Positions 1 through 64,000 of a stretch of 64,000 nucleotides of DNA are shown piece by piece. Origin of the DNA: Giardia intestinalis (lineage: Eukaryota). A program made the position numbers and the translations under genes. The stretch lies in assembly GCA_000002435.2 (NCBI GenBank), contig CM018791.1; one strand, 5' to 3'. The notes under the pieces are model-generated. The model was not told the DNA's origin. It did not search any database and worked only from the letters and a program-made list of their open reading frames with translations. How positions within the stretch are numbered: the first letter of the stretch is position 1; the number at the start of each line of letters is the position of its first letter.

Positions 1-1
1 C

Positions 2-664
2 GAAGCAGTGCACCTGGCCTATCTTCTCGCTGTGGATGAGAATCGACGCACAAAAGTGCCCAGCTACCGACTCACACGGAACCTGGCAGACGTCCTGCAG
101 AACGCATCTCTGGGGCGTGCTCTCAGTCCGTGGCACAGTGTTTCTTCTGTTGGTCTCGGGGTAGAGTACAGGACGGAGAGGACGCTCTATCGAACAAACA
201 GTCAAGACCGATCTGGAGCGCTGCAATATGGGGATATTAAGGGCCTCACATGCATTGACATAATTGATAAGGGTTCAGGGCAAGCCCGCAAGGACCAGGT
301 CAGAACAAGTCACACACTCCGTGTGGTAGAAGATAGCGATATGTACAATCAGGCGATTGAACTTGTCCAATTCCATAACTTCCTCCTCACTAACGGCCGG
401 ATATTCCACAAGTCGTTCTCCAACACAACGTGCGTCGGTGAGTCGTATGTTGCGGGGACCGATGAGCCCAGGTGCTCGTTTCCAGCGCCTGATGGAAAGC
501 GCGCAAGCCAGTGGCTATTCGGGGCGATTCTGGGCGTCATGGCTGTTATCGGTGCCGCAGTCGGTGGGGTACTCTCTTCAATAGCTTACTGTTGGCGTTA
601 CAGACACCTACGCAAGTTGCTAAAGGAGAAGAAGGAGACATCTATTACATCAGAGCTATACTGA
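2..664 (+). CDS. Hypothetical membrane protein, C-terminal fragment. The CDS is 5'-partial and continues upstream of the window.
   Basis: Open frame runs from the window edge for 220 codons. The C-terminus has a hydrophobic TM helix (WLFGAILGVMAVIGAAVGGVLSSIAY) followed by a basic tail (RYRHLRKLLKEKKE). The first codon in the track is GTG, so the true start is upstream. Confidence 0.45.
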   Translation, partial: EAVHLAYLLAVDENRRTKVPSYRLTRNLADVLQNASLGRALSPWHSVSSVGLGVEYRTERTLYRTNSQDRSGALQYGDIKGLTCIDIIDKGSGQARKDQVRTSHTLRVVEDSDMYNQAIELVQFHNFLLTNGRIFHKSFSNTTCVGESYVAGTDEPRCSFPAPDGKRASQWLFGAILGVMAVIGAAVGGVLSSIAYCWRYRHLRKLLKEKKETSITSELY

Positions 665-1165
665 GAGCTGTGTCTTCCATAAGGCCAAGGGTTTGTGCAG
701 ATCGGCTACAACTCCAGTAAATGGTGGGGATCTAATAATGCGTATATTGTGATAAGAAGTGTATTGCTCCTGGCCACTCCTTGTACAAGTAGTCTGTAAT
801 GTTCCTTCAACTGTTCATGAAGCTTCTTCTTCTGTATATCCTTCAACCCTAGATATTATGCTTTGATCTTTCCACAAGATTAATGCTTGTGAACTTAGAC
901 AGAAATAGTTGCCATCTTCTCTTCAGGTTCTCATCAGCCTCTCATGTGCGCCAAATCCACGCCCCAAACCGTAACAATCTGTGTCTCTGATTCCGGTGTC
1001 TGCCAAGAACTATTGCTAGGTCTCAGAAAGCGCTTGGTACTCAGATGACTCAATAGCTTTTATTGCGATGTAACTGCTCAACCTTTGGTCGAACTATGTC
1101 GTCTGTCGTCTGGTGCTGAAGACACCCAAACGACAACCACGACACATTCCAGATTGGTTTACAAA

Positions 1166-3469
1166 TTAAAAACCTAGAGCCTCTAGTACCATACGAAAAG
1201 CCTGTCTATCTTCCAGTAGACGTAAATGGGCCGTCCTTCCGATGATGTTGTTCAAGCCACTCCCATTTTCCTTCAGCTCTCCGGCGTCAAAACAGACGAT
1301 TGCCTGCTTAACGACTGAACTCTTTATATTCTTGGCCAAAAGGCTGCTGATCAGCACCTGATCTTCTGTTATTCCCATTCCAGTTGCACACCGAAAGGGC
1401 ACAAAACCGTCTCCACACGTACCAACAAAGTAAACCTGCTTGAAGCCGGGGAACTGAGTCGCTGCAGTGTAGATGATCCCATCGCTGGAGCAGTCCTTCA
1501 TCTCCTTGATAACGGGCATCTTTCCGGTAATGAACGGGACAGCCATACTCACAAGATTGCTCTTAAATGTTGTCCCTGTAATAGGTGCATTGATCGTCAG
1601 AAGAAATCCCAGCTTTTCTTGCTGATCTGGCGGTAGCATGGATGCAACCTTGAGACAGAGCAACCCGCCCAGGCTATGGCCTATAAAGTTTATGCTCTGC
1701 AGGGAGTCCAGTTTTACATTGCGAGATGAAAGCTTGGAGAAGATCTCATTGTATATTTTGCTAGCGTTCTCCTTTGAAGGTGCAGCAGAGCTGTCTGCAT
1801 AGCTCTCACAGAGGATATCAAGAGACTTTCCCTTTCTGAAAGTAGCCAGGCATTCGCTTATGGCCAGCATATCTAGATGCTGTGCTTGGAGCCCGTGTAG
1901 ATATATGTAAACGTTAATCTTATCTAAATCGGCGCTAAGAAGCTTGCGAGCACTCTTTACATTAGAAGATACGGCGTAGTACACATTGTTGGCAACTGGT
2001 GGCTCTAATGATGCAACAGTCAGCTTATCATCAGTGGGCGCCGACCCCTGAGTATATGAGCGTACGAAAACAATGGGTGCTTCAATGACATATTTTTCTG
2101 GACGCACATACGGGTAGAGCTTCCTGTTTTGCATTATGATGTCTAGAAGTTCTGACTTCGTTGGCATAGCAGAAGAAGTGGACACCGTAGGTTTGTATGG
2201 AATGTTCCCATATGAGGGGTTAACGGCCCCAGAACTAGCACTCACACTTGCCGACCTACTGCTTGCTCTGCTTGACTGTTCTGATCTGTCACTGTCCTCA
2301 ACCGCATCCTCAACGCGTGAAGTGATCATGGACGTCTGAGGACTATAGAGTGCCCTAATCGCCTTGCGATATTGGCAAGCCAGCTCTGTGTAGTAGGAGT
2401 CATTGTGGGCGTCGGGCGCTTGAAACATTGCCTTGAGATCCTGATGAGTCAGGTAGCCATAGAACTGCGCACGAAAGCTTGGGAGCATCTTAAGGTACAC
2501 AGATCGTGCTGCTTTGAGAACAAATGCTATGTTGAGGGGGGTTACCGCCACGTTGTCGATAGAAACTACTACAGAATTGAGGATCGGGTCCTTCTCAACC
2601 GTACAACCGCAGACATCATAGAGGATCGTCTTCAGAGAGTTGTATCGCTGACTGATGTCCGTGGACTCGACCCTGGACTTATTCAAGAACTTCTTGAGTT
2701 GTCTTTCTGAGCCACCCTTTCCTGTGTCACGTTTCTTTCCAGCATCATCCTCTTCCTCCTCGTCTTTCCCGGAAAGAACCCTCCGAGGATCCTCCAAGTT
2801 GTCTGAGAGATCTGTCGACTCTGAGACAACCCCATTCATGTCATAGATCATGAGCTTTGTCTTCTCTGACGTTAGGAAATTGCTCACAAAGCACTCTAGC
2901 TTGAAATTATCCGTCACGTTAAAAGTCTCAATGTGGTAGCCAGCAAATGGAACACAGAAATTATCCAGGTAGCATCTCCTCTTCATCACCGTGCTGAGCT
3001 TAGGATTTTCGAACAACGACTGGTCAAACGCTTTGATGTACTGGCTCTCATCGGCATTAATTATTTTTTCGACACTATCGAACTCCTTGGGAAATGGTAC
3101 GTAGTATAGCTTAAAGGATATGACAGCACATGAGATTTGTCTGTTCTTAGACCCGACGGTGAAGGTTAGGATTGTGTTGAAGTGTATTGTCTGGTTGCCT
3201 TCATGAATGTAAAAAGGCTCACTATGGTAACAATTTTGTTCTATACCAATAATCTGAGTCGTGACCTTGTAGCGGGTGAGGCAATCCTTGGTCTGCGTTG
3301 GAAGAAGAAAGGACTTTATGGAGGAGACGGCCACGTACTTGATTTTCCTGTGATCCTTTACAGAGACCTTGAGGACGTAATACCCTCGAGGAGCGTTGTA
3401 ACCGACAAACATCGATCCCACAACAACCTGCAGGCAGTATGCATTCAGCTCAGATTTCTCCTTCGACAT
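1166..3469 (-). CDS. Putative serine esterase/lipase, FAM135-like (DUF3657 + DUF676 architecture).
   Basis: 768-codon ORF with a GHSLGG nucleophile-elbow motif (GXSXG) in the C-terminal alpha/beta-hydrolase region. An upstream LHGLQ box and a downstream GDGFVP are typical of DUF676/ROG1-FAM135 esterases. The track start is GTG, so I used the first ATG (MSKEKSEL) at 3469. It is preceded by an AT-rich tract (aattttatttaaatttccagtttttt). Confidence 0.7.
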   Translation of the reverse strand: MSKEKSELNAYCLQVVVGSMFVGYNAPRGYYVLKVSVKDHRKIKYVAVSSIKSFLLPTQTKDCLTRYKVTTQIIGIEQNCYHSEPFYIHEGNQTIHFNTILTFTVGSKNRQISCAVISFKLYYVPFPKEFDSVEKIINADESQYIKAFDQSLFENPKLSTVMKRRCYLDNFCVPFAGYHIETFNVTDNFKLECFVSNFLTSEKTKLMIYDMNGVVSESTDLSDNLEDPRRVLSGKDEEEEDDAGKKRDTGKGGSERQLKKFLNKSRVESTDISQRYNSLKTILYDVCGCTVEKDPILNSVVVSIDNVAVTPLNIAFVLKAARSVYLKMLPSFRAQFYGYLTHQDLKAMFQAPDAHNDSYYTELACQYRKAIRALYSPQTSMITSRVEDAVEDSDRSEQSSRASSRSASVSASSGAVNPSYGNIPYKPTVSTSSAMPTKSELLDIIMQNRKLYPYVRPEKYVIEAPIVFVRSYTQGSAPTDDKLTVASLEPPVANNVYYAVSSNVKSARKLLSADLDKINVYIYLHGLQAQHLDMLAISECLATFRKGKSLDILCESYADSSAAPSKENASKIYNEIFSKLSSRNVKLDSLQSINFIGHSLGGLLCLKVASMLPPDQQEKLGFLLTINAPITGTTFKSNLVSMAVPFITGKMPVIKEMKDCSSDGIIYTAATQFPGFKQVYFVGTCGDGFVPFRCATGMGITEDQVLISSLLAKNIKSSVVKQAIVCFDAGELKENGSGLNNIIGRTAHLRLLEDRQAFRMVLEALGF

Positions 3470-3572
3470 GCACACTGGTCAAAACTCTTTTACAACCCGT
3501 GCAATTTTATTTAAATTTCCAGTTTTTTGCACTATCCAATGTGCTTGCACAAGTTAAAGTCCCTTGGAGGCC

Positions 3573-3944
3573 TTAGAGAACACGCCCTAAACCGGAAAAC
3601 GATTGCGGTTTCTGCAGGTGCGATGGAGCTTTGCCTGAAGAAGCGGCAACACCCTTAGCTCTGTTCCCATGGGATTGAAAGTCACCGGCTCCCTTTTTCC
3701 TACCCTCCTTACCCGCTTTTGCGAATCCATTTGCGGGTCTGCCTTGTAGATGCGATGGTCCTTCTTGTGCACATGCTCTTCCCTTGGTCCCGCCAACTGC
3801 GCCGGTTGCTGTTCCTGAAACTGTGTCTCCTGAAACAAGGGTCGTGATACCATCGACAGTACTTATCTGGGCTTCGGGCGCTTTTCGCCCGTGGAGTACT
3901 CGTTGGTAGGACCCACGATTCGATTTCTGAAGGACTGCAGACAT
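3573..3944 (-). CDS. Hypothetical small Gly/Ala/Lys-rich basic protein (123 aa).
   Basis: ATG at 3944 is preceded on the minus strand by AT-rich agtgaaataaaaagcc. The ORF fills an otherwise ORF-free 490-bp gap between two minus-strand genes. The product is low complexity and not assignable. Confidence 0.3.
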   Translation of the reverse strand: MSAVLQKSNRGSYQRVLHGRKAPEAQISTVDGITTLVSGDTVSGTATGAVGGTKGRACAQEGPSHLQGRPANGFAKAGKEGRKKGAGDFQSHGNRAKGVAASSGKAPSHLQKPQSFSGLGRVL

Positions 3945-3964
3945 AAGGAAGGCTTTTTATTTCA

Positions 3965-6900
3965 CTATATGATGTACTCTGTGTTGACGCGCATACATTT
4001 GAGAGCAGCAATCTGTTGATCAGTAAAAACGCAACTTATCTGATCAAACTTCATATAGTACAGATTCCAGAACCACAGGAAGAAGCGCTTCACAGATTGC
4101 ACGACGGCCTCGTGCTTGCTCGCACCCAACTTGGAAAGAAATATGAGCGCATCAATTACGTGTACTGGTATGTGCTCATTCCAGGACTTTAGGAACGCAG
4201 AGATGCATTCAACAACAACCAATCTCTTACTAGGCTCCCCGCGCTGTTTGCCAGCAGCAATGAGATCTGCAAGAGCCTGCTTCTGGAAGGCTGACGACAT
4301 CCCACTCATAAGAACGGTAAAGAATTCACCCGTGGCGCTTACTAGTTCGTCATGCTGCACAGTGATCCCGTACTCTATTATGTACAACTTCATCACTGAA
4401 CGTGTAAGCACCTCTAGGGATGCCCCCAGGCTTCCTGCCTCATCGCTCGAGAGCATGTTCAGTGATCCTATCTTCAACAGTCGTGCAGCTAACTCATATA
4501 TGCAAATTATAGAGCGCCACCTTCCTGCGTACTTCTGCATTAGCCCCGGGAGTGTTTCGAAGAGTAGCCGTTGGATCAAGTCCATGGGAAGCTCTGCACT
4601 GACAATCAGAAGGATCATGGCCGACGCCTCTGCTCTCACCTCTGTTGAATCCTTGTGAGTTTGGAGATTTACCAGAGAGTCAAGGAAGTTATGGAGTATG
4701 AATTGCGAAAGCTGGATGCTCTTTCCATAAATGCTGGCGCAGGCTGTTCCCTGCACAATCGTTGAAATTAGATTTGTGTGCCTTTTTTCATCCTGTGCTG
4801 GGTCTACAGACCATGCTTCAACAGCCCTGTTGAACAGACTGCAATATCGCTGCAAGAGAGTGCTGGTTGAGTTCTCTTCTTCTTTTTCTGCTGTTGCTGT
4901 TGCTATTGCTGCTGCTGCGTTAGTCTTGGCCTTCAAAAGAACGTTCAGAGATACCCCGAGAACAGCTGTGGTGGCCTCGCGTAAAACTTTGAGCGCATTA
5001 TAGAGTTCGTTCTCCATCACAAACGTAACAACTTCCTTGGCAATCTGCTCCTGCAGATCCCGATTGACCCCATACGCAGCGTCCATGAAAAACCCCAAAA
5101 ACAAAAGAGCGCTGGCACGCACATTTGCACTTGTGCTGGCCTCAGCGAAAGCCTTTTTAATGTAAGAGATATACCTAGTGACTATAGAGTCTAACAGCCC
5201 CTTTGTATTATGGTCAAATAGCAGGGTTATAAGGACCTGCCATGTTTCTCCTGTCTGCACATCCTCCTTTTGAATTATCTGGCTGAGAATGCTCACAAAC
5301 AGTGTTGAGGCCTCCTCTATCCTGTGCTCTATGTTGTCCATGTACTTCAAAGACTTGATGGCTGCTCCTACAACTTCAGCCAGTATATGACCGCCGCACT
5401 TCTGAAGCTTTTCTGCTGGGGTCTCTACGAGATACCGCTCTATATATCTAAGCATGAACATGGCAAGGCTGTTTTGATCTCCAGCGATGGCACACAGATT
5501 GCTCCAGATTGTTAGGAAGATTGCGTCTAAATCCGTTACAGACATCTCCGATTCATCATCGTGTGACAGGTGTTCCTGACAGTTGAGAGTTGTGAACTTC
5601 ATTACCACATCAGCAAGCTTCTTTTGAGTATCTGGTTGTTGGAGATAGCTGCGCAGGTCTGAAAATGAAGCCAAGTGGAGCTCATACTTGGTGCGTGCGA
5701 AGGTTACAACTTCATCTCGATATTCGTAGAACCCTAGCATCGTGTCTGGGAACTTATAGCCACAATTGTTGTACGGCTTGTAGAAAATGGTCAGCTCGAC
5801 AATGTCGCTTAATAGCGGGTCCATCAGCATGACATTTCCAGCCAGGATGCAATCAAGAAGGCGGTCTACAAACTCGATGGCCGTTGGAAGTCCATACGTC
5901 ATTGCTAGAATGTGTGACTTAGCCGACACATACACGCTCCGCCATGCATCGCCGTGGATATCTGGGCTGGCGATCATATTCTTCTGTGCATGGGACAAGA
6001 GGTCAACATATGCATAGGCCTCCCTCTTTCTGCGGGAGCTGAGCAGGGCTGTGTCATCCGCCGAAAGGGGCAGTATTGTCTTGAGAGGGTCCGCGCTCAT
6101 GAGAGGACAAACCCTCGAGGGAAGCCTGACCTTGTATAGCTCAAGCACGCCTTGCTTACCGTGCGTGTCAGATTGATTCAGAATGGAAATGAGCCCCAGG
6201 CCTCCTAGACTCAGTTCCATAGCAGGGTGCGTAGGCTCCCAGTACATCATGTAGTTTGCCATTTCATTTGCATCGACATGGACTGTTTCATTCTTACACT
6301 CATATAAATGCTTGAACAGCCGGCTAAAGTCATCGAACCGACTGCTCTTCTTCATATAAAAAGTTAGCGACTGAGAGAGATGCAGAAAGTATCGCACCGT
6401 TCTAGCAGCGCGAAGATGTGTCATGTGTGTGCCCGAAGCGGGGAGCGAGGGAGTGGTGGCCTCTTCTCGTGTGTCCTCAAAGGTGTCTTCTTCCGGGTTG
6501 ATGGTTTGTTTCTCATCGTCAGTTAGCTGTGCGATCATATCAGCAGTGCTTGCCTTCAGTCCAGAGCTGGCCATTACTTCAGCTAACACCTTGTTCATAA
6601 GATCCTCTGTAATTTGAACACCCTCCTTGGCGAGGAGCTCCAGTCGTTCAGACACCTCCTCCATGATAATTTCTTGCATCTTTGAAATGTCGCTTTCATC
6701 GAAGTGGGCAGCTTCGGATCCGTTGTCTCCGTTAGAGGTACCGTCAGCAGCATCACTAGATGAGGACGATGGTAACAATTGATCTGCACGGACCTCCTCG
6801 TACTTAGTCAAGTACTTGCAGCACGGCTCTATCAATCTAGAATAAAATCTATAGCAGTCTCCTTCAATGTCCAAGACATTCATCAATCTTCCTAACACAT

Positions 6901-9900
6901 AAATGGCCACCTTTGAAACGCTTTCGTCATAGCTCACAGATAGAAGAAGGATATATTCCGCCATTTGTAAGTAGTACCTCAAAATATTTGGCGAATTATT
7001 GTAGCTGTCTGTCTCTCCAAAAGCGTGCCGGGCAAGGTGCAGACCCATTCCTCGTAGATTGCGTTCGTAAGTACAGTGGAAGTCTGGTACGAGCGCATAC
7101 AGTGAGGAGGAACAAAGTTTATCGGATATAGTTCGAGCCACAATCAGCGCTTTAGTTAAGTTGTATCCTGCCTTGTTTGTCACTGCTATCTCAATCGTCC
7201 GGGCTATGAGTTTGGCATATCGCGGCTCGACAAGAGAAGACTGGAAGAGCTTTCCCAAGTATTGAAGAAATCCCTCGTAAAATGTCTCCTGTACAAAATA
7301 TTCTGGGGCAGGAGGCCTTATTTTTACATGAGCTTGCTTCAAAGGTGGCTCCGTCAATGCAAAGCTAGTGGTAGCATGTAATACTTTGTGCTCATTTTTC
7401 CGTAGAAAATATCCGTAAATATCAATCAGGTCTATGGTATCTGTGTTGTCCAAGCAATTGATTGAAGAAGAGGAATTAGGACCGCGCAACGCCAGCTTGT
7501 CTTTCAAGACTTCCAGCAACGCGTTAGTGAGCTCTTCGGGGTAATCACTTGACAGAGGAAGGGGGAATGATCCAGCCTGATGCTGATGTGCAGCCTGATG
7601 TTCTAGCACTCCACGGGCTCCTGTTAGGGTGTGCATCCAGTTGCACAGCGAGCTCTCCCTTGACTCAGTAGGCCCATCTACGCCCATATACAGATAAATA
7701 CGTGGATCAGATGGCAATATCTTGTACTTACGCATCTGCTCGTGCCGTAGAGAAAACAGTGGCGCATCGGGGGAGATGCCAAACGACTCACAGTATTGTA
7801 TCATTTGCGGAATATGAGGGGTATGCAACAGATGCTTCTTCCGTACTGAAGTTGTGTCTGGATCCTTTGAGGGAGTGTAGAAGGACCTCGAAAGCAGTGC
7901 TAGCACCTTAAAGATCAACTTGTATGACCATAGGACGTTCTGTATATCTTCCTTCTGCTTAATTTTATCATCGAGTAGCTTGGTAAAGGGAAGCATGAGC
8001 GTCATCACCCAGCTGCGCCCCTCCAGGGTTGGTTGCGACCAGATAACTTGTGTCTGGGGATAGATTTTCAATCGGTGATATAGAATCCTGGCCTCCTTGT
8101 CCTCTGGTGTGCAGAGAGATAGGGGAAAGTGCCTATCAAATGGCTGGCCTATGGTCCAGTCCATAGGGTATGGTAGGGTCAGGGCTCTGCAGGACGCCCT
8201 TAACACTTTGAGGAGGTGTATATAGAGTGTCTGAGGATAGTCTACGCACTTGCCGGAAGAACGCTGCACAAGCTGCACCGTGTCATCCCGAGTCAGGAGA
8301 ACTTCAGGCTTATCCATCAGAGACAGCAGGAAAGAGCGGAGCTCACTTCCCCGTGAGTGCAAGTGCACACAATGGTCAAACCGGACCAGCCCCTGGAGTA
8401 GCACAAGCGTCCACTTCAGGGTGGAGAAGCCCTGGAAGTGGTTATCGAGAACGATTTTATATAGAGTATTTAACATACTATTTTTAGGGCTCGTCACTGG
8501 GGAAGAACCATCTGGGCGCATACCAGAAAGCAGTCCCATAGTAACGCCGCTAAAGACAGCCTGTATCTTCTTTTTTATCGACAGCAGCTCATTCTCCTTG
8601 ATAAATGCAAGAATGCGTGGAATGATAAGCCTATTTAGTAAGGTAGGAGACATATTCGCCAAGAGTGACGCAAAGGACAAGCGGAGAATGTGTGGATTGA
8701 TTGAGATTTTAGAGTTATCATATACATATGGTGGTTTGAAGCTGAGGTCAGCGCTTTGCTGATCCATCTCCTTCGACACTGGAGACATCTTAGATATCTC
8801 ATTGAGCTCTGCGAGCAAGGTGAACACCTTATCTAAATAGAGAGAAACAAGGTCAACAAGCTGGGGGTGTGCATCAGCAAGCTCTTGAGTAAATGGGATC
8901 GTTGAGAATAGGTGCAGAAACAATAGTAAGGAAATTTGACACAATTTGAGGTCAATTACTGATAAAAATCGACTATAAACTGAAAAAACGAACACCAGAA
9001 ACTCTGGAGTAAGCTGGTCCATGGTGTTTGGGCCACACACGTGGGCCCAGGGATCATCAATCAGGTGAGTAAGCGCAGAAGGAACCTTTGCACCTGAATC
9101 ATGGGCATGGCCATCAAAGCATTTCTCAATAAACGCTGGCATCGCATGTAGTGTCGTGTAGTACGCAAACTTGTAGCACGCTTGACGGTCCTCCAGTTGG
9201 TGCACAGTAGTGTTTATAAGCCACGCCAACCGGGGCAGCAGCACAGATGGATAAACCTTAAACAATGTCTCAGTGATAGAGATGCATATAGCGCGATTTG
9301 CATATTGGTAATTGGCCGGATTAAAGAGTATGTCACGGATTATATATACTTGGGGATAGAAAATGCCAAGATCAATGGTAAACAGAAAGGGAAGGAGGCC
9401 TTGATAGATAGGTTGCACCATTCGTATATAGCACTGCTGGGTAGTGTAATGAAAACTCAGGGTGTGAGCAAAAATGAAGATGAATTGTCTCGTTGGAACG
9501 GCCAACTTCTCATAACTTTGAGGAAGAGATCGAAAGTAATGCAGGAAAAAGTTGTAAAAAGGGTTCTTTCCGGCCGAAATATTATCCTTGATAAAGTTCT
9601 CAGAGGTGACCACCTGGTTCTCTGCATTGGAAGTCATGGCCAGAAAATTGTTCCAGCGCACACCGGCATATATCATATTAAATGTCAGGTCACTTGTCAT
9701 GGTGACCAGTCTATCCATCAGCATGGGAGACTTCACTAAAGTAAAGACCCACTCGGGGATGACGAGTTCGTCTCGGTACCCCTCCTTAGGCTCTGAAAAA
9801 AATATGAGGTCTGAAAGTGCCGAAGAGTCTACCTGATATCTAAATCCGGAGTAAACGCTTATGACTTTAAAGATTACGTGAATGTAGCGAGTGGTGGTAA

Positions 9901-10840
9901 AATCTATATCTGGGCGAGTATTTAGTAATGAGGTGAGCATCTGCATGAGAAAAAATGTTACCCCGTTATTCTGGTATGCAGAGAGGAGGTCTATGAGCTC
10001 ATCAACAAGGCTCTGATAAAGGTCGTGTGTTGCGAGCAGAAATGAGGAAGTTGTCTCAATTATTGATTGCATGGAGTCATCTATTGATGCATATGCGGTG
10101 CTGAATATAGGATGATTGAACTTTAATCTCTTCTCTGTAAGATTCTTCTTGTAGAGATAAAAGCCCATGAGCGGTAGTGAGGTGGTCGACGGGAGGAAAT
10201 AGGTGAGAAAACAGACGTACCTAAAGATACTGTCTCTTCCCTTTACTGTTGCTATGTAATGGTCAATTTCTTCTCTGATGGAAGGCCACTCAGAGACATC
10301 ATAGTATCTGGCCAGAATAAAGAATGTGTCCTCACACGCTATGCCAAATCTCTGCTCAGTGTCGTAGTTATCTGTGAGAAGAATAGATGTCCCTATGAAG
10401 ACCTGCCGTATGAAGAGCTTCATGAGGGGGCGCCAATCTATAACGATGCGCGGGGGCGGGTCGCTCTGTAGCAGATTTGCGCCTATCTTAAGGTACCTAG
10501 CAACATCAACGTACGGCATACACTGACTTTCTGAGATGTCGATGGCCTTACGTAAGAAGATGTCTGCCAAGATCACCCTATCCTGCTCGCTGAAGCGGTG
10601 CCCCGTTGTTCTGAGGCAGAAGTACTTTTCCACATATTGTACCATCCCTTTATCGTCTCCCAAGTGTGCAGCTTGAACCACGCCATTGATCAGGGACGCA
10701 ACGGCCCCCTCGGATTCTTCACGTGCCCTATCCCTGGACTCCCATGGAAGAAAGCACCAACTGGTTAGCGACGCAGGGAGAGCATTTTGAAACATGCAAA
10801 GCGACTCACTCATTGCGGCTTTTTGGAAATTTTCCGACAT
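3965..10840 (-). CDS. Large hypothetical protein (2291 aa), probably alpha-helical-repeat (HEAT/ARM-like) with a central acidic Ser/Asp-rich linker.
   Basis: Uninterrupted 6.9-kb ORF with an ATG start (MSENFQKAAMSESL) behind an AT-rich upstream tract. No P-loop or catalytic motif recognised. It contains a (GCT/GTT)n-encoded poly-Ala/Thr stretch and an acidic region (SSSSSDAADGTSNGDNGSEAAHFDESD). Confidence 0.9.
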   Translation of the reverse strand: MSENFQKAAMSESLCMFQNALPASLTSWCFLPWESRDRAREESEGAVASLINGVVQAAHLGDDKGMVQYVEKYFCLRTTGHRFSEQDRVILADIFLRKAIDISESQCMPYVDVARYLKIGANLLQSDPPPRIVIDWRPLMKLFIRQVFIGTSILLTDNYDTEQRFGIACEDTFFILARYYDVSEWPSIREEIDHYIATVKGRDSIFRYVCFLTYFLPSTTSLPLMGFYLYKKNLTEKRLKFNHPIFSTAYASIDDSMQSIIETTSSFLLATHDLYQSLVDELIDLLSAYQNNGVTFFLMQMLTSLLNTRPDIDFTTTRYIHVIFKVISVYSGFRYQVDSSALSDLIFFSEPKEGYRDELVIPEWVFTLVKSPMLMDRLVTMTSDLTFNMIYAGVRWNNFLAMTSNAENQVVTSENFIKDNISAGKNPFYNFFLHYFRSLPQSYEKLAVPTRQFIFIFAHTLSFHYTTQQCYIRMVQPIYQGLLPFLFTIDLGIFYPQVYIIRDILFNPANYQYANRAICISITETLFKVYPSVLLPRLAWLINTTVHQLEDRQACYKFAYYTTLHAMPAFIEKCFDGHAHDSGAKVPSALTHLIDDPWAHVCGPNTMDQLTPEFLVFVFSVYSRFLSVIDLKLCQISLLLFLHLFSTIPFTQELADAHPQLVDLVSLYLDKVFTLLAELNEISKMSPVSKEMDQQSADLSFKPPYVYDNSKISINPHILRLSFASLLANMSPTLLNRLIIPRILAFIKENELLSIKKKIQAVFSGVTMGLLSGMRPDGSSPVTSPKNSMLNTLYKIVLDNHFQGFSTLKWTLVLLQGLVRFDHCVHLHSRGSELRSFLLSLMDKPEVLLTRDDTVQLVQRSSGKCVDYPQTLYIHLLKVLRASCRALTLPYPMDWTIGQPFDRHFPLSLCTPEDKEARILYHRLKIYPQTQVIWSQPTLEGRSWVMTLMLPFTKLLDDKIKQKEDIQNVLWSYKLIFKVLALLSRSFYTPSKDPDTTSVRKKHLLHTPHIPQMIQYCESFGISPDAPLFSLRHEQMRKYKILPSDPRIYLYMGVDGPTESRESSLCNWMHTLTGARGVLEHQAAHQHQAGSFPLPLSSDYPEELTNALLEVLKDKLALRGPNSSSSINCLDNTDTIDLIDIYGYFLRKNEHKVLHATTSFALTEPPLKQAHVKIRPPAPEYFVQETFYEGFLQYLGKLFQSSLVEPRYAKLIARTIEIAVTNKAGYNLTKALIVARTISDKLCSSSLYALVPDFHCTYERNLRGMGLHLARHAFGETDSYNNSPNILRYYLQMAEYILLLSVSYDESVSKVAIYVLGRLMNVLDIEGDCYRFYSRLIEPCCKYLTKYEEVRADQLLPSSSSSDAADGTSNGDNGSEAAHFDESDISKMQEIIMEEVSERLELLAKEGVQITEDLMNKVLAEVMASSGLKASTADMIAQLTDDEKQTINPEEDTFEDTREEATTPSLPASGTHMTHLRAARTVRYFLHLSQSLTFYMKKSSRFDDFSRLFKHLYECKNETVHVDANEMANYMMYWEPTHPAMELSLGGLGLISILNQSDTHGKQGVLELYKVRLPSRVCPLMSADPLKTILPLSADDTALLSSRRKREAYAYVDLLSHAQKNMIASPDIHGDAWRSVYVSAKSHILAMTYGLPTAIEFVDRLLDCILAGNVMLMDPLLSDIVELTIFYKPYNNCGYKFPDTMLGFYEYRDEVVTFARTKYELHLASFSDLRSYLQQPDTQKKLADVVMKFTTLNCQEHLSHDDESEMSVTDLDAIFLTIWSNLCAIAGDQNSLAMFMLRYIERYLVETPAEKLQKCGGHILAEVVGAAIKSLKYMDNIEHRIEEASTLFVSILSQIIQKEDVQTGETWQVLITLLFDHNTKGLLDSIVTRYISYIKKAFAEASTSANVRASALLFLGFFMDAAYGVNRDLQEQIAKEVVTFVMENELYNALKVLREATTAVLGVSLNVLLKAKTNAAAAIATATAEKEEENSTSTLLQRYCSLFNRAVEAWSVDPAQDEKRHTNLISTIVQGTACASIYGKSIQLSQFILHNFLDSLVNLQTHKDSTEVRAEASAMILLIVSAELPMDLIQRLLFETLPGLMQKYAGRWRSIICIYELAARLLKIGSLNMLSSDEAGSLGASLEVLTRSVMKLYIIEYGITVQHDELVSATGEFFTVLMSGMSSAFQKQALADLIAAGKQRGEPSKRLVVVECISAFLKSWNEHIPVHVIDALIFLSKLGASKHEAVVQSVKRFFLWFWNLYYMKFDQISCVFTDQQIAALKCMRVNTEYII
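4868..4915. repeat. Imperfect (GCT/GTT)n trinucleotide microsatellite inside the 2291-aa gene.
   Basis: ttctgctgttgctgttgctattgctgctgctgcg encodes AAAIATATAE on the minus strand. Confidence 0.4.
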
Positions 10841-10957
10841 AGGCCAGGTTTTAATACTAAGGATTACTACGGATCGCGTTCTCTAATAAACATTACGTAA
10901 GTAACATGCGGGGTTTACTATTCTGGGCAAACCAGTACGAACCAGCCAGCTGATAAA

Positions 10958-11983
10958 ATGAACGCGGTCCTGGCTCCACCCCTACCGGTCCAGACCGTCC
11001 AGGCAGATCTAACATTTAACCAACAGAACATCCAGCATAGAGACACCTCCTTCAGTATCAGCTCTGTTCAGGATCCATCCGATGCTCAGCACTTACAACA
11101 CAGAATAGTTAATCTGGACGAGGTCAGTCTTAGCGAGTGGCTAAATGGAAGCATAGCCTCTCCGAGCCCTCCCATTGTACTATCGCCGAAGCTTCCTCAC
11201 TTTCTGCCGGCAGGTGTTGGTACATCGACCAATCTGAGCTCTCTGGGCTCGGTACTGCAGGAGCTCAAACTAATCAATGAGCGATTTTGTGAGGAGGAGC
11301 TTGTGAGCATGTCCATACAGTTACTGGATGCACTTGCGGCCTCTGAACTGTATGGGAGGACGATCGGCAAAGAGCTTGCAGGTGGCTTTATAACGCTGGA
11401 TACGGTTATGATGGACGAGGGCCGAAGCAACTACTACCTCACTAGTTGCAGGTACGGAGTCGACAAGACTACTCACACGCTAATCCACGGACGCAACGGG
11501 GCATTAGAATCGCTCTACATTCCGCCGTGGGGAATCCCCAGCCAAGCAGAGCTTAGACAGGGAATGACCACACGGGGCTCCTTCGGGCGTGTTCCCTCTT
11601 CTATCTCCTTTTGGAGCCTGGCAATTTTGCTTTGCGAGTGTATCCTGCTCAGATCACTCCCAGTACACAGGGTCCCCCAGCAAATAGGGGCATACCGAAA
11701 AACCAGCCCTACTGGTATTGCCAACCTTATCGTAAAGCTAGCAGAGTCGAATGGATGTAGCAAGGACTTTGCTGAGTTTATGCGCAGCCTAATGATGGCC
11801 ATGCCTAGCAACATTATAGAAGTAGGGCCATATCTGCAATACCCAATCATCCAAAAGTATATATCTCAATGGAAAAAGGATGGGACACACACAAACATTA
11901 TCAGGAGATACGAAAGTTGGTATGCAAATGAAGAACTGAATGAGAGCAGCGTGAGCGGTGATTCCAAATCTCCCAGAAGTTGA
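10958..11983 (+). CDS. Hypothetical protein with a degenerate protein-kinase C-lobe-like segment (possible pseudokinase).
   Basis: 341-aa ORF with an ATG behind tgataaaATG. It contains SFWSLAILLCECILL, which resembles kinase subdomain IX (DxWSxGxxxxEL), and YIPPW, which resembles the APE region. No GxGxxG or HRD motif is present. Confidence 0.6.
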   Translation: MNAVLAPPLPVQTVQADLTFNQQNIQHRDTSFSISSVQDPSDAQHLQHRIVNLDEVSLSEWLNGSIASPSPPIVLSPKLPHFLPAGVGTSTNLSSLGSVLQELKLINERFCEEELVSMSIQLLDALAASELYGRTIGKELAGGFITLDTVMMDEGRSNYYLTSCRYGVDKTTHTLIHGRNGALESLYIPPWGIPSQAELRQGMTTRGSFGRVPSSISFWSLAILLCECILLRSLPVHRVPQQIGAYRKTSPTGIANLIVKLAESNGCSKDFAEFMRSLMMAMPSNIIEVGPYLQYPIIQKYISQWKKDGTHTNIIRRYESWYANEELNESSVSGDSKSPRS

Positions 11984-11989
11984 TACTGA

Positions 11990-12796
11990 CTATTTGTCAA
12001 TGGATTCACGAAGAAGAAAGTCCAGCGTAAAAGAGTTTCGACAAGTCGAGGGCCTCTCCGACACAGTTCCAACGGATGACCCTATAAGCGTAGAGTCTGT
12101 GCAGAGCGAAAAGTTTGTGGGATACGACCGGTTACTATCTAGCATTCTGAAGTCTCCACACTGTGAATAGTATACTTCGCGGTCCTTTGAGTAGGGTATT
12201 CCTTCCGGCACATAGTCTGCGCACACCATGAAGCACTCCATTGAAGACGCTCGGCTTGCGTCTGGCTTGGATATATCGACGGTCTTGAAAAATGACAGCG
12301 CATTCCTTCGCAACAGGGACTCCAGGCACTCTCCCCGAAACACTTTTGACACAAATGTTCCGCCGGGTGCAAGAATTTGCCGTGCAAGAGTCATTGCATG
12401 ATCCACAAGGCCAGCCTGCACATACTCATCCAGATCGTGGACACCAGTTACGTCCGGCGCCCCATCACAGACAACGAGCTGGCACATTTCGCCGTGACAA
12501 AGCTCTATTATCTTATCGGCCACCTCCTTTCGGGTGATGTCTCCTTGTATCTGAGTCACCCGGGGAAGAGGGGCCATTGGAGCCAAGTCGACCGAGATAA
12601 TAATGGCATCGGCGGGGAGCTTGTGTGACAAGACCTGCGACCAAGACCCCGGGGCAGCGCAAAGATCCACGGCACGCGTCACCCCACGAAAGAGGTCGTA
12701 CTGTTCATCCAGTTGTAAGAGCTTATAGGCGGACCGTGCACGCCAGCCCTCGTCCTTTGCAAGTCGGTAGTAGATATCGCGCTTATCCTTCGACAT
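11990..12796 (-). CDS. FTSJ1: FtsJ/RrmJ-type 2'-O-ribose RNA methyltransferase (TRM7/FTSJ1-like).
   Basis: N-terminus [36 protein letters not shown]...[13 protein letters not shown] matches the conserved TRM7/FTSJ1 N-terminus and the AdoMet motif I (DLCAAPGGWSQ). The size of 268 aa fits TRM7 rather than SPB1. Confidence 0.9.
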
Positions 12797-12885
12797 TTCT
12801 TGTGCAGCCTTTGTGCCAAAAACTATTAAAATCTTTTGATAAAATCTCTTGACATCCTTTTCAATTAAATCGAAGGGTTAACAGA
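12797..12885. promoter_or_regulatory. Short AT-rich bidirectional promoter/initiator region between divergent FTSJ1 and NOP15-like genes.
   Basis: 89-bp spacer (ttaaaatcttttgataaaatctcttgacatccttttcaattaaatcg...) flanked by divergent ATGs. Giardia-type promoters are short AT-rich elements abutting the start codon. Confidence 0.5.
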
Positions 12886-13452
12886 ATGTCGGGCCGAAAG
12901 GGGGATGAGGGCGTGATTTACGTGGGCCATCTGCCCCACTGCTTCATGGAGCGGCCGATGAGATGCTTTTTCAGCCAGTTTGGCAAAGTCTTGCAGGTCC
13001 GTGTCTCCCGCAACAAGGAGCAGAAGTCGCGCGGGTATGGATATGTGAAGTTCGCTAGCCGCGCGGTGGCAAAGATTGCAGCAGAGACGATGAACAATTA
13101 CCTTATGTTTAATAAGATACTGAAGGTTAGCTACTTGGAGACGTGGAATGACAATTTATTCTGGCATGGGTGTGAATATGAACGTCAACCCACTCCCCAC
13201 CGGGCCATATACAGGGAAGAGTACAATGCGCCTAAGAACGAGGAAAAGTGGGAGGCAGAGATGGAGACGGTAAAGAGTGCTCGGTTGCGAACACTAGGTA
13301 AGCTAAAGGACCTAGGGTACGAGTACGAGATGCCCCCTCTGTTTTACCATGCACCAATGGACGGTAACGAGGCAGAAAACGCAGAGAATGCAGAGGGCAA
13401 CGAGACAGAGAGTAAACAACCGTATCTGTGTCCCAGTGTTATCACTTACTGA
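12886..13452 (+). CDS. NOP15: Nucleolar RRM protein, NOP15/NIFK-like (pre-60S biogenesis).
   Basis: VIYVGHLPHCFMERPMRCFFSQFGKVLQVRVSRNKEQKSRGYGYVKFASRAVAKIAAETMNNYLMFNKILKV closely parallels the single RRM of yeast Nop15 / human NIFK (VIYVGHLP...GYAFVEF...AETMNNYL). Confidence 0.85.
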   Translation: MSGRKGDEGVIYVGHLPHCFMERPMRCFFSQFGKVLQVRVSRNKEQKSRGYGYVKFASRAVAKIAAETMNNYLMFNKILKVSYLETWNDNLFWHGCEYERQPTPHRAIYREEYNAPKNEEKWEAEMETVKSARLRTLGKLKDLGYEYEMPPLFYHAPMDGNEAENAENAEGNETESKQPYLCPSVITY

Positions 13453-15107
13453 TCGTCGCTGTCCGTATCACCGACGTGCTTTTCTCTAACAGCATCCCGC
13501 GCATCAAAGGCCTTCTGCCTGATGCGGACGTTCCAGCCTAAGCACCGCACTAGCGCCCGAAACCAATCTGTGCTGCTATCCAGCTCATTGATAGTGGGGA
13601 AGCAATGCTCGGAGACCTGAATCCGAAGAAACTCGCCTCTCAGTAACTCTAGACGCATGCGATTGTCAAATGCAACGGCACAAGAACCGCGAGAGTCTCG
13701 TGGCTGCTTCAACTTCAGAACGCAGGATCCTGGTAAGCAAACCTGTCTTCCAGACATAACGTGTGGACAGATAAAGGTCAAGAGCATGCAGTTTAGGGTA
13801 GGGTGAACCGGGACACCTCCTGCACTCAGTGCATACGCCGTGGACCCACTCGGGGTGGACACCAATGCCCCGTCTCCTTGTATGGTTGTTACAAACCTAG
13901 AGTCCACGTAGGCGTCCAAAGTACAGATGGGGTCGGACACGTCTTTGGACTCTTGGCGCATAAGGGATATCTCGTTCAGGACTGTATAGGATCTCTTCTT
14001 CTGACTTGTCTGAGCATTGCGCATGGAATTTGAATGAGGAAGGGCCGGCACGTGTGAAGCCGGTTGCTGGGACGCGCTGCTGGGCGAAATAACAGCAGCA
14101 TAGAGACGCGTTCGCTCGGTGATAGAGAAAGGAGAGTCAAACAGGGAAGAGAGCTTCTTGTCGATATCCTTGGGCGAGAAGGGTGTCAGAAACCCCAGTG
14201 AACCACAGTTAAATGGCAGGATAGGTGGACAATAGCGCTGGAAAAGTGAGTTGATGTAAAGCAGGGTACCATCTCCGCCGATGGAAATCACAAGGTCTAT
14301 ACTAGACGTATTAATTTGGTCCGGGTCAAAGGCCGTAATACCAGTATAGCGCTGAGCAACAAGAGGGTCAACGTAAACCGCTATGGATTTGCGCGAAAAC
14401 CAAGCAAAGATGTGCTTCAGATGCCACTCAGACTCTATGTCATTGGGCTTTGTCACTAGAACGACCTTGCTCGGCGGAGACTCCCAGGTCCACAGGCCAT
14501 TAATATACTTGACGAGCTTTCCAATCCGCTTTGGGTGCTCTTGATATTTCGACAGATTCACGTTGGCCATCCGGCCAGTCAGTGCCTGATTCCCTAGCAT
14601 CTTGGTACCCAAAAGATTTGTTATGCTCGGAGGCATGTGTTGAGCAATGCTGTGCATTGAGCTCCTTGAAGAAATTGGTCTGGAGATGGTCCTGCTCACC
14701 TGGCTCATATTGCACTCAAAACTGAAGCTATCCGTACTCTCGCAGTTGGCTATTTCACTCGGTTCCTTTGAGTCGCTGTCACTAGAATCGGAAGTGAGGG
14801 ATTTGGACAGGTTCTGTTGACTATAAATGCTACATGCACTGAGCTGTCTATTGTGCTGGGATGCCTTTATGGGGACAAAGGTGGACGTTGTGGACATCTC
14901 ATCTGTGGCATCGCTTGTTGCCAGCTGCTGTTGTAAAAAGTCAAAGGGGGTGTCGGTAAAATCAGAAATAACAGGTTCAGCGACGACAGGTAAAGAAGAG
15001 CCAAGAGCCACCTCTTTCTGACGAATCAGTTCCAGAAGTTTCGGCAGAGGAAGCCTCTGTGCCTTCTCTAGATCGTCGCGGATAGCACTCAGCACAAGCT
15101 GGTCCAT
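13446..15107 (-). CDS. NADK: NAD+ kinase with a roughly 200-aa Ser-rich N-terminal extension.
   Basis: Motifs GGDGT (ISIGGDGTLL), NCGSLGFL (NxGxLGFL) and DGALVSTPSGSTAYALSAGGVPVHP are diagnostic of the NAD kinase family. The ATG sits at 15105-15107. Its stop overlaps the NOP15 stop by 7 nt (convergent). Confidence 0.9.
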   Translation of the reverse strand: MDQLVLSAIRDDLEKAQRLPLPKLLELIRQKEVALGSSLPVVAEPVISDFTDTPFDFLQQQLATSDATDEMSTTSTFVPIKASQHNRQLSACSIYSQQNLSKSLTSDSSDSDSKEPSEIANCESTDSFSFECNMSQVSRTISRPISSRSSMHSIAQHMPPSITNLLGTKMLGNQALTGRMANVNLSKYQEHPKRIGKLVKYINGLWTWESPPSKVVLVTKPNDIESEWHLKHIFAWFSRKSIAVYVDPLVAQRYTGITAFDPDQINTSSIDLVISIGGDGTLLYINSLFQRYCPPILPFNCGSLGFLTPFSPKDIDKKLSSLFDSPFSITERTRLYAAVISPSSASQQPASHVPALPHSNSMRNAQTSQKKRSYTVLNEISLMRQESKDVSDPICTLDAYVDSRFVTTIQGDGALVSTPSGSTAYALSAGGVPVHPTLNCMLLTFICPHVMSGRQVCLPGSCVLKLKQPRDSRGSCAVAFDNRMRLELLRGEFLRIQVSEHCFPTINELDSSTDWFRALVRCLGWNVRIRQKAFDARDAVREKHVGDTDSDDQ

Positions 15108-15114
15108 TAATTTT

Positions 15115-15648
15115 ATGTCATTTGAAGACCTTCGTGAGCTAGAGAATCCTTGGTTCTCCTATGCATATGTCGGGCACACGAAGTTCATCCGGCAGTTCTC
15201 TAGCTTTTACAGTGGGCGATATCTGGAAAAGTCCTTCCTAGGGCTCGAGGATTACATAGGCTTTACCGCCATGCATTTGGCCTGCCTTTCGGGAAGACTG
15301 AACGTTGTTCAGCTTCTTGTTGATAAAGAGCTGCCATTATATACGCATAGAGACGTGACTATCGAGCTCCTACCAGTGACAGACGACTCTTCTCCACCGG
15401 TGAGAACAACACTCTACAAGGGTGCCTCCGCCCTTGCTATAGCTGTCGCGCGCGGGCACCATCATATCGTAAAGTTCCTTCTGAGCTACACAGCCACAGA
15501 CTTCAACGTACTGGAATTATTGACAAGGTCCTTTACGTCAAAGGATCCCGCAAACATTCTTAACGCTACTCTGAGCCAGAACAAGGCCATTCTGGGGCCC
15601 CTTCTGGCTATGAACGACGTCGATAGCGGCTTAGAGCCAAGCTCATAA
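15115..15648 (+). CDS. Small ankyrin-repeat protein (Protein 21.1-like, 2 repeats).
   Basis: GFTAMHLACLSGRLNVVQLLV and GASALAIAVARGHHHIVKFLL are ankyrin repeat cores. The ATG lies 7 bp from the divergent NADK ATG. Confidence 0.6.
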   Translation: MSFEDLRELENPWFSYAYVGHTKFIRQFSSFYSGRYLEKSFLGLEDYIGFTAMHLACLSGRLNVVQLLVDKELPLYTHRDVTIELLPVTDDSSPPVRTTLYKGASALAIAVARGHHHIVKFLLSYTATDFNVLELLTRSFTSKDPANILNATLSQNKAILGPLLAMNDVDSGLEPSS

Positions 15649-15672
15649 AACATTCTAAACCTCAGTAAATAA

Positions 15673-16035
15673 ATGACGTTCAAGAGAATCCAACCTCAAG
15701 AGCTCGACGCCTTAACTTCTACAAGTAATAGATTTGTTGTTATAGATGTTCGGGACGATGACTATGACACGGGTGGGCACTACAAGGGGAGTGTTAACAT
15801 CCCCGTTGGAGATATTCTGGACGGAAGAAAAGACGTCATGGAGATGCTAGACCGCTATGATCTGATTGTCTGCTATTGCATGCTTTCACAGCAGCGCGGT
15901 CCTGCGGCTGCTCGTAGTCTGTGCTCCGCCTTTCCTCAGAAGAAGATATATGTTGTTACCGGGGGCTTCACGGCCATGCTCGAGTACTACGGGCCGCTGG
16001 GCCGGATTGTCGGATGTCCCGTAGAGAGTAAATAG
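15673..16035 (+). CDS. Rhodanese-fold CDC25/ACR2-like phosphatase (120 aa).
   Basis: VIDVRDDDYDTGGHYKGSVNIP plus a CX5R active-site loop CMLSQQRGP, which parallels the CDC25 CEFSSERGP / Acr2 signature. The ATG is preceded by cagtaaataaATG. Confidence 0.75.
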   Translation: MTFKRIQPQELDALTSTSNRFVVIDVRDDDYDTGGHYKGSVNIPVGDILDGRKDVMEMLDRYDLIVCYCMLSQQRGPAAARSLCSAFPQKKIYVVTGGFTAMLEYYGPLGRIVGCPVESK

Positions 16036-16066
16036 ATAACTGCGGGCTCTGCTGTGTCATTTACGT

Positions 16067-18400
16067 CTAACTACGGGGCGGAGGGTCTCTAAAAGACACT
16101 TGCCTGGTGCCCTGCCGCCGATACGGCCGTTCAGAGCGCCCAGACAGCGGAGTGCGTGCCCTAGAGCTTCCTAGCTGTGGGGTCTGACATTGACTGTACG
16201 CCCGATAAAGGTCAGCAAACTCTTCCTTGTACGATCTGAGTTCTGAAGCCGGCTTTAAGGAGCTTGTTCCCTGGCTGCTAGCCCATTGTGAATCGACTAT
16301 GCTCCTCCTTGTCAGGTCCATGGTTGAGGCATGAGCGCTCATTCCCAGCGACATGCCCATAGTACCTTCTTCGGTCGGTTGCCTTGTGGACAGAGATGCA
16401 CCTACAGCTCTTATTGGTATGACGGCGTCTGCCTTTTTATTTGCTGCTTCTGGGATTGCTGCTGAAGGGCCTGTCTCCTGACCTTTGATGTCTTCAAAGT
16501 AGTTGCTTGTAAGGAAGAGAATACTATTTAACTTGGAGTTGAATGCCTCCCATGTCTCCTGAGCCATTTTCTCGTCTGCTAGCGTTGCCATCGTGTACAG
16601 ATCTTCAACAGATCGCAGTGCAGCCACATTTATCACTTCCCTACATTCGTTAATAGATGTATTCATTCTAGAGATATGCGTTGTGAGAAGGCTTTCGTTT
16701 GTTCTCAAATTCTCGACTCGAAGAGACATCGACGATAACTTTAGAATGTCCAGTAACATCTCCTGAAGCGATGTATTAGGAATCTCTTTAATTTGTGCCT
16801 TCAGAGCATCAACATCGCGAAATCTGGACTTACATTGCAGATCTAGATGGGATAGCAAGTCGCGCAGCTTGTGTATTTTAGCGTTAAGGTCTGATATTTT
16901 AGTGTTGTACTTGAGTAATCGCCCAGCAGAGCCCGGGCCCTTCATTACCCCCTTTTCGCACTGGGCACGTTCCACCTTTGCTATAGCCAGTTGATACTTC
17001 ACATCGAACAGCCGTTGCTTATTTAGGTTGACCTCCTGGATAAGCTTATAGACCTCCGCGCCGAAATCCTTAATTAGTCCGTGGAGAGACACAGAATCCA
17101 GGACAGTCGACCCCAAAATTTCAGGCTCATCTTGGGGGAGCTGGTCTTGCTTACTATCGCTTCTGGATGGCAGCGTGGTCTGGTGAATCATAGCCTGTAG
17201 TGTTGCAACCTCTTTCTTCAGCCGTTCATTCTCTAGCGTTAGCATCGAAACCCGATTGGCCAGCTCTGCTTTAGAATACACTGCGGACTTTATGTGCCGC
17301 GTCGCGTTGACCTTTATGGCCTTGGCTCTGCTGGCATACATTAGGGTGGAATAGGTATCATCAAAGTGGTATGCGGCCGGTGATACGTTTGCAATCATAA
17401 TTGTCTTGCTAGCACCGCCCAAGGAGTCCTTCAAAATGCGTGTAAGCTTGGAATTTCTATATGGAATGTACGTCGTGGTTTGAAGTGCAGCTGCAATATT
17501 TGCGTTAGATCGCTTATTGCTTGCTTGCACGAGTGCATTGATACAGCTCCCCAGGACCAGAAGGCTCTTGTTGATATTGATGCCTTCAATGAGCCTCTCT
17601 CCTGTCGCTGAGGTCTTCTTCGCCCGCTCGGAGCCAGCCAGATCTATCAGAGAAAGCTTGCTGATAAGCTCCTGCTGTGTGTCCATGCTTTTCTGCTCTA
17701 TGCGAAGCTGTAGAATGGCGTGCGAGCGCGAGCTCGTTGCATTTTCCGCAGTAGCCGCCTGCGTGCGTGCATGGGATGCCTTGTGAATGATCTGCAGAAC
17801 ATGATCGGAGCTATCTGGCTGGTGTTCTGTTAGATCGACAATGATTGTCTCGCTGCCTCTGTCCTGGAGCGCAAGGGTTTTTGCCGGCGTAGTGCTCAGG
17901 AGGTCGCGAACGTTCTCATTATAGATCTCAAAGTATGAAAGATAAACCGAAACTTGCCAATTCTGCGCCCTGCGAACTGCGATTTCTTCGTAAAGGTCTC
18001 GAAGAGTATTTTGGATGACTCCTGGCCCAGATGCATCCGAGCCAGACATTGTGTGAGACTTTCCTGCACCGGTGGCTCCGTAAGCAAAAATGGAGCAGTT
18101 GTAGCCGTCGAGAGCTGGCCGAATGAGACGCCGGCCTGTGTCCTCGTATATCTGTCGATTTGTGGACTCTGTGCCGAACACGTGACTGTACGAAAACATT
18201 GTGTCACGGTATCTGTGGGCGCCAGGGTTGTGCGCCGCTGTGTGGCGGGGCTTTGGGTCGAAGACGAGCCGCTCGGCGTCGACGACAGAGACGACGTCGC
18301 GGGTGTCTGCCTGGGCCAGTTCCTTGCTGTTGAAGGGACGGACCCGCACGACGACGTAAAACGAGCCGAGAGGGAAAGAGTCCGCTTCGGGGTCATCCAT
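16067..18400 (-). CDS. Kinesin-like motor protein (N-terminal motor, C-terminal coiled-coil/tail).
   Basis: The motor is followed by predicted coiled coil. Motor motifs are FAYGATGAGKSHTM (P-loop), SSRSHA (switch I) and LIDLAGSER (switch II). The track start is GTG, so I used the first ATG (MDDPEADSFPLGSFYVVVRVRPFN) at 18400, which is preceded by caaaatcgaaaaatcgaatttctcc. Confidence 0.9.
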   Translation of the reverse strand: MDDPEADSFPLGSFYVVVRVRPFNSKELAQADTRDVVSVVDAERLVFDPKPRHTAAHNPGAHRYRDTMFSYSHVFGTESTNRQIYEDTGRRLIRPALDGYNCSIFAYGATGAGKSHTMSGSDASGPGVIQNTLRDLYEEIAVRRAQNWQVSVYLSYFEIYNENVRDLLSTTPAKTLALQDRGSETIIVDLTEHQPDSSDHVLQIIHKASHARTQAATAENATSSRSHAILQLRIEQKSMDTQQELISKLSLIDLAGSERAKKTSATGERLIEGININKSLLVLGSCINALVQASNKRSNANIAAALQTTTYIPYRNSKLTRILKDSLGGASKTIMIANVSPAAYHFDDTYSTLMYASRAKAIKVNATRHIKSAVYSKAELANRVSMLTLENERLKKEVATLQAMIHQTTLPSRSDSKQDQLPQDEPEILGSTVLDSVSLHGLIKDFGAEVYKLIQEVNLNKQRLFDVKYQLAIAKVERAQCEKGVMKGPGSAGRLLKYNTKISDLNAKIHKLRDLLSHLDLQCKSRFRDVDALKAQIKEIPNTSLQEMLLDILKLSSMSLRVENLRTNESLLTTHISRMNTSINECREVINVAALRSVEDLYTMATLADEKMAQETWEAFNSKLNSILFLTSNYFEDIKGQETGPSAAIPEAANKKADAVIPIRAVGASLSTRQPTEEGTMGMSLGMSAHASTMDLTRRSIVDSQWASSQGTSSLKPASELRSYKEEFADLYRAYSQCQTPQLGSSRARTPLSGRSERPYRRQGTRQVSFRDPPPRS

Positions 18401-18518
18401 GGAGAAATTCGATTTTTCGATTTTGCAGGCCCGGGCCAGACCGCCACTCCCCACCCCGCAAACAGCCCCTTTGCAAGAAGGGATGGGGAGCACGTCTGCT
18501 GCTGTTTCTCCCCAGCGC

Positions 18519-18590
18519 GCCGGGATAGCTCAGTGGTAGAGCGTGGCACTCGTAATGCTAAGGTCGTGGGTTCAACTCCCGCTCTCGGCT
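18519..18590 (+). tRNA. tRNA-Thr (anticodon CGU).
   Basis: Manual cloverleaf: acceptor GCCGGGA/TCTCGGC (one G-U); D arm GCTC-AGTGGTA-GAGC; anticodon arm TGGCA-CTCGTAA-TGCTA with CGT at 18551-18553; 5-nt variable loop; T arm GTGGG-TTCAACT-CCCGC; discriminator T. No encoded CCA. Confidence 0.9.
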
Positions 18591-18596
18591 TTTACT
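18590..18596 (-). promoter_or_regulatory. Putative polyadenylation signal (AGTAAAA, an AGTRAAY-like element) for the RFC gene, overlapping its TGA stop.
   Basis: The minus strand reads TGAGTAAAAG directly at the RFC stop codon. The element is antisense to the last base of the tRNA-Thr(CGU) gene. Confidence 0.45.
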
Positions 18597-19561
18597 CACC
18601 CGCCCGCAGCGTGCCGGCACAGCGCCGCCGAGAGTCCCGCGACCTGGCTCTCGAGCGTCGCCCCGAGCGCGAGCGCCTCCTCCACGAGCGCAAGGGCCCG
18701 CACCGCCTCGGCCTTCCGCCGCGGCTCCACTTCCGAGGCCATCAGGGCCCGGAACACACACTGGACCACGTCCTCGGCTGAGCATCCCGCAGCCAGACAA
18801 CCCTGGATCTGGCCATACTTCTCCACGTACGGCATCGGTCGCAAGAGTTCCCGTCCCAGGGCAGGATGCGGCTTCGCCACAAGCTTATAGACGTCATCCG
18901 CCGTGGCGAGCTCCTTCTCTGTCATGAGGTGGAGGCTCTGGAGGACGTTGATGGCCTGGCGCAGGTCCCCGTCGGTAACCGCATGTATAGCGGCAAGGGC
19001 CCCTGGGGCCATCTGCATCCCCTCTGCATCTGCAATCTTCTCAAGCATAAGGAGGCAGGATTCGCGGGGCACAGGAAGAAAGCGGAACGCACAGCACCGG
19101 CTCAAGATGGCGGGAAGAAGCTTCTCTGGATAGTTGCACAAGAGACAAAAGCGCGCGTGCTTGATAGAGGTTTCCATCAAGCGGCGCAACGAGGCCTGTG
19201 CGACGCTCGACATGTGATCGCACTCGTCCATGATCACGATTTTGAACTTAGTTGCAGACGAAGACTGCTGGCTCAGGACGCTCCCACTTGTCACAAAGCC
19301 CTTTACTGTCTGTCGGATCACATCAACGCCAGAGTCATCTGACGCGTTGAGCTCGAGGACATGAGTACTGACGGCGTCCCCGAAGAGCTCATTCATCAGA
19401 GCCTTAATAAGAGTGGTCTTCCCAGTCCCTGGCTTTCCATAAAAGATCATGTGCGGAAGACGGCCCTCGCGGATGAGCGCACGGATGGCGGCGATAATCA
19501 GCTCGTGCGACACAACGCCCTCCGTCGTGGAGGGTCGGTACTTCTCAACCCAAGGAATCAT
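18596..19561 (-). CDS. Replication factor C small (40-kDa class) subunit, AAA+ clamp loader.
   Basis: N-terminal box WVEKYRP; Walker A GKPGTGKTT; DExD IVIMDECDHM; sensor SRC motif (ILSRCCAFRF). The 321-aa size fits RFC2-5. ATG at 19559-19561 behind tttaaaacagtaa. Confidence 0.9.
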   Translation of the reverse strand: MIPWVEKYRPSTTEGVVSHELIIAAIRALIREGRLPHMIFYGKPGTGKTTLIKALMNELFGDAVSTHVLELNASDDSGVDVIRQTVKGFVTSGSVLSQQSSSATKFKIVIMDECDHMSSVAQASLRRLMETSIKHARFCLLCNYPEKLLPAILSRCCAFRFLPVPRESCLLMLEKIADAEGMQMAPGALAAIHAVTDGDLRQAINVLQSLHLMTEKELATADDVYKLVAKPHPALGRELLRPMPYVEKYGQIQGCLAAGCSAEDVVQCVFRALMASEVEPRRKAEAVRALALVEEALALGATLESQVAGLSAALCRHAAGG

Positions 19562-19814
19562 TTACTGTTTTAAAACCTAGCATGCAGCCGCCTGCTATAG
19601 CTGCAAGTAGCAATTGTCCGTTGTATGCTGGCGATAATACCCGAAGGGCCGCCTATTCTGTTCGCTAGAAGTTCTTCATTGCACCGTAAGCACAGGGTAT
19701 GTTGACAAATCTTTGAGCTAAAAGTAATCTTGAGGTACAGGAAAGAGCTTGAAGAAATACAGTTAGTAGATGTGGTAACCATTTCCTTTCTGGCTCTCCT
19801 TGTCTTCTAAATAT

Positions 19815-22800
19815 CTAGCTATGTGCATTCATGCGATTCTTCTTTGCCGATTGACGCCTAGGTTTTGCACCCTGGACCTCAACGGACCCCAAATCTGCTT
19901 CAGCATCAACAAAGTTAACGTGCTGATAATGCGTCTTCCCCTCAAGAGCAGCTTGTGCATCGTTGGCATTACTCTCTGTTGCATAGTCCTCCGCGCGCTT
20001 TCCATCAGATTGGTAAAAGGTGCTCTCGCTCTCATAAAGAATAGAACAAGCGGGAGCAAAATTAAAGTTGGCTGCTATCATCAGAGCCGTGAGCCCAGCG
20101 CCGTATGAGCAAAGCTTGTTGCTGGTGAGTCCCGACTCATTCTTGTGGAGAAGCTCTATAATGTTAATATAATCTTGCCTTGTTCCACGTTTGGTCAGCA
20201 GCATTAGCTCAATTGTTTTCTGAGCAGCTGTTACGTTACTACCAGCAGAAGAGTGATACGGCGTTCCGAGCTCGCGGTCAGTATGTGTGTAGCAAACCTC
20301 GACAACGCCGCAGCTTGCAGCATGCATCAGGGCAGTGTACCCGTCCTTTCTTTGGGTGCATGCTTCAGATTGATAGAGGCTCTCTACAACCCCTACATAT
20401 CCATTTTGGGCTGCGATCATTAAAGCCGTGCGTCCGTAAATGTCACGCATCGTGACCTCCACGAATAGGGTCTCGATGAGAAATACAAGGTTGTAGTGCG
20501 ATGCCCACATGAGGGCCGTCCATCCTGCCTTGTCCTGCATCTGCTTTTCGTAGGGCAATAGTATGTGGACCATCTCAACATTCTTATTGATAACAGCCAA
20601 CATGAGTGCTGTAAGCCCAAGGTTGTCCTGTGCACCAGCCCACGTGAGCCTCTGATTAACCATATCAACGGATCCACTAATCACCGCCTCCATGAGAGGG
20701 GTTCGTCCCTGGAAGTTAGAGTCTTCCTGAATGTTTAACCGGAAAGACATTGTAGGATGAAACCCGTTAATAGTTGTCCCGCACCACCTGTCTGTTTCGG
20801 ATTCGGCCGGTGTCACATACGAATTGTCCCCAAGCAGCTCGTGGCCACTGGCCTTCGTATGAACAAACTGGTCATTCTGCTCCACTTGAGATCGCGCCTC
20901 GTGAAGCGTCCTCGAGGCTCCGTCGTGTGCCGGCCCCGTTCCCATAGTGTAATACTCACCCTCAGGGTTATTGAAAGAATTATCTTGATAGATGTTTTGA
21001 GACATGATATTCCGTGCTCGCATGGACATGGTTGTAGGCTCTCTGATTGAGGCACCCGCAAAGCTCATCATGCTTTTCTCGGTCTCGCTCATGGTTGAAT
21101 ACGCTCTCCGCATTGCAACAGCGTCTTCCATGCGCGTCTGGAACGAATTAACAGTGGGCTTTATGCGACTAGAGCGCATTACTGCGATGCTGCTTATGGT
21201 TTCGTTAGCCACTGGGTCACGGATAGCGTCATTGGATTGCCACGCATCATTGACTTGACTCCTTACTGATGCATCTTGCCCGACGCGAACAGAGTCTGTG
21301 TTAAAAGCAGGGTCTATGCGGACCGATTTAGTGCCACTTGAGGGGTTCACCTTTGGGTCCACGGGGACTATGCTGTAATCGTCACCGGTTTGCGGTATGT
21401 CGGCATCTCTGACCCGCGCCTGGTCGATAGAAATTTCGTTTTTTGCCTTTGCAATGGCCTCCTTGATACTCTCGCTAGTATCCACCCGTGAACCATTGTA
21501 GCTAGAGTGAATTGCAGGATGGGGACCCTGCTGGGCCGATGGCGGAGCAAGATTGGCCGGAGAGCCGTTATCGTAGTCTTCTCCATCGTGGAAAACCTCC
21601 CCATAGAAGTCTGTTTGATCCACACGCGGCGTTATAGACATATTGATGTCATTATTTCGAGGTGTATGGAGATGTCCACTATCGTCATGGTCGGAGTCAG
21701 AGATGGGCTGCATCTTGCTGAAGTTAATGTTATCTGCACCTACCAGCTCACCGTCATCATAGCAGTAAGTGTTTGAGCGATAGACTCCGTCGTGTGCACC
21801 ATGAAGCCCTCCCAGAGAGTCCGCCCTCATTGATCTACCCTTCAACGACTCGCGAGTGAAAAGCGAGCCATGGTCAGTCGCCGTCACAACGGGCTCGTTC
21901 TTAGTAGAGGCACTCCCTGGACGGGGTTCTGATACAGCATTTGGATAGGCATCCTGCAGTGATATAGATGAAGTTAGCTCATAGCCGTCTCCAAAGACAG
22001 GATTGTCTGGCACAGGGTTGCTAGAGTATCCATCCTCTTCGTTTTGTTCAGGAACGTCTCTAAGATTGGAACGATGGTGCAACTCGCTGCCTGGGATCTG
22101 CGGAAAGACCTGATTATCCCGTGAGTAAGATTGGTGAGAATCGGGGTGAAGAGAAAGATTGCTGGAACGGTTCATGGCCTGCTTAAACGTACCTGCATTG
22201 GGTGGAAGCCTAAAGTCGCTACTTTGCTGATCGTACTGCATCTGCTGACAAAAAACGTCACCATCGAGTGACGGCTGCCCGGTGAGAGACTGCGTAGAGG
22301 TCGTCGGAGAAGGTATTGATCCCTTGCTAGATTTCTTGTCCATACCGACGTGCTCGGGATCGTTTACGCCATGAATCCCAGAGTTGTTCAAGGAGGATAG
22401 CAGTGGAACAGTGGACAATGCGCTTTTGATCGCCGTGGTGGGTGTCTTGTGACTGAACTCCACTTGTTCGAAACTAACGCCGTTTGCAGAAGGATTGACA
22501 AGGTTGATTAAGTTCTTAGACAGTTCTGCATTGACTGCAATTGGTGGCTGCTCAAGCTGGGGAGGCACATACTTTGGGCTTGAACTGTGGGAGACGAGAC
22601 CAAGGTTGCGCATTGCTCTGATAATAAAGGGGTGCTCCATAAGCTCGTTAGACGTAGGACGATGGGCCATATCAAGCTGAAGAAATCTAGATATCAGAGA
22701 CTGAAGAGAATCAGAGTAGTTCGCCCCGGCGTCTCTCAAAGAGACATACTTACCGCTTGCAACATTGTCGGCAAGCTCGCTGGGCGTCCTGCCCCAGAAG

Positions 22801-23507
22801 CACGGCTGTCCAGTGCACATGTAGTAAATCACACACCCGAAGGACCATATGTCAGACTTCAAGGAGTAAGCCTCCTCGCCTGATAGCACCTCGGGGGCCA
22901 TAAATGCAAGGTCGAACAATGGGAAAGAAGAAAACATTACATCAACGGCTGTAGGAATGCTAAAATTGGAGATTTTGAGCTGATTGACGTTATTGAACAA
23001 GATGTTCCTAGGGGTGAGCCGTCTGTGCACGATTCGCCCAATTTGGACAATTTCTCCTTGCGAGTCCTTATAGCTCTTATTCCAGGGGCTGTGCAGATAG
23101 ATCAACGCATCGGTTATTTGCGCGATATAGTCCCATATGGCCGCCTCGCTGAGTCTTTTACCATTGCAGTACCCGTCTTCGACTACTGAGTAGAGGCTCC
23201 TTGGTAGATACTCCGTCACTAGGGTGAAGGTCGACTTGTAGGGAGCGTAGAAAATGTCATAAACCTTCATAAGAGTTGGGTGTTCTATATGCTTTAAAAT
23301 AAACGTCTGTCCGATAACCTCTGAGTGGTCTGCAGCAGAGGCGGCGTAGTATGCGACCTGCTTCCCGAGAAGCTTCATGGCCAGATGGGTATCGTGAAGC
23401 AGAAAAACAGTCTCTGCACCATCGCTATTAAGAACAGAGTCGACTGTGTATCTCTGAGGAAGATCCGGAGCAGCTTCGGGGATGTATCGATCACCTCTAG
23501 AAGGCAT
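19815..23507 (-). CDS. NEK-like kinase-fold protein with C-terminal ankyrin repeats. Predicted catalytically inactive (pseudokinase).
   Basis: The N-terminal kinase fold (VAIK-like AMKLLGK, APE-like MAPEV, DIWSFGCVIYYM) is followed by a long low-complexity linker and at least 6 ankyrin repeats (GRTPLMEAV, GLTALMLAV, GWTALMWAS, GRTALMIAA, GYTALMHAA, GLTALMIAA). The catalytic loop reads HRRLTPRN instead of HRDLKPxN, and DFG is replaced by NFS. Confidence 0.85.
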   Translation of the reverse strand: MPSRGDRYIPEAAPDLPQRYTVDSVLNSDGAETVFLLHDTHLAMKLLGKQVAYYAASAADHSEVIGQTFILKHIEHPTLMKVYDIFYAPYKSTFTLVTEYLPRSLYSVVEDGYCNGKRLSEAAIWDYIAQITDALIYLHSPWNKSYKDSQGEIVQIGRIVHRRLTPRNILFNNVNQLKISNFSIPTAVDVMFSSFPLFDLAFMAPEVLSGEEAYSLKSDIWSFGCVIYYMCTGQPCFWGRTPSELADNVASGKYVSLRDAGANYSDSLQSLISRFLQLDMAHRPTSNELMEHPFIIRAMRNLGLVSHSSSPKYVPPQLEQPPIAVNAELSKNLINLVNPSANGVSFEQVEFSHKTPTTAIKSALSTVPLLSSLNNSGIHGVNDPEHVGMDKKSSKGSIPSPTTSTQSLTGQPSLDGDVFCQQMQYDQQSSDFRLPPNAGTFKQAMNRSSNLSLHPDSHQSYSRDNQVFPQIPGSELHHRSNLRDVPEQNEEDGYSSNPVPDNPVFGDGYELTSSISLQDAYPNAVSEPRPGSASTKNEPVVTATDHGSLFTRESLKGRSMRADSLGGLHGAHDGVYRSNTYCYDDGELVGADNINFSKMQPISDSDHDDSGHLHTPRNNDINMSITPRVDQTDFYGEVFHDGEDYDNGSPANLAPPSAQQGPHPAIHSSYNGSRVDTSESIKEAIAKAKNEISIDQARVRDADIPQTGDDYSIVPVDPKVNPSSGTKSVRIDPAFNTDSVRVGQDASVRSQVNDAWQSNDAIRDPVANETISSIAVMRSSRIKPTVNSFQTRMEDAVAMRRAYSTMSETEKSMMSFAGASIREPTTMSMRARNIMSQNIYQDNSFNNPEGEYYTMGTGPAHDGASRTLHEARSQVEQNDQFVHTKASGHELLGDNSYVTPAESETDRWCGTTINGFHPTMSFRLNIQEDSNFQGRTPLMEAVISGSVDMVNQRLTWAGAQDNLGLTALMLAVINKNVEMVHILLPYEKQMQDKAGWTALMWASHYNLVFLIETLFVEVTMRDIYGRTALMIAAQNGYVGVVESLYQSEACTQRKDGYTALMHAASCGVVEVCYTHTDRELGTPYHSSAGSNVTAAQKTIELMLLTKRGTRQDYINIIELLHKNESGLTSNKLCSYGAGLTALMIAANFNFAPACSILYESESTFYQSDGKRAEDYATESNANDAQAALEGKTHYQHVNFVDAEADLGSVEVQGAKPRRQSAKKNRMNAHS

Positions 23508-23562
23508 GTAGACACCAATTACTCTCTTTTTAATTTCAATGTTTTCCAGATTTTAGCGGACA
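23508..23562. promoter_or_regulatory. AT-rich bidirectional promoter between the divergent NEK-ankyrin and ankyrin-RING genes.
   Basis: 55-bp spacer tagacaccaattactctctttttaatttcaatgttttccagattttagcggaca, flanked by two ATGs. Confidence 0.5.
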
Positions 23563-25194
23563 ATGGACACACGACTCATGGAGGCTGCACGTTCTGGCAG
23601 AGCTCTTCCGCCAGATTCTGAGATACAGAGAGATGCAGGCCAGCAAGATAAACACGGCTGGACAGCTCTTATGTACGCTGCCCAAAATGGACACACACAC
23701 ATCGTCAAACGCTTGGCTTCCCTTGAAAAGGGGATTCGCGATCATTCTGGACGGACAGCTCTGATGCATGGTGTTTCTAGCGGTATGCAAGAGGTAGCAG
23801 AGCTCCTGATTGCACATGAAGCAGCCGTCGCTGATAATACTGGGCGCACAGCTCTAATGATCTCTGCAAAACAAAAGCGTGTCGGCTTATGCTCTCTCTT
23901 AGCTCCCTTAGAGGCAGGGATTCAGGACCAGGCCGGCTGGACAGCTATGATGCACGCTCTTGATAGCCGGTTCGATGACATCGGCCAATCTCTTTGGGGC
24001 GATGACGGTGGTGCAGCTGTTGAAGAAATCTGTAAGATTCTAGTTTCAGCAGAGGTCGGAAAGTCGGCCGTTAATGGAATGACGGCTCTCATGCTTGCTG
24101 CAGAAGCTGGATATGAACACGTGTGCCGCCTGCTCATAGAAAAGGAAGCGGGGCGTAGCACTGCTTCGGGCATGACAGCAATGATGCTAGCTGCGCAGTA
24201 TGGCAGCCACCGCATAGTGCGAATGCTCTTGGCAAGAGAGGTTGGGCTTATCACTCAGGAAGGAAAGACAGCACTCATGTGTGCGGCAGAGTTTGGACAT
24301 TTCGAATGTTGCAAGTTGCTCCTCGGGGGCGAGGGGCTCATCCATACCCAGGATCATGTGACAGCCCTCATGTACGCTGCTCGGAGTGGACACCTGGCAG
24401 TAGTGAAGCTTTTACTGCCTCTGCAGCAGGGCATTGTAAGTGACACTGGCCTGACTGCCTACCTCTGCGCAGAAGAGGCTGGAAACTCAGATTGTGCAGA
24501 GGTATTGCGGCCATTAGAAACTACTGAGGCGGTCCGCTCTCTTATCCTGCAGTCCACCGCTGGTATCAATCTAAAGACACCTGAAGGACTTACAATCGCC
24601 GATCGCTCGCTCTTGCTGAATGATCTTACAGAGACTCGGCTTAAGAAAACAGGAACACGTGCAGGAGGGATACTACAGTGCGAACTTGTAGAGAAGGAGC
24701 GGACAATCGGTATTCTCACGAAGCAGCTCAAAAGGGAAAGAATCGCCTCTGAAAAGCTAGAGAACTTGGTCCGATCTTGCAAAGAAGAAATCCGCCAGCT
24801 CCAGCAACAACTGCAAGTCCAGGGTGATGAGGTCGAAGCCCTTACACGCCAAGCTGCTGCTTTGCCTGACCACTTTGGTAGAGATGCTGCGAAAGCACAC
24901 ACCTGCCTGCCGATCCAGCCCAGCGATCTTGCTTCTTTTGACATGGGTCAACTTGAAGAGCTGGATCGCCATCTTAGTGACTCGCTTGATACTGTAAGGA
25001 CAGCAAAGGTGACTCTTGCAGCTGGATCTCGCGCAAATGCCTGCCTTGTCTGCCTAGATAACCGTGCAACGATCTTCTATCTTCCTTGCCAACACATGGT
25101 CACCTGTCGGGAGTGTGAGGCCAAGCTCCGCGACAACCGCTGCCCGCTCTGTCGGGTAGTCATAGAGGCCTCCTATGTCGTATACACAAATTAG
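23563..25194 (+). CDS. Ankyrin-repeat protein with a coiled-coil and a C-terminal C3HC4 RING finger (putative E3 ubiquitin ligase, Protein 21.1-like).
   Basis: At least 9 ankyrin repeats with the G(R/W/M)TALM signature, a coiled-coil (KRERIASEKLENLVRSCKEEIRQLQQQLQVQGDEVEALTRQ) and a terminal CLVCLDNRATIFYLPCQHMVTCRECEAKLRDNRCPLCR. Confidence 0.85.
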   Translation: MDTRLMEAARSGRALPPDSEIQRDAGQQDKHGWTALMYAAQNGHTHIVKRLASLEKGIRDHSGRTALMHGVSSGMQEVAELLIAHEAAVADNTGRTALMISAKQKRVGLCSLLAPLEAGIQDQAGWTAMMHALDSRFDDIGQSLWGDDGGAAVEEICKILVSAEVGKSAVNGMTALMLAAEAGYEHVCRLLIEKEAGRSTASGMTAMMLAAQYGSHRIVRMLLAREVGLITQEGKTALMCAAEFGHFECCKLLLGGEGLIHTQDHVTALMYAARSGHLAVVKLLLPLQQGIVSDTGLTAYLCAEEAGNSDCAEVLRPLETTEAVRSLILQSTAGINLKTPEGLTIADRSLLLNDLTETRLKKTGTRAGGILQCELVEKERTIGILTKQLKRERIASEKLENLVRSCKEEIRQLQQQLQVQGDEVEALTRQAAALPDHFGRDAAKAHTCLPIQPSDLASFDMGQLEELDRHLSDSLDTVRTAKVTLAAGSRANACLVCLDNRATIFYLPCQHMVTCRECEAKLRDNRCPLCRVVIEASYVVYTN

Positions 25195-25199
25195 CAACG

Positions 25200-25206
25200 A
25201 TTCACT
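25200..25206 (-). promoter_or_regulatory. Putative polyadenylation signal AGTGAAT (AGTRAAY) for GPRT, 15 nt after its TAA.
   Basis: Minus strand reads TAAccctcgggatatgctAGTGAATcg. Confidence 0.4.
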
Positions 25207-25221
25207 AGCATATCCCGAGGG

Positions 25222-25914
25222 TTAATATCTGTTAACACCGTTAATGTTGAGTCCTTTAATGTGCTCTGTGAGGCGCCTTCGGAACTCTGTCACTTCGCTC
25301 TCGCTAAGATTTATGTCGAACAGATGTGCCCAGCCGCGGCGAAGCCCGTTATCATCCAAACCAAAACCGATCAGCCATGAACCCTTGGGCATGGGCGTGT
25401 ATCCATAGAACATCTTGGTATCCGCGAGTGCTGAATGCTTTTTGATGGCGTCCACATCCTTAACAAAGCAGGAACAGATCTTAGCGTGCTTGATCTGCTC
25501 CTGAATGGAGAAGATGGTATGCCCCGAGTCGACATACTCGTCAATAAGCACAACCTCACGCTTCTCTTTGAGCTGCTTGAGGTCCTCTTCGTCAAACACG
25601 ACAGATTCTTGCCTCGTGCCCTTGTACGACGAGACCTTCACGAAGTGGAGGGTGTACGGGAATGTAAGATGAACTGTCAACAGCGATGCATAGAGATAGG
25701 CCCCGGTCAACAGGGCGACAAGTGTGACAGGTTCTGCGACGTCCTTGTAGTACTCGTTCATTCTGCGCGCAGTATCTGCTGCAAGCGCCTTACACTCCTC
25801 AAAAGTGGCTAGAAGGTGGAATTTCTTCACCTCTGACTCTAGTACATCGTTACGGTCCTTGAAAAACGTTGAGAGTACATCCTTGACCGGCTTTCCTGTC
25901 ACAGAGCAAATCAT
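25222..25914 (-). CDS. GPRT: Guanine phosphoribosyltransferase (type I PRTase, purine salvage).
   Basis: 230-aa ORF with the PRPP-binding motif VVLIDEYVDSGHT. Giardia lamblia GPRT is a 230-aa protein. The ATG is preceded by cagaaaaaatgatt. Confidence 0.8.
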   Translation of the reverse strand: MICSVTGKPVKDVLSTFFKDRNDVLESEVKKFHLLATFEECKALAADTARRMNEYYKDVAEPVTLVALLTGAYLYASLLTVHLTFPYTLHFVKVSSYKGTRQESVVFDEEDLKQLKEKREVVLIDEYVDSGHTIFSIQEQIKHAKICSCFVKDVDAIKKHSALADTKMFYGYTPMPKGSWLIGFGLDDNGLRRGWAHLFDINLSESEVTEFRRRLTEHIKGLNINGVNRY

Positions 25915-25969
25915 TTTTTCTGCTCATTTTTTTGAACTGCAATTATTAGGACTGGTTTGTGCGGTTATG

Positions 25970-28900
25970 TTAATTTGTGATTACAGGGTTTGTCCCCGGA
26001 TCATCTGACTTGCAAAAGAATCGTACCCGTGTCTCTGGTCCACCATATGGGGGGTTTGTCGCTCGGATTGTAAGGGAGGGTTTCTCTGGTGGCCTCAGCG
26101 AAGATTGAAGGACATCTGTGGAAGGCTGAAATATGCTAACAGTGGTGCTGCCTTTTTCGTGAGCAGACCCTGCGGTAACTACTTTAAGAGCTACAAAGGG
26201 GCTGTTTCTAAAACTTGTTGCTAAAAACTCACCTTCGTCGGAACTAGAAGAAGAACTAGACGATGCAGACAGAGGTGGGGTAAGAGGTATCACGACAGGT
26301 TCAAACTGAGATGCCTGTAATTCCTCTGATTTGCACACATGCTTGCTTGTTGAGCAACTCCTAGACACCAAGGACCGCTTTATGTTGTCGCCTGAAAGGT
26401 TCTGAATTATAATGCTAGCATCCACCGCGTCTCTGTGATCACAGTCTCGAAAGGGCGCTGACTGTGGCTCATACTGTGTCGAGGCAGAACTTGTCGAAAC
26501 GCGCATCTGCGCAAAAAGAAGCTTCATGTCCAACAAGTTGAGCCTTGTCTGTATCTCTGCTTCAATGTGTTCCTTCCCGTCCTTTGTGCCCAGGAGTTCT
26601 TCAAGCAGCCTTATGCGAGCTTCTTGCTCGGCTCCTTTAGCTTCACCCGAGGCAACATCTCCTTGCAGATGAGCGATAGTGTCTTGAAGTTTAGAGATAG
26701 TATCTTGACTCTCGTGTAGTTTTCTCTTGTAGTCCGAGACCTTACTCTCTGCTGAGCTTATCGTCTTCATAACTTCCGAAACAACCTCATTCATATCTTC
26801 TGCTTCCAGCTCACGTGCTGCAAGTACTTGAGTCTGCTGGTGCAAACGCTCGACAAGGATGTCGCAGTAACGCTCACATTCTATTGCACACAAGTAAGGA
26901 GACTGTGGGGGAGAGCATAGGCGTGAAACAGAGTAGGAGTTCTCCACCACGGATGCTTCTTGATGGATATGTTTGAGTAGCTCGTCAGTTTGCATAGATA
27001 CCTCCACACACGCTTCGTGTTTCTGTGCGAGATTTTTATAGTCTGACAGTATATGATTATGAGTACTTGGTGCATCGCTCATCACACTGTTGCTTTCAGA
27101 GGTACAGCGCGGCTCATTTCCGGAACACAGAAGGCACTGTATGGACTTAAACGCAATACTAATTTCTTCACATTGCGTACTCGCTATTTTAGTATCTGAT
27201 TCTATGATTAGCTTTTCGTCTGGACCTAGCATGCGTGACTGGAGGGCTGCCAGTGTGCCGTACGGTGCCACGTCAACCTCGTCCGTCTGGACCCCAAAGT
27301 ACTTCATATCGGGTGCGTCCACTTGAATTGCCGCGAACACCATCGTAGTAGTATCTTCTACTGAGCCGAAGTCAGACCCTTGCTCTTCATTATACCCTCT
27401 ACATCGTGGAACATGTGAATTATCACTTGGTCCAGTAGACGGGCCAAGTGAGTTCAATGGTGCACTCCGTAAGTCCATCTCAGAAGTCCTGTCTGCATTA
27501 CTAGGTGGCTGTAAAAGCTCACATTGAATCGCTTTGAAGGATGGGAGCGGAGCTTCAATCTGAGTTCCGGTGTGAATCTTCTGAGATCCGTCTAGCTCAG
27601 CATCTATCTTTCCACACCCACCTACAGATGACTTCCCTTTTCCAAGGCCGGTAGACTGGGTAAGCAAGAGTGACCTGATGGCAGCATCAAGAGCAGATTC
27701 GGGCGTATCCTCAGCGCATGTGTCTAGGTGCAACTTCAAGAGGATGGAACTGGGAATAATGGTACAATCCGCTCCCTTGGATCTGTCGTGAACACTTTTC
27801 AGTTGCAGCAACCTCCGATATTCTTCGTCTGCTTCTTCTTCCACGTGATCCACACTTATAGAGGCATTTGGAGGAAGAGTGTCGAATTGGGAGTTATTAT
27901 AATTTGTTAACTCGCGCAGATTTCCTGTCTGGGTTTCGTCATCCACGGTGAACAATTCTCTCACAGTCTGGACAGATTTAAACACTAAAAGCTCATGCAG
28001 ATCTGCTTGGGTCTCAGCATGGACAAAGAACTCAGCAAGATAGGTTTGCGTGGATCCGTGGGCAATATCCCCCAGGTCTATCTCCGTGCATGACACAGCC
28101 TTGTCCAGATATCCCGACGCCCTTAATTCCTCAAGCCTGGCCCTTTCTTCCCGTTGGTGCCTAAATGCATCCTTCAGCAAAAGGTTGTCTGCCTGTAATT
28201 CATCCCGCTCCTTCGTCAATATTGCCAACTTTTGGCAGAGTTGCTCCTTCTCTTCCGTTATTACCTGATTTTCAGAGAGGATGTCATTGATACGACAGGT
28301 CACTGCTTCAATTGCAGAGCACTGAGCTGCAAGTCGATAAGAGGCCGATTCAGTTGCAGCTAAAATATACTTCTGAGCATCGTCTAAAGATGGCGCTGTG
28401 CTTGTGTTCATATATGCACAGATACGTCTGGACACTTGCTGATCGAGGCCATCGAGCCTTGATACCTTTAGGCCATCGCTTAGCTGTGCTTGCATAGTCA
28501 GTAAAATAGAGAGATACCTTGTTGCCTCATCATGGAACGCTCGTGCTGCATGCTCTGTCATGGTTAACCTGCTAAGTGTTTCAGCGTGCTTTTCACTTAC
28601 CTGGTCCTTTTCTTTAGCAAGCTGGGCTAGATCTGCTTCCCTCTTGAGTACCAGTCCATGCACGTCATCGAGTGATGGAGCTATCGCACAACTTGCTTCA
28701 GCGGTCTCCTTTGCGTGGGCCAACCGCCTGAGGTCAAACATTACATGGAAGAGCTTTCGCCGGTAGGCGTTCAGAGTAAGGAGATATTCTGGTATAGCTT
28801 CTGGAACAGGAAACTGCACGGCAGAAGCGGCCTCCTGCCTATTCAACAACTCGTCCAAAATTTTCACTTGTTCACGCAGAAAAACAACCTCATCGATCTG

Positions 28901-30199
28901 ACTGCTTAGCATAAAATCTTGGCGTTCAGCAGAAGAAACAGTTTCTACTGATTGCACCGCTGACTGCAGCAACGCATTGGATGCCTTCAGCTTTTCTACC
29001 TGCTGCTCAAGAGAATCTAGCTCACTACGTAGTCGTTCTTCATTCTGCTTGTGACCTTGTAATTGACCCTGCAAAGTGTGGATATATGTACTATCCACGA
29101 TCTGCTCAGAATTCTTGAGAAGGGTTTTGATCCGCCGCAGGCGCTTAGCCTCACTAACGTCTGGTGCACCAGACATTGATTCAATAGTGTCATCGTCTTC
29201 GTCGCTGAAATCGTATGCGGTCCGCCGCCGTATCTCTTTGTAACATACATCTGTTTGGGACTCCACGGTGGCATAGGTGGGACAGTAGTCCGGCATTGTC
29301 GCTTGGTCAACAAACTGCTGCAATACCAGCTCTTCAACGGGTGCCTGGTGATGAGATTGCAGAAACGGTTCTGTTGCATCTATGGAAGGTGGCGGTAGAG
29401 GTCTAATAATTGATTCATTAGCTGGCTTACTCGGCAATGTGTGTGCTTCAGTGTGGCGCTTGGATGACTGGGACGATGATGCTCCATTTCTAGAAAATAG
29501 AATGACTTGTTCATCAATTACAAGTTTTGTTCTAGCTTTCTGAGCAGCAGAATGAGAGTTATCATAAGAGCGAATGGCTGAGTTAGCTTCTTGGGTACAC
29601 GAAGTAGACGGCAGGCTATGGGTGTTCTTACCTGTTAACTCAGATAGAGTCAGCTCATCTGATCTAATAAGAGATACACTGAGGTCCTGCACATCTCTAC
29701 CATTAAATTTTTTCAATTGTGGAAAATTCTTAATAATATCACGGTATGTTTCCCGTTTCATCAAAGGGTTTTCGCGGATGTCCAGAGACTCTAAAGACTT
29801 AAGGGATAGAACGGGGGCTATGAGATCTAATGAGTATATGTTGTTATGTGAAAGGTCAAGGCTGCGGATGGATGTAGGGATAGTGCAGGCCAAGCGTACA
29901 ATCCTATTATGACTTAAGTTAAGTGTCTGAAGCTTGGGGAACGGAAGAACTTGATCTACATCGACAATCACGTTGTGACTGGCATTGAAGTCTAAGAGTT
30001 GAAACATTGGCAACAAGTCATTGAGCGATGAGAGCCTGTTGTTGGATATGTCCAATTGCTTGATTTGCGGGGAAAGAAAAGACCGTAGATCGGCAAGTGT
30101 TTCGATATTTTGCCCCGATAGATCTAAAATCGTGTCTCCTCTATTCTCCTTTCTTCCTTGCGTCTGTGTTGAGCCAGCTCTCGCTGTTGGAGAGCTCAT
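25970..30199 (-). CDS. Leucine-rich-repeat (SDS22-like) plus long coiled-coil protein, paralog of the 43392..46322 gene.
   Basis: N-terminal LRRs (LDLSGQNIETLADL, LDISNNRLSSLNDL, LNLSHNRIVRL, LDLSHNNIYSL, LDIRENPL) are followed by about 900 aa of predicted coiled coil. It shares the motif YRRKLFH with the paralog. The track start is TTG. I used the ATG at 30199, which is preceded by ggAAATTAAAAATG. Confidence 0.85.
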   Translation of the reverse strand: MSSPTARAGSTQTQGRKENRGDTILDLSGQNIETLADLRSFLSPQIKQLDISNNRLSSLNDLLPMFQLLDFNASHNVIVDVDQVLPFPKLQTLNLSHNRIVRLACTIPTSIRSLDLSHNNIYSLDLIAPVLSLKSLESLDIRENPLMKRETYRDIIKNFPQLKKFNGRDVQDLSVSLIRSDELTLSELTGKNTHSLPSTSCTQEANSAIRSYDNSHSAAQKARTKLVIDEQVILFSRNGASSSQSSKRHTEAHTLPSKPANESIIRPLPPPSIDATEPFLQSHHQAPVEELVLQQFVDQATMPDYCPTYATVESQTDVCYKEIRRRTAYDFSDEDDDTIESMSGAPDVSEAKRLRRIKTLLKNSEQIVDSTYIHTLQGQLQGHKQNEERLRSELDSLEQQVEKLKASNALLQSAVQSVETVSSAERQDFMLSSQIDEVVFLREQVKILDELLNRQEAASAVQFPVPEAIPEYLLTLNAYRRKLFHVMFDLRRLAHAKETAEASCAIAPSLDDVHGLVLKREADLAQLAKEKDQVSEKHAETLSRLTMTEHAARAFHDEATRYLSILLTMQAQLSDGLKVSRLDGLDQQVSRRICAYMNTSTAPSLDDAQKYILAATESASYRLAAQCSAIEAVTCRINDILSENQVITEEKEQLCQKLAILTKERDELQADNLLLKDAFRHQREERARLEELRASGYLDKAVSCTEIDLGDIAHGSTQTYLAEFFVHAETQADLHELLVFKSVQTVRELFTVDDETQTGNLRELTNYNNSQFDTLPPNASISVDHVEEEADEEYRRLLQLKSVHDRSKGADCTIIPSSILLKLHLDTCAEDTPESALDAAIRSLLLTQSTGLGKGKSSVGGCGKIDAELDGSQKIHTGTQIEAPLPSFKAIQCELLQPPSNADRTSEMDLRSAPLNSLGPSTGPSDNSHVPRCRGYNEEQGSDFGSVEDTTTMVFAAIQVDAPDMKYFGVQTDEVDVAPYGTLAALQSRMLGPDEKLIIESDTKIASTQCEEISIAFKSIQCLLCSGNEPRCTSESNSVMSDAPSTHNHILSDYKNLAQKHEACVEVSMQTDELLKHIHQEASVVENSYSVSRLCSPPQSPYLCAIECERYCDILVERLHQQTQVLAARELEAEDMNEVVSEVMKTISSAESKVSDYKRKLHESQDTISKLQDTIAHLQGDVASGEAKGAEQEARIRLLEELLGTKDGKEHIEAEIQTRLNLLDMKLLFAQMRVSTSSASTQYEPQSAPFRDCDHRDAVDASIIIQNLSGDNIKRSLVSRSCSTSKHVCKSEELQASQFEPVVIPLTPPLSASSSSSSSSDEGEFLATSFRNSPFVALKVVTAGSAHEKGSTTVSIFQPSTDVLQSSLRPPEKPSLTIRATNPPYGGPETRVRFFCKSDDPGTNPVITN

Positions 30200-30211
30200 T
30201 TTTAATTTCCG
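30200..30211. promoter_or_regulatory. 12-bp shared initiator (TTTTAATTTCCG / AAATTAAAA) between divergent ATGs of the LRR-coiled-coil and penta-EF-hand genes.
   Basis: The two start codons at 30197-30199 (minus) and 30212-30214 (plus) are separated only by this AT-rich element, which is close to the Giardia AATTAAAAA initiator consensus. Confidence 0.5.
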
Positions 30212-30763
30212 ATGAATCCCACTGAGTTCATTCGCCAAGCATATGCGTCAAACATCACCGCTGAGCGCCGCGCATCACTAAAGTCCATGTTTACTAAGGC
30301 TGACGTAGATAACTCTGGGTACATCTCTATCTGCGAAGTGCAAAACCTGTTATCAACGGAGTCATTCCGCTTCCCTCTGCAGAGCGCACGCATGCTTGTT
30401 CGCATATATTCCAGCCAGGGACAGATCTCCTTTGATGACTTTATGCAGATAGAGGGGTTTGCGTCGTATGCCATTGACGTCTTTCATGGCGAGAAGGGAG
30501 ATAGAAAGGCAATACAAAGAAGCGAAGTAGCCGATGCACTAATGCAGATGAGGCTCAACTTCACTTCGGAAACATTGGAGATGCTCTTCAAGCACTTCGA
30601 CACTAACGACTCCGGGAGCCTGAGTCTACCCCAGTGGATTCGACTGACGTCTCTGTGCCTTCTCGGCAGAAGACTCTTCACCGAGTGGGATGTACAGGTG
30701 AAGGGGGAGCTTACTATCGGCTTGGAGCAGGTCCTCCTCATAGGGACGTGGTTCACTGAGTGA
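30212..30763 (+). CDS. Penta-EF-hand-like calcium-binding protein (ALG-2/sorcin family-like).
   Basis: EF loops DVDNSGYISICE and DTNDSGSLSLPQ. Their spacing and context (FTKADVDNSGYISICEVQNLL ... FKHFDTNDSGSLSLPQWIRL) are typical of PEF proteins. Confidence 0.6.
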   Translation: MNPTEFIRQAYASNITAERRASLKSMFTKADVDNSGYISICEVQNLLSTESFRFPLQSARMLVRIYSSQGQISFDDFMQIEGFASYAIDVFHGEKGDRKAIQRSEVADALMQMRLNFTSETLEMLFKHFDTNDSGSLSLPQWIRLTSLCLLGRRLFTEWDVQVKGELTIGLEQVLLIGTWFTE

Positions 30764-30787
30764 ACAAGAGCTGGTTTACGCCAAGAT

Positions 30788-32476
30788 TTAGCTTAAAGTA
30801 AAGCAACGAATGACGAGAGCAGGGGCGACGCCGTCAACTGGGACCTCAAAGCGTATTATAGCCGCAGCTCCGTGATTTGTTAGGTGCTCATAAAAACTCG
30901 AACTAAATACTGTGAAGTGTCGGGGTGTCTCTCGGAGCGTGGAGACGGAAAACCAATATTCCAGTTCCTGGTTTGGCCCTCCAAGTTGCTTGGGCTCAAA
31001 AGCATACTGGAAGTCCTGATGCACGCCGTCCAAAGCAACCTCGTGTCCCCGGAGGACAAGGTCCACCCCGGTATGCTTGCACCAAGTCCTAAAAAGGTCG
31101 TACGAATATCTGTACCCTAGCCGTCGTTGCGAGGGTTCGTAAAGAGTGCTTGGGGATTTAAACCTATGAGGGGCAGGATCGTTCCACGTTAGCTCTCCAG
31201 CCAAGGGATCAACAATTGTCAGACTCCTTTGCAGGATGTTCTCGTAGCTATCTATTCCCAGGTAGAGGTCTAGCTGCCTACCGTATTCCGTATACACACA
31301 CGGTGGCCCTCCGTGACAGCAGAAGATGGTTAGAGACTCTTCCTCTAAGCGGCACTTAAGCATGTGAGCCTCTTGTGAATCGGCTAAGTCATCCAACTTG
31401 GCTTCGTTTGTAGCACCAGCCTGTCCAGCCCAACTAGTGACGCTACTCACCATTGACGCCAAGCACATGATCTCACTATTAGTCCATCTAGTCGAAGAGC
31501 TTGCAGATGGGATGACTCGGTTGCAGAACCTTTCAAGAGCTCTGCAAAGTGATTGCGGTAAATAAATTAGCCGGAAAAAGTAGGGTATCGCTGCAAATGT
31601 GTCCTGAATTGCTTGGTATATAGGGCTGTGAGACCCATAGTATTTGTATATTTCTTTTGTGAAGCCGTAGATTCTATTCATAGCGTCACATTCGTGATTG
31701 CCTCGCAACAATAGTACGTTCCGGGGATATAAGTACTTGAGAACGTAAATAAACAGCACGCACGCAAGGCCGCGGCTGCCTCTATCCACATAGTCTCCTA
31801 GAAACACGTACACAGACGAGAGATCCATCGTAAACTGACTTCCTCTATCATCCCCCACCTCTTGAAAGCACTGCAGCTGGACATCCTTCAGCATGCACAA
31901 ATCATAGAACGCTGAAACGTCCATGGGGGATCCATGAACATCTCCCAAAACGCAAATCCGTTTTCCCTCGGCCAAATAGTGCTTTATGTTTCCGTCTCGA
32001 GCAAGCACACCCTTCATTTTCGACAAGAAAGGCACCAGACTGGACTCTGTGTAGTACACGTTGTTAGCAAGAACATCTACTTTGAACGATTCCAAAAGGA
32101 AAAAGCGATCCTTTAGAGAAATTCCATCAAACTGAGGAAACAATTTGTACTGGGAGCCGTCAACGACTGGGGGCATTTGCTCCAGTAGCACGAAGTCTTT
32201 TCGATATGCATCAAGCACCTTTTGGGACAAAAAGATATAGCGATTGAGTGCTTCAACACGCATTTCAGCACCTACATGTCTCTGGAGAGCCGCACGATTG
32301 TAGTACGAGAGAGCCCTCTCCAAATTGTTCTGGCATCGTAGAGAATCTCCGATGAGTAGTGACAATTCCAGCGCCTCGGGACTTGATGGCAAGTACGAAT
32401 TAAGTGCTTGTTCTGCGGCCTCCACCAGCGCGCTGCTAGGACCGTCGTAGAAAAGCTGGACCAAGCTCTGAATCAT
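30788..32476 (-). CDS. PPP-family Ser/Thr protein phosphatase with an N-terminal helical extension and a long internal insertion.
   Basis: Metallophosphatase motifs GDVHG, GDYVDRG, GNHE, HGG and RGHE are all present in order. There is a roughly 70-aa insert between GNHE and HGG. The N-terminal roughly 180 aa may be TPR-like (PP5-like). Confidence 0.85.
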   Translation of the reverse strand: MIQSLVQLFYDGPSSALVEAAEQALNSYLPSSPEALELSLLIGDSLRCQNNLERALSYYNRAALQRHVGAEMRVEALNRYIFLSQKVLDAYRKDFVLLEQMPPVVDGSQYKLFPQFDGISLKDRFFLLESFKVDVLANNVYYTESSLVPFLSKMKGVLARDGNIKHYLAEGKRICVLGDVHGSPMDVSAFYDLCMLKDVQLQCFQEVGDDRGSQFTMDLSSVYVFLGDYVDRGSRGLACVLFIYVLKYLYPRNVLLLRGNHECDAMNRIYGFTKEIYKYYGSHSPIYQAIQDTFAAIPYFFRLIYLPQSLCRALERFCNRVIPSASSSTRWTNSEIMCLASMVSSVTSWAGQAGATNEAKLDDLADSQEAHMLKCRLEEESLTIFCCHGGPPCVYTEYGRQLDLYLGIDSYENILQRSLTIVDPLAGELTWNDPAPHRFKSPSTLYEPSQRRLGYRYSYDLFRTWCKHTGVDLVLRGHEVALDGVHQDFQYAFEPKQLGGPNQELEYWFSVSTLRETPRHFTVFSSSFYEHLTNHGAAAIIRFEVPVDGVAPALVIRCFTLS

Positions 32477-32588
32477 GTTTTTTTGGGATTGCCCGTGGAC
32501 TATGGCTTAGTGGTGGATTGTGTAGGCTAGAGGCCGTGGTACGTGCGTATTAGCCGCTCGTGCATCCGTGTCCACAAATAAATATCTG

Positions 32589-35500
32589 ATGAATTCTGAT
32601 CGCTCCGCTCCACTCCGCCTATGGTTCTCAGCCGCTAGCAATGGGGACACAGAGTTCTTGAAGCATCATACGGAGGCCTGCAAAGGAAAGCTAAACGAGG
32701 CCGGCTTAACAGCACTTGCGCTGGCAATCTCTTCTAATCAATTTGAGTCTGCTGCATATCTTTCTGAACACGAAGCCACTGTGCGATTAGCAAAAAGGCA
32801 GACTCCGCTGATGCTTGCAGCGTCTCTGAATCGTACAGATATCCTCCCTCTTCTCCATGCAACCTATGGGTGGCAGGACGAGGACGGGAAGACAGCGTTG
32901 ATGTACGCAGTGCTAGCTAGCAATGCACTGGCGTCTGTGAGGCACCTTGCACCCCACGAGCACGGAATCCAATCAACTGTTTTCGAAGTGACAACGGACG
33001 ATCTTGATCTCTTCGACCGTCAGATGGAGTCCCTGCAGTATGTAACACCTTACTTCTTGTTTGAGGGTGCTATGGTCGAGGCTGTCACCGCTCTTACTCG
33101 CGACAAAACGGCCCTGCACATGGCCGTACTGGCGGGCAACGTAGACGCCTTTTCGGTACTCCTTCCCTTGGAGTACTCTATTGCCAACGCCAATAAAGAG
33201 TACTTTACTATGCTGCTTTCAAGATTAGACCCAGACACTGCTGCACTCTTCTGTCCGCTTATGACGGAAAATGCCCATCTAATCAGGTCCATCTTTGGAG
33301 CCAAGTCGAGCTCTACTGGTAAAACGGCTTTGTTGTATGCGATAGCAGAGAGAAATGCTCCGTTAGTAGAGTTCTTTTCAGCCTATGAGCTGCAAACTAG
33401 CATTACAGAGGCTGACATAGCCTTTCCTAGCCCCGATCAACAGGGAACTATAGCTGATAGCACGGAGTTGATAGAGAAACGGACATATAAAGGGTTTACA
33501 CCATTTCACTATGCGGCACTGACCGGAGACCAGCAGATCGTCTCTACTCTATTTAATTCAGTTGGAAGATTGGGAATCGTCTCTCTTGTCGAGCAGACAG
33601 ATGACCTGGGTCGTACTCCACTGCACATAGCAGCCTCGTTGCTTAATTTTAATTATATGGAGGAGTACCTGACCTTTGCTTCGCAGAACATGTTGAAGCT
33701 TAACATACAGGATGCGCGAGGCTTCAGCCCCATTGACTATGCAATTGTGTCGCCCTTGCTTGGAACTTACTGCGCAGAGTATCGAACCGCAGCGTCGAAG
33801 AGAAGGTCACATGCGTCCTATGGTGAAATAGTCTCAACAGAAGTCCCCTCAGACGTTTCTGCTGCATTCTCCAAGATCTTAGATAGCACGGTTTCTATTT
33901 ATCAACGGGAAAATAGTGACCCCACTAATCTGGAGAAGAAAGTGGCCGGCCATCTTGTGTTAGCCGTATCAAGGTTCAACTGCATGGCTGTGGATAAGAT
34001 AAGCAAGTACTGCGATGCACAACAGTTGAGCGAAGCCCTCCTGGAGGCTGCCAAGCTGTGTTTTAATGAGGTTGTCCCACATCTACTTGGGGACCCGCGA
34101 CATACCAATTCTGCCCAAGCCTCTGCTTCACTGTTTGCAGCAACTTGTGAAAATGGTCCCTTTAGGTCACTATTTCCACGCAATGAGAAAGCCCGCAATG
34201 AACGTGGGGAGACAGCTCTCATGCTGGCATGCAAAGCCCGCTGCTTTACAAATGCACTGATCGCAGTTGACGCCGAAGCGGGTCTCAAAACGTGCAACGG
34301 AGAAACCGCACTCATGTTTCTGGCCTCTTTGGGAGAACTTCCTTGCGAAGATGAACAAAGATCACTCTATAGAGAGCTTTCTGAGCGCTTGGTTTCTGCA
34401 GAAAAGGGCTCAATAGATGTGCGCGGCTATACAGCCCTGATGTACGCGGCCAAAGCAAATTCTCTGAGCCTCGTACACCAGCTACTTCGGTGGGAGTACG
34501 GGCATGTGGCATTTGACCAACTCACGTCACTGGCAGTGGCAGCACAGCATGGAAACGTGCAAGTTGTGGAGGCAATGCTTGCGTATGAAAAGAGCAAGCT
34601 TCTCGATGCAGAGCAAGATAAGATTGAGACCAAGTCCTTCACAAATTTGCGTGTGACAGCTCTGATGCTCGCTGCTGCCCGTCCTAACAACTCACGGATG
34701 TGTCAGCTGCTGGCTCCAATACAGGCTGGCATTCAAGACCAAACGGGATCGACTGCCCTTATGTATGCTGTGAAGAATGGCCACCCAGCTAATGCCAATG
34801 TACTAGCGTCTTATGAGCACTTAAAGATAGACGAAAAGGGATACAGCGCTCTTATGTACGCCATCGATAAAAACCAAACTCCCTCTATCCTCAGTCTGAT
34901 TGAGTACGAGTGTGGCATTGGTCTCTCCAGAGGCACAGGGCAAACAGCTATGATCCTTGCCGTGAAGAGTAAGGTCATAAGTATAGGCAGCAAACTACAA
35001 TACATCAAAGAACTAATCGGAAAGGAGGGTGGTGTCCAAGACAAAAGTAAAAGGACGGCGCTGATGTATGCAATTGAATCAGGAGAGGAAGGAAGCGACC
35101 AGCTGGCACTCCTGTTAGCAAAGCACGAGAAGGGGCGGCAAATGGCCGATGGAACTAGCGCCTTGATGCTTGCAGTCAAACATGAAATGTACGGTGTTGC
35201 CTTGGCCCTTACGGCATTCGAAGTGGGACTGACTACGAATACTGGATACACCGCCCTCATGTACTTATCAGCGGGGGAGAATCCATATCTCTTAGCAGAC
35301 CATAAGAAGGCGGACTACGATCAGCTGCTTCGAAAATTAGTCTTGGCAGAGGCACGGAAGCTTGATAACGACGGATGCACCGCCCTCATGCTTGCAGTCA
35401 CACATAGAAACACACGCATCATCAAGGAGCTTCTTCCCTACGAAACTAAACAGACTAATGCGAGAGGAGAGACAATGCTTATGTATGCAGCTGAGCACAA

Positions 35501-36584
35501 TATGGTAGAAATCGTCGAACTGTTAATAGACTATGAAGCTGGCATGCGTGACAAGGATGGAGAGAACGCTCTTATTCACGCGTGTAAGGCAGGCATGGTC
35601 GATGCGGCAATCGTTTTGGCAAGGTGTCCGGCCGAAGTCGACTGTGTTCCGCGAGACGGTGTAGAGGCTACCCCCATGATGGTTGCCGCTGAGTGCGGGT
35701 TGAGCTCTGTCGTTATTGCCTTGAAGCAATCGTGTGTTGGCTTTGTCTGTACAAAAGGGCCGTACTCTGGGTACTCTGCACTAGGTTTAGCGATCAAGGG
35801 AGGCCATGAAACCATAGTAAAGCTCCTCTACGACGAGATCCCTCTGTGCATGGGGTCACAGTACGGCGCCATAGAGTTGTGCATCCGCTTCAAGAGGGAG
35901 AACATGCTCCTATGGATCCTAGAATATTGTTCAAGACACAGCAAATTGGAAACAGCAGCGAAGTCCACTTGCTTCCCCAAAAGCACAGAGGTACACATCC
36001 CAGAGGCTAGTCTGGCTGCATCATACTTTTATGGGTCATCAGTGGGAAATGTGCAGATAATGCACCTGTCGGTTGAGATGCTTGGAGAGAAGGCTGCTGA
36101 CATGCAATGCAGCAAGCCTCTGAAGGCCCTTGATGCACGGTTCTATGCACTGCTACTGCACAGGAACACAAGTGAGGTCCTTGCTTGTCTCAAGAAGCGG
36201 TGGGCCTGGGTTCTAGAGGCGATTCATAGATCCATTAAAGAGGATGCTTTGCTTCTTCTCTTGGCAGACCAAATACTATATATGCTTCTGGACGACATCG
36301 ACCAGGATGAGTTACATACAGAGCTCTCTCTTGCCCATCGGCTTGAAGGGGCTTTACACGAATTGTCCCGCGCACTCAGGGAATATGAAATTGACAGCTG
36401 CTGTGTCTGCATGGATGCAGACGCAGACGTGATCTTTTTCCCGTGTAAGCACATGATAGCGTGTGAATCTTGCGCAAAGGGTCTCGCACGTTGTCCATAC
36501 TGTCGAACTATCATAAGTGAGATTTTCAATCCGTACTTCTTGCAGCTCACGGACAACTCAAAGCATCATTGCGCCATAATATAG
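32589..36584 (+). CDS. Large ankyrin-repeat protein (more than 25 repeats) with a C-terminal C3HC4 RING finger (Protein 21.1-like putative E3 ligase).
   Basis: Repeated G(K/Y/E/S)TALM(Y/L)A(A/V) cores run throughout. The terminal CCVCMDADADVIFFPCKHMIACESCAKGLARCPYCR is a RING. The track start is GTG. I used the ATG at 32589 (MNSDRSAP) behind caaataaatatctg. Confidence 0.85.
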   Translation: MNSDRSAPLRLWFSAASNGDTEFLKHHTEACKGKLNEAGLTALALAISSNQFESAAYLSEHEATVRLAKRQTPLMLAASLNRTDILPLLHATYGWQDEDGKTALMYAVLASNALASVRHLAPHEHGIQSTVFEVTTDDLDLFDRQMESLQYVTPYFLFEGAMVEAVTALTRDKTALHMAVLAGNVDAFSVLLPLEYSIANANKEYFTMLLSRLDPDTAALFCPLMTENAHLIRSIFGAKSSSTGKTALLYAIAERNAPLVEFFSAYELQTSITEADIAFPSPDQQGTIADSTELIEKRTYKGFTPFHYAALTGDQQIVSTLFNSVGRLGIVSLVEQTDDLGRTPLHIAASLLNFNYMEEYLTFASQNMLKLNIQDARGFSPIDYAIVSPLLGTYCAEYRTAASKRRSHASYGEIVSTEVPSDVSAAFSKILDSTVSIYQRENSDPTNLEKKVAGHLVLAVSRFNCMAVDKISKYCDAQQLSEALLEAAKLCFNEVVPHLLGDPRHTNSAQASASLFAATCENGPFRSLFPRNEKARNERGETALMLACKARCFTNALIAVDAEAGLKTCNGETALMFLASLGELPCEDEQRSLYRELSERLVSAEKGSIDVRGYTALMYAAKANSLSLVHQLLRWEYGHVAFDQLTSLAVAAQHGNVQVVEAMLAYEKSKLLDAEQDKIETKSFTNLRVTALMLAAARPNNSRMCQLLAPIQAGIQDQTGSTALMYAVKNGHPANANVLASYEHLKIDEKGYSALMYAIDKNQTPSILSLIEYECGIGLSRGTGQTAMILAVKSKVISIGSKLQYIKELIGKEGGVQDKSKRTALMYAIESGEEGSDQLALLLAKHEKGRQMADGTSALMLAVKHEMYGVALALTAFEVGLTTNTGYTALMYLSAGENPYLLADHKKADYDQLLRKLVLAEARKLDNDGCTALMLAVTHRNTRIIKELLPYETKQTNARGETMLMYAAEHNMVEIVELLIDYEAGMRDKDGENALIHACKAGMVDAAIVLARCPAEVDCVPRDGVEATPMMVAAECGLSSVVIALKQSCVGFVCTKGPYSGYSALGLAIKGGHETIVKLLYDEIPLCMGSQYGAIELCIRFKRENMLLWILEYCSRHSKLETAAKSTCFPKSTEVHIPEASLAASYFYGSSVGNVQIMHLSVEMLGEKAADMQCSKPLKALDARFYALLLHRNTSEVLACLKKRWAWVLEAIHRSIKEDALLLLLADQILYMLLDDIDQDELHTELSLAHRLEGALHELSRALREYEIDSCCVCMDADADVIFFPCKHMIACESCAKGLARCPYCRTIISEIFNPYFLQLTDNSKHHCAII

Positions 36585-37243
36585 CCAGCTAAGGTTTTAG
36601 GTGTACTTTTGCACAACAATTTTAGTCAGGTTTTGGAGAAAATTATAGATTTTTATGATTCCCAACACCCCTTGGATGACAGTGTCAGTAAAAGGTATCA
36701 GTAAGAGGAATGGATGAAGTCATCACCTAAAGTGCAAACGAAGGCCTCCACTCCGTCATCATCACGGTTGTGCCGCTACGCACTTTAACGTGACCAACTG
36801 CCTTGAGAAGAGCCTAAATCTGCGAATAAACCAAGTTCAGCACTAGCTAATCAAAAGATTACACGACGAATTGTTGGGGACCTCGGGGAAAGTTTTGGTT
36901 TTTGGCCAACATGCGAGGCTGTGGCTATGCTGTGGTCTCAGTATTAGTAAAAATTCTTCCATCATTAAAGTGTCTGCATCCTAGCAGACTAGCAGCAAGA
37001 GGGCACAGGATTATAACGCGAAGCGGCTGCCGCCCCACAAAGGTCAATCATGGCTCATAATTAATTTTAATTGCCTTTCATCTATTGCCTGCCTATCCCG
37101 AAGTTTTTGCGGGCGGCACCTGCATTTTAAATTAGAGCACCACATCGCTGGTGACAAAGCAGTAAGACTCAAATGCTTAACACGTTTTAATTCATTGAAA
37201 TAGTTAATTACTTAGACTGGCACTGAGCAGTGTGGAATTGCCC

Positions 37244-37864
37244 ATGGCGTGTCTAGGTGAGGTTCACAGGCAGCTTCTAGACGTAATCCAAAGATCTCGC
37301 GTAATCGACCAGCAAGTCAGGACGATGAGGGAGACGACGTTATCACGCCCAATGATTTCCTTGGACATGTCAATAAATAGCAAGTCACCGGCAATGAGAA
37401 TGGCTTTGAATGACGAGCCGCCTGACTGCGACGAGTCAACGCTTCTGGCTGATGCAATATACCATCAACACTGTGCGTCGGTGGCAGCACCAGGGATGGC
37501 ACCGGAGCTCACCAGTGCCTCTCACTTGTCCGACGGCGTAGGATCCCGGCAAGGCGATGCGATAGACTTCCTAGTTTCTACGCTACAGAGGGTGGTGCAC
37601 GACGCAAACGCTGTCCTCCGTTACGCGAAACAAGTAGGCCAAGCTAACGAACTGAGAGACACGATTCAGCCTCAGGCGTACGCTGACCCCATCCCCGACT
37701 ACTTCTCCTTAGTGGAGCGGGCGAGACAGAGTGGGCATAATGACAGCGTCGCATACAATCCCGTCGGAGGGTTTATTCGATACGTATACTCTCTGATAGA
37801 CAGAAATGCGGCCCTCCAACGAGAGCTTCAGAGACATGCTAAGTTATGTAAAGGGTCTTATTAG
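37244..37864 (+). CDS. Hypothetical protein (about 206 aa).
   Basis: ORF with its first ATG at 37244 (the track start is GTG at 37232). No recognisable domain. Its 3' end overlaps the convergent 37839..38210 gene by 26 nt. Confidence 0.45.
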   Translation: MACLGEVHRQLLDVIQRSRVIDQQVRTMRETTLSRPMISLDMSINSKSPAMRMALNDEPPDCDESTLLADAIYHQHCASVAAPGMAPELTSASHLSDGVGSRQGDAIDFLVSTLQRVVHDANAVLRYAKQVGQANELRDTIQPQAYADPIPDYFSLVERARQSGHNDSVAYNPVGGFIRYVYSLIDRNAALQRELQRHAKLCKGSY

Positions 37865-38210
37865 CCATCCTGGTAGCTCGCTCGTGGGTGGCCCGGATGG
37901 CGCGTCTCTGCCTGATCCAACTGGCGAACCATACGCTCAAGATTATCAAGGCGAAGGCCAGTGCGACCCCAAAGAGGGCTATGAAGGTAAACTCAGTGCC
38001 AGATAGATTAAATATGGACGAGCGGACGCAGATGCCGGACTGAATGGTGTTCAAGAATCGATATCCTTCTTCACACTCCGTGCATTCTATGCGTGAATCG
38101 TTTGTGTCGTAGTAGCAGCGTGCACAGTAGACTGTCCCTGTCGCAGGATTGTTGCAAGACACGCAGTGGGCACCAATGGACACTTGGCCGTCTGGACACG
38201 CCGTCGCCAT
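37839..38210 (-). CDS. Small cysteine-rich single-pass membrane protein (123 aa, mini high-cysteine protein).
   Basis: 10 Cys in 60 aa including CxxC pairs (CVSC, CARC, CTEC), then the TM helix FTFIALFGVALAFALIILSVWFASWI and a basic tail. ATG behind aacaaaaatttag. Confidence 0.55.
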   Translation of the reverse strand: MATACPDGQVSIGAHCVSCNNPATGTVYCARCYYDTNDSRIECTECEEGYRFLNTIQSGICVRSSIFNLSGTEFTFIALFGVALAFALIILSVWFASWIRQRRAIRATHERATRMANKTLYIT

Positions 38211-38675
38211 CTAAATTTTTGTTATGCCGGCGGCAGGATTTGAGTGAAGGAGCTCAGCCGGTTGGCTTGGATGCGTTCTTTTGTATAACTCATCGCAGGG
38301 TCATACGGGGCAAGAACCTGTCATCACAGCTTTTAATTTAGTGCGATTCTGGAAGTCGGCAAAAAACGATATTAAATTGGAAATTCAAGTGAAATTTCAC
38401 GTCTGTCCTTTTGGATGATGGGCGTGAGAGACCCACTTTTCTATGTCTTCGTTGCATTCTGAACATTGCGAAGTGCCGTGTCCCGGGGAAGGTCTCGCCT
38501 CCTATTAGCTAGGGCAACCATCTGTGGTGTCCCTAGCATTCCCTGCTTGAGCTAGGGATCATCCAGTCGCTGCTTTGTCGCTCATTCTACCTATCACACG
38601 GACCTGATACTTTGAGATAGAGCGATCATCCTTGTCAGAGGCTGGTATACTGTTGTAGAGTAATCAGATTAATCT

Positions 38676-39137
38676 ATGCAGAAGGTGACCGCTTTTCTTG
38701 ACAACGGAGGCGTGCTGCGGCAGTGCCCTGACAATGCCACCGTTACTCTTGTTGATGCTCTCACTCGTAACGGTAGCCCGGTAGTAGTGGTGCAGACTGA
38801 CGATGGGATTGCGTCCCAGGTGCCACTTCAGAACTGCACACACGCTACTGTGGCTGGTGCTGCGCTCTACCTTTTCGACAAGGACGTCACGCTCTTAGTA
38901 TTACTTTTCCAGTCCCAAGCACAGGCCGCCAAGTTTACTGAGACCGTGGCCAAGCATGTCAAACTTCTGGGGGCAGGGGGGCTCAACATCGAGGAGGCCC
39001 TACACGGAAAGAAGGCCGACTCTGACCTCGACTGCGACCAGGAGACACAAATACTGGGGATACTAAGGGACCCTTCATTTCCGGAATACGTGGACGCTGT
39101 TGAGAAGATTTTGTGCCGTATGATTGTGACCAAGTGA
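38676..39137 (+). CDS. Hypothetical protein (153 aa).
   Basis: ATG behind gtaatcagattaatct. No assignable domain. Confidence 0.45.
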   Translation: MQKVTAFLDNGGVLRQCPDNATVTLVDALTRNGSPVVVVQTDDGIASQVPLQNCTHATVAGAALYLFDKDVTLLVLLFQSQAQAAKFTETVAKHVKLLGAGGLNIEEALHGKKADSDLDCDQETQILGILRDPSFPEYVDAVEKILCRMIVTK

Positions 39138-39237
39138 GGCATCGTATGCTCCAGCATGCTACTGGGCTACTGGGTGCTTTTGGCCGTTCTGGTTATTGTC
39201 TGCTCTCTTCTTTTCCGTCTCTTTACAACTAAAATAA

Positions 39238-40410
39238 ATGACCGATACTTTTCATGCTTTGCAGCAAGCCGAGACAGAACTCCAGTTTCTACAGTCGCAA
39301 ATAGAGTTTGCACAAGCAGATTATCAGCATTTATGGAACTTGATCACCTCCCTGCGCTCGCAACTCGAGCAACACTGTGTGACACCCCTTGCCATAGGAC
39401 AGTTTGTAGAGTTTGCAGACGAAGACTACGCGGTGGTACAAGCGTCTACGAACTTCGGTAACTCTCTTGTGCGAATTAGCAGCTCTGTTGACCGCCTCAA
39501 ACTGAAGCCGATGTCTACCCTGGCCCTGGCCAAAAACTCTCTGGCTCTACTGAAGGTTCTCCCGTCGGACAACGAGATGAATTCCAATGTAATCTCCATT
39601 GAGGCCAAGCCAACGGTCACATACGCAGATATCGGTGGATATGACCAAGCAAAGCTGGAACTTCGAGAAGCAGTCGAGTTTCCATTGAAATCCCCAGAGC
39701 TTTTTGCAGCCCTAAACATACAGCCTCCGAACGCCGTGCTTCTGCACGGGCCTCCAGGCTGTGCTAAGTCTCTCTTGGTGAAAGCATGTGCGAACAGCTG
39801 TGACTGCACTTTCATATCTGTCACCTCCAGCTCATGCGTGAACAAATACTTAGGAGAGGGCCCCCGCACCATCCGTGACATCTACCGGCTTGCCCGTGAG
39901 AATGCGCCGTCAATTATTTTCTTTGACGAGATTGATGCCATAGCCAACAAACGCGGGGACTCGACGACAGAGGGAGACAAGGAGACTGCTCGCATCCTGA
40001 TGGAGTTGCTCACCAATCTAGATGGATTTGACAACGATTCCAACCTTAATAACGGCAAGATTGTTAAGACGATCTTCGCCACCAACAAGCCCGAGATGCT
40101 CGACCCTGCCCTTCTTCGAACTGGCCGAGCAGACCGGAAGATTTTCATGGACTACCCCACGAAGCGGGATAAGCGATTGATCTTCCAGACGTGTTCTAAG
40201 GACATGAAATTGGCCAACGATGTAGACTTTGAGATCTTCGTCATGCGGGGAGAGAAAATCTCCGGTGCCGAGATAGCCTCCATCTGCACAGAGGCCGGGA
40301 TGTCTGCCATTCGCGCTAATAGATACACAGTTAACATGGCCGACTTTGAGAAAGCATACTCTATTGTAGTTTCCAAGAGACAGTCTGCTAATAGACAGAT
40401 CTTTGAGTAA
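39238..40410 (+). CDS. 26S proteasome regulatory AAA-ATPase subunit (Rpt family).
   Basis: N-terminal coiled coil, then an OB-like segment, then an AAA module with Walker A GPPGCAKS (divergent), Walker B IIFFDEIDA, the arginine-finger region and a C-terminal helical lid. ATG behind ctttacaactaaaataaATG. Confidence 0.85.
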   Translation: MTDTFHALQQAETELQFLQSQIEFAQADYQHLWNLITSLRSQLEQHCVTPLAIGQFVEFADEDYAVVQASTNFGNSLVRISSSVDRLKLKPMSTLALAKNSLALLKVLPSDNEMNSNVISIEAKPTVTYADIGGYDQAKLELREAVEFPLKSPELFAALNIQPPNAVLLHGPPGCAKSLLVKACANSCDCTFISVTSSSCVNKYLGEGPRTIRDIYRLARENAPSIIFFDEIDAIANKRGDSTTEGDKETARILMELLTNLDGFDNDSNLNNGKIVKTIFATNKPEMLDPALLRTGRADRKIFMDYPTKRDKRLIFQTCSKDMKLANDVDFEIFVMRGEKISGAEIASICTEAGMSAIRANRYTVNMADFEKAYSIVVSKRQSANRQIFE

Positions 40411-40524
40411 ATGCCTCCTGGCCTCTGCTGTGTCTTTATACTTGTGTGCATATGCATGTAGACGGGCACTGGAGTGGATCTCTGAAGATTTTAAAGACTG
40501 AAAAGCTTCAGAAGAAGAAGGAAA

Positions 40525-40986
40525 ATGGAGCAAAATCAGAACTTGTGTGTCCAGACATTTCACATTCTAGACAAGGATGGAGATAACCGCATTTCTATGG
40601 AGGATTTAGAAGCATTTCTTTGCACGCTCTATGATGAGGGGGCAGTTGCAGAGGTTAACATTAGAGCCATTATTGAGAGCCTGATCAGCACGCGGGAACC
40701 GGCGCTTGACTACGTAGAACTGTTAGACTTCATTCGTGAGAATGGCTTGCTTCACGGTCATCAATCAAAGACACAGATGACACGGGCCATTCAGCGTCTC
40801 CAGGGCACGCGCTTCTCCTTCAGCACAGCCGATCTAGAGTCAAAGATGCTTGACTTAGGATTTGAGATAACGCAACAGGAGATCGACGATGTTCTGGAAA
40901 CATTCACAGGAGCGAAGGACGGAGAGGTTACCGGGGATATGTTGGCGCACCTGTTCTCTCAGCTGTGCGCATCCGACCTGGTCTAG
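40525..40986 (+). CDS. EF-hand calcium-binding protein (calmodulin/light-chain-like, 153 aa).
   Basis: Canonical EF loop DKDGDNRISMED near the N-terminus, four helix-loop-helix-sized units, and an acidic C-terminal half. Confidence 0.6.
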   Translation: MEQNQNLCVQTFHILDKDGDNRISMEDLEAFLCTLYDEGAVAEVNIRAIIESLISTREPALDYVELLDFIRENGLLHGHQSKTQMTRAIQRLQGTRFSFSTADLESKMLDLGFEITQQEIDDVLETFTGAKDGEVTGDMLAHLFSQLCASDLV

Positions 40987-41023
40987 CAGTCTTCCACGAG
41001 TATAGAATAAACGTAATGCTAGT

Positions 41024-42133
<1,110 letters not shown>

Positions 42134-43297
42134 ATGCTTTTTCTATTCCTGATTGACTTGTTCATAGCCTCTGCTTCTGAGTGTGAAAATGCTAGTGATT
42201 GTGAAAAGTGCCTTACCGAGTGCTACAAGACACACTTTTGGTGCGTCGATGATAATACGTGCCGTCCATTAACTAGCACCGGAGCTGACCTCGACGACAG
42301 TAGCGCTCCATTTGGTACATGCAGATTTTATGAATCTCACGATCTTATCTTCAATGCAACGGAGTGCTGCTCCACGAAGCCCGATTACACTAGTTGTACA
42401 AAAGGTTCATTAGTATCGTATTGCCAGTGGTGCCCGACATCGTCTCATGGCACACCACAGTGCCTCTATAAGTATGATACGACTCACAAGGCTATGGTGT
42501 GCGATGTCCCTCCAGAGTCGTTTGCCAAGTGCTCGGGATTCACGTCCTGCACGGACTGCACAAATAACCTATTGTGTGTCTGGTGTGAAGAGAATGGATC
42601 CTGTATCCCCAAGGACTCTCAAGAGGATCCGCAGTCAAGTTATTACTGCAAAACAACTACGGACAATTGCTGTTTTGACAGAAGAACGTGCGAGGAATGC
42701 TCCAATGACTCTGGGCCCTTCGACCATCAAGTGTGTGTTTGGTGTAACGAAGAGAAACAATGCAAGACGCTTGCTGCCGCTTTGACAACGTGCAACTCGA
42801 CCAACAGGCTGGGAGTGAGGTACTGTGAAGACAGGTGCTACTCCAGGTCTTCCAGCTGTTCGCACTGCGTAGCAGATCTTGGCTGCATCTGGATTAGTAA
42901 TCTACACTGGACGCAGTCTATCGGAGTCCCTAAAGACCTCACCGAGCTCTGCACAGCTGGATCCCTTTCTGGCCCCAAAAGCAAAATCATCAATTACCAA
43001 TCTAGCAGCACTGGTCGCTATGAATTCGTGGTGCAAGAGTTCTACCATATGAATTGTTCACTTAAGTCGTCCTCCTTAATTACTTTGATATCTGTTCTGG
43101 TGGTGTCCATCGTAGCACTCATCATCATTATCTTAGTTATTACCACAATAGTAAAGCGTCTAAAGTACGCCAAGGCACTCAAGAATGCACGCGAGGAAGC
43201 GGCTATCATCCCCCAGGACAACGATGGACAAGAGGACAGCGATGAGGCAGAGCGTAATGAGATAGCCCGATTAGTTAAGCCGGTGTCCTGGGAATAA
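42134..43297 (+). CDS. High-cysteine membrane protein (HCMP-like type I membrane protein). Not a canonical VSP.
   Basis: Signal peptide MLFLFLIDLFIASASE; a roughly 300-aa ectodomain with more than 40 Cys in CxxC/CxC arrays (CEKCLTEC, CTDCTNNLLCVWCEENGSC, CEECSNDSG); TM helix LITLISVLVVSIVALIIIILVITTIV; a roughly 55-aa acidic cytoplasmic tail. It lacks the VSP CRGKA tail and GGCY motif. Confidence 0.8.
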   Translation: MLFLFLIDLFIASASECENASDCEKCLTECYKTHFWCVDDNTCRPLTSTGADLDDSSAPFGTCRFYESHDLIFNATECCSTKPDYTSCTKGSLVSYCQWCPTSSHGTPQCLYKYDTTHKAMVCDVPPESFAKCSGFTSCTDCTNNLLCVWCEENGSCIPKDSQEDPQSSYYCKTTTDNCCFDRRTCEECSNDSGPFDHQVCVWCNEEKQCKTLAAALTTCNSTNRLGVRYCEDRCYSRSSSCSHCVADLGCIWISNLHWTQSIGVPKDLTELCTAGSLSGPKSKIINYQSSSTGRYEFVVQEFYHMNCSLKSSSLITLISVLVVSIVALIIIILVITTIVKRLKYAKALKNAREEAAIIPQDNDGQEDSDEAERNEIARLVKPVSWE

Positions 43298-43391
43298 ACT
43301 GTTTAATAAGCTACTTAGTAAACCTGTTGTAACACTTAATGTACCTCTTAGTCGTGGTCGATTTGCGGACCCGAGTTTGAGTTTGGTAAAA

Positions 43392-46322
43392 ATGTCCATA
43401 ACGAGGCTGACACGGCCACTTATCGAGAGTGTGGCCAAGACTGTTAAACCGTATGGAGACGTGGTAGAGCTCGATTTTCAGCGTAACAATATAGACCTAC
43501 TCGAAAATCTGCAGCCCCTTTCTCTCACGGAATTGGCCATACTGAACTTGTCCTACAATAGGCTTCAGACGCTCCAGAACCTTGTGCCAATAGCTACTCT
43601 CAAAGAGCTAAAAGTAAGCGCCAACTCCCTCGTCAGTATTAACACAGCACTTCCCTTTCCAAGGCTTCAACTCCTCGATTTATCAGAAAATAAAATCTAC
43701 CAAATAACAGCAGAACTCCCAGAAAGCCTGTTAGAATTGGATCTTCGAAGCAATCTAATATGTACGTTTGAAAGCGTAGCCCCTATCTTTAAATTACATA
43801 ACCTTACCGTATTGGACTTACGACAAAATCCAATCGTCGACAAGTACATAAGTAACGAGGCATTCTACACATACGTCACGAAGTTCCTTCCCAAGCTAGA
43901 CACCCTGAACGGCGAGCCAATAGCCGCCTTCCGACAAGCTGCCATTTCTCAGATGCAGCTCTCTAAAGCAGAAAGTAGAGTAGATAGATCCAATGCTATT
44001 TACGATTTGACTGAATCGCGCGTAGCTGGAGTCGTCTCTGCAATATCTCAGGCATCACAGGTTGACAGTCGGTCGGAAGTGCAGGGCAGTGGACAAGCCA
44101 GGTCCCATCAGCCAACTTCTGTACGTGCCTCTTCTGTTCAGCAGCAAGATCCTGGCATTAACATTAAAATATATTCAAACTATTACGACAAAGGGGGACC
44201 TCAGTCAAACAAGGGGCAAATTACAGACTCTCAGCGCATGGTTAATGAGCACGTTATTCTATTTCGAAGTCCGTCCAATAGAAGGTTATCATACAGCCAG
44301 GTTAACCCTTCTAATCCTCCAGAGAAAATAGCTCGCGCCATATCACAAGAGCGACTGGTCACTACTGAAAGTCTTGCGACAAATACTATAGTCCTGCAAC
44401 AAGAAGCAGGTCAGCAAGGTGTCCACCACAAATATAGGGCATCGACAGACGATTATAACATGGTAGCTTCCTCCAGGGCTTCTGAAGCGCAACAAAATCG
44501 ACAGGGCATAGCTCCAATCGCTGTCCAGAGGTCCCGAAGCTTTCGAGCAACTGGTGAATCTACCATTCGGGAAGTGCAGGCTACAGAGCCACTTCTTTTG
44601 CCACATTCACACCCGACCGTTCACACTGAGGCACAAAGTTTGTCATCTCAGAATAAATCTACAATAATGTACGAACAAGTTCCTGGAACTTATCAGAGTA
44701 CTGACACAGATATGAGGAGCACCCACGTTGAGAAATCTGACACGGCACTCGTCACACAGCTACGCCGGAAGTGCATGGAGCAAGAACTTGAGATACATCG
44801 GCTCAATCTGGAGCTTAACGCAGCGTCGGAGATCCTTGGAGATAAGGGGGTTATTCCTGGTCTATTAAGTCGGGATACTACCGTTACAATGGCTAGTAAG
44901 CTGCGCAATGAAGGAAAGTTATTCATCCCTACTATTTCTGGGCCGAACGAATATGCTAAGCTTCTTTCTCAAAGTGACTTTTCAGAGATAGCATTACTCA
45001 AGGCACAAGTACAATCCCTCGAGGAAAGCATATGTGCCTTAGAGAACGACTCTATAGTAACCTATCCTCATCCAGAAGCAGAGAGACCTGGACAAAGCTC
45101 GCTTCCTATCGCACTATATTCATATAGACGCAAGCTTTTCCACACCATCCTCGCGGGAACACGTCAGGCTAAAGAAGCTAAGAGCAAAATTGCTGAACTG
45201 CAAAAGACAACACTGGCACTCACAAAGCAGGTCAAGGAGAAGGAGGAGCTCGAGCAAGAAGCAGATGCCAAGACTCGTCTCCAGAAGGTACAGCTCAAGG
45301 ATGCTGAGCTCCGCAAGGAGGCAAAGCAGAAGACAATAGAAATGTTGTCGACTGAGCTGAGTCAATATCACAGTATGTTTGAGGTACTGTCCGAGTTACA
45401 TGCTGGGGGAGATAACGGACTGGTTTCCTTCCTCCAGCAGAACTCCGTACTGACCGTTGTAGAAATGGTCGAAAGAGCGCTTGAACTAAGCCGGGAGAAG
45501 ATTCATAATGTTGACCAGTCTGTACAGGCCATCACGACAATCATTAGTCGTCAGAAACTTCGCATCGAAGCCTTGACAGACAAGCTTGATGATTATGAAC
45601 ATAAGTATTCAGCCCTTCTGTCAGAGCATGAAGATCTGATGTCTCGATATGATGCACTAAAAGACACCTACAAGAGCTTGCAGCTCGAGAAAATAAAGTT
45701 AGAGGCAGACTCCCTGGATAATAGTGCACGGAGAAGACCTCCATGTGCAAATTTTGCAGTGCAGGTGAGGCCCAGATCTGATTTCGCTGCAGAGGTAAGT
45801 AAGCACCCTGCTACGTTAGAGGATGTACATACCTTGAGTGATAGAGCAAGCGTTACAGACATGCAGGTAGCACACGAGCTTCCACCAAGCCCATCCGTTT
45901 ATATTGGGCCAGGAAGAAGCGTGCAGCAACCAGAGTCATCCCCCAAGACAATCTCGTCCACCTCTCGTGCACCGACCATCTCTGCAGCTATGGTAGCATC
46001 ACAGATCACCAGATCAATGATGCAGAACTCTCATCAGTCGGCTGGTGACTCAATAAAATCTCCAGCAAGGCATTCAGCGCCCACTCATCAAGAGCCCCTT
46101 CCTGACAGTATAGTTTCAACCGTGGAGCTGAATACTAATGGGAAGCTACAGCCGCCACAGTCTGATGAAGATTTGTTTGACATGAAAATGGCAGAGAGAA
46201 AGCAGCTTGCGGCGGAGATGAAGGAATTACAAAGCATGACCATCCCAAGAAGTTCGTCCTCCAATCGAAAACGTGCAGAAAAGATCATGGGGATGTTATC
46301 AAAGCTGGACTCGTTAATGTAA
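43392..46322 (+). CDS. Leucine-rich-repeat plus coiled-coil protein, paralog of 25970..30199.
   Basis: LRRs (LDFQRNNIDLLENL, LNLSYNRLQTLQNL, LKVSANSLVSI, LDLSENKIYQI, LDLRSNLICTF, LDLRQNPIV) are followed by a Ser/Gln-rich linker and then coiled coil. It shares YRRKLFH with the paralog. The track start is TTG. I used the ATG at 43392 (MSITRLTRP) behind ggtaaaaATG. Confidence 0.85.
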   Translation: MSITRLTRPLIESVAKTVKPYGDVVELDFQRNNIDLLENLQPLSLTELAILNLSYNRLQTLQNLVPIATLKELKVSANSLVSINTALPFPRLQLLDLSENKIYQITAELPESLLELDLRSNLICTFESVAPIFKLHNLTVLDLRQNPIVDKYISNEAFYTYVTKFLPKLDTLNGEPIAAFRQAAISQMQLSKAESRVDRSNAIYDLTESRVAGVVSAISQASQVDSRSEVQGSGQARSHQPTSVRASSVQQQDPGINIKIYSNYYDKGGPQSNKGQITDSQRMVNEHVILFRSPSNRRLSYSQVNPSNPPEKIARAISQERLVTTESLATNTIVLQQEAGQQGVHHKYRASTDDYNMVASSRASEAQQNRQGIAPIAVQRSRSFRATGESTIREVQATEPLLLPHSHPTVHTEAQSLSSQNKSTIMYEQVPGTYQSTDTDMRSTHVEKSDTALVTQLRRKCMEQELEIHRLNLELNAASEILGDKGVIPGLLSRDTTVTMASKLRNEGKLFIPTISGPNEYAKLLSQSDFSEIALLKAQVQSLEESICALENDSIVTYPHPEAERPGQSSLPIALYSYRRKLFHTILAGTRQAKEAKSKIAELQKTTLALTKQVKEKEELEQEADAKTRLQKVQLKDAELRKEAKQKTIEMLSTELSQYHSMFEVLSELHAGGDNGLVSFLQQNSVLTVVEMVERALELSREKIHNVDQSVQAITTIISRQKLRIEALTDKLDDYEHKYSALLSEHEDLMSRYDALKDTYKSLQLEKIKLEADSLDNSARRRPPCANFAVQVRPRSDFAAEVSKHPATLEDVHTLSDRASVTDMQVAHELPPSPSVYIGPGRSVQQPESSPKTISSTSRAPTISAAMVASQITRSMMQNSHQSAGDSIKSPARHSAPTHQEPLPDSIVSTVELNTNGKLQPPQSDEDLFDMKMAERKQLAAEMKELQSMTIPRSSSSNRKRAEKIMGMLSKLDSLM

Positions 46323-46789
46323 ATGCTTTCCCCATCTTGAAAAGCCGCTCTTTGTGCATGCAGCCATGGTCTCCAGAGGTGATCGAAGATGGCGCTGTGA
46401 CCGATGAGGGTGACTAATAGGATGGCAGTGAGCTGTACTTTTCTAGCACATCGAGGGCTTGTCTGCATGCATATTGCTGTTATTGAGCCAGTGCTTAAGT
46501 TGACAAGTGTTTATTCTTGCTTCAGGAATCTAATAACTGGTAGGGCTTCCCCATGAGCCTGTTCAAGTAGTTAATATAAAACGATGGACTGAAGGTTCTA
46601 ACCGTACTCTAACGGCAAACTGAATACTAAAATGGGGACAGACTCTAAGGAACTCTAGAACAAAATTGGTTGCTTTTGATAGTGATCTCAATTAGTCAAC
46701 TAGCTGCCTAGGGCATAAGAGAGCCGGTTCACCTTTAAAGGAGCTCTCTGAATTGCTGCGATTCAAAAAAGGTTGAGAAGAAACAAGAT

Positions 46790-49700
46790 ATGTCTCCTGT
46801 GACAACTGAGTTGTGGGGGCGTACTGTCCATTATGTGTCTGATGCGCATACAAACCATATCTTATCAAGAAGCAATGGCTACGAGGGGCACCATCACAAG
46901 CCCCCTGCCTCTGTCCGTGCCCTACTACAGGATATTTCAGGTTTACCACGGTACAGCAACTACCTCTTTTTAGAGGGGGCCGATTCTACTGCCACGCATG
47001 GGAAGGTCTCTAGCCTAACACGGCTCTATGTCCCTATTATCAATCGCCCCTACTCCGTCGTGGGACCGACCAATGTTGCTACTGATCGGCTGGGAATAAC
47101 TGACGCATCGTTCTTTAACGAGACTATCAGGGTCTCGAATTCGTTTGGGCCACGGGCTCGGGGCTGGAAGTGCGCCAGCAGCCCCACCAGCGATGTTGCT
47201 ATTTGCATATGTCCTGCGCTCACATTCCGAAGATATCTAAAGCAGAAGGGTAGAGATACAAAGTCTTTGCTTGATTATTTAAAGGCTACCAGCTCTGACT
47301 CCCTTCTCTGCTTTAATACAACAACAATGGAACTGACACACTCTCTCCCACTAGCGAGCATAAATAATATTGGGCCGTGTAGTGATATCTCTCCCATTCC
47401 CTTTGAGATTGCTGCTACGTATCTATATTCATTCATGGACCTGGCGCCTGCCTCTGCATCAAATAAGAGTGCCGGGACCTTCCCGCCAGGGACATATGCA
47501 GCTTTGCTGACTTGCTGCGACAGCAGAATCTATCTTGTTATTGTTGCAAACTATAAGCTCAAGTATATTCAGCTATTTACTGTCCTTCAGCCAGTCCCCA
47601 ACCTTTTTGCGTCGTCCATAACAGCTCTGTCTGTGCAGCTATTGTCAGCAAGTAACTCAAACTCTGAGGTCCCGCGCCTTTTACTTCTCGCCAGCGGACC
47701 ACTTGCTTTGGCAACCCCGCAGCCAGCGATTGTGGGTCTACTTAGCGGTGTAAAGGCCAACACGCGGCCTCCACCTGTTGTATGTGCATATACTGTGCAC
47801 TTTGCAATAGATGCTAGCTCACTGCCTCACGTTACCACAAGTGTCTCATTGGTAGCATCTTCGTTTATGGATCTCCTTAGCGTGGCCATACAAAAAGGAA
47901 AGGGATCTTTAGCGCAGATCCCTACACCGCTGCGAGTAGTGAAAAACGGCAAGGGGCCAGAAATCATTCTGGCTGGGCAATACAGGTTGTTCCTCAAGCC
48001 TCTTTACTTGAGACGGAATGGGCCGAAAACAACCCAAGTGGCCCGAGAAATTGCCGAGAGTGCTGTTGCAGATGTCTCTGGGATTTCTGTCGCGGCCTCT
48101 ATAGATGCCAAGTCTATAACAGGGTCTGTGACAAGTAACTTGGTTCCGTATCGCGCTGAAATGGTGCGCGCCTTTGGACGCAATCTCTGGTACTTCCGCC
48201 GTTCCTTCGAGGACGCATCGTCCTGTGCTAAGAGATCCTTGTTACCTGATCCTCGCACCTTAACTGTGTCGGCGCGGTTTCTACTTATAGATTGGCTGCT
48301 ACTGATTGTCTATATTATTGGATTGCTTGCATACGGTTTTTATGGGATTCTGATCAAGGTACTTGCACGAACCGAGAAGCTTACTATTAAAGTCAACAGG
48401 CGCGAAACACGAGGGTCATATGCTGTTCCTGTTTGTGTTCATCCATTGCTCTTTAATAGGCCTGGTGGGGCCTACCATTGCCTCATCTTTCTATCAGATG
48501 AGTCGGTTATAGGAGCCAAAACGGTCACTTTTCTCCTTGATCACTGTCATAACAGCGCTCCAGACACTGGGGTCAAGCTTCTACAACTTTACTTGCTCGA
48601 TAGATCGACCCTCCAGTTGCCTAAGAACACTCACATTACAAGTTTAAGCACCAGACCAATTTTGCTTCACAATGATTTCAAGACTACCATTTGTTCGGAA
48701 AAGCCACCAGAGTATGTCTGCCCCCAATTACTCTACATAAAACAGGATCAACCAGGGGATCAATCTGCGAAGAACCGGCTCCTATCCGAGATGCCAGAGG
48801 AGCTTTCATCTGCAATCAAATGTGCAAGCAGCCACCTCTGCGAAAGCATTGGAAACTTCGATTATCGAAAGACACACACCCTTCTGGACCAGGCTACAGA
48901 GCAATTGGCTGTCAAAGCGTCGTCCTCTTACTTATACTGTTCGTCTGTGCAACGCTCTTCTTTGAACAGGACATCATCAAGTGTGCGATCTTTGCATAGT
49001 ACCACCGTGGACTCTACATTTGGGGCACTTGATGCTTCCACAGGAACTACTCCATTACTCTACTTGTGTATGTTTTCCTACTCGTCAAATGTCTTCCAGT
49101 TGAACATTTATACAGTTGATAACGGTATTTCGTGTTGTTATAGCCTGCCTATTTCTTTAGAAGCCATCGAAAGCAGCCTGAAGAATCTTGATGCCCTGCC
49201 CTCGTTCGCTGACACCGCCGATTATTCTGAGCTTTGCCAGGCCGGGCACCTTATGGAAATGGCCAGTCAAACAATCTCATTGAGTAGCAAAGAGGTGTCC
49301 ACCTCTGTCGTTGCCTTCCATGACTCGTGCGCAGACGATACGGGAGATTCTGATGTTGACCAGACACCGGGAAAGAAGCTTGAGGCAGTTGTTTTAAACC
49401 GAAGCGAAACCTGTCGCTTGAGTCGAGCATCGCGCATCCGCAGATCACAGATGATCGAGCGGCCTCTCGTGATTTGCGCCGGCACTTGTTCACGCCAAAC
49501 TCGGGAAGACACAGTACGTGGTATCGGCTCTTATTTGATTGACTATTGTGACTTAGCTGACGGTCCTTCAAAGACTGCTGTTTCTGAGTGTCAAAGTCCG
49601 GGAAATGCAGCGGCTCATAGCCCGTGGCGACAGCCCCAGTCGGATTCATATAGAGTGCTTCACTTACCAACGGTCAGGGATGACGCAGCTTTATCCTTTT

Positions 49701-52700
49701 CGTTCACTGGTTCGGTTGCCAAGACGAAGTCGGTTCTTCTTCCGCACAACCCTGGCTTGTGCGGGTGCACCACGATTGAGGTTCTCTTCAACACAAAACA
49801 GAGCAGTCGCATTGCAGAACTGGTGTCACTAGCGCTAGCAGAGCGTACTGTATTTAAATACAGGTCAGGGACCGCCTATCCCCAAGCAGAGATGTTTTCT
49901 TTCAAGTCCGGATCTTCTAACGATGCAAAAGCTCCGGGAGCGAACGTCAAGCAGGCCATCGATCTTATGAATAGATATATTAGAAATGGAAAGCTCCTAG
50001 TGCAGCCGCACGGTGACACGTTGAGCACGTCAGCTAGTCAACGCACTCTACCCAAGCTCGATGCCCCTGGTAGTGAGCTTGCCCTTTTGTCCATGCTTCA
50101 TACTGTGGCTACCAAGGACACTTCGGACTTTTATCAAGACTTTGCGACAGACTCTTCCAGTGTGATAAATTGCTATGCATTGGAGGTGATGATCACATGG
50201 TTTGCAAAGGGTCCCGTTGTTGCATTTAGTATTCTGCAGAAGACAAGCATACTTGATCTTGTGGCCAACTACCATCAGGTTCTTGCTCTCCTTTACTGCA
50301 TTGTTAGGCGAACGTGTAGGTTCATATGTGATACATTTGTACTAAGCTATAGACGAACTGTTGCTCTCCACCGCTTTCTATCCTTGGTTGAGTTGATGAG
50401 TGTCCAGGTGGGCCTCACCAGGCTGCTAGAAGCATGCTATAAGAGGTCTGTTCTATCCATTTTAGAGACGATTTCCCTGTCGGCTGTTTTTAATGATGAG
50501 TTCCTCTATGAAGTAGAAGGGCTGGTAAAGTCTCAGAATACCTTTGCACACTACTATGATCCTCATCATGTGTCAGATAGGACTCCATTTTTTGTAAGCT
50601 ATAACTCCTTGCTACGCTATGTCCGTGACTTCACTGGGAAGGATTATTCTTTTCCAGATAGCTACGAAGAGCCAAGCTTGCGGAAGGGAAGTCCAGAGTA
50701 CATCCGGCATATTAACGCGACCTCACTTTTTGTTGCAACAGGTCTTCTGTCGGACATTGTTGGACACGACACGCCCTGTCTTCCGGGATTTCTGATTTTC
50801 TACCTACATCTGTACCTTTGTCCTCAGCAGTATGACGACGCAAGTGATGTTAATTTCGCTATTCATCAGCGCCTTAAGAGCAAAGCAACACTCTCTGCTA
50901 CCGAAGTAGCTAAAATTGCCACCAATGCCGCCATATATAGGGCTCTTTCGCAGTTCATTAACATGCTCATTACTTCTAAGGATATATTTATCAGTTTTGA
51001 TAGTTTCCCAGATCATCTTGTCTCGCCAAGTACCAGTGATGTGATTCTTCTTTTGAAGCTGTGGCCTCTTTCACGTTACATGGGTTATCAGACAAACAGC
51101 AGCTCCAGTTTGATGCGCCATCTCTTAACTCTCAACACTGCAACATCTATCTTACAAAATGCCAAGGACCTAAGCGAGTTCAAATCGAAGCAGTCCTCTC
51201 CTGATATTGACGAGCAACATACTAGGCTACAGAAAGCATTTGAAGACAGTGTGGCCCATGCATCTTCATTTGTTTGCCGTGAGCTCGCAGACTCATTGAT
51301 ATGTGCTGCATTTAGCAGCCCTACGTACACGGCCCTCCTTCGGGAATTGAGTAGCAAGATTGAGACTCAGGCGGGAGCTGCCGATCACGCAGTGCCTTTG
51401 CGCCCGTCTATAGATGCTGTGGATTGTTGGGTTGATGAGGATGGTGACCGGGATGGTGACCAGGTGGGTTGTCGTCAGACATATGCGCAAGCGGTGAAGC
51501 TTTCCTGCAAATCTGACGAGATCATACTTGCAAGTCCTACACTGTCGGCGTTCCTCGATAGAGAAACTGTTCACTTGGGCAGTGATAGTGCAACATTACA
51601 AAAGGCTCTCATAGAGCAGCTAGAGTACTCCGGTCGTTATATTGGGTTCTTCACTTCTTTATACTACTTTATAGGGTATAGCTTCCGATTCGATGACTTT
51701 CTATCTACCGACCAGTCCCTTTCATTTGTGTCCACGCCTGTACTAGGGCGATGCACACCGGTTACCACTCTCCTGAAGACGACTGTCCTTGAGGAGGACG
51801 CTCACAGTCAGATAACAAATGCAATCCAGCTTTCTACTGTTATTGTGAAGTGTCTCATCCCCCGGATCAAGCGTGCCATCCATGAAGCAAGCGAATACAC
51901 CCGCGCATATATTAGTGATCTGATTGACATTCGCACAAAGGATGGTTATGTTGAGGGGATATCTATTCTTATGCGCACAGTTCTCAACATTACCGAATTG
52001 CCTTTGAACGATGTTAGTAATAAAGACATGTTGAAAATAGCGCACGTCGACGCCAGCTTTAGGATGTATGAACTCTTCAAGCAAGCTCTTGAAGATTCTA
52101 TTGTCGCGAAGCCTTTACTGGAGAGTCTTCGGGAGGAGCTCAAGCAAAAAGACATGCTGGTCGTCCTTACCACTCCAGCACTTTTTGCATGGAAAGATTT
52201 CTGTTCTCTCTCCTCCTCAGCCTCTATTTTTACTGTCCTTGCGTGCTTCAGTCTTTCTGACTCACTCCTCCCTACAACGAAGTCCGTAGTCTGGCTGGGT
52301 CATTATTACACCTCTGCCTTCGTCACTTCTCTTCTTTCGTCCATGCAACCTAATGGTGGAAATGCTTCCATAGACCTCGCTGAGCTTCTCCAGGGTCCTC
52401 TTCCAAACGCCTACTTGATTGGAGACGAGATTTCTGGAGCCATTGATGCTATTCTTTTGTCGTGTATCAACTCACAAGTAACTGATGATATCTTTCAAAA
52501 TACCGTTCTAGTTACAATTCTTCACGGAGTCCTTCAGACGCCATATGCAATGCAAGCGATAATTGCTCAGTATCAGTATATCAAGCTGATGATCAACACA
52601 GAACATCCATCGAAGTCTTTACTGAACAAGCTGCTTGCCTTGCTTGTCGGTCACACAGAGAGATATCTTTTTACTAGCTTCGAAAATAACCCGCCAGCAC

Positions 52701-55700
52701 TTCCGCCGTTCTACCCGCTTTATACGCACTGCGGTCTCGAGTCTCATTTTTCCTATGATTCCTTTAAGCCCCTTGTAGCACTTCTGTACATGATTGCGTT
52801 GTCAGAAGAGAATGTTGCAAGGCTTACTCACGCTGAACAAAAGGACCTCTACAGCTGCCTCATCGACTGCATCCTTACTCCTAGTGTGCGGAGGTCGTCC
52901 ACAATGACAGAGAGAATAGAATCAATTGCCTCTCTTCACAGTATGGCTACATCTGGGATAGTACTTTCTCCTATGTCACACCTCAAGCTTCGCGTAATCC
53001 AATCTACTGAGAAATATACAGATGTTTATAGGAAGATGTGCTCCAGCTTTATCTTTAACAACTCAAGCGCGGGCGTCTCTTCGGAGCTTGAGGAAAAGAT
53101 ACGGAGCTTGCTGGCGCTAACTGAGAGTGGCGAGCTGTTTGACGGTGTGGATGGACCCGGTATCTTGATAGAACACGCGCTACGCTCCAGGGCCAAGGAA
53201 GTCCTCAGTATTCTTGGAATAAAGTTCGACATGTTTTCGCTAATACTGGAATCGCTATGTTACCACCTACAGGAGACATACAATAAAGAGTTTGGCCCAT
53301 ATGTTGCTGGTGACGACAGAGAGGACCTCCGTGCCGGAGCAGCCAGGCTGACCAACGCAGAGTCCTACAAGCTTATCAGCGACGTTGCCACATTCTCGTA
53401 CGAGCTTTTAGACAGTATTTCTCTCGAGGGTTCTACCCATGCCAGTGCACTTCTTAGAAAGTACGCTGCATCGTCAGCATTCAAGGGTCTTGCAGCGCAG
53501 ACTTTGTTCTTCGTTGATGCAGATATACTGCATACCAAGGTGCCTCTTCTGCTGACTAGCATTAAAGGGGTATCGAGTAGCTTTGACAGCTTGAATTCTG
53601 ATTTGAGCCCCGAAGCCACCAAGGATTTAGCAACAGCCCTGCTGGGCGGTGATGTTATTGGTAGAAACATTGTGTCTGACTGGATTGACGTTTATCACAT
53701 GAGCTTCAACTACTACTGGAGGCACCGGAACAACGCCTTGGCCTTAACCGGAAACGCATACTACCCGTCCTGCGTTTCCCGCATTCTTGCCTCTTCTGTC
53801 TGTCTTCTTTCAACAAAGACGTCTTCAAGCACAGAGCAGAGCTCTTCATTTGATTATGACTCGTTCTTACTGTACCTATTATTAACCACGGCGTTCTTTT
53901 ATGTTTCTGTGCCTGCGTCTTTAAACGCAGTGCAATCTGATGTAGCCTTTCCAAAGAATTCTGGGATATATGAGCAGCTTCTTTACTATTCATCTACAAC
54001 CCCGCTTCCATTCGTATGCAATGAACCACAGACCGAGGGCACAACTCTTACCAATGTGGCTCGTAATATCATAAGCAAAGGGAGTCAATCCAGCAGCCTG
54101 TACAGCTCCATCCGTGATTTGCGTGCATCCAGGCGACACGATCTCTATTCACACAGGAATAGATTTGTAGCGAACATGATTAAAGAGAATAGTCCCAACA
54201 AGAGCGATGTTGCTTCTGCCTGCACACTGTCAACTCTCATGACTTGCTGCTATGTCTCGTTATTTTTGGAGTATGTTCATAGGAAGCAATCTACAGACGG
54301 CGGCTCACTTCCTACTCCAGGAGATAGCATATATAGAGGCCTTGTATCGTTGGTCAGCACAGCTCCTATTTCTAACATTTGTGACCCCAAGGCCCCGCTT
54401 CACTACATGGGCATTCCCATTTTTCTTCTAGCGCAACTAAAGCTTCCATTCGTTGATAACTTTATGATCAGACTCACGAGAGAATCATGGGCTTCTGAGC
54501 CGATTGCCGCCTTCTTATATCTATCTCTCTCAAACTCAGAACGGCTGGTCACAGGCCTCTTTTTGTCAAACTCTATTTCCTATACACAAGATTTGCCCGG
54601 AATGACGTTACTATCGTTTGCAGTTAGGCTCCTTGGCCTCGAGGTAGCCAGAGCGGACATTTTCCGCCAGCCCATGACCACTGATGCCGTCGGACGCCTA
54701 CTTGTCAATGCATACGCGAGTCAGCAGTCATCCAAGCGAGAGGTGACCAGTCTTCTATCTCTCAGGGATCTCAGCGATGACAGCCAAACAGAATACTTTC
54801 ATGGGATGCCCTACCATCTTTTCCTTCTACCGGCACAGGTTTCTTGGACTGAGGTTACAAAAGCGATTAAACATGCTATAGCTGCATCTACTTCTATCTT
54901 TCCAGACAGCTATTCAAGTGATCGTTTATATTGCCAGACAATTAATAGGCTTTCATCTTATGCTGGTAATACTTCATGTTTACTTCCGAAGGCTCTTAGC
55001 GAACTTGCAGATCTAGCTAGCGATCCCTGCTGGCAAGACCAACACGCGCAGCCCACGATTCTCTCGCTTCTGCGGGACATTCTTTCTGCTCTGCTCTCTA
55101 TCTGCCACGGTCTTCTAACTCCAGGTATTTTTTATACAACCGTTGCCGTGATTCTTCATGCATTTGGCGATGGACCTTCGTCGGTGGCGGGGGTGTCTGA
55201 CCTCCTCAAGAACTTGAGAGCTTTTTCAACCGATTATCTATTTCTCAACTACATTCTCCGTAAGTACTGCAGCCAGTCTGGTGAGAGTCTTGAGATCCTT
55301 CTATCCCTTCTGTCTGCATTTCTTTCTGCTCTTTCATTTTCAGAAGATACTCGGGCAGCGCACCGCCTTGCGGACGCCTTTGCTTCTAACATTGTGCACG
55401 GAGATCCTGCAGACCATGTATATGCGCAGAAGATATACTCATTGTATGTCCTGTTTGCCCCACCTGACAAACAGTGCAAGACTGAGTTTTTGCTAGAGGC
55501 GCTGAGGAGGCTTCCTGCGTGCAGAAAGTCATGGTTTATACCCTGGTTTACGAACAAGGCAATTGTTCCGGCGCTAGACTTGCCTCATGAACAGGTCCGC
55601 GAAGTTGTCCGACTGGCTTACACACGTAACATTCTCTCTGATAGTGACCCTAGTACATCAAGCAATTTGCTGGAGTTTCTGGACTTAAGCTCTACCGTGG

Positions 55701-58399
55701 ACATATCGCGCATTGTTACTAATATGTTGACAGAGTCATCTATCGTCGTCAAAGCAACTAGTGTGCTCTCTGCAGTACAGAACTTTGTCACAGTTAGCAA
55801 AACGTCTGGAGCAGAGAGTCTTTCCGCTATATCGCAAGCCTACTCTAATATTCTCCGAGGAATCTCATGGCAGGTAGCTTCTCTAGAGGATGTTGTTACT
55901 CTTTCGAATGTTTTGCAAAATCTGATGGATCTCCTCCTTGACATTGTGCCCGATATGGCGAGGGCTTATATCAGCGCTGTGCTGGCGGGTGATTCCACTT
56001 TGTTTATTGCCGCGTTTCCAGTCGCACACAATCTTGCACCTATGCCAGTCCCCTTATCTGCTAGGAGGAGTATCTGGAACGATATCGAAACCAGGAGCCC
56101 AACACTCGCTCCTGGTCCTGGTGTCTCCAACTCAAATGCACAGTCCAATGGATGGGTCGTGGAAAGTGACTCCGATTCTGCTGATAACACACGTGCAGCG
56201 GACACTCAAAACTTGCAGCCACCACGAGCCCCGACAACAGGACAACCATCCCAGCCCCATCCAAAGACAGGCTGGGACTGTAATACCGATACCACCGATT
56301 ATAGTGCAGATCCAGATATCGCTGAGAACTGCTGGGCTGCCGACCTGACTGACACAGATTATGAGGCGTGGTCCTCTAACGACGATGTCCCGGAGTCAAA
56401 AGAAGTCACTGATCCACTCAGCGCCAGGGCACTTTATAACGTCTCACAGCAGGGCGCTCCTTCACTTGGCGGTTCCTCTTGCAGACAGGCATATATACCA
56501 ATAGACGCCATTGAAAGGTGTGCAGCAATGCTCAGGCAGGCTATTCGGCTGCGAAAGACAGCAAATCATTATGTACCTTTGACAAAGAATTATTCTCTGC
56601 ACTTATTCAAGGGACTCTTCACTTCCTTGGATGGCGGGATCCCGCCTACTGCACGCTTCGCTCTTCTGAACCTAGACCATGAGAGTGCCATCATGGTAGT
56701 GAAGGATTTCATTATAAATGCATTCGCAGGAGAAGAGGCGAGCCTAACAGTTCCACATCTTGTAAGCCAAGAGGCTAGAGCATTGATCTCTTCCCAGACT
56801 CGATGCGACCAGCACATACTGAGCTCTGTTGGAGTGTTTGCTGTGCTCAACACCTCCTTGATATTTCAGCACCTTTCAGAGTTCATTCTATCATCCTATG
56901 TCTTTTGCCATGGACTGCCTTCAGACCTGCCAATATTTCGTGAAGATACTATTGAGTTTTTAAGATGGGTGTCTGCTAATGCATTAGAAATGGGCCTTGA
57001 TGAGACTTGTGCCATCACCTACTATACAGTCACTATCATCGACAAAGAACCTGATCTGGCCCTCCCCTTAGCACACCTTTTTCTTCGTTATCTTAAGGTA
57101 TATTGCTCTGAAGAAGAAAAGCATACACTAGTTTCAGAAGCAGTGACGAAGCTGTCCTTGAAAGACTCTGCACTAGTTTCCTCGTGGTTAACAGTGTCTG
57201 CTTTGTGTCTTTCCTCCGCCCTTTCTAGAACCGATTCCTCAAATATTGCCAAACTGGCTGTGATTCAGAATCTAGTCTCTGGGGCAGCGGACATCAGTTC
57301 CGAGCATCGATTGGAAGAGGAGGCTACGCTTCAACTTCTCTCCAAGCTTCAGCGAATCCTTGCACAGCTTTCGCGTGAGTTTACCTTAAGCACGTTGGAC
57401 CGTCTTGCAAACATCACGGCGCATCTTACCAACCTGTCTGAGGACTATCTGAGTAGCAACCGTGAGGCAATACTTTTATACATCAAGGTGCGCTATACGA
57501 GCGATGCAACTATTCTAAAACACAAGCTCTTAGCACCAACCTACGAGATTGGCTCTGTCCCCATCTCGAATGTGGATATCACTTCTTGCTCTCCACCTTC
57601 ATGCGACACTTCCTCCAGTGATGACTATCTCCAGCGCTCTCTTGTCACAATCTCGACTATGTTCCCACTCTCTCCTTCTGTAACCTCGCAGTCTCAGGAT
57701 CCCCTTCTTGAGTTTTCATTACGAATGATTGCCTTAGAGTTAGTACGCTCCTCGGTACAGCTTCCTCTGGCTCACTACCTTCTTTTCTGGGAGGCTGCAG
57801 AGGCTCTACTATCAAAGCAGTGTAGCTCTTCGTCTTTCAAGAAGCTGCTTCCAAAACTGGAAGAGGACTCTAGCAATAGAGACAAGTTTTTACTTTTCTA
57901 CACTGCGTTCTACACCACAACTCTTTCCGACATAAATGAATATAGAGACCAGGTGCAGGACAGGCTTGAGCGTCTTTTGCAGCTCACGGCAATACTCTCC
58001 AAGCCAATGCTTAATCTCAAGACCCTGTGTGTCTCACTTGAGCCCAACCAATATCTAGAAAGCCCAGTGTCCCTGCCAATGGTATCCTTATTGGGAATAG
58101 GCGCCCGTGGAAGCGCCCTCCTCCAGAAGATGCAGGGGACTGAGTTTGCAGATACCATAAAGACACTAATGGCGATTAAAGAGGATGTTTACAAGCTAAA
58201 TCTGTACAAGCCAAGTGCACAGCTTGCTGGGGCTTTTCCTCCAGAGCTGGATGGAATATGCACAGGGCTTCTCGGGGTTTATGTTGGAATCTCTGACAAT
58301 GACGTAGAGGCTAGATTGGCAGAGAAGCTCGGCTTAAGCCTTACCAGCGACTTTCGGCCATTAGCCATTCTACGAAATATAGCATCAAAAGTTATTTAA
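46790..58399 (+). CDS. Giant hypothetical protein (3869 aa), predicted alpha-solenoid. No nucleotide-binding or kinase motif recognised.
   Basis: Single 11.6-kb ORF with ATG behind gattcaaaaaaggttgagaagaaacaagat. It is Leu/Ser-rich with many predicted helical repeats. There are no dynein-type P-loops, no PIKK/FATC tail and no chorein N-terminus. Confidence 0.9.
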   Translation: MSPVTTELWGRTVHYVSDAHTNHILSRSNGYEGHHHKPPASVRALLQDISGLPRYSNYLFLEGADSTATHGKVSSLTRLYVPIINRPYSVVGPTNVATDRLGITDASFFNETIRVSNSFGPRARGWKCASSPTSDVAICICPALTFRRYLKQKGRDTKSLLDYLKATSSDSLLCFNTTTMELTHSLPLASINNIGPCSDISPIPFEIAATYLYSFMDLAPASASNKSAGTFPPGTYAALLTCCDSRIYLVIVANYKLKYIQLFTVLQPVPNLFASSITALSVQLLSASNSNSEVPRLLLLASGPLALATPQPAIVGLLSGVKANTRPPPVVCAYTVHFAIDASSLPHVTTSVSLVASSFMDLLSVAIQKGKGSLAQIPTPLRVVKNGKGPEIILAGQYRLFLKPLYLRRNGPKTTQVAREIAESAVADVSGISVAASIDAKSITGSVTSNLVPYRAEMVRAFGRNLWYFRRSFEDASSCAKRSLLPDPRTLTVSARFLLIDWLLLIVYIIGLLAYGFYGILIKVLARTEKLTIKVNRRETRGSYAVPVCVHPLLFNRPGGAYHCLIFLSDESVIGAKTVTFLLDHCHNSAPDTGVKLLQLYLLDRSTLQLPKNTHITSLSTRPILLHNDFKTTICSEKPPEYVCPQLLYIKQDQPGDQSAKNRLLSEMPEELSSAIKCASSHLCESIGNFDYRKTHTLLDQATEQLAVKASSSYLYCSSVQRSSLNRTSSSVRSLHSTTVDSTFGALDASTGTTPLLYLCMFSYSSNVFQLNIYTVDNGISCCYSLPISLEAIESSLKNLDALPSFADTADYSELCQAGHLMEMASQTISLSSKEVSTSVVAFHDSCADDTGDSDVDQTPGKKLEAVVLNRSETCRLSRASRIRRSQMIERPLVICAGTCSRQTREDTVRGIGSYLIDYCDLADGPSKTAVSECQSPGNAAAHSPWRQPQSDSYRVLHLPTVRDDAALSFSFTGSVAKTKSVLLPHNPGLCGCTTIEVLFNTKQSSRIAELVSLALAERTVFKYRSGTAYPQAEMFSFKSGSSNDAKAPGANVKQAIDLMNRYIRNGKLLVQPHGDTLSTSASQRTLPKLDAPGSELALLSMLHTVATKDTSDFYQDFATDSSSVINCYALEVMITWFAKGPVVAFSILQKTSILDLVANYHQVLALLYCIVRRTCRFICDTFVLSYRRTVALHRFLSLVELMSVQVGLTRLLEACYKRSVLSILETISLSAVFNDEFLYEVEGLVKSQNTFAHYYDPHHVSDRTPFFVSYNSLLRYVRDFTGKDYSFPDSYEEPSLRKGSPEYIRHINATSLFVATGLLSDIVGHDTPCLPGFLIFYLHLYLCPQQYDDASDVNFAIHQRLKSKATLSATEVAKIATNAAIYRALSQFINMLITSKDIFISFDSFPDHLVSPSTSDVILLLKLWPLSRYMGYQTNSSSSLMRHLLTLNTATSILQNAKDLSEFKSKQSSPDIDEQHTRLQKAFEDSVAHASSFVCRELADSLICAAFSSPTYTALLRELSSKIETQAGAADHAVPLRPSIDAVDCWVDEDGDRDGDQVGCRQTYAQAVKLSCKSDEIILASPTLSAFLDRETVHLGSDSATLQKALIEQLEYSGRYIGFFTSLYYFIGYSFRFDDFLSTDQSLSFVSTPVLGRCTPVTTLLKTTVLEEDAHSQITNAIQLSTVIVKCLIPRIKRAIHEASEYTRAYISDLIDIRTKDGYVEGISILMRTVLNITELPLNDVSNKDMLKIAHVDASFRMYELFKQALEDSIVAKPLLESLREELKQKDMLVVLTTPALFAWKDFCSLSSSASIFTVLACFSLSDSLLPTTKSVVWLGHYYTSAFVTSLLSSMQPNGGNASIDLAELLQGPLPNAYLIGDEISGAIDAILLSCINSQVTDDIFQNTVLVTILHGVLQTPYAMQAIIAQYQYIKLMINTEHPSKSLLNKLLALLVGHTERYLFTSFENNPPALPPFYPLYTHCGLESHFSYDSFKPLVALLYMIALSEENVARLTHAEQKDLYSCLIDCILTPSVRRSSTMTERIESIASLHSMATSGIVLSPMSHLKLRVIQSTEKYTDVYRKMCSSFIFNNSSAGVSSELEEKIRSLLALTESGELFDGVDGPGILIEHALRSRAKEVLSILGIKFDMFSLILESLCYHLQETYNKEFGPYVAGDDREDLRAGAARLTNAESYKLISDVATFSYELLDSISLEGSTHASALLRKYAASSAFKGLAAQTLFFVDADILHTKVPLLLTSIKGVSSSFDSLNSDLSPEATKDLATALLGGDVIGRNIVSDWIDVYHMSFNYYWRHRNNALALTGNAYYPSCVSRILASSVCLLSTKTSSSTEQSSSFDYDSFLLYLLLTTAFFYVSVPASLNAVQSDVAFPKNSGIYEQLLYYSSTTPLPFVCNEPQTEGTTLTNVARNIISKGSQSSSLYSSIRDLRASRRHDLYSHRNRFVANMIKENSPNKSDVASACTLSTLMTCCYVSLFLEYVHRKQSTDGGSLPTPGDSIYRGLVSLVSTAPISNICDPKAPLHYMGIPIFLLAQLKLPFVDNFMIRLTRESWASEPIAAFLYLSLSNSERLVTGLFLSNSISYTQDLPGMTLLSFAVRLLGLEVARADIFRQPMTTDAVGRLLVNAYASQQSSKREVTSLLSLRDLSDDSQTEYFHGMPYHLFLLPAQVSWTEVTKAIKHAIAASTSIFPDSYSSDRLYCQTINRLSSYAGNTSCLLPKALSELADLASDPCWQDQHAQPTILSLLRDILSALLSICHGLLTPGIFYTTVAVILHAFGDGPSSVAGVSDLLKNLRAFSTDYLFLNYILRKYCSQSGESLEILLSLLSAFLSALSFSEDTRAAHRLADAFASNIVHGDPADHVYAQKIYSLYVLFAPPDKQCKTEFLLEALRRLPACRKSWFIPWFTNKAIVPALDLPHEQVREVVRLAYTRNILSDSDPSTSSNLLEFLDLSSTVDISRIVTNMLTESSIVVKATSVLSAVQNFVTVSKTSGAESLSAISQAYSNILRGISWQVASLEDVVTLSNVLQNLMDLLLDIVPDMARAYISAVLAGDSTLFIAAFPVAHNLAPMPVPLSARRSIWNDIETRSPTLAPGPGVSNSNAQSNGWVVESDSDSADNTRAADTQNLQPPRAPTTGQPSQPHPKTGWDCNTDTTDYSADPDIAENCWAADLTDTDYEAWSSNDDVPESKEVTDPLSARALYNVSQQGAPSLGGSSCRQAYIPIDAIERCAAMLRQAIRLRKTANHYVPLTKNYSLHLFKGLFTSLDGGIPPTARFALLNLDHESAIMVVKDFIINAFAGEEASLTVPHLVSQEARALISSQTRCDQHILSSVGVFAVLNTSLIFQHLSEFILSSYVFCHGLPSDLPIFREDTIEFLRWVSANALEMGLDETCAITYYTVTIIDKEPDLALPLAHLFLRYLKVYCSEEEKHTLVSEAVTKLSLKDSALVSSWLTVSALCLSSALSRTDSSNIAKLAVIQNLVSGAADISSEHRLEEEATLQLLSKLQRILAQLSREFTLSTLDRLANITAHLTNLSEDYLSSNREAILLYIKVRYTSDATILKHKLLAPTYEIGSVPISNVDITSCSPPSCDTSSSDDYLQRSLVTISTMFPLSPSVTSQSQDPLLEFSLRMIALELVRSSVQLPLAHYLLFWEAAEALLSKQCSSSSFKKLLPKLEEDSSNRDKFLLFYTAFYTTTLSDINEYRDQVQDRLERLLQLTAILSKPMLNLKTLCVSLEPNQYLESPVSLPMVSLLGIGARGSALLQKMQGTEFADTIKTLMAIKEDVYKLNLYKPSAQLAGAFPPELDGICTGLLGVYVGISDNDVEARLAEKLGLSLTSDFRPLAILRNIASKVI

Positions 58400-61315
58400 A
58401 CCAGATTCTAGCGTCGTATTGAGCTGGCTACGAATATGTCTTGATGAAGATCGCAGAGCCGCGTCAATGATGGGGTAGCTGCCGATGGTATCTGCGGCCG
58501 TGGCTACCGGTTCAGCAGCGTCATAATAGGAGTGATTGGAACTAGTACCAAAATATCCTGCTTCTAAGGCTATGATTTTCTTCATCAAACGACGGGTTTC
58601 TTCGTCCCGCAAATAAAGCTCCTTCTTTAGTAAGCCAATTTCACTCTGGTGCATGAGTATCTCGTTTCTGAGTATAGAGATCAGTTCATCTCGCCGCGCT
58701 AGCTCCACTTGCTCACGATTCTCTATTGACCGAAGCTTGTCGGTGTTTGCACTGTTTGCAGAATGCATGGTTGCCAGTAGTGAGTTATAGGACCTATTCT
58801 GGCGTTCTGTGGCGTCCAGCTTGCCTTGAAGATCGGCCAATCGGGCTGTTAGCTTTTCTGTTTCGTCTTTCGCTGCCGCTTCTGCCTCTGCAAGAGAGTT
58901 GTCTTTTTTCTTTACATCCTCGAGTAAAGTAGCCTTATCCTTCTCAAGAGAAGAGAGCTTATCACGGAGAATCGAGACAGACTGCTTCTCCTTCTCTAGC
59001 TGCTCCGTCAATGCCACACATCGAGCATTGACTTCAGTCAGTATCGTGGTGGTAGCTTCGTTGTGTTCTGGTGAGGGGTCTGTAGATGTGTGCTTATTGG
59101 CCGTCTCGATGTCTGCCATATGCGTCCTGGCAACATTGGTATGTGCGCTCCCTAGTTCAAAGCGTGTTAAATCCTTCTGCAACTCTGCTATTCTGCATTC
59201 GTTTTCCTCAAGCTTTTCTGATAGTAGTTTCTTTTCCACCTCCAGTCTCATCCTAGCCTCTTCCTTCTCAGAAAGCTTCTTTTGCAGCTCGACAATCTCG
59301 CCCTTTGCAGACCCAAGATCTGCCTTCAGAAGATTAATTTGATTCTTGAGCAGTTGTGTTGGCCTGGGGATCATGGTACCGGGCACCATCATGGCATCTT
59401 CCGTGTTGCTGCCCAACGAGCTCCTCTTGCTGCCGTTGTCCTCTTCTTCTGAGGTAAGATCTCGCGGAGTGGTGTTTTGGCTGGCTTCGTACTCGCGCTG
59501 AAGCTGTTTTATCTGCTTTAGAGCATTCTTTAGCTTTGTCTTGTCACTTTTCAGCTTGTCATTTTCTTGACGAAGATGTTGGTTTTCCTGTTCCAACAGG
59601 TTATCGGTCTTTTCCATATGCTTAGCCCTCGAAGGCGTAGAGTCTACATTCTTAAATTGCGACGAAGTTGGCGCAATAGATGCAGGCATAACGACATTGT
59701 TAGCGTCTGACTCTGAATAGATAGTCTCTTCGACAAGTTCCATTTGTATCTTGGGCATTACAGAATCAGTGTGCACGTGACGGGATAATCCTGTTCCAGT
59801 GCGCATTAGAGCGCTTACTTTGGCGCTGAGTTCCCGGTTCTCTGCCTCAAGAGCACTCTTTTCCGCACAGTGTTGCTCAGCAATGGTAGCTTGAAACTGG
59901 GCTTGTTCATCCAACTCGGTCGTCACTTGTTGCAGCTGCGCTTGGAGCGCAATGATCTCCATTTGCTTGTCCATGACCTGTTGTTGATATGTCAACTGTA
60001 GGGCCTCGATATGCTGCGAAGCTTGAAGGGAAGATTGTGGATAGTCAGAAGAACGAGCATCACGCTGCCAATTGACTGACTCTTTAAGCTGGGCTCCAAG
60101 CTCCAAGATTTGCTCCTCTAGGTCAGAAATCTTTTTCTTGAGTTGATTAGATTCATTAGTAGATAGCTTCGCAAACATTTCACGTAGATCTGTCTGAGCT
60201 TCTAGAAGATTAGATTTGGTCATAGTAAGAGTATCTTCAAGCTCATTGACGTAGTTTCTTAGATACTGCACTTCTGCAGCATACTTATCTCGTTCTTCCT
60301 GTAGAAGGGCACTATGAGCTTTCTCATGCTCCAGCTCCTTCTCAATCTCTAACTCTTTCTCAAGTTCCCTTTTCGCGGTCACTTCATTAAGTTTGATTAT
60401 TACGGACGATAGCTCCTGGTCCTTAGCATGCAGCTTTCTTTTATGTTCTAATAGCTCTTGCTCTGTTTGCGCAAGCTTTTCTTCGGCCGCCCGTGCTCGT
60501 GTTTCAAAGAGTTTAGCCCTCTCTATATGGTAGTTCAGTGTTGCCTGCTCGGAGCTGTTAGTCTTAGCAGTCAACATCTGAGCAAGCTCCTCCTTTTCAG
60601 CCAAGAGACGATTGCTTGTGATCGTCGAGTTTGCCAATAGCTGCAGGAGCTTACGGATCTTCTGGGCGTCTGTGGCATCCGGATAGGTGAGGTTAAGTGT
60701 CTGCTGAATGGAATCAATGGATACACCCTGGCGTCGAAGCTGCTGTTCGTCGTCTTCTGTAACTTCTAGGCGGCTGAGTTCACTGGTCATGGATATACTA
60801 ATTGATTGAGATAAGTCTGGATCTTGTCGCGGTGCTGGATCAGGCTTTTTCTGAGGAGGTCTAGTGAAGGAGCGCCCAGAGGAGTTGGCAGTCAAGTGTG
60901 CAAAACGGTTAGGGCGTCCAGTTCCCTCGGAAATCACCACTGCCCGTTTGTTCGGCGTAGTGCTCAGAGTCACCACGTCCTGAGAAGTGCTAGAAAGCTC
61001 GTCAACCTCGATGGCTCCGCAAAGTGCGCTGCCTGAGAGCTGCGAAGTCTGTCTAGCGAGAGAGTTGTGAGAAGGAAAAGGGGCAGGTTGAGCAAAGCGC
61101 CCGCTCTGTTGGAGTTCAGACAAACCGTCTGTATCTTGATGGCTGGGGGTGCCATAGTTCATTGTACTCGGGGTGTAATAGTTCTGAGTGATGGCGGGGA
61201 AAGACGGCGGGTGTATCACTGGGGAAATGTCCGTGCATGTTGGGGACGTCATATCAAAGTCACCCCTGCCAGAAGCTTCATGCACAGCCGCAGTGGAACC
61301 CGTTTGCTTTGACAT
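58385..61315 (-). CDS. Long coiled-coil protein (about 976 aa) with a Ser/Thr/Pro/Gln-rich N-terminal region.
   Basis: About 600 aa of heptad-rich sequence (ELEHEKAHSALLQEERDKYAAEVQYLRNYVNELEDT...). The track start is GTG at 61366, which would overlap the upstream gene's stop. I used the first ATG (MSKQTG) at 61315, preceded by AAAATTCTAAATTTC. Its 3' end overlaps the giant gene's stop by 15 nt. Confidence 0.8.
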   Translation of the reverse strand: MSKQTGSTAAVHEASGRGDFDMTSPTCTDISPVIHPPSFPAITQNYYTPSTMNYGTPSHQDTDGLSELQQSGRFAQPAPFPSHNSLARQTSQLSGSALCGAIEVDELSSTSQDVVTLSTTPNKRAVVISEGTGRPNRFAHLTANSSGRSFTRPPQKKPDPAPRQDPDLSQSISISMTSELSRLEVTEDDEQQLRRQGVSIDSIQQTLNLTYPDATDAQKIRKLLQLLANSTITSNRLLAEKEELAQMLTAKTNSSEQATLNYHIERAKLFETRARAAEEKLAQTEQELLEHKRKLHAKDQELSSVIIKLNEVTAKRELEKELEIEKELEHEKAHSALLQEERDKYAAEVQYLRNYVNELEDTLTMTKSNLLEAQTDLREMFAKLSTNESNQLKKKISDLEEQILELGAQLKESVNWQRDARSSDYPQSSLQASQHIEALQLTYQQQVMDKQMEIIALQAQLQQVTTELDEQAQFQATIAEQHCAEKSALEAENRELSAKVSALMRTGTGLSRHVHTDSVMPKIQMELVEETIYSESDANNVVMPASIAPTSSQFKNVDSTPSRAKHMEKTDNLLEQENQHLRQENDKLKSDKTKLKNALKQIKQLQREYEASQNTTPRDLTSEEEDNGSKRSSLGSNTEDAMMVPGTMIPRPTQLLKNQINLLKADLGSAKGEIVELQKKLSEKEEARMRLEVEKKLLSEKLEENECRIAELQKDLTRFELGSAHTNVARTHMADIETANKHTSTDPSPEHNEATTTILTEVNARCVALTEQLEKEKQSVSILRDKLSSLEKDKATLLEDVKKKDNSLAEAEAAAKDETEKLTARLADLQGKLDATERQNRSYNSLLATMHSANSANTDKLRSIENREQVELARRDELISILRNEILMHQSEIGLLKKELYLRDEETRRLMKKIIALEAGYFGTSSNHSYYDAAEPVATAADTIGSYPIIDAALRSSSRHIRSQLNTTLESGLNNF

Positions 61316-61341
61316 GAAATTTAGAATTTTACACTGGAAAA

Positions 61342-63654
61342 CTATGGGTTCTTGTCGCAGATGCACTTAGCAGACTCTAGGCGTGTTGTTGTTATGCTTC
61401 CGCAGCTAATGCTGGGAGTATTTAAGGCAGAGCTTACAGAACCCGAAGCCGCATCAACTTGTACCGTAAGAACTGTATCTGGCTTATTAGCCCCAGAGAC
61501 CGTTAATGTTGATGTGCTTCCAGCACCGTTCAAAGACACACTATTTGCACCTGCAGGGGAATCCTTTATAACAACGAAGGAGACAGTAATCTCCGAGGTA
61601 CCGGTTAAGGCAGAGATTGTCAGGTTCGTATCTTCTGTTGAATCCGATTGAATATGAGCGAAGTGATTAGGAGATGCATCTGCCTCTGCCGTGATGTTAA
61701 CGCCGCGCTCAGGAGCCAGAGGTGTAACCGTTACTGGACCGCCGGTAATAGAGAATGTATTTCCAGCTCCTCCAACGCTGAGAGTGGAAGTCGTAATGGT
61801 TTCTACCGTCAAGGTTCGATGAGCAATTGTATCGACCGTCATGGACTCTGTAAACACGAGTGTGTTTGCAGTCAGTTTAGAGTTGGAAAGAGACATCGTC
61901 TGAGCATGTATAACGGGTACGTCTAGTTTTTCTGCATTGAGGGTAGTTGCATTCAGCTGTGAACTAATCTCTAGGGTCGTAGCGTTGAGAGTGGCTCTCG
62001 CGCTGGCACTATTCTTAATAAGAGAGACGTTGAATGCAATGGTCACGGCCTTGATTGTGTCAAAGAATGCCCTAGTGACCGTTAGTGCAGAATTAGAAAG
62101 AGTTGTGCCGCTGTTCAATGACTCCAATTGAGTGTCAACGGTCGTCACGTTAATAGAACTACTTCTCTGCTCTAAAAAGCTAGGCGTGATTAGCGAATAC
62201 GTTGTTGGTGCACCTGCTTGTCCTGTAGGTGGTGCTTGTAAAATCGCAGGGTCAGACCAGTTGCTGTACCCCACCAGAGCTTTATTTGTCACTGTCAGAT
62301 TGGCAACCTTTAGGTCAACTAGCTTGATGTAAAGGACAACAATCAATATTATCAATATTATAGTTAATAGGAAAAGAATAATGATGATTATGTAAATCAA
62401 GAGGTGTTCACGCATGACGCTCAGGCACCCGCCGTGTCTCTGCTCCTTCATAATGGTTCTAGATTCATAAAGGGTCGACTCCTCATTAATCAGCACGCGA
62501 GACTCGGCGGTGTAGACAGCATCGTCTATTGATTCAATATGGGAAACAGCTGAAGACTCTGCGCTCGAGATCTCTATAAGCGGGCCCGTACGTCTTACTG
62601 GTACTACTTTAGCTACTGTGATGGCTGGCAGCGGTTCTTGTGACTGCCCTGTGCTCTCCGAGGGCGGTTGATATGTCTCCTGGTTTTGCGGGATTGCATT
62701 AATCGTCTCAACAGGCAATGGAAAAGTTGTAGTAGAGAACCTCTGAAACTGTTCCCTAATAGTTGGATGCAAAATAGCCCCGTCGAAGTAGAAGACGAAG
62801 CGGGGCGCCCCGAAGGAGGCGGCCTCGCGGGCGGCGGCGGGGCGCTCGAGGTACGCCTGGACCTTCCGGTAGCGGAGGTACGTGAGCTCGGCGGCGCGGC
62901 TCCCGGGCTGGGCGCGGAGCTCGGCGGCCGGGGGCGCGTAGAGGACGAAGCGGCGGTCCCGGACGAGGTCGCTCCGGCCCTGGGCGAAGGCGGGGTTGAC
63001 GAAGACCGAGAGCGCGTGGCCGGCGCGGGCGCGGGTGACGACGGCCCCGAGGAAGAGGTCGCCGGGGAGCCGGAGGGGGACGGGGCCCGCGAAGCCCAGG
63101 GGGACGGCGACGGCGCGGAGGAGGGGCGGCCGGGCGAGCGGGAGGGCGTCTGGGCGGGTGCAGCTCTCGCAGCGGAGGCCGACCCGCCGGGCCCCTGCGG
63201 CGAGGGCCTCTCCGGGCGCGAGGACGGCGCTCGCCCCGGGCTGGGAGGGCGCGCCGCACGCGGGGCAGGGCCCGGGGAGCCCGAAGAGCGCGGCGCAGAC
63301 GGGGGCCGGGAGGGAGCGGACGAGCGCCGGGAGCGCCCCGGGGTCTGGGAGCGGCCCGAGCTGCGCGGCAAGAGGCCCCAGGTCGAGCGTCCCCGCCCCG
63401 GCGAGCGCGGCGCGGAGGAGCCCGGCCCAGAGCTGCGGGGCGTCTCCGGCGGGCGGGGGGCCGTCGAGGAGGGCCTCGAGCCGCCCGAGGACGAGCGCCT
63501 GGTGGACGACGCGGAGGAACGCGCCTGCGAGGCCCTCGGGGTCGCCGGCGAGGACGAACGAGGGCGCGGCTGCCGCGGGCGGGCGTCCGTCCCCCGCCGC
63601 CGTGGGCCGGGGCGCCGGGTCGAAGAGGCCCGAGGGCTGCGGCGCAGACGTCAT
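61342..63654 (-). CDS. Composition-chimeric ORF. The 80-87% GC Ala/Pro/Gly/Arg-rich N-terminal region of about 286 aa (with a CxxC...CxxC zinc-ribbon-like motif) is followed by a normal-GC linker, a TM helix and a 330-aa Thr/Ser/Asn-rich ectodomain.
   Basis: Continuous frame from the ATG at 63652-63654 to the stop at 61342. The frame crosses the GC boundary (about 62797) smoothly (..FGAPRFVFYFDGAILHPTIREQF..) and stays open for about 113 normal-GC codons before the TM helix LLIYIIIIILFLLTIILIILIVVLYI. Alternative internal starts exist at 62451 and 62415. Confidence 0.55.
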   Translation of the reverse strand: MTSAPQPSGLFDPAPRPTAAGDGRPPAAAAPSFVLAGDPEGLAGAFLRVVHQALVLGRLEALLDGPPPAGDAPQLWAGLLRAALAGAGTLDLGPLAAQLGPLPDPGALPALVRSLPAPVCAALFGLPGPCPACGAPSQPGASAVLAPGEALAAGARRVGLRCESCTRPDALPLARPPLLRAVAVPLGFAGPVPLRLPGDLFLGAVVTRARAGHALSVFVNPAFAQGRSDLVRDRRFVLYAPPAAELRAQPGSRAAELTYLRYRKVQAYLERPAAAREAASFGAPRFVFYFDGAILHPTIREQFQRFSTTTFPLPVETINAIPQNQETYQPPSESTGQSQEPLPAITVAKVVPVRRTGPLIEISSAESSAVSHIESIDDAVYTAESRVLINEESTLYESRTIMKEQRHGGCLSVMREHLLIYIIIIILFLLTIILIILIVVLYIKLVDLKVANLTVTNKALVGYSNWSDPAILQAPPTGQAGAPTTYSLITPSFLEQRSSSINVTTVDTQLESLNSGTTLSNSALTVTRAFFDTIKAVTIAFNVSLIKNSASARATLNATTLEISSQLNATTLNAEKLDVPVIHAQTMSLSNSKLTANTLVFTESMTVDTIAHRTLTVETITTSTLSVGGAGNTFSITGGPVTVTPLAPERGVNITAEADASPNHFAHIQSDSTEDTNLTISALTGTSEITVSFVVIKDSPAGANSVSLNGAGSTSTLTVSGANKPDTVLTVQVDAASGSVSSALNTPSISCGSITTTRLESAKCICDKNP

Positions 63655-63664
63655 TTTGGGCGGC

Positions 63665-63669
63665 AAAAA
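63665..63669 (-). terminator. Pol III oligo-T terminator (T5) immediately after tRNA-Thr(AGU).
   Basis: Minus strand reads ...attcggcTCTTTTTGccgcccaaaATG. The T5 run begins 2 nt after the tRNA discriminator base. Confidence 0.55.
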
Positions 63670-63670
63670 G

Positions 63671-63744
63671 AGCCGAATACGGTGCTCGAAACCGTGACCT
63701 CGACATTACTAGTGTCGCGCTCTAGCCAACTGAGCTAATTCGGC
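63671..63744 (-). tRNA. tRNA-Thr (anticodon AGU).
   Basis: Manual cloverleaf on the minus strand: acceptor GCCGAAT/ATTCGGC (7 Watson-Crick pairs); D arm GCTC-AGTTGGCTA-GAGC; anticodon arm CGACA-CTAGTAA-TGTCG with anticodon AGT; variable loop AGGTC; T arm ACGGT-TTCGAGC-ACCGT; discriminator T. Confidence 0.9.
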
Positions 63745-63799
63745 ACGGGCACCCCCCAACGCCTGAAATGGCTATTGTCTTTTTCCTGAGGGGACCGCA

Positions 63800-63806
63800 G
63801 TTTACT
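63800..63806 (-). promoter_or_regulatory. Polyadenylation signal AGTAAAC (AGTRAAY) overlapping the TGA stop of the PDI-like gene.
   Basis: Minus strand reads GACAAGGAGCTCTGAGTAAACtgcgg. Confidence 0.5.
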
Positions 63807-64000
63807 CAGAGCTCCTTGTCCCCATCGGGGCGAACCACCCGGCCGTCCTTCCCGAGCGGGACGCCTGTGAGCTGCCGCGTCTTGTGCTTCTTGAGGAACT
63901 CGATGATAGAGCCCACCGGGTCCTCTCCAAAGTCTGCCTGGAAGACCTGCTTCTTAGGGCTGGCGTTATCATAGATGACAATCTTAGGGCCAGCAGAGGA
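63806..64000 (-). CDS. 3' end of a thioredoxin-fold / protein-disulfide-isomerase-like gene (5'-partial, continues beyond the window), ending in -DKEL.
   Basis: The minus frame that is open to the window edge encodes ..KIVIYDNASPKKQVFQADFGEDPVGSIIEFLKKHKTRQLTGVPLGKDGRVVRPDGDKEL*. The V-I-Y-D/N-G ... FxxFLKKH pattern resembles the C-terminal thioredoxin domain of PDIs, and the terminal KEL resembles a K/HDEL ER-retrieval signal. The reverse-strand ORF 63768..63974 looks spurious. Confidence 0.45.
   Translation of the reverse strand, partial: SSAGPKIVIYDNASPKKQVFQADFGEDPVGSIIEFLKKHKTRQLTGVPLGKDGRVVRPDGDKEL

Follow-up and report, generated by a model that had tools for sequence, protein, structure and literature searches.

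Two anciently duplicated LRR-coiled-coil genes of Giardia intestinalis share a conserved YRRKLFH-containing module in their helical rods

Results

The window, a 64,000-nucleotide stretch of Giardia intestinalis contig CM018791.1, contains two genes (gene 1 and gene 2) that encode proteins with a leucine-rich repeat (LRR) head followed by long helices (Table 1). Gene 1 exactly matches the NCBI/UniRef entry XP_001710204.1/A8B3F3 (1409 aa) and gene 2 the NCBI protein XP_001710219.1/A8B3H2 (976 aa), both of G. intestinalis WB, and "Leucine-rich repeat protein" is the sole annotation of either. The two genes lie 13.2 kb apart in divergent orientation. The coordinates and strands of the two ORFs and the opposite-strand layout at about 13 kb given in an earlier note on this DNA were confirmed. 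That note had also described a common architecture of LRRs, a Ser/Gln-rich linker and a coiled coil. The LRR head, a low-complexity linker and long helices were indeed found in both proteins, but the linker is Gln-rich in gene 2 only (14.6% Ser, 10.7% Gln), whereas that of gene 1 is Ser/Thr-rich with just 6% Gln.

Table 1. Positions of the two genes and their features in the window.
Feature	Coordinates	Strand	Basis
Gene 1, LRR-coiled-coil ORF, longer and more divergent paralog	25970..30199	-	ORF list, exact NCBI match
Gene 1 LRR domain, aa ~20-170	29690..30142	-	Pfam LRR_4 6.9e-11, LRR_9 7.6e-10
Gene 1 linker island LVIDEQVILFSR, aa 226-237	29489..29524	-	aligned with gene 2 by hhalign
Gene 1 first helical/coiled-coil region, aa 348-694	28118..29158	-	AF2 helices; partly flagged by crude heptad scan
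Gene 1 central block, aa 420-500	28700..28942	-	alignments A1, A3; AF2 break aa 462-467
YRRKLFH in gene 1, aa 479-485	28745..28765	-	six-frame motif scan
Gene 1-specific repeat region, three copies of a bipartite ~24-aa repeat	27110..27592	-	regex; low AF2 confidence
Gene 1 second helical/coiled-coil region, aa 1101-1236	26492..26899	-	AF2 helices 1101-1203, 1209-1236
Gene 2, LRR-coiled-coil ORF, shorter paralog	43392..46322	+	ORF list, exact NCBI match
Gene 2 LRR domain and LRRcap, aa 1-186	43392..43949	+	AF2 pLDDT ~90; Pfam LRR_8, LRR_4
Gene 2 linker island MVNEHVILFR, aa 283-292	44238..44267	+	shared with gene 1
Gene 2 helical/coiled-coil region, aa 448-779	44733..45728	+	AF2 helices
Gene 2 central block, aa 514-599	44931..45188	+	alignments A1, A3; AF2 secondary structure
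YRRKLFH in gene 2, aa 578-584	45123..45143	+	six-frame motif scan
Gene 2 C-terminal helices and conserved tail	46164..46316	+	AF2 helices 925-948, 956-975

Both proteins begin with an SDS22-like LRR domain that carries an LRRcap and ends at about aa 180; in gene 1 it comprises about six SDS22-like repeats of 22 residues plus the LRRcap. Scores above the Pfam gathering thresholds were obtained for gene 1 with LRR_4 (PF12799; 42.5 bits vs 27) and LRR_9 (PF14580; 39.1 vs 30.5) and for gene 2 with LRR_8 (PF13855; 32.9 vs 27) and LRR_4 (27.7 vs 27), while gene 2 scored 28.9 against LRR_9, under the threshold of 30.5. The two LRR domains are 32% identical over 173 aa (E = 1e-25, pairwise BLASTP). 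Both paralogs, both G. muris orthologs and a distant homolog from outside Giardia (P0053) carry the signature LPFP[KR]L in the head, in which L87, P88, F89, P90 and L92 (gene 2 numbering) are invariant. The top Foldseek matches of the gene 2 head were dynein LC1, U2A', ANP32A and SDS22, and the gene 1 head matched the PDB sequences of FAP246, SDS22, U2A' and ANP32.

The best structural and sequence matches of the head are small LRR+LRRcap proteins (DNAL1/LC1, DRC3, LRRC23, U2A', ANP32 and SDS22/PPP1R7), with Foldseek E values of 3.5e-8 to 1e-5 and target TM-scores of 0.6-0.74 for LC1, U2A' and ANP32, and phmmer E values of 1e-11 to 1e-18 for FAP246 and PPP1R7. However, the likeness is confined to the head of about 170 aa, beyond which none of the matches of these small proteins reached, and LC1, U2A', ANP32 and SDS22 consist of short chains that lack a long rod. 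At 16-27% identity, the relation of the head to LC1, U2A', ANP32 and SDS22 is at the level of the fold class and not of orthology.

A second island, V-x-E-[QH]-[VI]-I-[LV]-F, is common to both linkers. Residues E230, I233 and F235 of gene 1 are at least 90% conserved (14 sequences of both families and P0053), and the invariance of V232 and R237 is restricted to the gene 1 family; in the gene 2 family V284, N285, E286, H287, I289, L290, F291 and R292 are all invariant. The linker around the gene 2 V-I-L-F island is predicted to be disordered (AF2 pLDDT ~30).

By scanning the six-frame translation of the window, YRRKLFH was found in the two genes and at no third site. The earlier note had placed it as a short isolated island at the LRR/coiled-coil junction. 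Instead, it lies 300-400 residues past the LRR, within the helical rod, after the disordered linker, a first set of helices and an [FY]PxP break, and it forms the core of a conserved block of about 80 aa. The block of gene 1 consists of a helix, an FPVPE break and the helix that bears YRRKLFH; in gene 2 a helix (532-554) is followed by a loop with YPHPE (555-570) and the start of a 100-residue helix. The AF2 confidence of the block is low (pLDDT ~40-60), so this succession of helix, break and helix depends on predicted secondary structure and the conservation of the prolines. The shared pattern is a helix, [FY]-P-x-P, 12-16 residues and then Y-R-R-[KR]-[LI]-F, close to where the following long helix begins. 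Alignment A3, with nine sequences, has L, E, P, P (the P-x-P), L, Y, R, R and F as invariant residues, and conservation in the gene 1 family peaks at aa 436-465 (0.89), its best-conserved 30-aa window.

A 7-mer shared by chance is expected 0.008 times and was seen in 0.9% of shuffles, and the two copies of YRRKLFH occupy equivalent positions in a collinear alignment of gene 1 and gene 2. All 6 differences between the copies, over 21 nucleotides, are synonymous, indicating that the motif has been conserved as protein and not by recent gene conversion. The proposal that YRRKLFH is a conserved functional site held in part: from G. intestinalis through G. muris to the distant homolog, Y, R, R and F do not vary, but nothing favored a cleavage site, the motif being predicted helical and inside a long helix. 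The first helix of the block (E-x-x-x-L-[KR]-x-Q-V-x-x-L-[ED]-E) has what we take to be a loose resemblance to centrosomin motif 1 (CM1), presumably a module for binding the gamma-tubulin complex; CM1 was ruled out, as the Cnn_1N profile matched neither the full proteins (E <= 1) nor the block sequences (E <= 10).

The coiled-coil regions of gene 1 were drawn from AF2 helices and a crude heptad scan. The AF2 helices of its first region span 348-367, 370-416, 423-461, 468-503, 513-574 and 605-694, and the heptad scan marked 1123-1188 in its second region; those of gene 2 span 448-483, 496-507, 518-527, 532-554, 571-671 and 686-779. The repeat region and the second coiled coil of gene 1 are without counterpart in gene 2. 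The repeat has the consensus G/A-I/T-Q-x-E/D-A/V-P-x4-F/Y-x-A/G-I/V-Q-C/T-E/D, which as a regular expression gave 8 matches vs 1.4 expected in gene 1 and 11 vs 1.2 in its G. muris ortholog. Gene 2 ends in a tail, R-x-R-A-E-K-I-M-G-M-L-S-K-L-D-S-L-M, that is invariant throughout its family. P0053 and the G. muris gene 1 ortholog have similar tails, and the conserved tail helix is missing from G. intestinalis gene 1; the ancestral protein closed with a disordered stretch followed by a short amphipathic helix at the C-terminus.

The paralogy proposed in the earlier note stood up to pairwise alignment. Aligning the two families by hhalign gave a probability of 100% and E = 1.9e-39 over 620 collinear columns. 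This alignment covers aa 14-693 of gene 1 and about aa 15-770 of gene 2 and takes in the LRR, the linker island, the block and the rod; BLASTP aligned the central region, including the motif, with 23% identity over 282 aa (E = 1e-7). For gene 1, orthologs were found in G. muris (TNJ28662.1) and in further assemblages of G. intestinalis, and those of gene 2 include G. muris TNJ28665.1. They fall into two clean orthogroups, with 263 bits between gene 1 and G. muris P0051 and 503 bits between gene 2 and G. muris P0017, compared to 133-166 bits for the cross-pairs, and the two families did not turn out to have their nearest relatives in separate LRR families. The gene order in G. muris is GPRT, gene 1 ortholog (-), ArsA (-), PSI protein (+), gene 2 ortholog (+) and a giant ORF; the two orthologs are 2.3 kb apart, and the genes flanking the pair are the same in G. 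muris and in the window. The neighbouring pair with the same flanks in G. muris indicates that the duplication, which was local and divergent, is older than the split between G. muris and G. intestinalis. A PPP phosphatase gene sits between gene 1 and gene 2 in the window and is absent at that position in G. muris.

An exhaustive search of 1.84 billion proteins with the block profile returned the Giardia orthologs, including both of G. muris (E = 1e-10 for the gene 1 ortholog), and P0053 (E = 2.5e-7), a protein of a GC-rich eukaryote that is slightly nearer to gene 2 than to gene 1. Two further matches are repeat proteins and were judged spurious. The module is carried by both window genes and all 12 orthologs examined and, beyond these, by P0053 only; the central block had no match in Pfam or among PDB sequences. 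Judged by these searches, the block appears to be limited to a lineage-restricted family of Giardia and at least one relative. The profile matches included none from other diplomonads such as Spironucleus, Trepomonas or Hexamita; the explanation would be either a very narrow distribution of the family or a lack of power in the 83-position profile.

Discussion

These results add an unremarkable, lineage-specific case to a known class of architecture, in which an LRR head is joined to a coiled coil. As a whole, we consider it highly probable that gene 1 and gene 2 are ancient paralogs of a lineage-restricted LRR-coiled-coil family that carries the YRRKLFH module in its rod and would serve as a scaffold. 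The role is probably cytoskeletal scaffolding, as argued from architecture; LRR plus coiled-coil proteins are known in non-cytoskeletal contexts too. The proteins could dimerise through their coiled coils and work as scaffolds or tethers, the Giardia microtubule cytoskeleton being the most plausible site; the LRR head would dock a partner protein, and the central module would serve as a hinge or as the register-setting start of the rod. The heptad pattern would place Y and L in the core and leave the two invariant arginines exposed as a basic patch, which might be a binding site for a partner or might make salt bridges with the invariant glutamates in the helix ahead of it. Neither protein is found in a 608-protein Giardia atlas or in the basal-body protein table of PMC4931700.

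A more specific version of the scaffold reading, which we think rather unlikely as a whole, is that the block is an undescribed lineage-specific module whose Arg-Arg patch anchors the rods to a Giardia-specific microtubule structure, for which basal-body-associated fibres, the funis or caudal complex, the median body and the disc would be candidates. The block would then set the register of the rod or pair the rods as homodimers or gene 1/gene 2 heterodimers. If this were true, the pair would be a new class of diplomonad cytoskeletal organisers, VFL1/LRRCC1-like in function and not homologous.

It is quite unlikely that the pair are divergent orthologs or co-orthologs of a basal-body LRR-coiled-coil protein (LRRCC1/VFL1, centriolin, CEP72 or CEP97). 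In that case they would work at particular triplets or appendages of the basal bodies, where they would position fibres and flagella. Centriolin (CNTRL), CEP72/LRRC36 and CEP97 presumably share the same design, with an LRR head on a coiled-coil scaffold by which partners are attached to structures that organise microtubules. The head of the Giardia pair belongs to the SDS22/LRRcap subclass, which is used by many ciliary and centriolar LRR proteins. The architecture is also that of LRRCC1, in which the LRR at the N-terminus is followed by a disordered region and, C-terminally, by a long coiled coil (PMC8983040), just as the Giardia pair has an SDS22-like LRR, a disordered spacer and a long coiled coil. 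LRRCC1/Chlamydomonas VFL1 is a protein of centriole rotational asymmetry, and Giardia bears flagella and elaborate structures associated with its basal bodies. These basal bodies number eight, and many conserved proteins of basal bodies are present in Giardia (PMC4931700). However, the full-length searches detected no named LRRCC1, VFL1 or centriolin with similarity beyond the generic LRR, nor did the block profile detect such a relation to LRRCC1/VFL1; the best non-Giardia matches to the full-length queries covered 7-13% of the query and were generic multi-LRR proteins. Centriolin, CEP72/LRRC36 and CEP97 were among the matches of no search, leaving a sequence relationship unsupported. The [FY]PxP...YRR[KR][LI]F module was found in the Giardia-type family only, as were the V-x-E-[QH]-[VI]-I-[LV]-F island and the C-terminal tail helix, and the block went unmatched outside this family among all proteins searched, Pfam and PDB sequences. 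Furthermore, the Giardia basal-body table includes one LRR-named protein (GL50803_10232, which has the Pfam domain CENP-F_leu_zip) alongside a homolog of VFL3, but no VFL1/LRRCC1 homolog (PMC4931700).

We regard it as very unlikely that the conserved short sequences are linear docking motifs and the proteins scaffolds for regulatory enzymes instead of structural ones. Under this reading, a cyclin would dock at R-R-K-L-F as an RxL(F)-type site, or PP1 at the V-I-L-F island as a degenerate RVxF site accompanied by an SDS22-like LRR. RRKLF fits what we take to be the loose cyclin-docking pattern [RK]-x-L-[FL], SDS22-type LRRs bind PP1, and the V-I-L-F island lies in a disordered linker, the usual setting of linear motifs. 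However, cyclin-docking motifs bind in extended form from disordered regions, whereas YRRKLF is predicted to be helical in a long helix and is part of the 80-aa block. The island (Q-V-I-L-F, H-V-I-L-F) lacks a basic residue ahead of [VI]-x-F and therefore does not fit [RK]-x(0,1)-[VI]-{P}-[FW]. The head has about six LRRs compared to about twelve in SDS22, and since the PPP gene is absent from the G. muris position, the neighbourhood gives PP1 docking no support. PP1 regulators of the SDS22/PPP1R7 type are made up mostly of some 12 SDS22-type LRRs and bind PP1 with the concave face, and the pair does not conform to this type in layout: both proteins have about six repeats plus the cap, more than 80% of each is non-LRR, and the PPP1R7 matches were partial (E = 1e-7 to 1e-12).

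Although LRRs and coiled coils readily yield spurious similarity and the central BLASTP identity is just 23%, a superficial likeness built on the generic LRR consensus, coiled coils of similar composition and a YRRKLFH shared by chance (probability ~0.009) is effectively refuted by the collinear hhalign match from LRR to rod, the family-specific LPFP[KR]L residues in both heads, the block conservation that keeps YRRKLFH at equivalent positions in every ortholog to G. muris and P0053, and the synteny of the pair in G. muris.

Two paralogous genes in a conserved gene block

The window comes from Giardia intestinalis WB (assemblage A). The ORFs of gene 1 and gene 2 are identical to deposited proteins whose sole annotation is "Leucine-rich repeat protein" (see the table); they are transcribed divergently and are 13.2 kb apart, as the earlier note had read them (about 13 kb, opposite strands). 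That note had also taken the two genes for paralogs, which pairwise alignment bore out. BLASTP aligned the leucine-rich repeat (LRR) heads with 32% identity over 173 aa (E = 1e-25) and a central stretch including the heptapeptide YRRKLFH with 23% identity over 282 aa (E = 1e-7). When the ortholog alignments of the two genes were compared using hhalign, aa 14-693 of gene 1 and roughly aa 15-770 of gene 2 matched over 620 collinear columns (probability 100%, E = 1.9e-39). As judged by these alignments, the paralogy of gene 1 and gene 2 is firmly established. Furthermore, reciprocal BLAST resolved two orthogroups: gene 1 scored 263 bits against TNJ28662.1 of G. muris and gene 2 scored 503 bits against TNJ28665.1, versus 133-166 bits for the cross-pairs.

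The gene order in G. muris is GPRT, gene 1 ortholog (-), ArsA/GET3 (-), PSI-domain protein (+), gene 2 ortholog (+) and a giant ORF (+), with just 2.3 kb between the gene 1 and gene 2 orthologs. The flanks in the window are identical in kind (GPRT, ArsA, PSI protein and giant ORF). The interval from gene 1 to ArsA holds approximately 10.8 kb of extra genes in G. intestinalis (30212..40986), whereas the gene 1 ortholog and ArsA are adjacent in G. muris (7699..7733 of locus L002); this interval is an insertion or synteny break within an otherwise conserved block. Taken together, the orthogroups, the alignments and the conserved synteny show that the pair arose by a local divergent duplication that predates the muris/intestinalis split.

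The extra 10.8 kb encodes the EF-hand protein GL50803_6439, a PPP-family phosphatase, an ankyrin-RING 'protein 21.1', a proteasomal AAA ATPase and a second EF-hand protein. Gene 1 lies between the genes of two ankyrin-repeat proteins of the protein 21.1 type, possibly a further local paralog pair; the second ends in a C3HC4 RING finger (Pfam), and the first has a Cys-rich end that looks RING-like by eye. The G. muris giant ORF at the equivalent place (L002 12799..22793) has no Pfam match on record.

Features of the two genes, their proteins and their surroundings (aa, residue numbers of the protein)
Feature	Position	Strand	Remarks
Ankyrin-repeat protein, first	23563..25194	+	543 aa
GPRT	25222..25914		flank of gene 1, also in G. 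muris
Gene 1	25970..30199	-	1409 aa; identical to XP_001710204.1 / A8B3F3
Ankyrin-repeat protein, second	32568..36584	+	1338 aa
ArsA	41024..42088	-	also in G. muris block
PSI protein	42134..43297	+	also in G. muris block
Gene 2	43392..46322	+	976 aa; identical to XP_001710219.1 / A8B3H2
3869-aa ORF	46790..58399	+	directly downstream of gene 2
YRRKLFH, gene 1	28745..28765	-	aa 479-485
YRRKLFH, gene 2	45123..45143	+	aa 578-584
Block around YRRKLFH, gene 1	aa 420-500
Block around YRRKLFH, gene 2	aa 514-599
Gene 1 helices	aa 348-694		broken at 462-467 (FPVPEA); AF2, low confidence
Gene 1 poorly predicted region	aa 696-1100		AF2
Gene 1 second helical region	aa 1101-1236		AF2
Gene 2 LRR+LRRcap head	aa 1-186		AF2, pLDDT about 90
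Gene 2 disordered linker	aa 187-447		AF2; Ser 14.6%, Gln 10.7%
Gene 2 shorter helices	aa 448-483, 496-507, 518-527, 532-554		AF2
Gene 2 loop	aa 555-570		AF2
Gene 2 very long helices	aa 571-671, 686-779		AF2
Gene 2 disordered Ser/Pro-rich stretch	aa 780-924		AF2
Gene 2 C-terminal helices	aa 925-975		AF2

Architecture of the proteins

In the two proteins, the Pfam matches to LRR_4, LRR_8 and LRR_9 fall in the N-terminal ~170 residues, and scans of the full-length sequences gave no significant match beyond the LRR region. In Foldseek searches against the PDB, the LRR head grouped with dynein light chain 1, U2A', ANP32A, SDS22, DRC3 and LRRC23; its class is SDS22-like/LRRcap, also at the sequence level. 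The AF2 model of gene 1 covered a 901-aa segment (aa 340-1240) with low overall confidence. The Pfam repeats and the AF2 helices agree with the LRR head, linker and long helical rod that had been described for both proteins. The established layout is an LRR head, a disordered spacer that contains a hydrophobic linear island, a long rod, a disordered region and a short tail helix.

YRRKLFH is the core of a conserved block

Sequence conservation indicates that YRRKLFH marks a genuine conserved module, restricted to this Giardia-type LRR-coiled-coil family. The motif was not found outside gene 1 and gene 2 in a six-frame translation of the 64-kb window, and it is the only 7-mer that the two proteins share; the composition-based expectation of 0.008 shared 7-mers, and the occurrence of one in 0.9% of shuffles, argue against a chance match. 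The coding DNA of the motif differs at 6 of 21 positions between the two genes, all synonymously, which means that its identity is maintained at the protein level and not by recent gene conversion.

The earlier note was right that both proteins contain the motif and that it is a conserved site: YRRKLFH is the core of a block of ~80 residues, and an alignment of nine sequences, drawn from the two families, G. muris and a distant homolog, shows its L, E, P-x-P, L, Y-R-R and F to be invariant. Within the gene 1 family, conservation along the whole protein peaks in this block (0.89 for its 30-aa window versus 0.83 for the LRR). The note had, however, put the motif at the LRR/coiled-coil junction, whereas it lies within the rod helix, and its suggestion of a cleavage site was wrong. 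The models place YRRKLFH in a long predicted helix, seven to eleven residues past its start; ahead of this helix, the rod is broken by a proline-containing stretch. A heptad reading of the gene 2 sequence puts L575, Y578, L582 and I586 on core positions and leaves R579, R580 and K581 exposed; the invariant Arg-Arg would thus form a surface patch.

Distribution of the family

An exhaustive search of 1.84 billion representative proteins with the block profile gave eight matches at E <= 1e-3. These were the Giardia families, the G. muris gene 1 ortholog (E = 1e-10), the distant homolog P0053 (E = 2.5e-7) and two repeat proteins, which were set aside as spurious; no match came from Spironucleus, other metamonads, algae or animals. 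Block-like sequences were also absent from Pfam and from PDB sequences. A word-indexed search with the block alignment recovered two Giardia gene 2 fragments and nothing else, and the matches of full-length searches beyond Giardia were all generic multi-LRR proteins, which spanned 7-13% of the query. The degenerate DNA pattern E-x6-[FY]PxP-x9-L-x2-YRR[KR][LI]F had one match in JGI metagenomes, a spurious one on a non-LRR bacterial or phage-like contig.

P0053, the only homolog found outside Giardia, is a 714-aa protein encoded by an intronless gene (939..3083) on L001, a 12.5-kb contig with 65% GC from run SRR31929897. It carries the block (FPSP…VVYRRRLFQALFD), the LRR head and the tail as in the Giardia proteins. 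Its head is 42% identical to that of gene 2 (E = 1e-42), and its BLAST scores are slightly higher for the gene 2 family than for the gene 1 family. Our guess is that it comes from a GC-rich relative of Giardia. Next to it on the contig is an ORF that runs uninterrupted for at least 3074 aa, perhaps a dynein heavy chain to judge from its conserved motifs; this neighbour is not homologous to the giant ORF that follows gene 2.

Possible function

Giardia has eight basal bodies, cytoplasmic axonemes, a median body and a ventral disc, built mostly of lineage-specific proteins of unknown function. In other eukaryotes, centriole-associated structures are organised by LRR-coiled-coil scaffolds. Gene 1 and gene 2 share the defining architecture of LRRCC1/centriolin, but the likeness is one of architecture only, and neither the full-length nor the block-profile searches recovered a relative of these proteins by sequence. 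The layout is that of a dimeric scaffold or tether, whose partners would be bound at the head and the tail, with the rod supplying reach, and the family is a lineage-specific member of this familiar scaffold class. Comparison with LRRCC1/VFL1, centriolin, CEP72 and DRC3-type proteins further suggests that the structure served may be the Giardia microtubule cytoskeleton, and that the block may be a hinge, or the start of the rod that sets its register, and may bear a partner-binding basic patch.

Other readings fared less well. The first helix of the block as a CM1-like element had no Pfam support. As docking motifs, cyclin RxL and PP1 RVxF both fitted poorly, the candidate for the former being in a helical context and that for the latter lacking the required basic residue. 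An SDS22-type PP1 regulator fails on repeat number and overall layout. The idea that the PPP phosphatase encoded between gene 1 and gene 2 is functionally linked to them was rejected because its position is not conserved in G. muris.

Gene 1 and gene 2 had been annotated before and their architecture is familiar, so nothing is overturned; the family is a useful handle for Giardia cell biologists rather than a surprise. The "Leucine-rich repeat protein" annotations conceal a distinct small family, and localisation and knock-down studies gain a defined site to mutate, namely the invariant Y-R-R-F together with the P-x-P break.

Published records and gene starts

No citing paper was found for the accessions of gene 1, gene 2 and their orthologs (A8B3F3, A8B3H2, XP_, DHA2_, GLP15_, GL50581_ and TNJ identifiers; guessed GL50803_6437/6438). 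Both genes are missing from the basal-body table of PMC4931700 and from a canine-strain proteomics supplement. Neither is present in the 608-protein Giardia localisation atlas, which assigns the neighbouring EF-hand gene (XP_001710205, GL50803_6439) to the plasma membrane.

The start codons of gene 1 (-, 30199) and the EF-hand gene (+, 30212) are just 12 bp apart, which implies a very short divergent promoter region common to both. The mechanical ORF of gene 1 reaches a TTG at 30238, overlapping the start of the EF-hand gene. Longer N-termini are given in the DHA2 and P15 records (1422 and 1475 aa) and are probably annotation artefacts.

Other shared and gene-specific elements

Each paralog carries the island V-x-E-[QH]-[VI]-I-[LV]-F in its disordered linker (aa 226-237 of gene 1 and aa 283-292 of gene 2). 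The C-terminal tail helix (…AEKIMGMLSKLDSLM) is invariant across the gene 2 family and has counterparts in P0053 (LRVLDILSHLDL) and in the G. muris gene 1 ortholog, P0051 (ERFRSILSMLDA), all of which keep the motif E-R-x-R-x-I-x-x-M-L-x-x-L-D (46270..46319 in gene 2). Just 'ETRVRFF' of this motif is left at the C-terminus of G. intestinalis gene 1 (25970..26050, -), followed by unrelated residues, suggesting a lineage-specific loss of the tail.

A bipartite repeat of ~24 aa (for example GTQIEAPLPSFKAIQCELL, AAIQVDAPDMKYFGVQTDE and ASTQCEEISIAFKSIQCLL) occurs in three copies at aa ~870-1030 of gene 1 (27110..27592, -), a region to which AF2 gave no confident structure, and also at aa ~800-900 of P0051. 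The repeat pattern matched 8 times in gene 1 (1.4 expected) and 11 times in the G. muris ortholog (1.2 expected). Just one CANFAVQV-like element is present in the gene 2 family.

Follow-up and report, generated by a model that had tools for sequence, protein, structure and literature searches.

The GC-rich block and its gene

GL50803_0028832 of Giardia intestinalis WB occupies an unbroken open reading frame (61342..63654, minus strand; ATG at 63652-63654) in the window, by which we mean the whole 64,000-nucleotide stretch of DNA that was analysed. The first 292 codons of the gene form a block of extreme GC content, the rest of the coding sequence is of normal composition, and a tRNA gene lies just upstream. 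The locus is flanked by ordinary Giardia genes, encoding a PDI-like thioredoxin protein and a coiled-coil protein. The features are as follows.

63670..63744, minus strand: tRNA-Thr(AGT), 15 bp upstream of the start codon (ARAGORN; Rfam, 62 bits)
62780..63654, minus strand: GC-rich block, codons 1-292 of GL50803_0028832 (composition, family homology, AlphaFold, paralogue identity)
63256..63267, minus strand: CPAC, first CxxC of the zinc ribbon, codons 130-133 (C130 and C133 invariant in the family alignment)
63160..63171, minus strand: CESC, second CxxC of the zinc ribbon, codons 162-165 (C162 and C165 invariant in the family alignment)
62780..62802, minus strand: 3′ junction motif CGCTTCGTCTTCTACTTCGACGG, where paralogue near-identity ends and GC drops to background (the motif occurs once in the window)
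61342..62779, minus strand: normal-GC rest of the coding sequence, 46% GC, with linker, TM helix, Ser/Thr/Asn-rich C-terminal region and stop codon (composition, ORF)
62317..62403, minus strand: single transmembrane helix, codons 418-446, LLIYIIIIILFLLTIILIILIVVLYIKLV (translation; position conserved across the family alignment)

Across 62780-63654 of the minus strand the GC content is 81.5%, ∼7.5 SD above the window background of 0.484 ± 0.044. In 200-bp windows it steps from 0.40-0.48 to 0.80-0.84 between ∼62780 and ∼63650, both edges being sharp (∼30 bp each), and 52 of the 60 nucleotides at 63181-63240 are G or C. An abrupt block of more than 80% GC had been described in an initial annotation of this DNA, and it is real; of the limits given there, the one at the ATG stands, whereas the other has to be moved from 62797 to ∼62780, where the high-identity GC tract ends. 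GC contents at the three codon positions of the block are 0.857, 0.626 and 0.962, compared with 0.47, 0.47 and 0.45 in the remainder of the same reading frame, and C and G account for 66% and 30%, respectively, of its third bases. The initial annotation was also right that this codon usage is unlike that of other genes (third-base G+C is 47-55% in the other genes read in the window), and that the block holds a CPAC/CESC pair.

The uninterrupted frame had further been taken as unlikely by chance. This argument fails, since at 82% GC the block can be read without a stop in three of its six frames, the other three having one to three stops. The coding frame is instead identified by codon-position GC periodicity and by homology. 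We discarded an antisense ORF as a real gene, the codon-position GC pattern fitting frame 0 of the minus strand only. A tandem or low-complexity repeat was likewise dismissed, as TRF gave no meaningful tandem repeats, and so was rDNA or another known RNA, as an Rfam search gave no rRNA there. No second copy of the block was found within the window.

The tRNA-Thr(AGT) gene is followed by a run of five T residues and then by CAAAATG, and tRNA and block are laid out alike in DHA2 (L004, 4923-4997). The sole other stretch of the window above 65% GC likewise lies directly against a tRNA-Thr gene, at its 3′ end, and both stretches start within ∼20 bp of such an end. On the other side of the block, the normal-GC remainder (61342..62779) has no Pfam match and diverges normally between assemblages (A-B pS 0.57). 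Short-read assemblies break at the block, and GL50803_0028832, whose full predicted product has 770 aa, has been cut short in several annotations: the older one of WB gives it 369 aa, that of P15 357 aa and that of BAH15c1 475 aa.

A native domain with a predicted USP-like fold

A HMMER scan of the 286-aa block against 1.84 billion representative proteins returned relatives from one diplomonad family only, which has a single architecture of domain, linker, TM helix and S/T/N-rich tail. Among these 1.84 billion proteins there was no bacterial, archaeal or viral relative, the kind of source that the initial annotation had envisaged. The WB paralogue GL50803_3564, which has 45% GC throughout, matched with an E-value of 1.9e-40 and 37% identity over residues 6-285, and the family also includes G. 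muris GMRT_13193 and GMRT_13203. A profile search with the family alignment gave three proteins only, with no WB or DHA2 protein for the paralogue adjacent to CTP synthase described below; exact 30-33-mers of the block had no matches in the metagenomes scanned.

Eighteen residues are invariant in the family alignment (F11, G37, D38, G41, W76, L95, P116, C130, C133, C162, C165, P185, P193, A204, R247, T258, L260 and G282). The block consists to 54% of GARP and to 7% of FYMINK residues, against ∼25% and 24% in unconverted family members. Normal-GC members retain the same fold-defining residues, so the GC-rich composition is not required for the fold. On this sequence evidence, the block is the N-terminal domain of a diplomonad membrane-protein family, native and old rather than foreign. 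Our literature searches found no mention of GL50803_28832 or GL50803_3564, and no description of GC-rich blocks of this kind in Giardia.

The AlphaFold model of the N-terminal domain has a pLDDT of 82, and the predicted fold is that of a USP, with palm, thumb and fingers and with the zinc ribbon in the fingers. Judged by this model, the domain is probably a USP-fold pseudo-USP, and it would be the cytosolic part of a predicted single-pass membrane protein. When the USP active site is mapped onto the family by eye, neither the Cys box nor the His box has a conserved catalytic residue, there being no invariant His and no invariant Cys outside the zinc ribbon; at the start of helix 1, residues 42-44 are L-A-G in WB and L/I/F-V-G/S in relatives. 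At E ≤ 1, neither the block nor any of eight family members gave a Pfam hit, PF00443 included. No significant PDB sequence match was obtained for the block or the family, and hhalign of the family against a Giardia USP alignment returned a probability of 1%. Set beside the USPs (peptidase C19) and the pseudo-USPs Pan2 and Sad1/USP39, the Giardia family has no detectable sequence similarity to them, and unlike theirs its domain is joined to a TM helix with an S/T/N-rich tail behind it, and is found in diplomonad-like sequences only. These proteins would make up a previously unannotated family of membrane-anchored USP-fold proteins of diplomonads, probably pseudo-deubiquitinases.

Two copies that evolve in concert

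A second copy of the block heads another paralogue, at the same position in the gene; this paralogue adjoins CTP synthase on the same 1.97-Mb chromosome, ∼20 accession numbers away. The paralogue block was compared over its 3′ 141-448 bp. Orthologue and paralogue blocks show 0/448 differences in DHA2 and 0/162 in P15, both of these being short-read assemblies in which the copies could be collapsed. Past the junction the paralogues are unalignable, with ∼57% mismatch over 900 bp, and their identity falls from ∼100% to ∼43% within ∼30 bp at TTCGACGG; the homogenised tract with its sharp 3′ boundary to a diverging flank forms a mosaic pattern. Paralogue identity gives out just where the GC content steps down, at 62780-62810. 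BLAST similarity of the window to the DHA2 paralogue contig ends at 62755.

Between lineages, the A and B orthologue blocks differ at 20 of 145 positions, and the A block differs from the B paralogue block at 31 of 413. Paralogue blocks within a genome are more alike than orthologue blocks between lineages, as is characteristic of concerted evolution. Three P15-specific variants are common to both P15 copies, and B-specific variants are common to the GS_b paralogue and the BAH15c1 orthologue. This sharing of lineage-specific variants indicates that the two copies evolve in concert. The tract was seen at both loci in A2, E and B, so a recent single duplication does not account for it.

At the locus of GL50803_0028832 itself, the block with its 3′ junction was seen in A1, A2, E and B. 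More than 10 short-read assemblies, as well as P15, BAH15c1 and GS_b, have the same junction; it is reproduced in at least six assemblies from four assemblages, and it is alike in all six loci compared. The initial annotation had raised the possibility of a recent acquisition; the GC-rich domain is there at the corresponding loci of the other assemblages too, which marks it as an old, native feature. The paralogue locus beside CTP synthase was seen in A2, in an A-type ENA/Logan sample, in E and in B, and the contigs retrieved there via CTP synthase or EMP24 are short-read contigs that all end within the block. More than 10 assemblies break inside the block, Logan contigs (k=31) ending exactly 30 bp and a MEGAHIT k141 contig exactly 141 bp into it. 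Breaks at a distance of exactly k-1 or k from the edge of the block mark it as a genuine repeat, and it accounts for breaks in short-read Giardia assemblies.

At each of three depths of divergence (A1-A2, A-E and A-B), the block changes at ∼20-28% of the rate of its flanks. Between A and B, pS is 0.10 in the block as against 0.57-0.65 in the flanks; pN/pS is 0.65 in the block and 0.23-0.31 in the flanks. The A-B differences, taken as unpolarised, comprise 14 sites that are S in A and W in B, five of the reverse kind and 12 S↔S changes. Such slow evolution would be expected if W alleles were purged. At the nucleotide level, the signature is one of GC3 near saturation, of GC1, GC2 and amino acids dragged to GARP, and of raised pN/pS.

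Explanations for the GC enrichment

What lies at this locus is a native domain in two copies that evolve in concert, with the GC enrichment on the tract they share. Because the enrichment coincides with the gene-conversion tract, GC-biased gene conversion between the paralogue blocks is probably the best explanation of the GC block, ahead of foreign DNA or mis-assembly; it is the one of three options offered by the initial annotation that the evidence supports. Ectopic gene conversion, i.e. recurrent non-reciprocal recombination, would keep the two blocks near-identical in any one Giardia lineage while the other parts of both genes diverge beyond nucleotide alignment. It is assumed here that mismatch repair prefers G/C when it acts on the heteroduplexes formed in conversion. 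The converted tract alone would then be driven to 82% GC and 96% GC3, its protein being pulled towards Ala/Pro/Gly/Arg, and the sharp 3′ GC edge would mark where paralogue homology, and hence conversion, ends. Conversion bias, rather than mutation bias or selection, would be the cause of the enrichment, and the two copies would lie head to head in inverted orientation.

To our knowledge, GC-biased gene conversion has no experimental demonstration in Giardia. GC enrichment is on record for the genes that lie in AI/AII gene-conversion tracts of Giardia (PMC12669663). The same paper reports assemblage AI as asexual, which would leave mitosis or nuclear exchange as the occasion for conversion. In G. 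muris, the domain of GMRT_13193 is also GC-raised (65-72% GC, GC3 only ∼0.7), and the neighbouring GMRT_13203 has normal GC and is dissimilar. As GMRT_13193 is GC-raised without a similar partner, ongoing ectopic conversion is not the whole story in that species.

Several other explanations have to be set against GC-biased gene conversion. Break repair, recombination or another regional process might be AT→GC mutagenic, e.g. beside a highly transcribed tRNA gene, with conversion merely copying the result to the second locus. Such a local mutational bias shares with GC-biased conversion the spatial coincidence with the recombining tract, and it would accommodate both the other GC-rich stretch next to a tRNA-Thr 3′ end and the partnerless GMRT_13193. 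We nevertheless consider it unlikely: mutagenic repair should speed divergence, not slow it, the pS of the block (0.10 versus ∼0.6) fits a fixation bias purging W alleles better than a raised mutation rate, and the 3′ edge falls at the end of paralogue homology and not at a fixed distance from the tRNA. Slow divergence, by a factor of 4-5 relative to the flanks at all depths, is also what selection could produce if GC-rich sequence or an Ala/Pro/Gly/Arg-rich domain were favoured (through mRNA or DNA structure, expression level or a need for two identical domains), and the retention of the invariant residues and of a confidently predicted fold is in line with this. Selection is nonetheless quite improbable as the cause, given that pN/pS is higher in the block than in the flanks, which suggests relaxed or overridden protein constraint, that GC3 is far above that of other genes read in the window, and that normal-GC members keep the fold-defining residues with a composition that the fold does not need.

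Lateral acquisition, in which a domain of a high-GC bacterium or virus was inserted beside the tRNA and fused in frame, would account for the abrupt compositional step, the adjacent tRNA gene and the lack of a Pfam or PDB sequence match. It is very improbable, as the domain is homologous over its full length to the N-terminal domains of paralogues of the same architecture and of normal GC, from Giardia and diplomonad-like sequences, has no prokaryotic or viral hit among the 1.84 billion proteins scanned, and occurs at two loci and in all four assemblages examined (A1, A2, E and B). Nor does the tRNA appear to have been a landing site for foreign DNA, as the initial annotation had proposed: the domain is native, no att-like repeat duplicating the end of the tRNA (63670-63744) was found within 61300-64000, and no integrase is among the flanking genes. 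That the block is an assembly chimera or a contaminant joined in frame by chance is scarcely conceivable. Short-read contigs do break inside it, but at the exact k-mer distances that mark a genuine repeat; the independent DHA2 assembly spans the tRNA, the entire block and the rest of the gene contiguously at 98.97% identity, and the 3′ junction recurs across assemblages.

Beyond GC-biased conversion as such, tRNA-anchored fixed hot spots of mitotic or inter-nuclear recombination might start GC-biased repair in adjacent coding sequence, the two blocks then being head-to-head inverted repeats ∼20 genes apart, able to mediate inversion besides mutual conversion. This extension strikes us as distinctly unlikely; if it were true, inversion between the blocks would exchange promoters between the two genes for pseudo-USP membrane proteins. 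Gene order differs around the two G. muris paralogues, which is compatible with such inversions.

With one whole domain at 82% GC (GC3 96%) and a remainder at 46% within a single ORF, the gene is an unusually clean natural experiment. If GC-biased gene conversion is the cause, the block is strong sequence evidence for that force in Giardia, whose sexuality is disputed, and in a folded domain that force would have been strong enough to change every second amino acid. The block offers a concrete locus at which to measure ectopic conversion and repair bias in this organism, and would be a striking new example of a known process.

Mosaic concerted evolution with raised GC in the converted part has reportedly been seen in the mammalian histone and Hsp70 families (Galtier 2003; Kudla 2004). 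Paralogue regions of the mammalian pairs BMP8A/B, DDX19A/B and TUBG1/2 evolve in concert and have raised GC3 (PMC2720389). As in these pairs, the Giardia copies are stable in number and, in each lineage, resemble one another over only one part of the gene, where GC3 is raised, with diverging flanks. The Giardia block is, however, far more extreme, with a GC3 of 0.96 versus 0.45 and 82% versus 46% GC in a protist genome of 49% GC; in addition, its concerted part is one whole protein domain, and the AI lineage is without demonstrated meiosis. Mouse Fxy (Mid1), which spans the pseudoautosomal boundary (PMC2631073), resembles the Giardia gene in its abrupt intragenic GC step and in many amino-acid replacements towards GC-rich codons in the recombining part only, and in both a recombination-associated bias would override protein evolution. 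The driver in Fxy is allelic meiotic recombination in the PAR after translocation, whereas the partner in Giardia would be a paralogue on the same chromosome, and unlike that of Fxy the Giardia state is old, predating the assemblage A/B split. Within Giardia itself, the rDNA has ∼75% GC including its spacers, for which GC-biased gene conversion has been suggested (PMC10123126). Like the block, it is multi-copy, homogenised and far above genomic GC; whereas the rDNA is a tandem, subtelomeric and non-coding array, the block is a two-copy coding domain at an internal chromosomal position.

Composition and reading frame of the GC-rich block

The ORF at 61342..63654 (minus strand) is 100% identical to GL50803_0028832 (KAE8303169.1), a 770-aa hypothetical protein. 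As the initial annotation had reported, GC content jumps abruptly within this gene: it changes from 0.40-0.52 to 0.80-0.84 per 200 bp across ∼62780-63650, with edges ∼30 bp wide at both ends. The resulting block (62780-63654; codons 1-292) averages 81.5% GC, compared with 0.484 ± 0.044 as the window background, and has 52/60 G+C at 63181-63240. Its GC1/2/3 in the ORF frame is 0.857/0.626/0.962, compared with 0.47/0.47/0.45 in the other 478 codons, and C and G make up 66% and 30% of its third-position bases. The initial annotation had also considered the uninterrupted frame unlikely by chance. This argument does not hold, because at such composition three of the six frames are stop-free and the remaining three hold only 1-3 stops, so that an open frame is no evidence of coding. 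The coding frame is identified, on sequence grounds, by codon-position GC periodicity and, above all, by homology.

Neighbouring and other features of the window are as follows.

15 bp upstream of the window gene ATG: tRNA-Thr(AGT)
63804-64000, minus strand: C-terminal end of a thioredoxin/PDI-like gene directly upstream of this tRNA (∼59-60% GC); product ends ...GDKEL*, an ER-retention-like signal
18501-18850: the sole other stretch to exceed 65% GC (maximum 74% in a 200-bp window), comprising the last ∼50 codons of an RFC-small-subunit-like ORF (18596..19561, minus strand; GC3 0.86-0.93)
18519-18590, plus strand: tRNA-Thr(CGT); the second GC-rich stretch begins 6 bp past its 3′ end
38250-38338, minus strand: box C/D snoRNA GlsR5 (Rfam RF02474, 122.8 bits)

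Each of the two GC-rich stretches of the window thus lies immediately next to a tRNA-Thr gene, on its 3′ side.

A family of predicted pseudo-USP membrane proteins

When the 286-aa block was compared exhaustively, by HMMER, with 1.84 billion representative proteins, eight proteins matched, none of them prokaryotic or viral. The top match was a WB paralogue, GL50803_3564 (E 1.9e-40; 37% identity over residues 6-285), whose gene has 38-53% GC over its full length; further matches were GMRT_13193 and GMRT_13203 of G. muris, plus four unnamed Logan proteins. The architecture is the same throughout the family: a ∼290-aa domain carrying a pair of CxxC motifs is followed by a linker, a single TM helix and a tail rich in Ser, Thr and Asn. 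Eighteen residues are invariant in the family alignment, C130, C133, C162 and C165 among them. An N-terminal 'GLFD' motif is also kept, and this speaks for translation starting at the ATG at 63652-63654.

The domain is predicted to adopt a USP fold. Neither a sequence match nor catalytic residues place it in peptidase C19: searches of Pfam and PDB, and an hhalign comparison with a true Giardia USP, gave no domain match, and the family alignment contains no conserved His and no conserved Cys beyond the zinc-ribbon four. For these reasons the predicted USP-fold domain is probably a pseudo-USP that lacks catalytic activity; presumably it lies on the cytosolic side of a membrane protein with one TM helix. 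Three genes from the pseudo-USP paralogue there is a gene for a true deubiquitinase of the USP type (Pfam UCH, 'ubiquitin carboxyl-terminal hydrolase 4'), whose product has no sequence relationship to the pseudo-USP domain (hhalign probability 1%). This deubiquitinase gene lies on three contigs:

L008, 5627-6973
L001, 5827-7116
L009, 7533-8840

A second copy evolving in concert

The protein ESU41925.1 of isolate GS_b (assemblage B) carries the same block at its start, at a contig end. Its TM and C-terminal part shares only ∼30% amino acid identity with the window protein, and its gene adjoins CTP synthase and EMP24, a locus different from that of the window gene; the annotation 'Chromosome segregation ATPase, partial' finds no support in the present evidence. 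This paralogue is also present in P15 (assemblage E; L008), DHA2 (A2; L013/L014) and > 10 ENA and Logan assemblies, always starting at a contig end within the block, and the DHA2 paralogue contig matches the window only at 62755-63227. In WB (A1), CTP synthase (KAE8303190.1) and the window gene share a 1.97-Mb chromosome, and their accession numbers differ by 21. Accession order, the order of genes on contig L015 and the lack of CTP synthase in the 64-kb window lead us to infer that the two copies would lie head-to-head, facing each other beyond position 64000.

Contigs of every short-read assembly examined break inside the block (L009-L023, L001, L002, L003, L008, L013). Since Logan contigs (k=31) end exactly 30 bp inside the block and the MEGAHIT k141 contig exactly 141 bp inside it, the breaks point to a true repeat and not to loss of coverage through high GC; they have the form expected when an exact repeat makes a de Bruijn graph branch. 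At the contig end of the orthologue in BAH15c1 (assemblage B; L002, 95-135), several 1-bp indels (net +3) set the sequence apart from all other copies; they are probably sequencing errors in GC-rich homopolymers, although this could conceivably be a real frameshifted stretch. The block truncates gene models of the window gene and its orthologues:

WB, old model GL50803_28832: 369 aa, start MKEQRHGG
P15, GLP15_3499: 357 aa
BAH15c1, QR46_4561: 475 aa, TTG start placed at the 3′ edge of the block (the junction)

Pairwise counts, which cover the last 141-448 bp of the block, revealed no differences between orthologue and paralogue in DHA2 (0/448) or P15 (0/162), both short-read assemblies that may collapse the two copies. 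WB differed from an A-type ENA paralogue at 0/141 positions, from the GS_b paralogue at 31/413, and from the BAH15c1 orthologue at 20/145 (partly indel noise at the contig end). In the 900 bp past the junction, ∼57% of aligned sites differ between orthologue and paralogue, making them effectively unalignable, while orthologues differ by 1% (A1-A2), 12% (A-E) and 27% (A-B). Both copies in P15 carry the three variants specific to that isolate, and B-specific variants are common to the B orthologue and B paralogue. Because lineage-specific variants are found in both copies, their sequences argue that the two blocks evolve in concert.

Origin of the GC enrichment

The initial annotation had offered lateral acquisition, GC-biased gene conversion and an assembly chimera as explanations. 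The last is contradicted by an independent DHA2 assembly that covers the PDI gene, the tRNA, the entire block and the remainder of the gene with 98.97% identity, and by the orthologous loci of P15 and BAH15c1, where the final 131-169 bp of the block are followed by the same junction; the block is not a mis-assembly. Nor is foreign DNA compatible with a best relative in WB itself and none among prokaryotes or viruses, and the homology identifies the block as a native protein domain. GC-biased gene conversion, on the other hand, gains support from the concerted copies and from the GC step, which meets the end of paralogue identity within ∼30 bp. Enrichment is greatest at third positions, with GC1 and GC2 shifted too, and the block protein contains 54% GARP and 7% FYMINK residues (∼22-27% and 19-27% in unconverted family members). 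In the A-B comparison, pS is 0.10 and pN 0.066 (ratio 0.65) for the block, compared with pS 0.57-0.65 and pN/pS 0.23-0.31 in the flanks. At each of the three depths the block diverges at ∼20-28% of the rate of its flanks, which speaks against one recent introgression event. Slow synonymous change combined with a comparatively large share of replacements matches the prediction of a strong G/C fixation bias: such bias would purge AT alleles and let weakly deleterious GC-increasing replacements through. We therefore favour, with reasonable confidence, the explanation that the two N-terminal domain sequences have repeatedly undergone ectopic gene conversion with GC-biased repair; recombination-associated mutation bias, acting instead of fixation bias, is a less likely but serious rival.

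Conversion between two copies leaves one observation in G. muris unaccounted for: GMRT_13193, which corresponds by synteny to the paralogue beside CTP synthase, has a weaker GC rise confined to one domain. Its N-terminal domain (contig L005, 5001-5750) has 65-72% GC and GC3 ∼0.7, the rest of the gene 39-55% GC. No similar partner lies nearby, and GMRT_13203 is of normal GC and dissimilar; thus, some GC pressure on the domain may be older than the conversion between the present two copies, or may act independently of it. The two G. muris genes lie 11 kb apart, tail-to-tail (CM016926.1, 1239128-1254671; L005, L024), with CTP synthase, EMP24, CAF1 and pseudouridine synthase between them. In G. 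intestinalis, CAF1, pseudouridine synthase and PDI sit 5′ of the window gene; the different placement of CAF1 and pseudouridine synthase shows that the neighbourhood is rearranged between the species, possibly by inversion.

We found no earlier description of the present case in the searched literature. It is unusually extreme and clean, in an organism whose recombination is debated. Mosaic concerted evolution with GC enrichment is itself a well-known process, and published work backs the connection between the two. Concertedly evolving regions of mammalian paralogues have raised GC3 (PMC2720389); in Giardia, genes within AI/AII conversion tracts are GC-enriched (PMC12669663), and gBGC was proposed for the rDNA, which has 75% GC (PMC10123126). 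Mouse Fxy exhibits the same kind of intragenic GC step as the block, at the pseudoautosomal boundary (PMC2631073).

Follow-up and report, generated by a model that had tools for sequence, protein, structure and literature searches.

Bacterial tyrosine integrases use attachment sites in the 3' ends of tRNA genes, and Ty3 and the Dictyostelium TRE elements integrate near Pol III genes. The minimal Pol II promoters of Giardia are compact: most 5' UTRs measure less than 20 nt, and transcription starts in an AT-rich initiator (PMC1885649, PMC3792122). Teodorovic et al. 2007 described two AT-rich promoter elements, with the start in the proximal one (PMC1885649), and in one documented case the intergenic region spans 30 bp and the UTR about 3 nt (PMC1885649). 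TSS-seq by Tolba et al. 2013 gave an AT-rich consensus at -5..+5 and found most UTRs to be short (PMC3792122). Regarding gene conversion, the genes in AI-AII conversion events of Giardia are reported to be GC-enriched, with a median of 0.54 (PMC12669663), and GC-biased concerted evolution has been proposed for rDNA (Escobar et al. 2011, as cited in PMC10123126).

Here we describe a locus in a 64-kb stretch of DNA (the window, 64,000 nt) from Giardia intestinalis assemblage A (WB), in which a tRNA gene, a membrane-protein gene and a GC-rich tract lie side by side.

Arrangement of the tRNA gene and the adjoining reading frame

The 770-codon open reading frame at 61342-63654 on the minus strand is 100% identical to GL50803_0028832 of Giardia WB. 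Upstream on the same strand lies a tRNA-Thr(AGU) gene with a canonical cloverleaf at 63671-63744. It was detected by ARAGORN (tRNA-Thr(agt), 63670-63744) and, in a scan of the whole window, by Rfam RF00005 (62.2 bits against a gathering score of 29, E 4e-11), whose coordinates are those given in the initial annotation. The RF00005 match is full length and all pairs are standard, with T53-A61 in the T stem where G53-C61 is usual. Judged by box consensus sequences that we take as a guide, and which may not be those of Giardia Pol III, the A box fits (TAGCTCAGTTGG), while the B-box region GGTTTCGAG carries T53-A61 and not the presumed G53-C61.

Between the tRNA end and the ATG lies a spacer of 16 nt, CTTTTTGCCGCCCAAA (63655-63670, minus strand), exactly as first reported. 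Read 5' to 3', the discriminator T at 63671 is followed by C at 63670, a run of five T, GCCGCCC, AAA at 63657-63655 and the ATG at 63654-63652. The T5 run (63665-63669, minus strand), the presumed Pol III terminator, is likewise real, with TTTTT read at 63669-63665; as is usual for Pol III tRNA genes, it follows the tRNA 3' end by no more than a few nt. The next T4 on the minus strand occurs at 62774-62771.

The start codon at 63652-63654 is genuine. It is the sole ATG in any frame of the minus strand for 870 nt, and the N-termini of the protein family align at this position through an (M/L)F(D/E) motif; one relative, P0013, aligns from query residue 6. The confident USP-like fold of the encoded domain and its codon periodicity, both given below, agree with this start. 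On the other side of the tRNA gene, the 3' end of a protein disulfide isomerase gene, PDI4, occupies 63806-64000 on the minus strand. It ends in ...DGDKEL with a TGA stop codon (63808-63806) and is cut by the window edge. Its ortholog in DH (contig L003, 2797-3861) has Thioredoxin Pfam matches, and the names in its protein cluster include 'PDI4' of WB and P15. The intergenic space from the PDI4 stop to the ATG at 63654 is thus 151 nt long and holds the tRNA gene.

Although the short distance between tRNA and ATG had been singled out as unusual, such spacing is ordinary in this window. Of 25 gaps between large reading frames, eight do not exceed 27 nt; intergenic distances of -15 to 30 nt are frequent, and divergent ATG pairs come as close as 7 and 12 nt. 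The stop codon of the 61342-63654 frame is itself separated from the next ATG by 26 nt, and the ATGs of the paralogs lie 18 and 24 nt past upstream stop codons. The window's other tRNA gene, tRNA-Thr(CGU) at 18519-18590 on the plus strand, ends 5 nt from the stop of the convergent RFC reading frame (18596-19561, minus strand). The packing by itself changes nothing; it is another example of the small promoter space of Giardia. Besides the two tRNA genes, the window contains a match to the GlsR5 snoRNA (122.8 bits), which supports the identification of the locus alongside the 100% match to GL50803_0028832.

Conservation of the junction among Giardia lineages

The order PDI4, tRNA, spacer of 14-18 nt and ATG is kept in assemblages AI, AII and E and in a lineage at B-like distance. 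WB, DH, P15 and the contig representing that last lineage (L015) all run from PDI4 through the tRNA and the spacer to the ATG and into the GC tract. In DH, the tRNA and the 16-nt spacer are identical to those of WB. The P15 contig ACVC01000106 carries PDI4, the tRNA and a 14-nt spacer followed by ATGACGTCTGCGCCGCAGCCC, and L015 has the tRNA and an 18-nt spacer followed by ATGACAGCAGTACCACAGCCC; its PDI4 is 82% identical to that of A and 82% to that of E. These contigs show directly that the juxtaposition of tRNA and ATG is older than the split of A, E and the B-distance lineage. The packing is thus both ordinary and anciently conserved.

Across the lineages, the spacer retains only a T-run and an A-rich (C/T)xAAA-ATG context. 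A T-run directly 3' of the tRNA is also present in DH, in P15 (T+TTTT) and in L015 (ATTTT). The tRNA sequence is the same in WB, DH and P15 and has two substitutions in L015. Its 61-nt 5' flank, from the PDI4 stop to the tRNA (63745-63805, minus strand), is in turn hypervariable between isolates: WB and DH differ at 9 of its 61 positions (14.8%), against 1.0-1.4% in the neighbouring coding sequences and none in the tRNA and spacer, and the flank cannot be aligned in P15 and L015. The identity between A and E together with the hypervariable 5' flank gives no more than indirect hints that the tRNA gene may be active.

A putative initiator within the spacer

The arrangement most likely corresponds to two independent, back-to-back transcription units, a Pol III tRNA gene and a Pol II membrane-protein gene. 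The tRNA would presumably be transcribed by Pol III from its internal A and B boxes, with termination at the T5 run, 2-6 nt beyond the tRNA 3' end. Transcription of GL50803_0028832 would then begin within the spacer, either on the A-run beside the ATG or immediately 5' of it, giving a predicted 5' UTR of about 1-15 nt. The conserved sequence and published promoter behaviour most likely point to a Pol II initiator of the minimal, AT-rich Giardia type within the spacer, whose context, CAAAATG or TTAAAATG, is kept in four lineages. Any further upstream Pol II element would coincide with the T-run together with the tRNA's 3' half, and the T5 run may double as the upstream AT-rich element. Among the three readings offered by the initial annotation, a loose Giardia promoter overlapping the tRNA is the best supported, judging from the A-rich sequence before the ATG and from the T-run.

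Several features are shared with the minimal promoters described in Giardia. An A-run directly precedes the ATG, with the T5 run as a second A/T patch some 10-15 nt upstream. The room available is very small, comparable to the 30-bp intergenic case, and the promoter cannot avoid overlapping the upstream gene, as promoter regions routinely do in this window. Unlike in those cases, the upstream gene is a Pol III tRNA gene and not a protein gene, and GCCGCCC splits the two A/T patches. The AT content of the ten bases before the ATG (-10..-1) is only 0.3, against 0.4-0.9 for other genes of the window, which places this region among the least AT-rich. Upstream A/T patches are limited to the T5 run at -11..-15 and to short stretches within the tRNA (GTATTC, GGTTTCGA), and the position of the T5 run does not match the published upstream-element spacing of about -30 (PMC1885649). 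Since Pol III factors on the tRNA could hinder the Pol II complex, the promoter may be weak. A literature search yielded no TSS, expression or protein evidence for GL50803_0028832, and no entry for the gene was found in the TSS-seq study (PMC3792122). The locus offers a clean test case for whether a Pol II initiator could function 10 nt from a Pol III terminator, with a tRNA at the usual site of the upstream element.

Expression of the reading frame through the Pol III unit, or through a shared precursor, appears most improbable. It would require either read-through of the T5 run or a Pol II transcript cut by RNase P/Z, in which case the mRNA would begin at the tRNA 3' end. The two units are just 16 nt apart, and no T4 occurs on the sense strand from 63665 to 62774, so a polymerase passing the T5 run would cross the whole GC tract. 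Moreover, any start upstream of the anticodon loop exposes an out-of-frame ATG at 63706, so that the 5' end of the mRNA must fall within 63703-63655. Nevertheless, the earlier suggestion of read-through found nothing in its favour: a T4-T5 run after the tRNA is kept in all four lineages, as a working terminator would be, and the conserved A-rich ATG context fits a normal initiator. Transcripts of the kind proposed would also lack a cap, and we found no report of tRNA-mRNA dicistrons in the Giardia literature.

The N-terminal domain and its family

GL50803_0028832 comprises a USP-like domain, a linker, one transmembrane helix and a T/S/N-rich C-terminal region ending in CxC. The helix was placed at about 62329-62406 (minus strand) from the translation and the family architecture. 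The N-terminal domain (residues 1-294; 62773-63654, minus strand), which contains two CxxC pairs, is confidently predicted to adopt a USP-like fold. Neither an N-terminal Cys nor a His is found among the invariant columns of the family alignment. At the position where, from the fold, we presume the USP Cys box to lie, the family has GDxxGLVxxFFR, without Cys. Furthermore, the GC-rich N-terminal segment gave no match to Pfam, including UCH. The domain is therefore classed as a USP-like pseudoenzyme and not as an active USP, being probably catalytically dead.

Compared with the USP domains of pseudo-deubiquitinases such as the UCH-like domain of PAN2 and Sad1/USP39, the domain described here has no sequence-level Pfam UCH match, is fused to a transmembrane helix and a T/S/N-rich tail, and belongs to a family detected in Giardia-type sequences only. 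An exhaustive HMMER search returned only nine relatives. All of those whose source was traced are from Giardia, with P0016 and P0017 coming from the G. muris assembly GCA_006247105.1. The remaining relatives have the same architecture of N-domain, transmembrane helix and T/S/N-rich tail; not one of them looks like a high-GC donor. A USP-like fold can now be assigned to the N-terminal domain of a Giardia-specific family of membrane proteins.

A GC-rich tract coincides with the N-terminal domain

The tract occupies 62768-63639 on the minus strand, from codon 6 (CAGCCCTCGGGC...) to ...GACGGGGCTATTTTGCA. It has 83% GC, with values of 0.86, 0.63 and 0.96 at the three codon positions. In 200-nt windows, GC is 80-84% over about 62800-63650, against a mean of 0.489 (sd 0.057) for the 64-kb window, and across the tract it stays flat at 80-85%. 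Within the reading frame, GC3 is 0.96 in the tract and 0.45 outside, and overall GC is 0.81-0.83 versus 0.47. The amino acid composition follows: Gly, Ala, Arg and Pro together account for 0.54 of the WB domain, 0.21 of the rest of the frame and 0.22-0.27 in paralogs of ordinary GC. The ortholog of the related gene at a second locus (locus 2, described below) is intermediate in G. muris, its N-domain having 65% GC against 47% in the remainder of the gene.

The initial annotation had delimited a GC-rich block at about 62790-63654. That the block is distinct and has a real far break was borne out, but this break is not at 62797: GC drops sharply at about 62777, and homology to the paralog stops at about 62768. 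Nor is its near edge at the tRNA, the 5' edge being codon 6 of the reading frame.

It had also been proposed that a segment integrated or transposed here (62790-63654) uses the tRNA as its attachment site or boundary, an origin that failed each check we ran and that we regard as extremely improbable. As in tRNA-targeted integration, a foreign-looking block here starts a few bases from a tRNA 3' end; it begins 7 nt past the tRNA terminator, ends at a sharp compositional cliff and is present at more than one locus. In contrast to such systems, we found neither a duplicated tRNA 3' end, nor an integrase, recombinase or reverse transcriptase in the block, nor presence/absence polymorphism. Probes from the tRNA 3' end of 23 nt (with up to 3 mismatches) and 13 nt (up to 2) matched only the tRNA itself within the window, leaving no direct repeat of it in the 64 kb, and a repeat scan of the window revealed no family containing it. 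No synteny break is seen at the tRNA, the junction being present in WB, DH, P15 and L015 and hence kept in A, E and the B-distance lineage. Finally, the block corresponds to the USP-like domain of a native gene, with full-length homology to paralogs of ordinary GC. The GC-rich 5' third is the family's own N-terminal domain and not inserted DNA. Homology between copies of the tract starts at codon 6 and not at the tRNA, the 5' flank of what is probably the other copy (in the B contig L013) holds no tRNA, and the G. muris locus-2 ortholog has none within 3 kb upstream.

Interlocus gene conversion in assemblages E and B

The tract sequence recurs in an otherwise very divergent paralog beside CTP synthase (locus 2; the tRNA-adjacent gene is locus 1), and its copies cluster by lineage, not by locus. 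In P15, the two loci match at 157 of 158 nt inside the tract and at 54 of 150 columns after ...TTGCA. Eight B-specific site states are common to B locus 1 and GS locus 2, while no site groups by locus, and over about 440 nt the tract of the B contig L013 shows 2 differences from that of GS locus 2. Divergence between isolates is also lower in the tract than elsewhere in the gene. WB and DH differ by 0.23% in the tract and by 1.3% in the remaining frame. Between A and B, nucleotide identity is 90% in the tract and 72-73% in the remaining gene, 4-fold sites differ at 16.8% and 45.6%, respectively, and protein identity is 88% for the domain and 68% for the rest. The 5' edge is at codon 6, and the 3' endpoints in E and B are 9 nt apart.

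Since the two loci are alike within a lineage beyond what is seen between orthologs across lineages, repeated interlocus gene conversion is homogenising the copies. The pattern indicates such conversion in the tract, as shown for assemblages E and B. The tract edges coincide with the start (codon 6) and the end (the end of the domain) of the stretch in which the two paralogs are homologous; edges set by the limits of paralog homology explain both the sharp cliff and the apparent start of the GC block at the tRNA. For WB and DH, no locus-2 ortholog was present in the protein database, and a metagenome scan likewise gave nothing. L013, the only full-length B contig, joins an AT-rich 5' flank that lacks the tRNA and has different first codons to the 3' part of locus 1. 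We take it to be an assembly chimera formed across the repeat, or else to carry the locus-2 flank, although it could instead represent the true B arrangement.

The conversions were most likely GC-biased, which would account for the 83% GC and the 54% share of Gly, Ala, Arg and Pro. The case resembles concerted evolution by gBGC, as proposed for rDNA (cited in PMC10123126) and as reported for the Giardia conversion genes (PMC12669663), in its grouping by lineage, its sharp edges, its GC (especially GC3) strongly above that of the flanks and the dragging of amino acids toward G/C-rich codons. It differs in that the tract, about 870 nt long, involves two loci and a single domain of otherwise divergent single-copy genes, and its 83% GC is far more extreme than the median of 0.54 reported for Giardia conversion genes. 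Taken as a whole, the locus is quite probably best explained by two packed transcription units in an ancient adjacency and by a native domain subject to interlocus conversion, likely with a GC bias.

We weighed two other origins of the high GC. The first, a horizontally acquired domain, or selection on mRNA structure combined with purifying selection alone, is very unlikely. A GC3 of 0.96 does resemble actinobacterial coding sequence, and the domain protein is better conserved between A and B than the remaining gene. A foreign source is at odds with the HMMER result, in which the traced relatives are all from Giardia, and with the intermediate GC state of the G. muris ortholog. Purifying selection leaves unexplained both the lineage-specific synonymous changes common to the two loci and the near-identity at 4-fold sites within a lineage. 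The shift to Gly, Ala, Arg and Pro, moreover, changes the protein itself.

The second origin, which we consider unlikely, is that the tRNA itself caused the tract: Giardia tRNA genes would be foci of recombination and repair, with the highly transcribed tRNA-Thr(AGU) acting as a fork barrier or recombination focus whose breaks are repaired from the paralog, and GC-biased repair enriching the 3' flank up to the 83% GC island. Only two stretches in the 64 kb reach at least 70% GC in 200-nt windows, 18507-18842 and 62735-63737; both begin at the 3' side of a tRNA-Thr gene, and among the other windows only 0.2% attain 0.70. The terminal part of RFC, which adjoins tRNA-Thr(CGU), has a GC3 of 0.93, and the hypervariable 5' flank of tRNA-Thr(AGU) would also fit. 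These are two cases only, however, and GC3 is high throughout RFC and PDI4. GC in the tract shows no decay away from the tRNA and ends together with paralog homology. In addition, the tract is also joined to the tRNA-less flank in L013 (whose locus is uncertain), and the G. muris locus-2 ortholog reaches 65% GC with no tRNA within 3 kb upstream. The flat GC, the edges at the limits of homology and the tRNA-less copies argue that the tRNA is a bystander. Were the tRNA causal, the smaller GC peak at tRNA-Thr(CGU) would represent this effect where no paralog can serve as template, and the sites of recombination in a eukaryote supposed to be asexual would be marked by its tRNA genes.

The tract matters more than the packing of tRNA and ATG. 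It is a sharply delimited case, at the sequence level, of ongoing interlocus gene conversion, probably GC-biased, in an organism for which the ability to recombine is still under debate. The tract also explains the varying annotated lengths of the gene (357, 369, 475, 770 and 774 residues) and the breaks at this point in three draft assemblies, although these contig breaks could instead be due to loss of coverage at high GC.

A tRNA-Thr gene ends 16 nt before the start codon of the GC-rich ORF

The window belongs to Giardia intestinalis assemblage A (WB), as indicated by its match to the snoRNA GlsR5 (122.8 bits) and by an ORF that is 100% identical to GL50803_0028832 (61342-63654, minus strand; 770 aa). 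On the same strand, a tRNA-Thr(AGU) at 63671-63744 was recovered with Rfam (62.2 bits, full cloverleaf, no non-standard pairs), and ARAGORN concurs. Reading on from the discriminator T (63671), we found C, TTTTT, GCCGCCC, AAA and then the ATG of GL50803_0028832 (63654-63652), a distance of 16 nt from tRNA to start codon; the T run (63669-63665) is a genuine T5. The tRNA, T5 run and 16-nt gap described in the initial annotation are thus borne out by ARAGORN, Rfam and sequence reading. Upstream, PDI4 ends at 63806, and the intergenic space of 151 nt holds the 74-nt tRNA.

The T stem of this tRNA (63681-63693, minus strand) carries a T53-A61 pair in place of the almost universal G53-C61; the B-box region is thereby altered, and the pair is kept in DH, P15 and the Logan contig L015. 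The 61-nt stretch separating the PDI4 stop from the 5' end of the tRNA (63745-63805) differs at 9 positions (14.8%) between WB (AI) and DH (AII), compared with 1.0-1.4% in the genes flanking the tRNA and no difference in the tRNA and spacer. Mutations are in excess beside active tRNA genes, and the divergence of this flank resembles such an excess.

Tight packing of this kind is not unusual for the Giardia genome. Gaps of 27 nt or less account for 8 of the 25 between large ORFs in the window, and among the small ones are a convergent overlap of 15 nt and two divergent pairs of start codons, spaced by 7 and 12 nt. The stop codon of GL50803_0028832 lies 26 nt from the next ATG, its paralogs start 18 and 24 nt past upstream stop codons, and the only other tRNA of the window, tRNA-Thr(CGU) (18519-18590, plus strand), ends 5 nt short of the convergent RFC gene's stop codon. 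These tight gaps agree with published descriptions of Giardia, in which intergenic regions are extremely short (30-177 bp being termed typical), UTRs go down to ~3 nt, and promoters are made up of two AT-rich, degenerate elements, with transcription beginning in the proximal one (PMC1885649); TSS-seq likewise gave an AT-rich consensus at -5 to +5 of the start site (PMC3792122). For a Giardia promoter, the sequence preceding the ATG at 63654 has unusually high GC.

Elsewhere in the window, a 3869-codon ORF (plus strand) and a coiled-coil ORF of 976-993 codons (minus strand) overlap convergently by 15 nt at 58385-58399, and a GTG-extended form of the latter overlaps the end of GL50803_0028832 at 61342-61366. 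The GlsR5 match, a near-perfect C/D-box snoRNA copy (38250-38338, minus strand), sits in an 811-nt gap between ORFs.

The junction between tRNA and ORF is old

The same gene order was found in four lineages. WB and DH share the 16-nt spacer CTTTTTGCCGCCCAAA and the first codons ATGACGTCTGCGCCGCAGCCC; P15 (assemblage E, contig ACVC01000106) has a 14-nt spacer, TTTTCGCGCTCAAA, followed by ATGACGTCTGCGCCGCAGCCC, and L015 an 18-nt spacer, ATTTTCCCTACTCTTAAA, followed by ATGACAGCAGTACCACAGCCC. PDI4 of L015 is 82% identical to those of A and E alike, a B-like distance. Across the four lineages, spacer conservation is limited to the T run adjoining the tRNA, consistent with a Pol III terminator, and to the A-rich surroundings of the ATG, consistent with a Giardia initiator. 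The shared order shows an old junction, and the juxtaposition of tRNA and ATG is both ordinary and ancient.

Three readings had been offered for this juxtaposition. The proposal that the tRNA served as attachment point of an integrated segment failed every check run: with an old junction and a tRNA 3' end that recurs nowhere in the window as a direct repeat, an integration scar is unsupported. Read-through from the Pol III unit found no support either. A loose promoter of the Giardia type is the best supported of the three, as suggested by the spacer conservation and the published promoters.

The GC-rich part of the ORF is coding

All six frames are open across the 83% GC tract, and extension of the ORF through it might have been a mechanical artefact of this openness. 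An artefact was rejected in view of the codon periodicity, the conservation in frame, homology within the family and a confident fold. In the annotated frame, GC1/2/3 values are 0.86/0.63/0.96 in the tract and 0.47/0.48/0.45 in the remainder of the same ORF, and the reading frame of the tract is kept in assemblages A2, E and B, where synonymous changes occur. When residues 1-294 were used in an exhaustive HMMER search, nine relatives were recovered, including P0013 (aligned over residues 6-292, E 4e-43) and the G. muris proteins P0016 and P0017. All except P0020, a 105-aa fragment, share an N-domain with two CxxC pairs, a linker, a TM helix and a T/S/N-rich tail, which in P0021 follow a long N-terminal extension. 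Composition is ordinary in most relatives, whose N-termini line up with the ATG at 63654 through an (M/L)F(D/E) motif. This ATG is the sole one in any frame for 870 nt, the next in-frame ATG being codon 402. The ATG at 63654 is the real start, and the GC-rich part is coding. Since the family alignment shows no conservation of the catalytic Cys and His and a Pfam search of the GC-rich domain gave no match, the N-domain is probably a pseudo-USP.

An out-of-frame ATG in the anticodon loop (63704-63706, minus strand) opens a 316-codon junk ORF through the GC tract, so that a productive mRNA must start between 63703 and 63655. A transcript whose 5' end lay upstream of this ATG would carry it as a strong upstream ATG. 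For GL50803_0028832 we found no transcription start, RNA or peptide record, and the gene is absent from the text and supplements of the TSS-seq paper (PMC3792122); literature searches on the gene number and on tRNA/Pol III in Giardia returned nothing relevant.

The GC tract is homogenised between two loci

The noteworthy result concerns the USP-like, GC-rich first domain, which gene conversion has kept homogeneous across two loci. The module is also found in a second gene, beside CTP synthase (locus 2; GL50803_0028832 being locus 1), where it is fused to a very different remainder; the representatives of this gene are P0003 (GS, assemblage B), P0022 (P15) and P0017 (G. muris). Between WB and the locus-2 gene, identity is 86% in the module and 42% over the whole local alignment, with most matches falling within the module.

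Comparison of the two loci within P15 gave 157 matches in 158 nt inside the tract, P15-specific changes included, and only 54 in 150 columns straight after ...GACGGGGCGATCTTGCA. Assemblage B locus 1 and GS locus 2 have B-specific states in common at eight sites, and a grouping of the copies by locus is supported at none. Between the full-length assemblage B tract of the metagenome contig L013 and the tract of GS locus 2 there are 2 differences in ~440 nt. The tract copies thus cluster by lineage, not by locus. In all copies the homology has its 5' edge at codon 6 (CAGCCCTCGGGC); its 3' end lies at ~62777 in B and ~62768 in E. In the window, the tract covers 872 nt (62768-63639).

The tract also evolves more slowly than the rest of the gene: WB and DH differ at 0.23% of its nucleotides versus 1.3%, and A and B are 90% versus 72-73% identical, with 16.8% versus 45.6% of 4-fold sites differing. 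Together, lineage grouping and slow evolution mark repeated gene conversion between the loci, as judged from the E and B copies. A protein database search with P0003 for a WB or DH locus-2 ortholog matched P15 and the query's own gene only; a scan of JGI metagenomes with a 45-nt tract core gave 0 matches, and for the Logan fragment P0009 only C-terminal pieces were recovered.

GC-biased conversion may have produced the composition of the tract, and would be its most economical explanation. The Gly/Ala/Arg/Pro share of the domain is 0.54, compared with 0.22-0.27 in paralogs of ordinary GC, and the G. muris locus-2 ortholog is intermediate (65% GC). GC enrichment has been reported for Giardia genes that take part in conversion events (PMC12669663), and GC-biased conversion was put forward for the rDNA of Giardia, which is 75% GC (PMC10123126).

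The tRNA is a neighbour of the tract

A conversion tract would reach only as far as the homology between paralogs, and the homologous region starts just inside the coding sequence. Because the coding sequence itself starts 16 nt past the tRNA, the GC block appears to start at the tRNA. The only available 5' flank of another copy, in L013, is a 386-nt AT-rich intergenic region without a tRNA, and its first codons read MAAAA versus MT(S/A)(A/V)P at locus 1; no tRNA was found within 3 kb upstream of G. muris locus 2. These tRNA-less flanks speak for the tRNA being adjacent to the tract without having caused it.

In 200-nt windows, GC reaches at least 70% over the whole window only at 18507-18842 and 62735-63737, and both stretches start at the 3' side of a tRNA-Thr gene (CGU and AGU, respectively); of the other windows, only 0.2% reach 0.70. 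The first peak corresponds to the last ~60 codons of RFC, where GC3 is 0.93. A causal link between tRNA and recombination would account for both placements; with only two cases, and with L013 and G. muris against it, we consider it improbable.

Contig ends and gene models at the tract

Contigs of P15 (three), BAH15c1 and GS end inside the tract, and a Logan contig inside it or at its edge (L001, L002, L004, L008, L014 and L015). Gene models of the ORF vary between 357, 369, 475, 770 and 774 residues. Both the breaks and the varied models are explained by the tract being a repeat. The DH model starts at a TTG 4 nt past the tRNA.

In L013 (positions 1-1800), the 386-nt flank and a divergent 466-aa ORF are joined to the tract and the locus-1 remainder. 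This ORF has no homolog in the fetched loci or in the G. muris locus-2 flank. We read L013 as probably either a chimeric assembly across the repeat or a contig carrying the flank of locus 2, with a true assemblage B recombinant being possible.

P0016 and P0017 are encoded ~8 kb apart on G. muris chromosome CM016926.1 (~1.236-1.259 Mb; L007 and L012), in a different gene context, and no tRNA was found in the fetched stretches around them; synteny with G. muris was thus uninformative. P0017, beside CTP synthase, is the only member of this pair with a GC-elevated N-domain (65% versus 53%).
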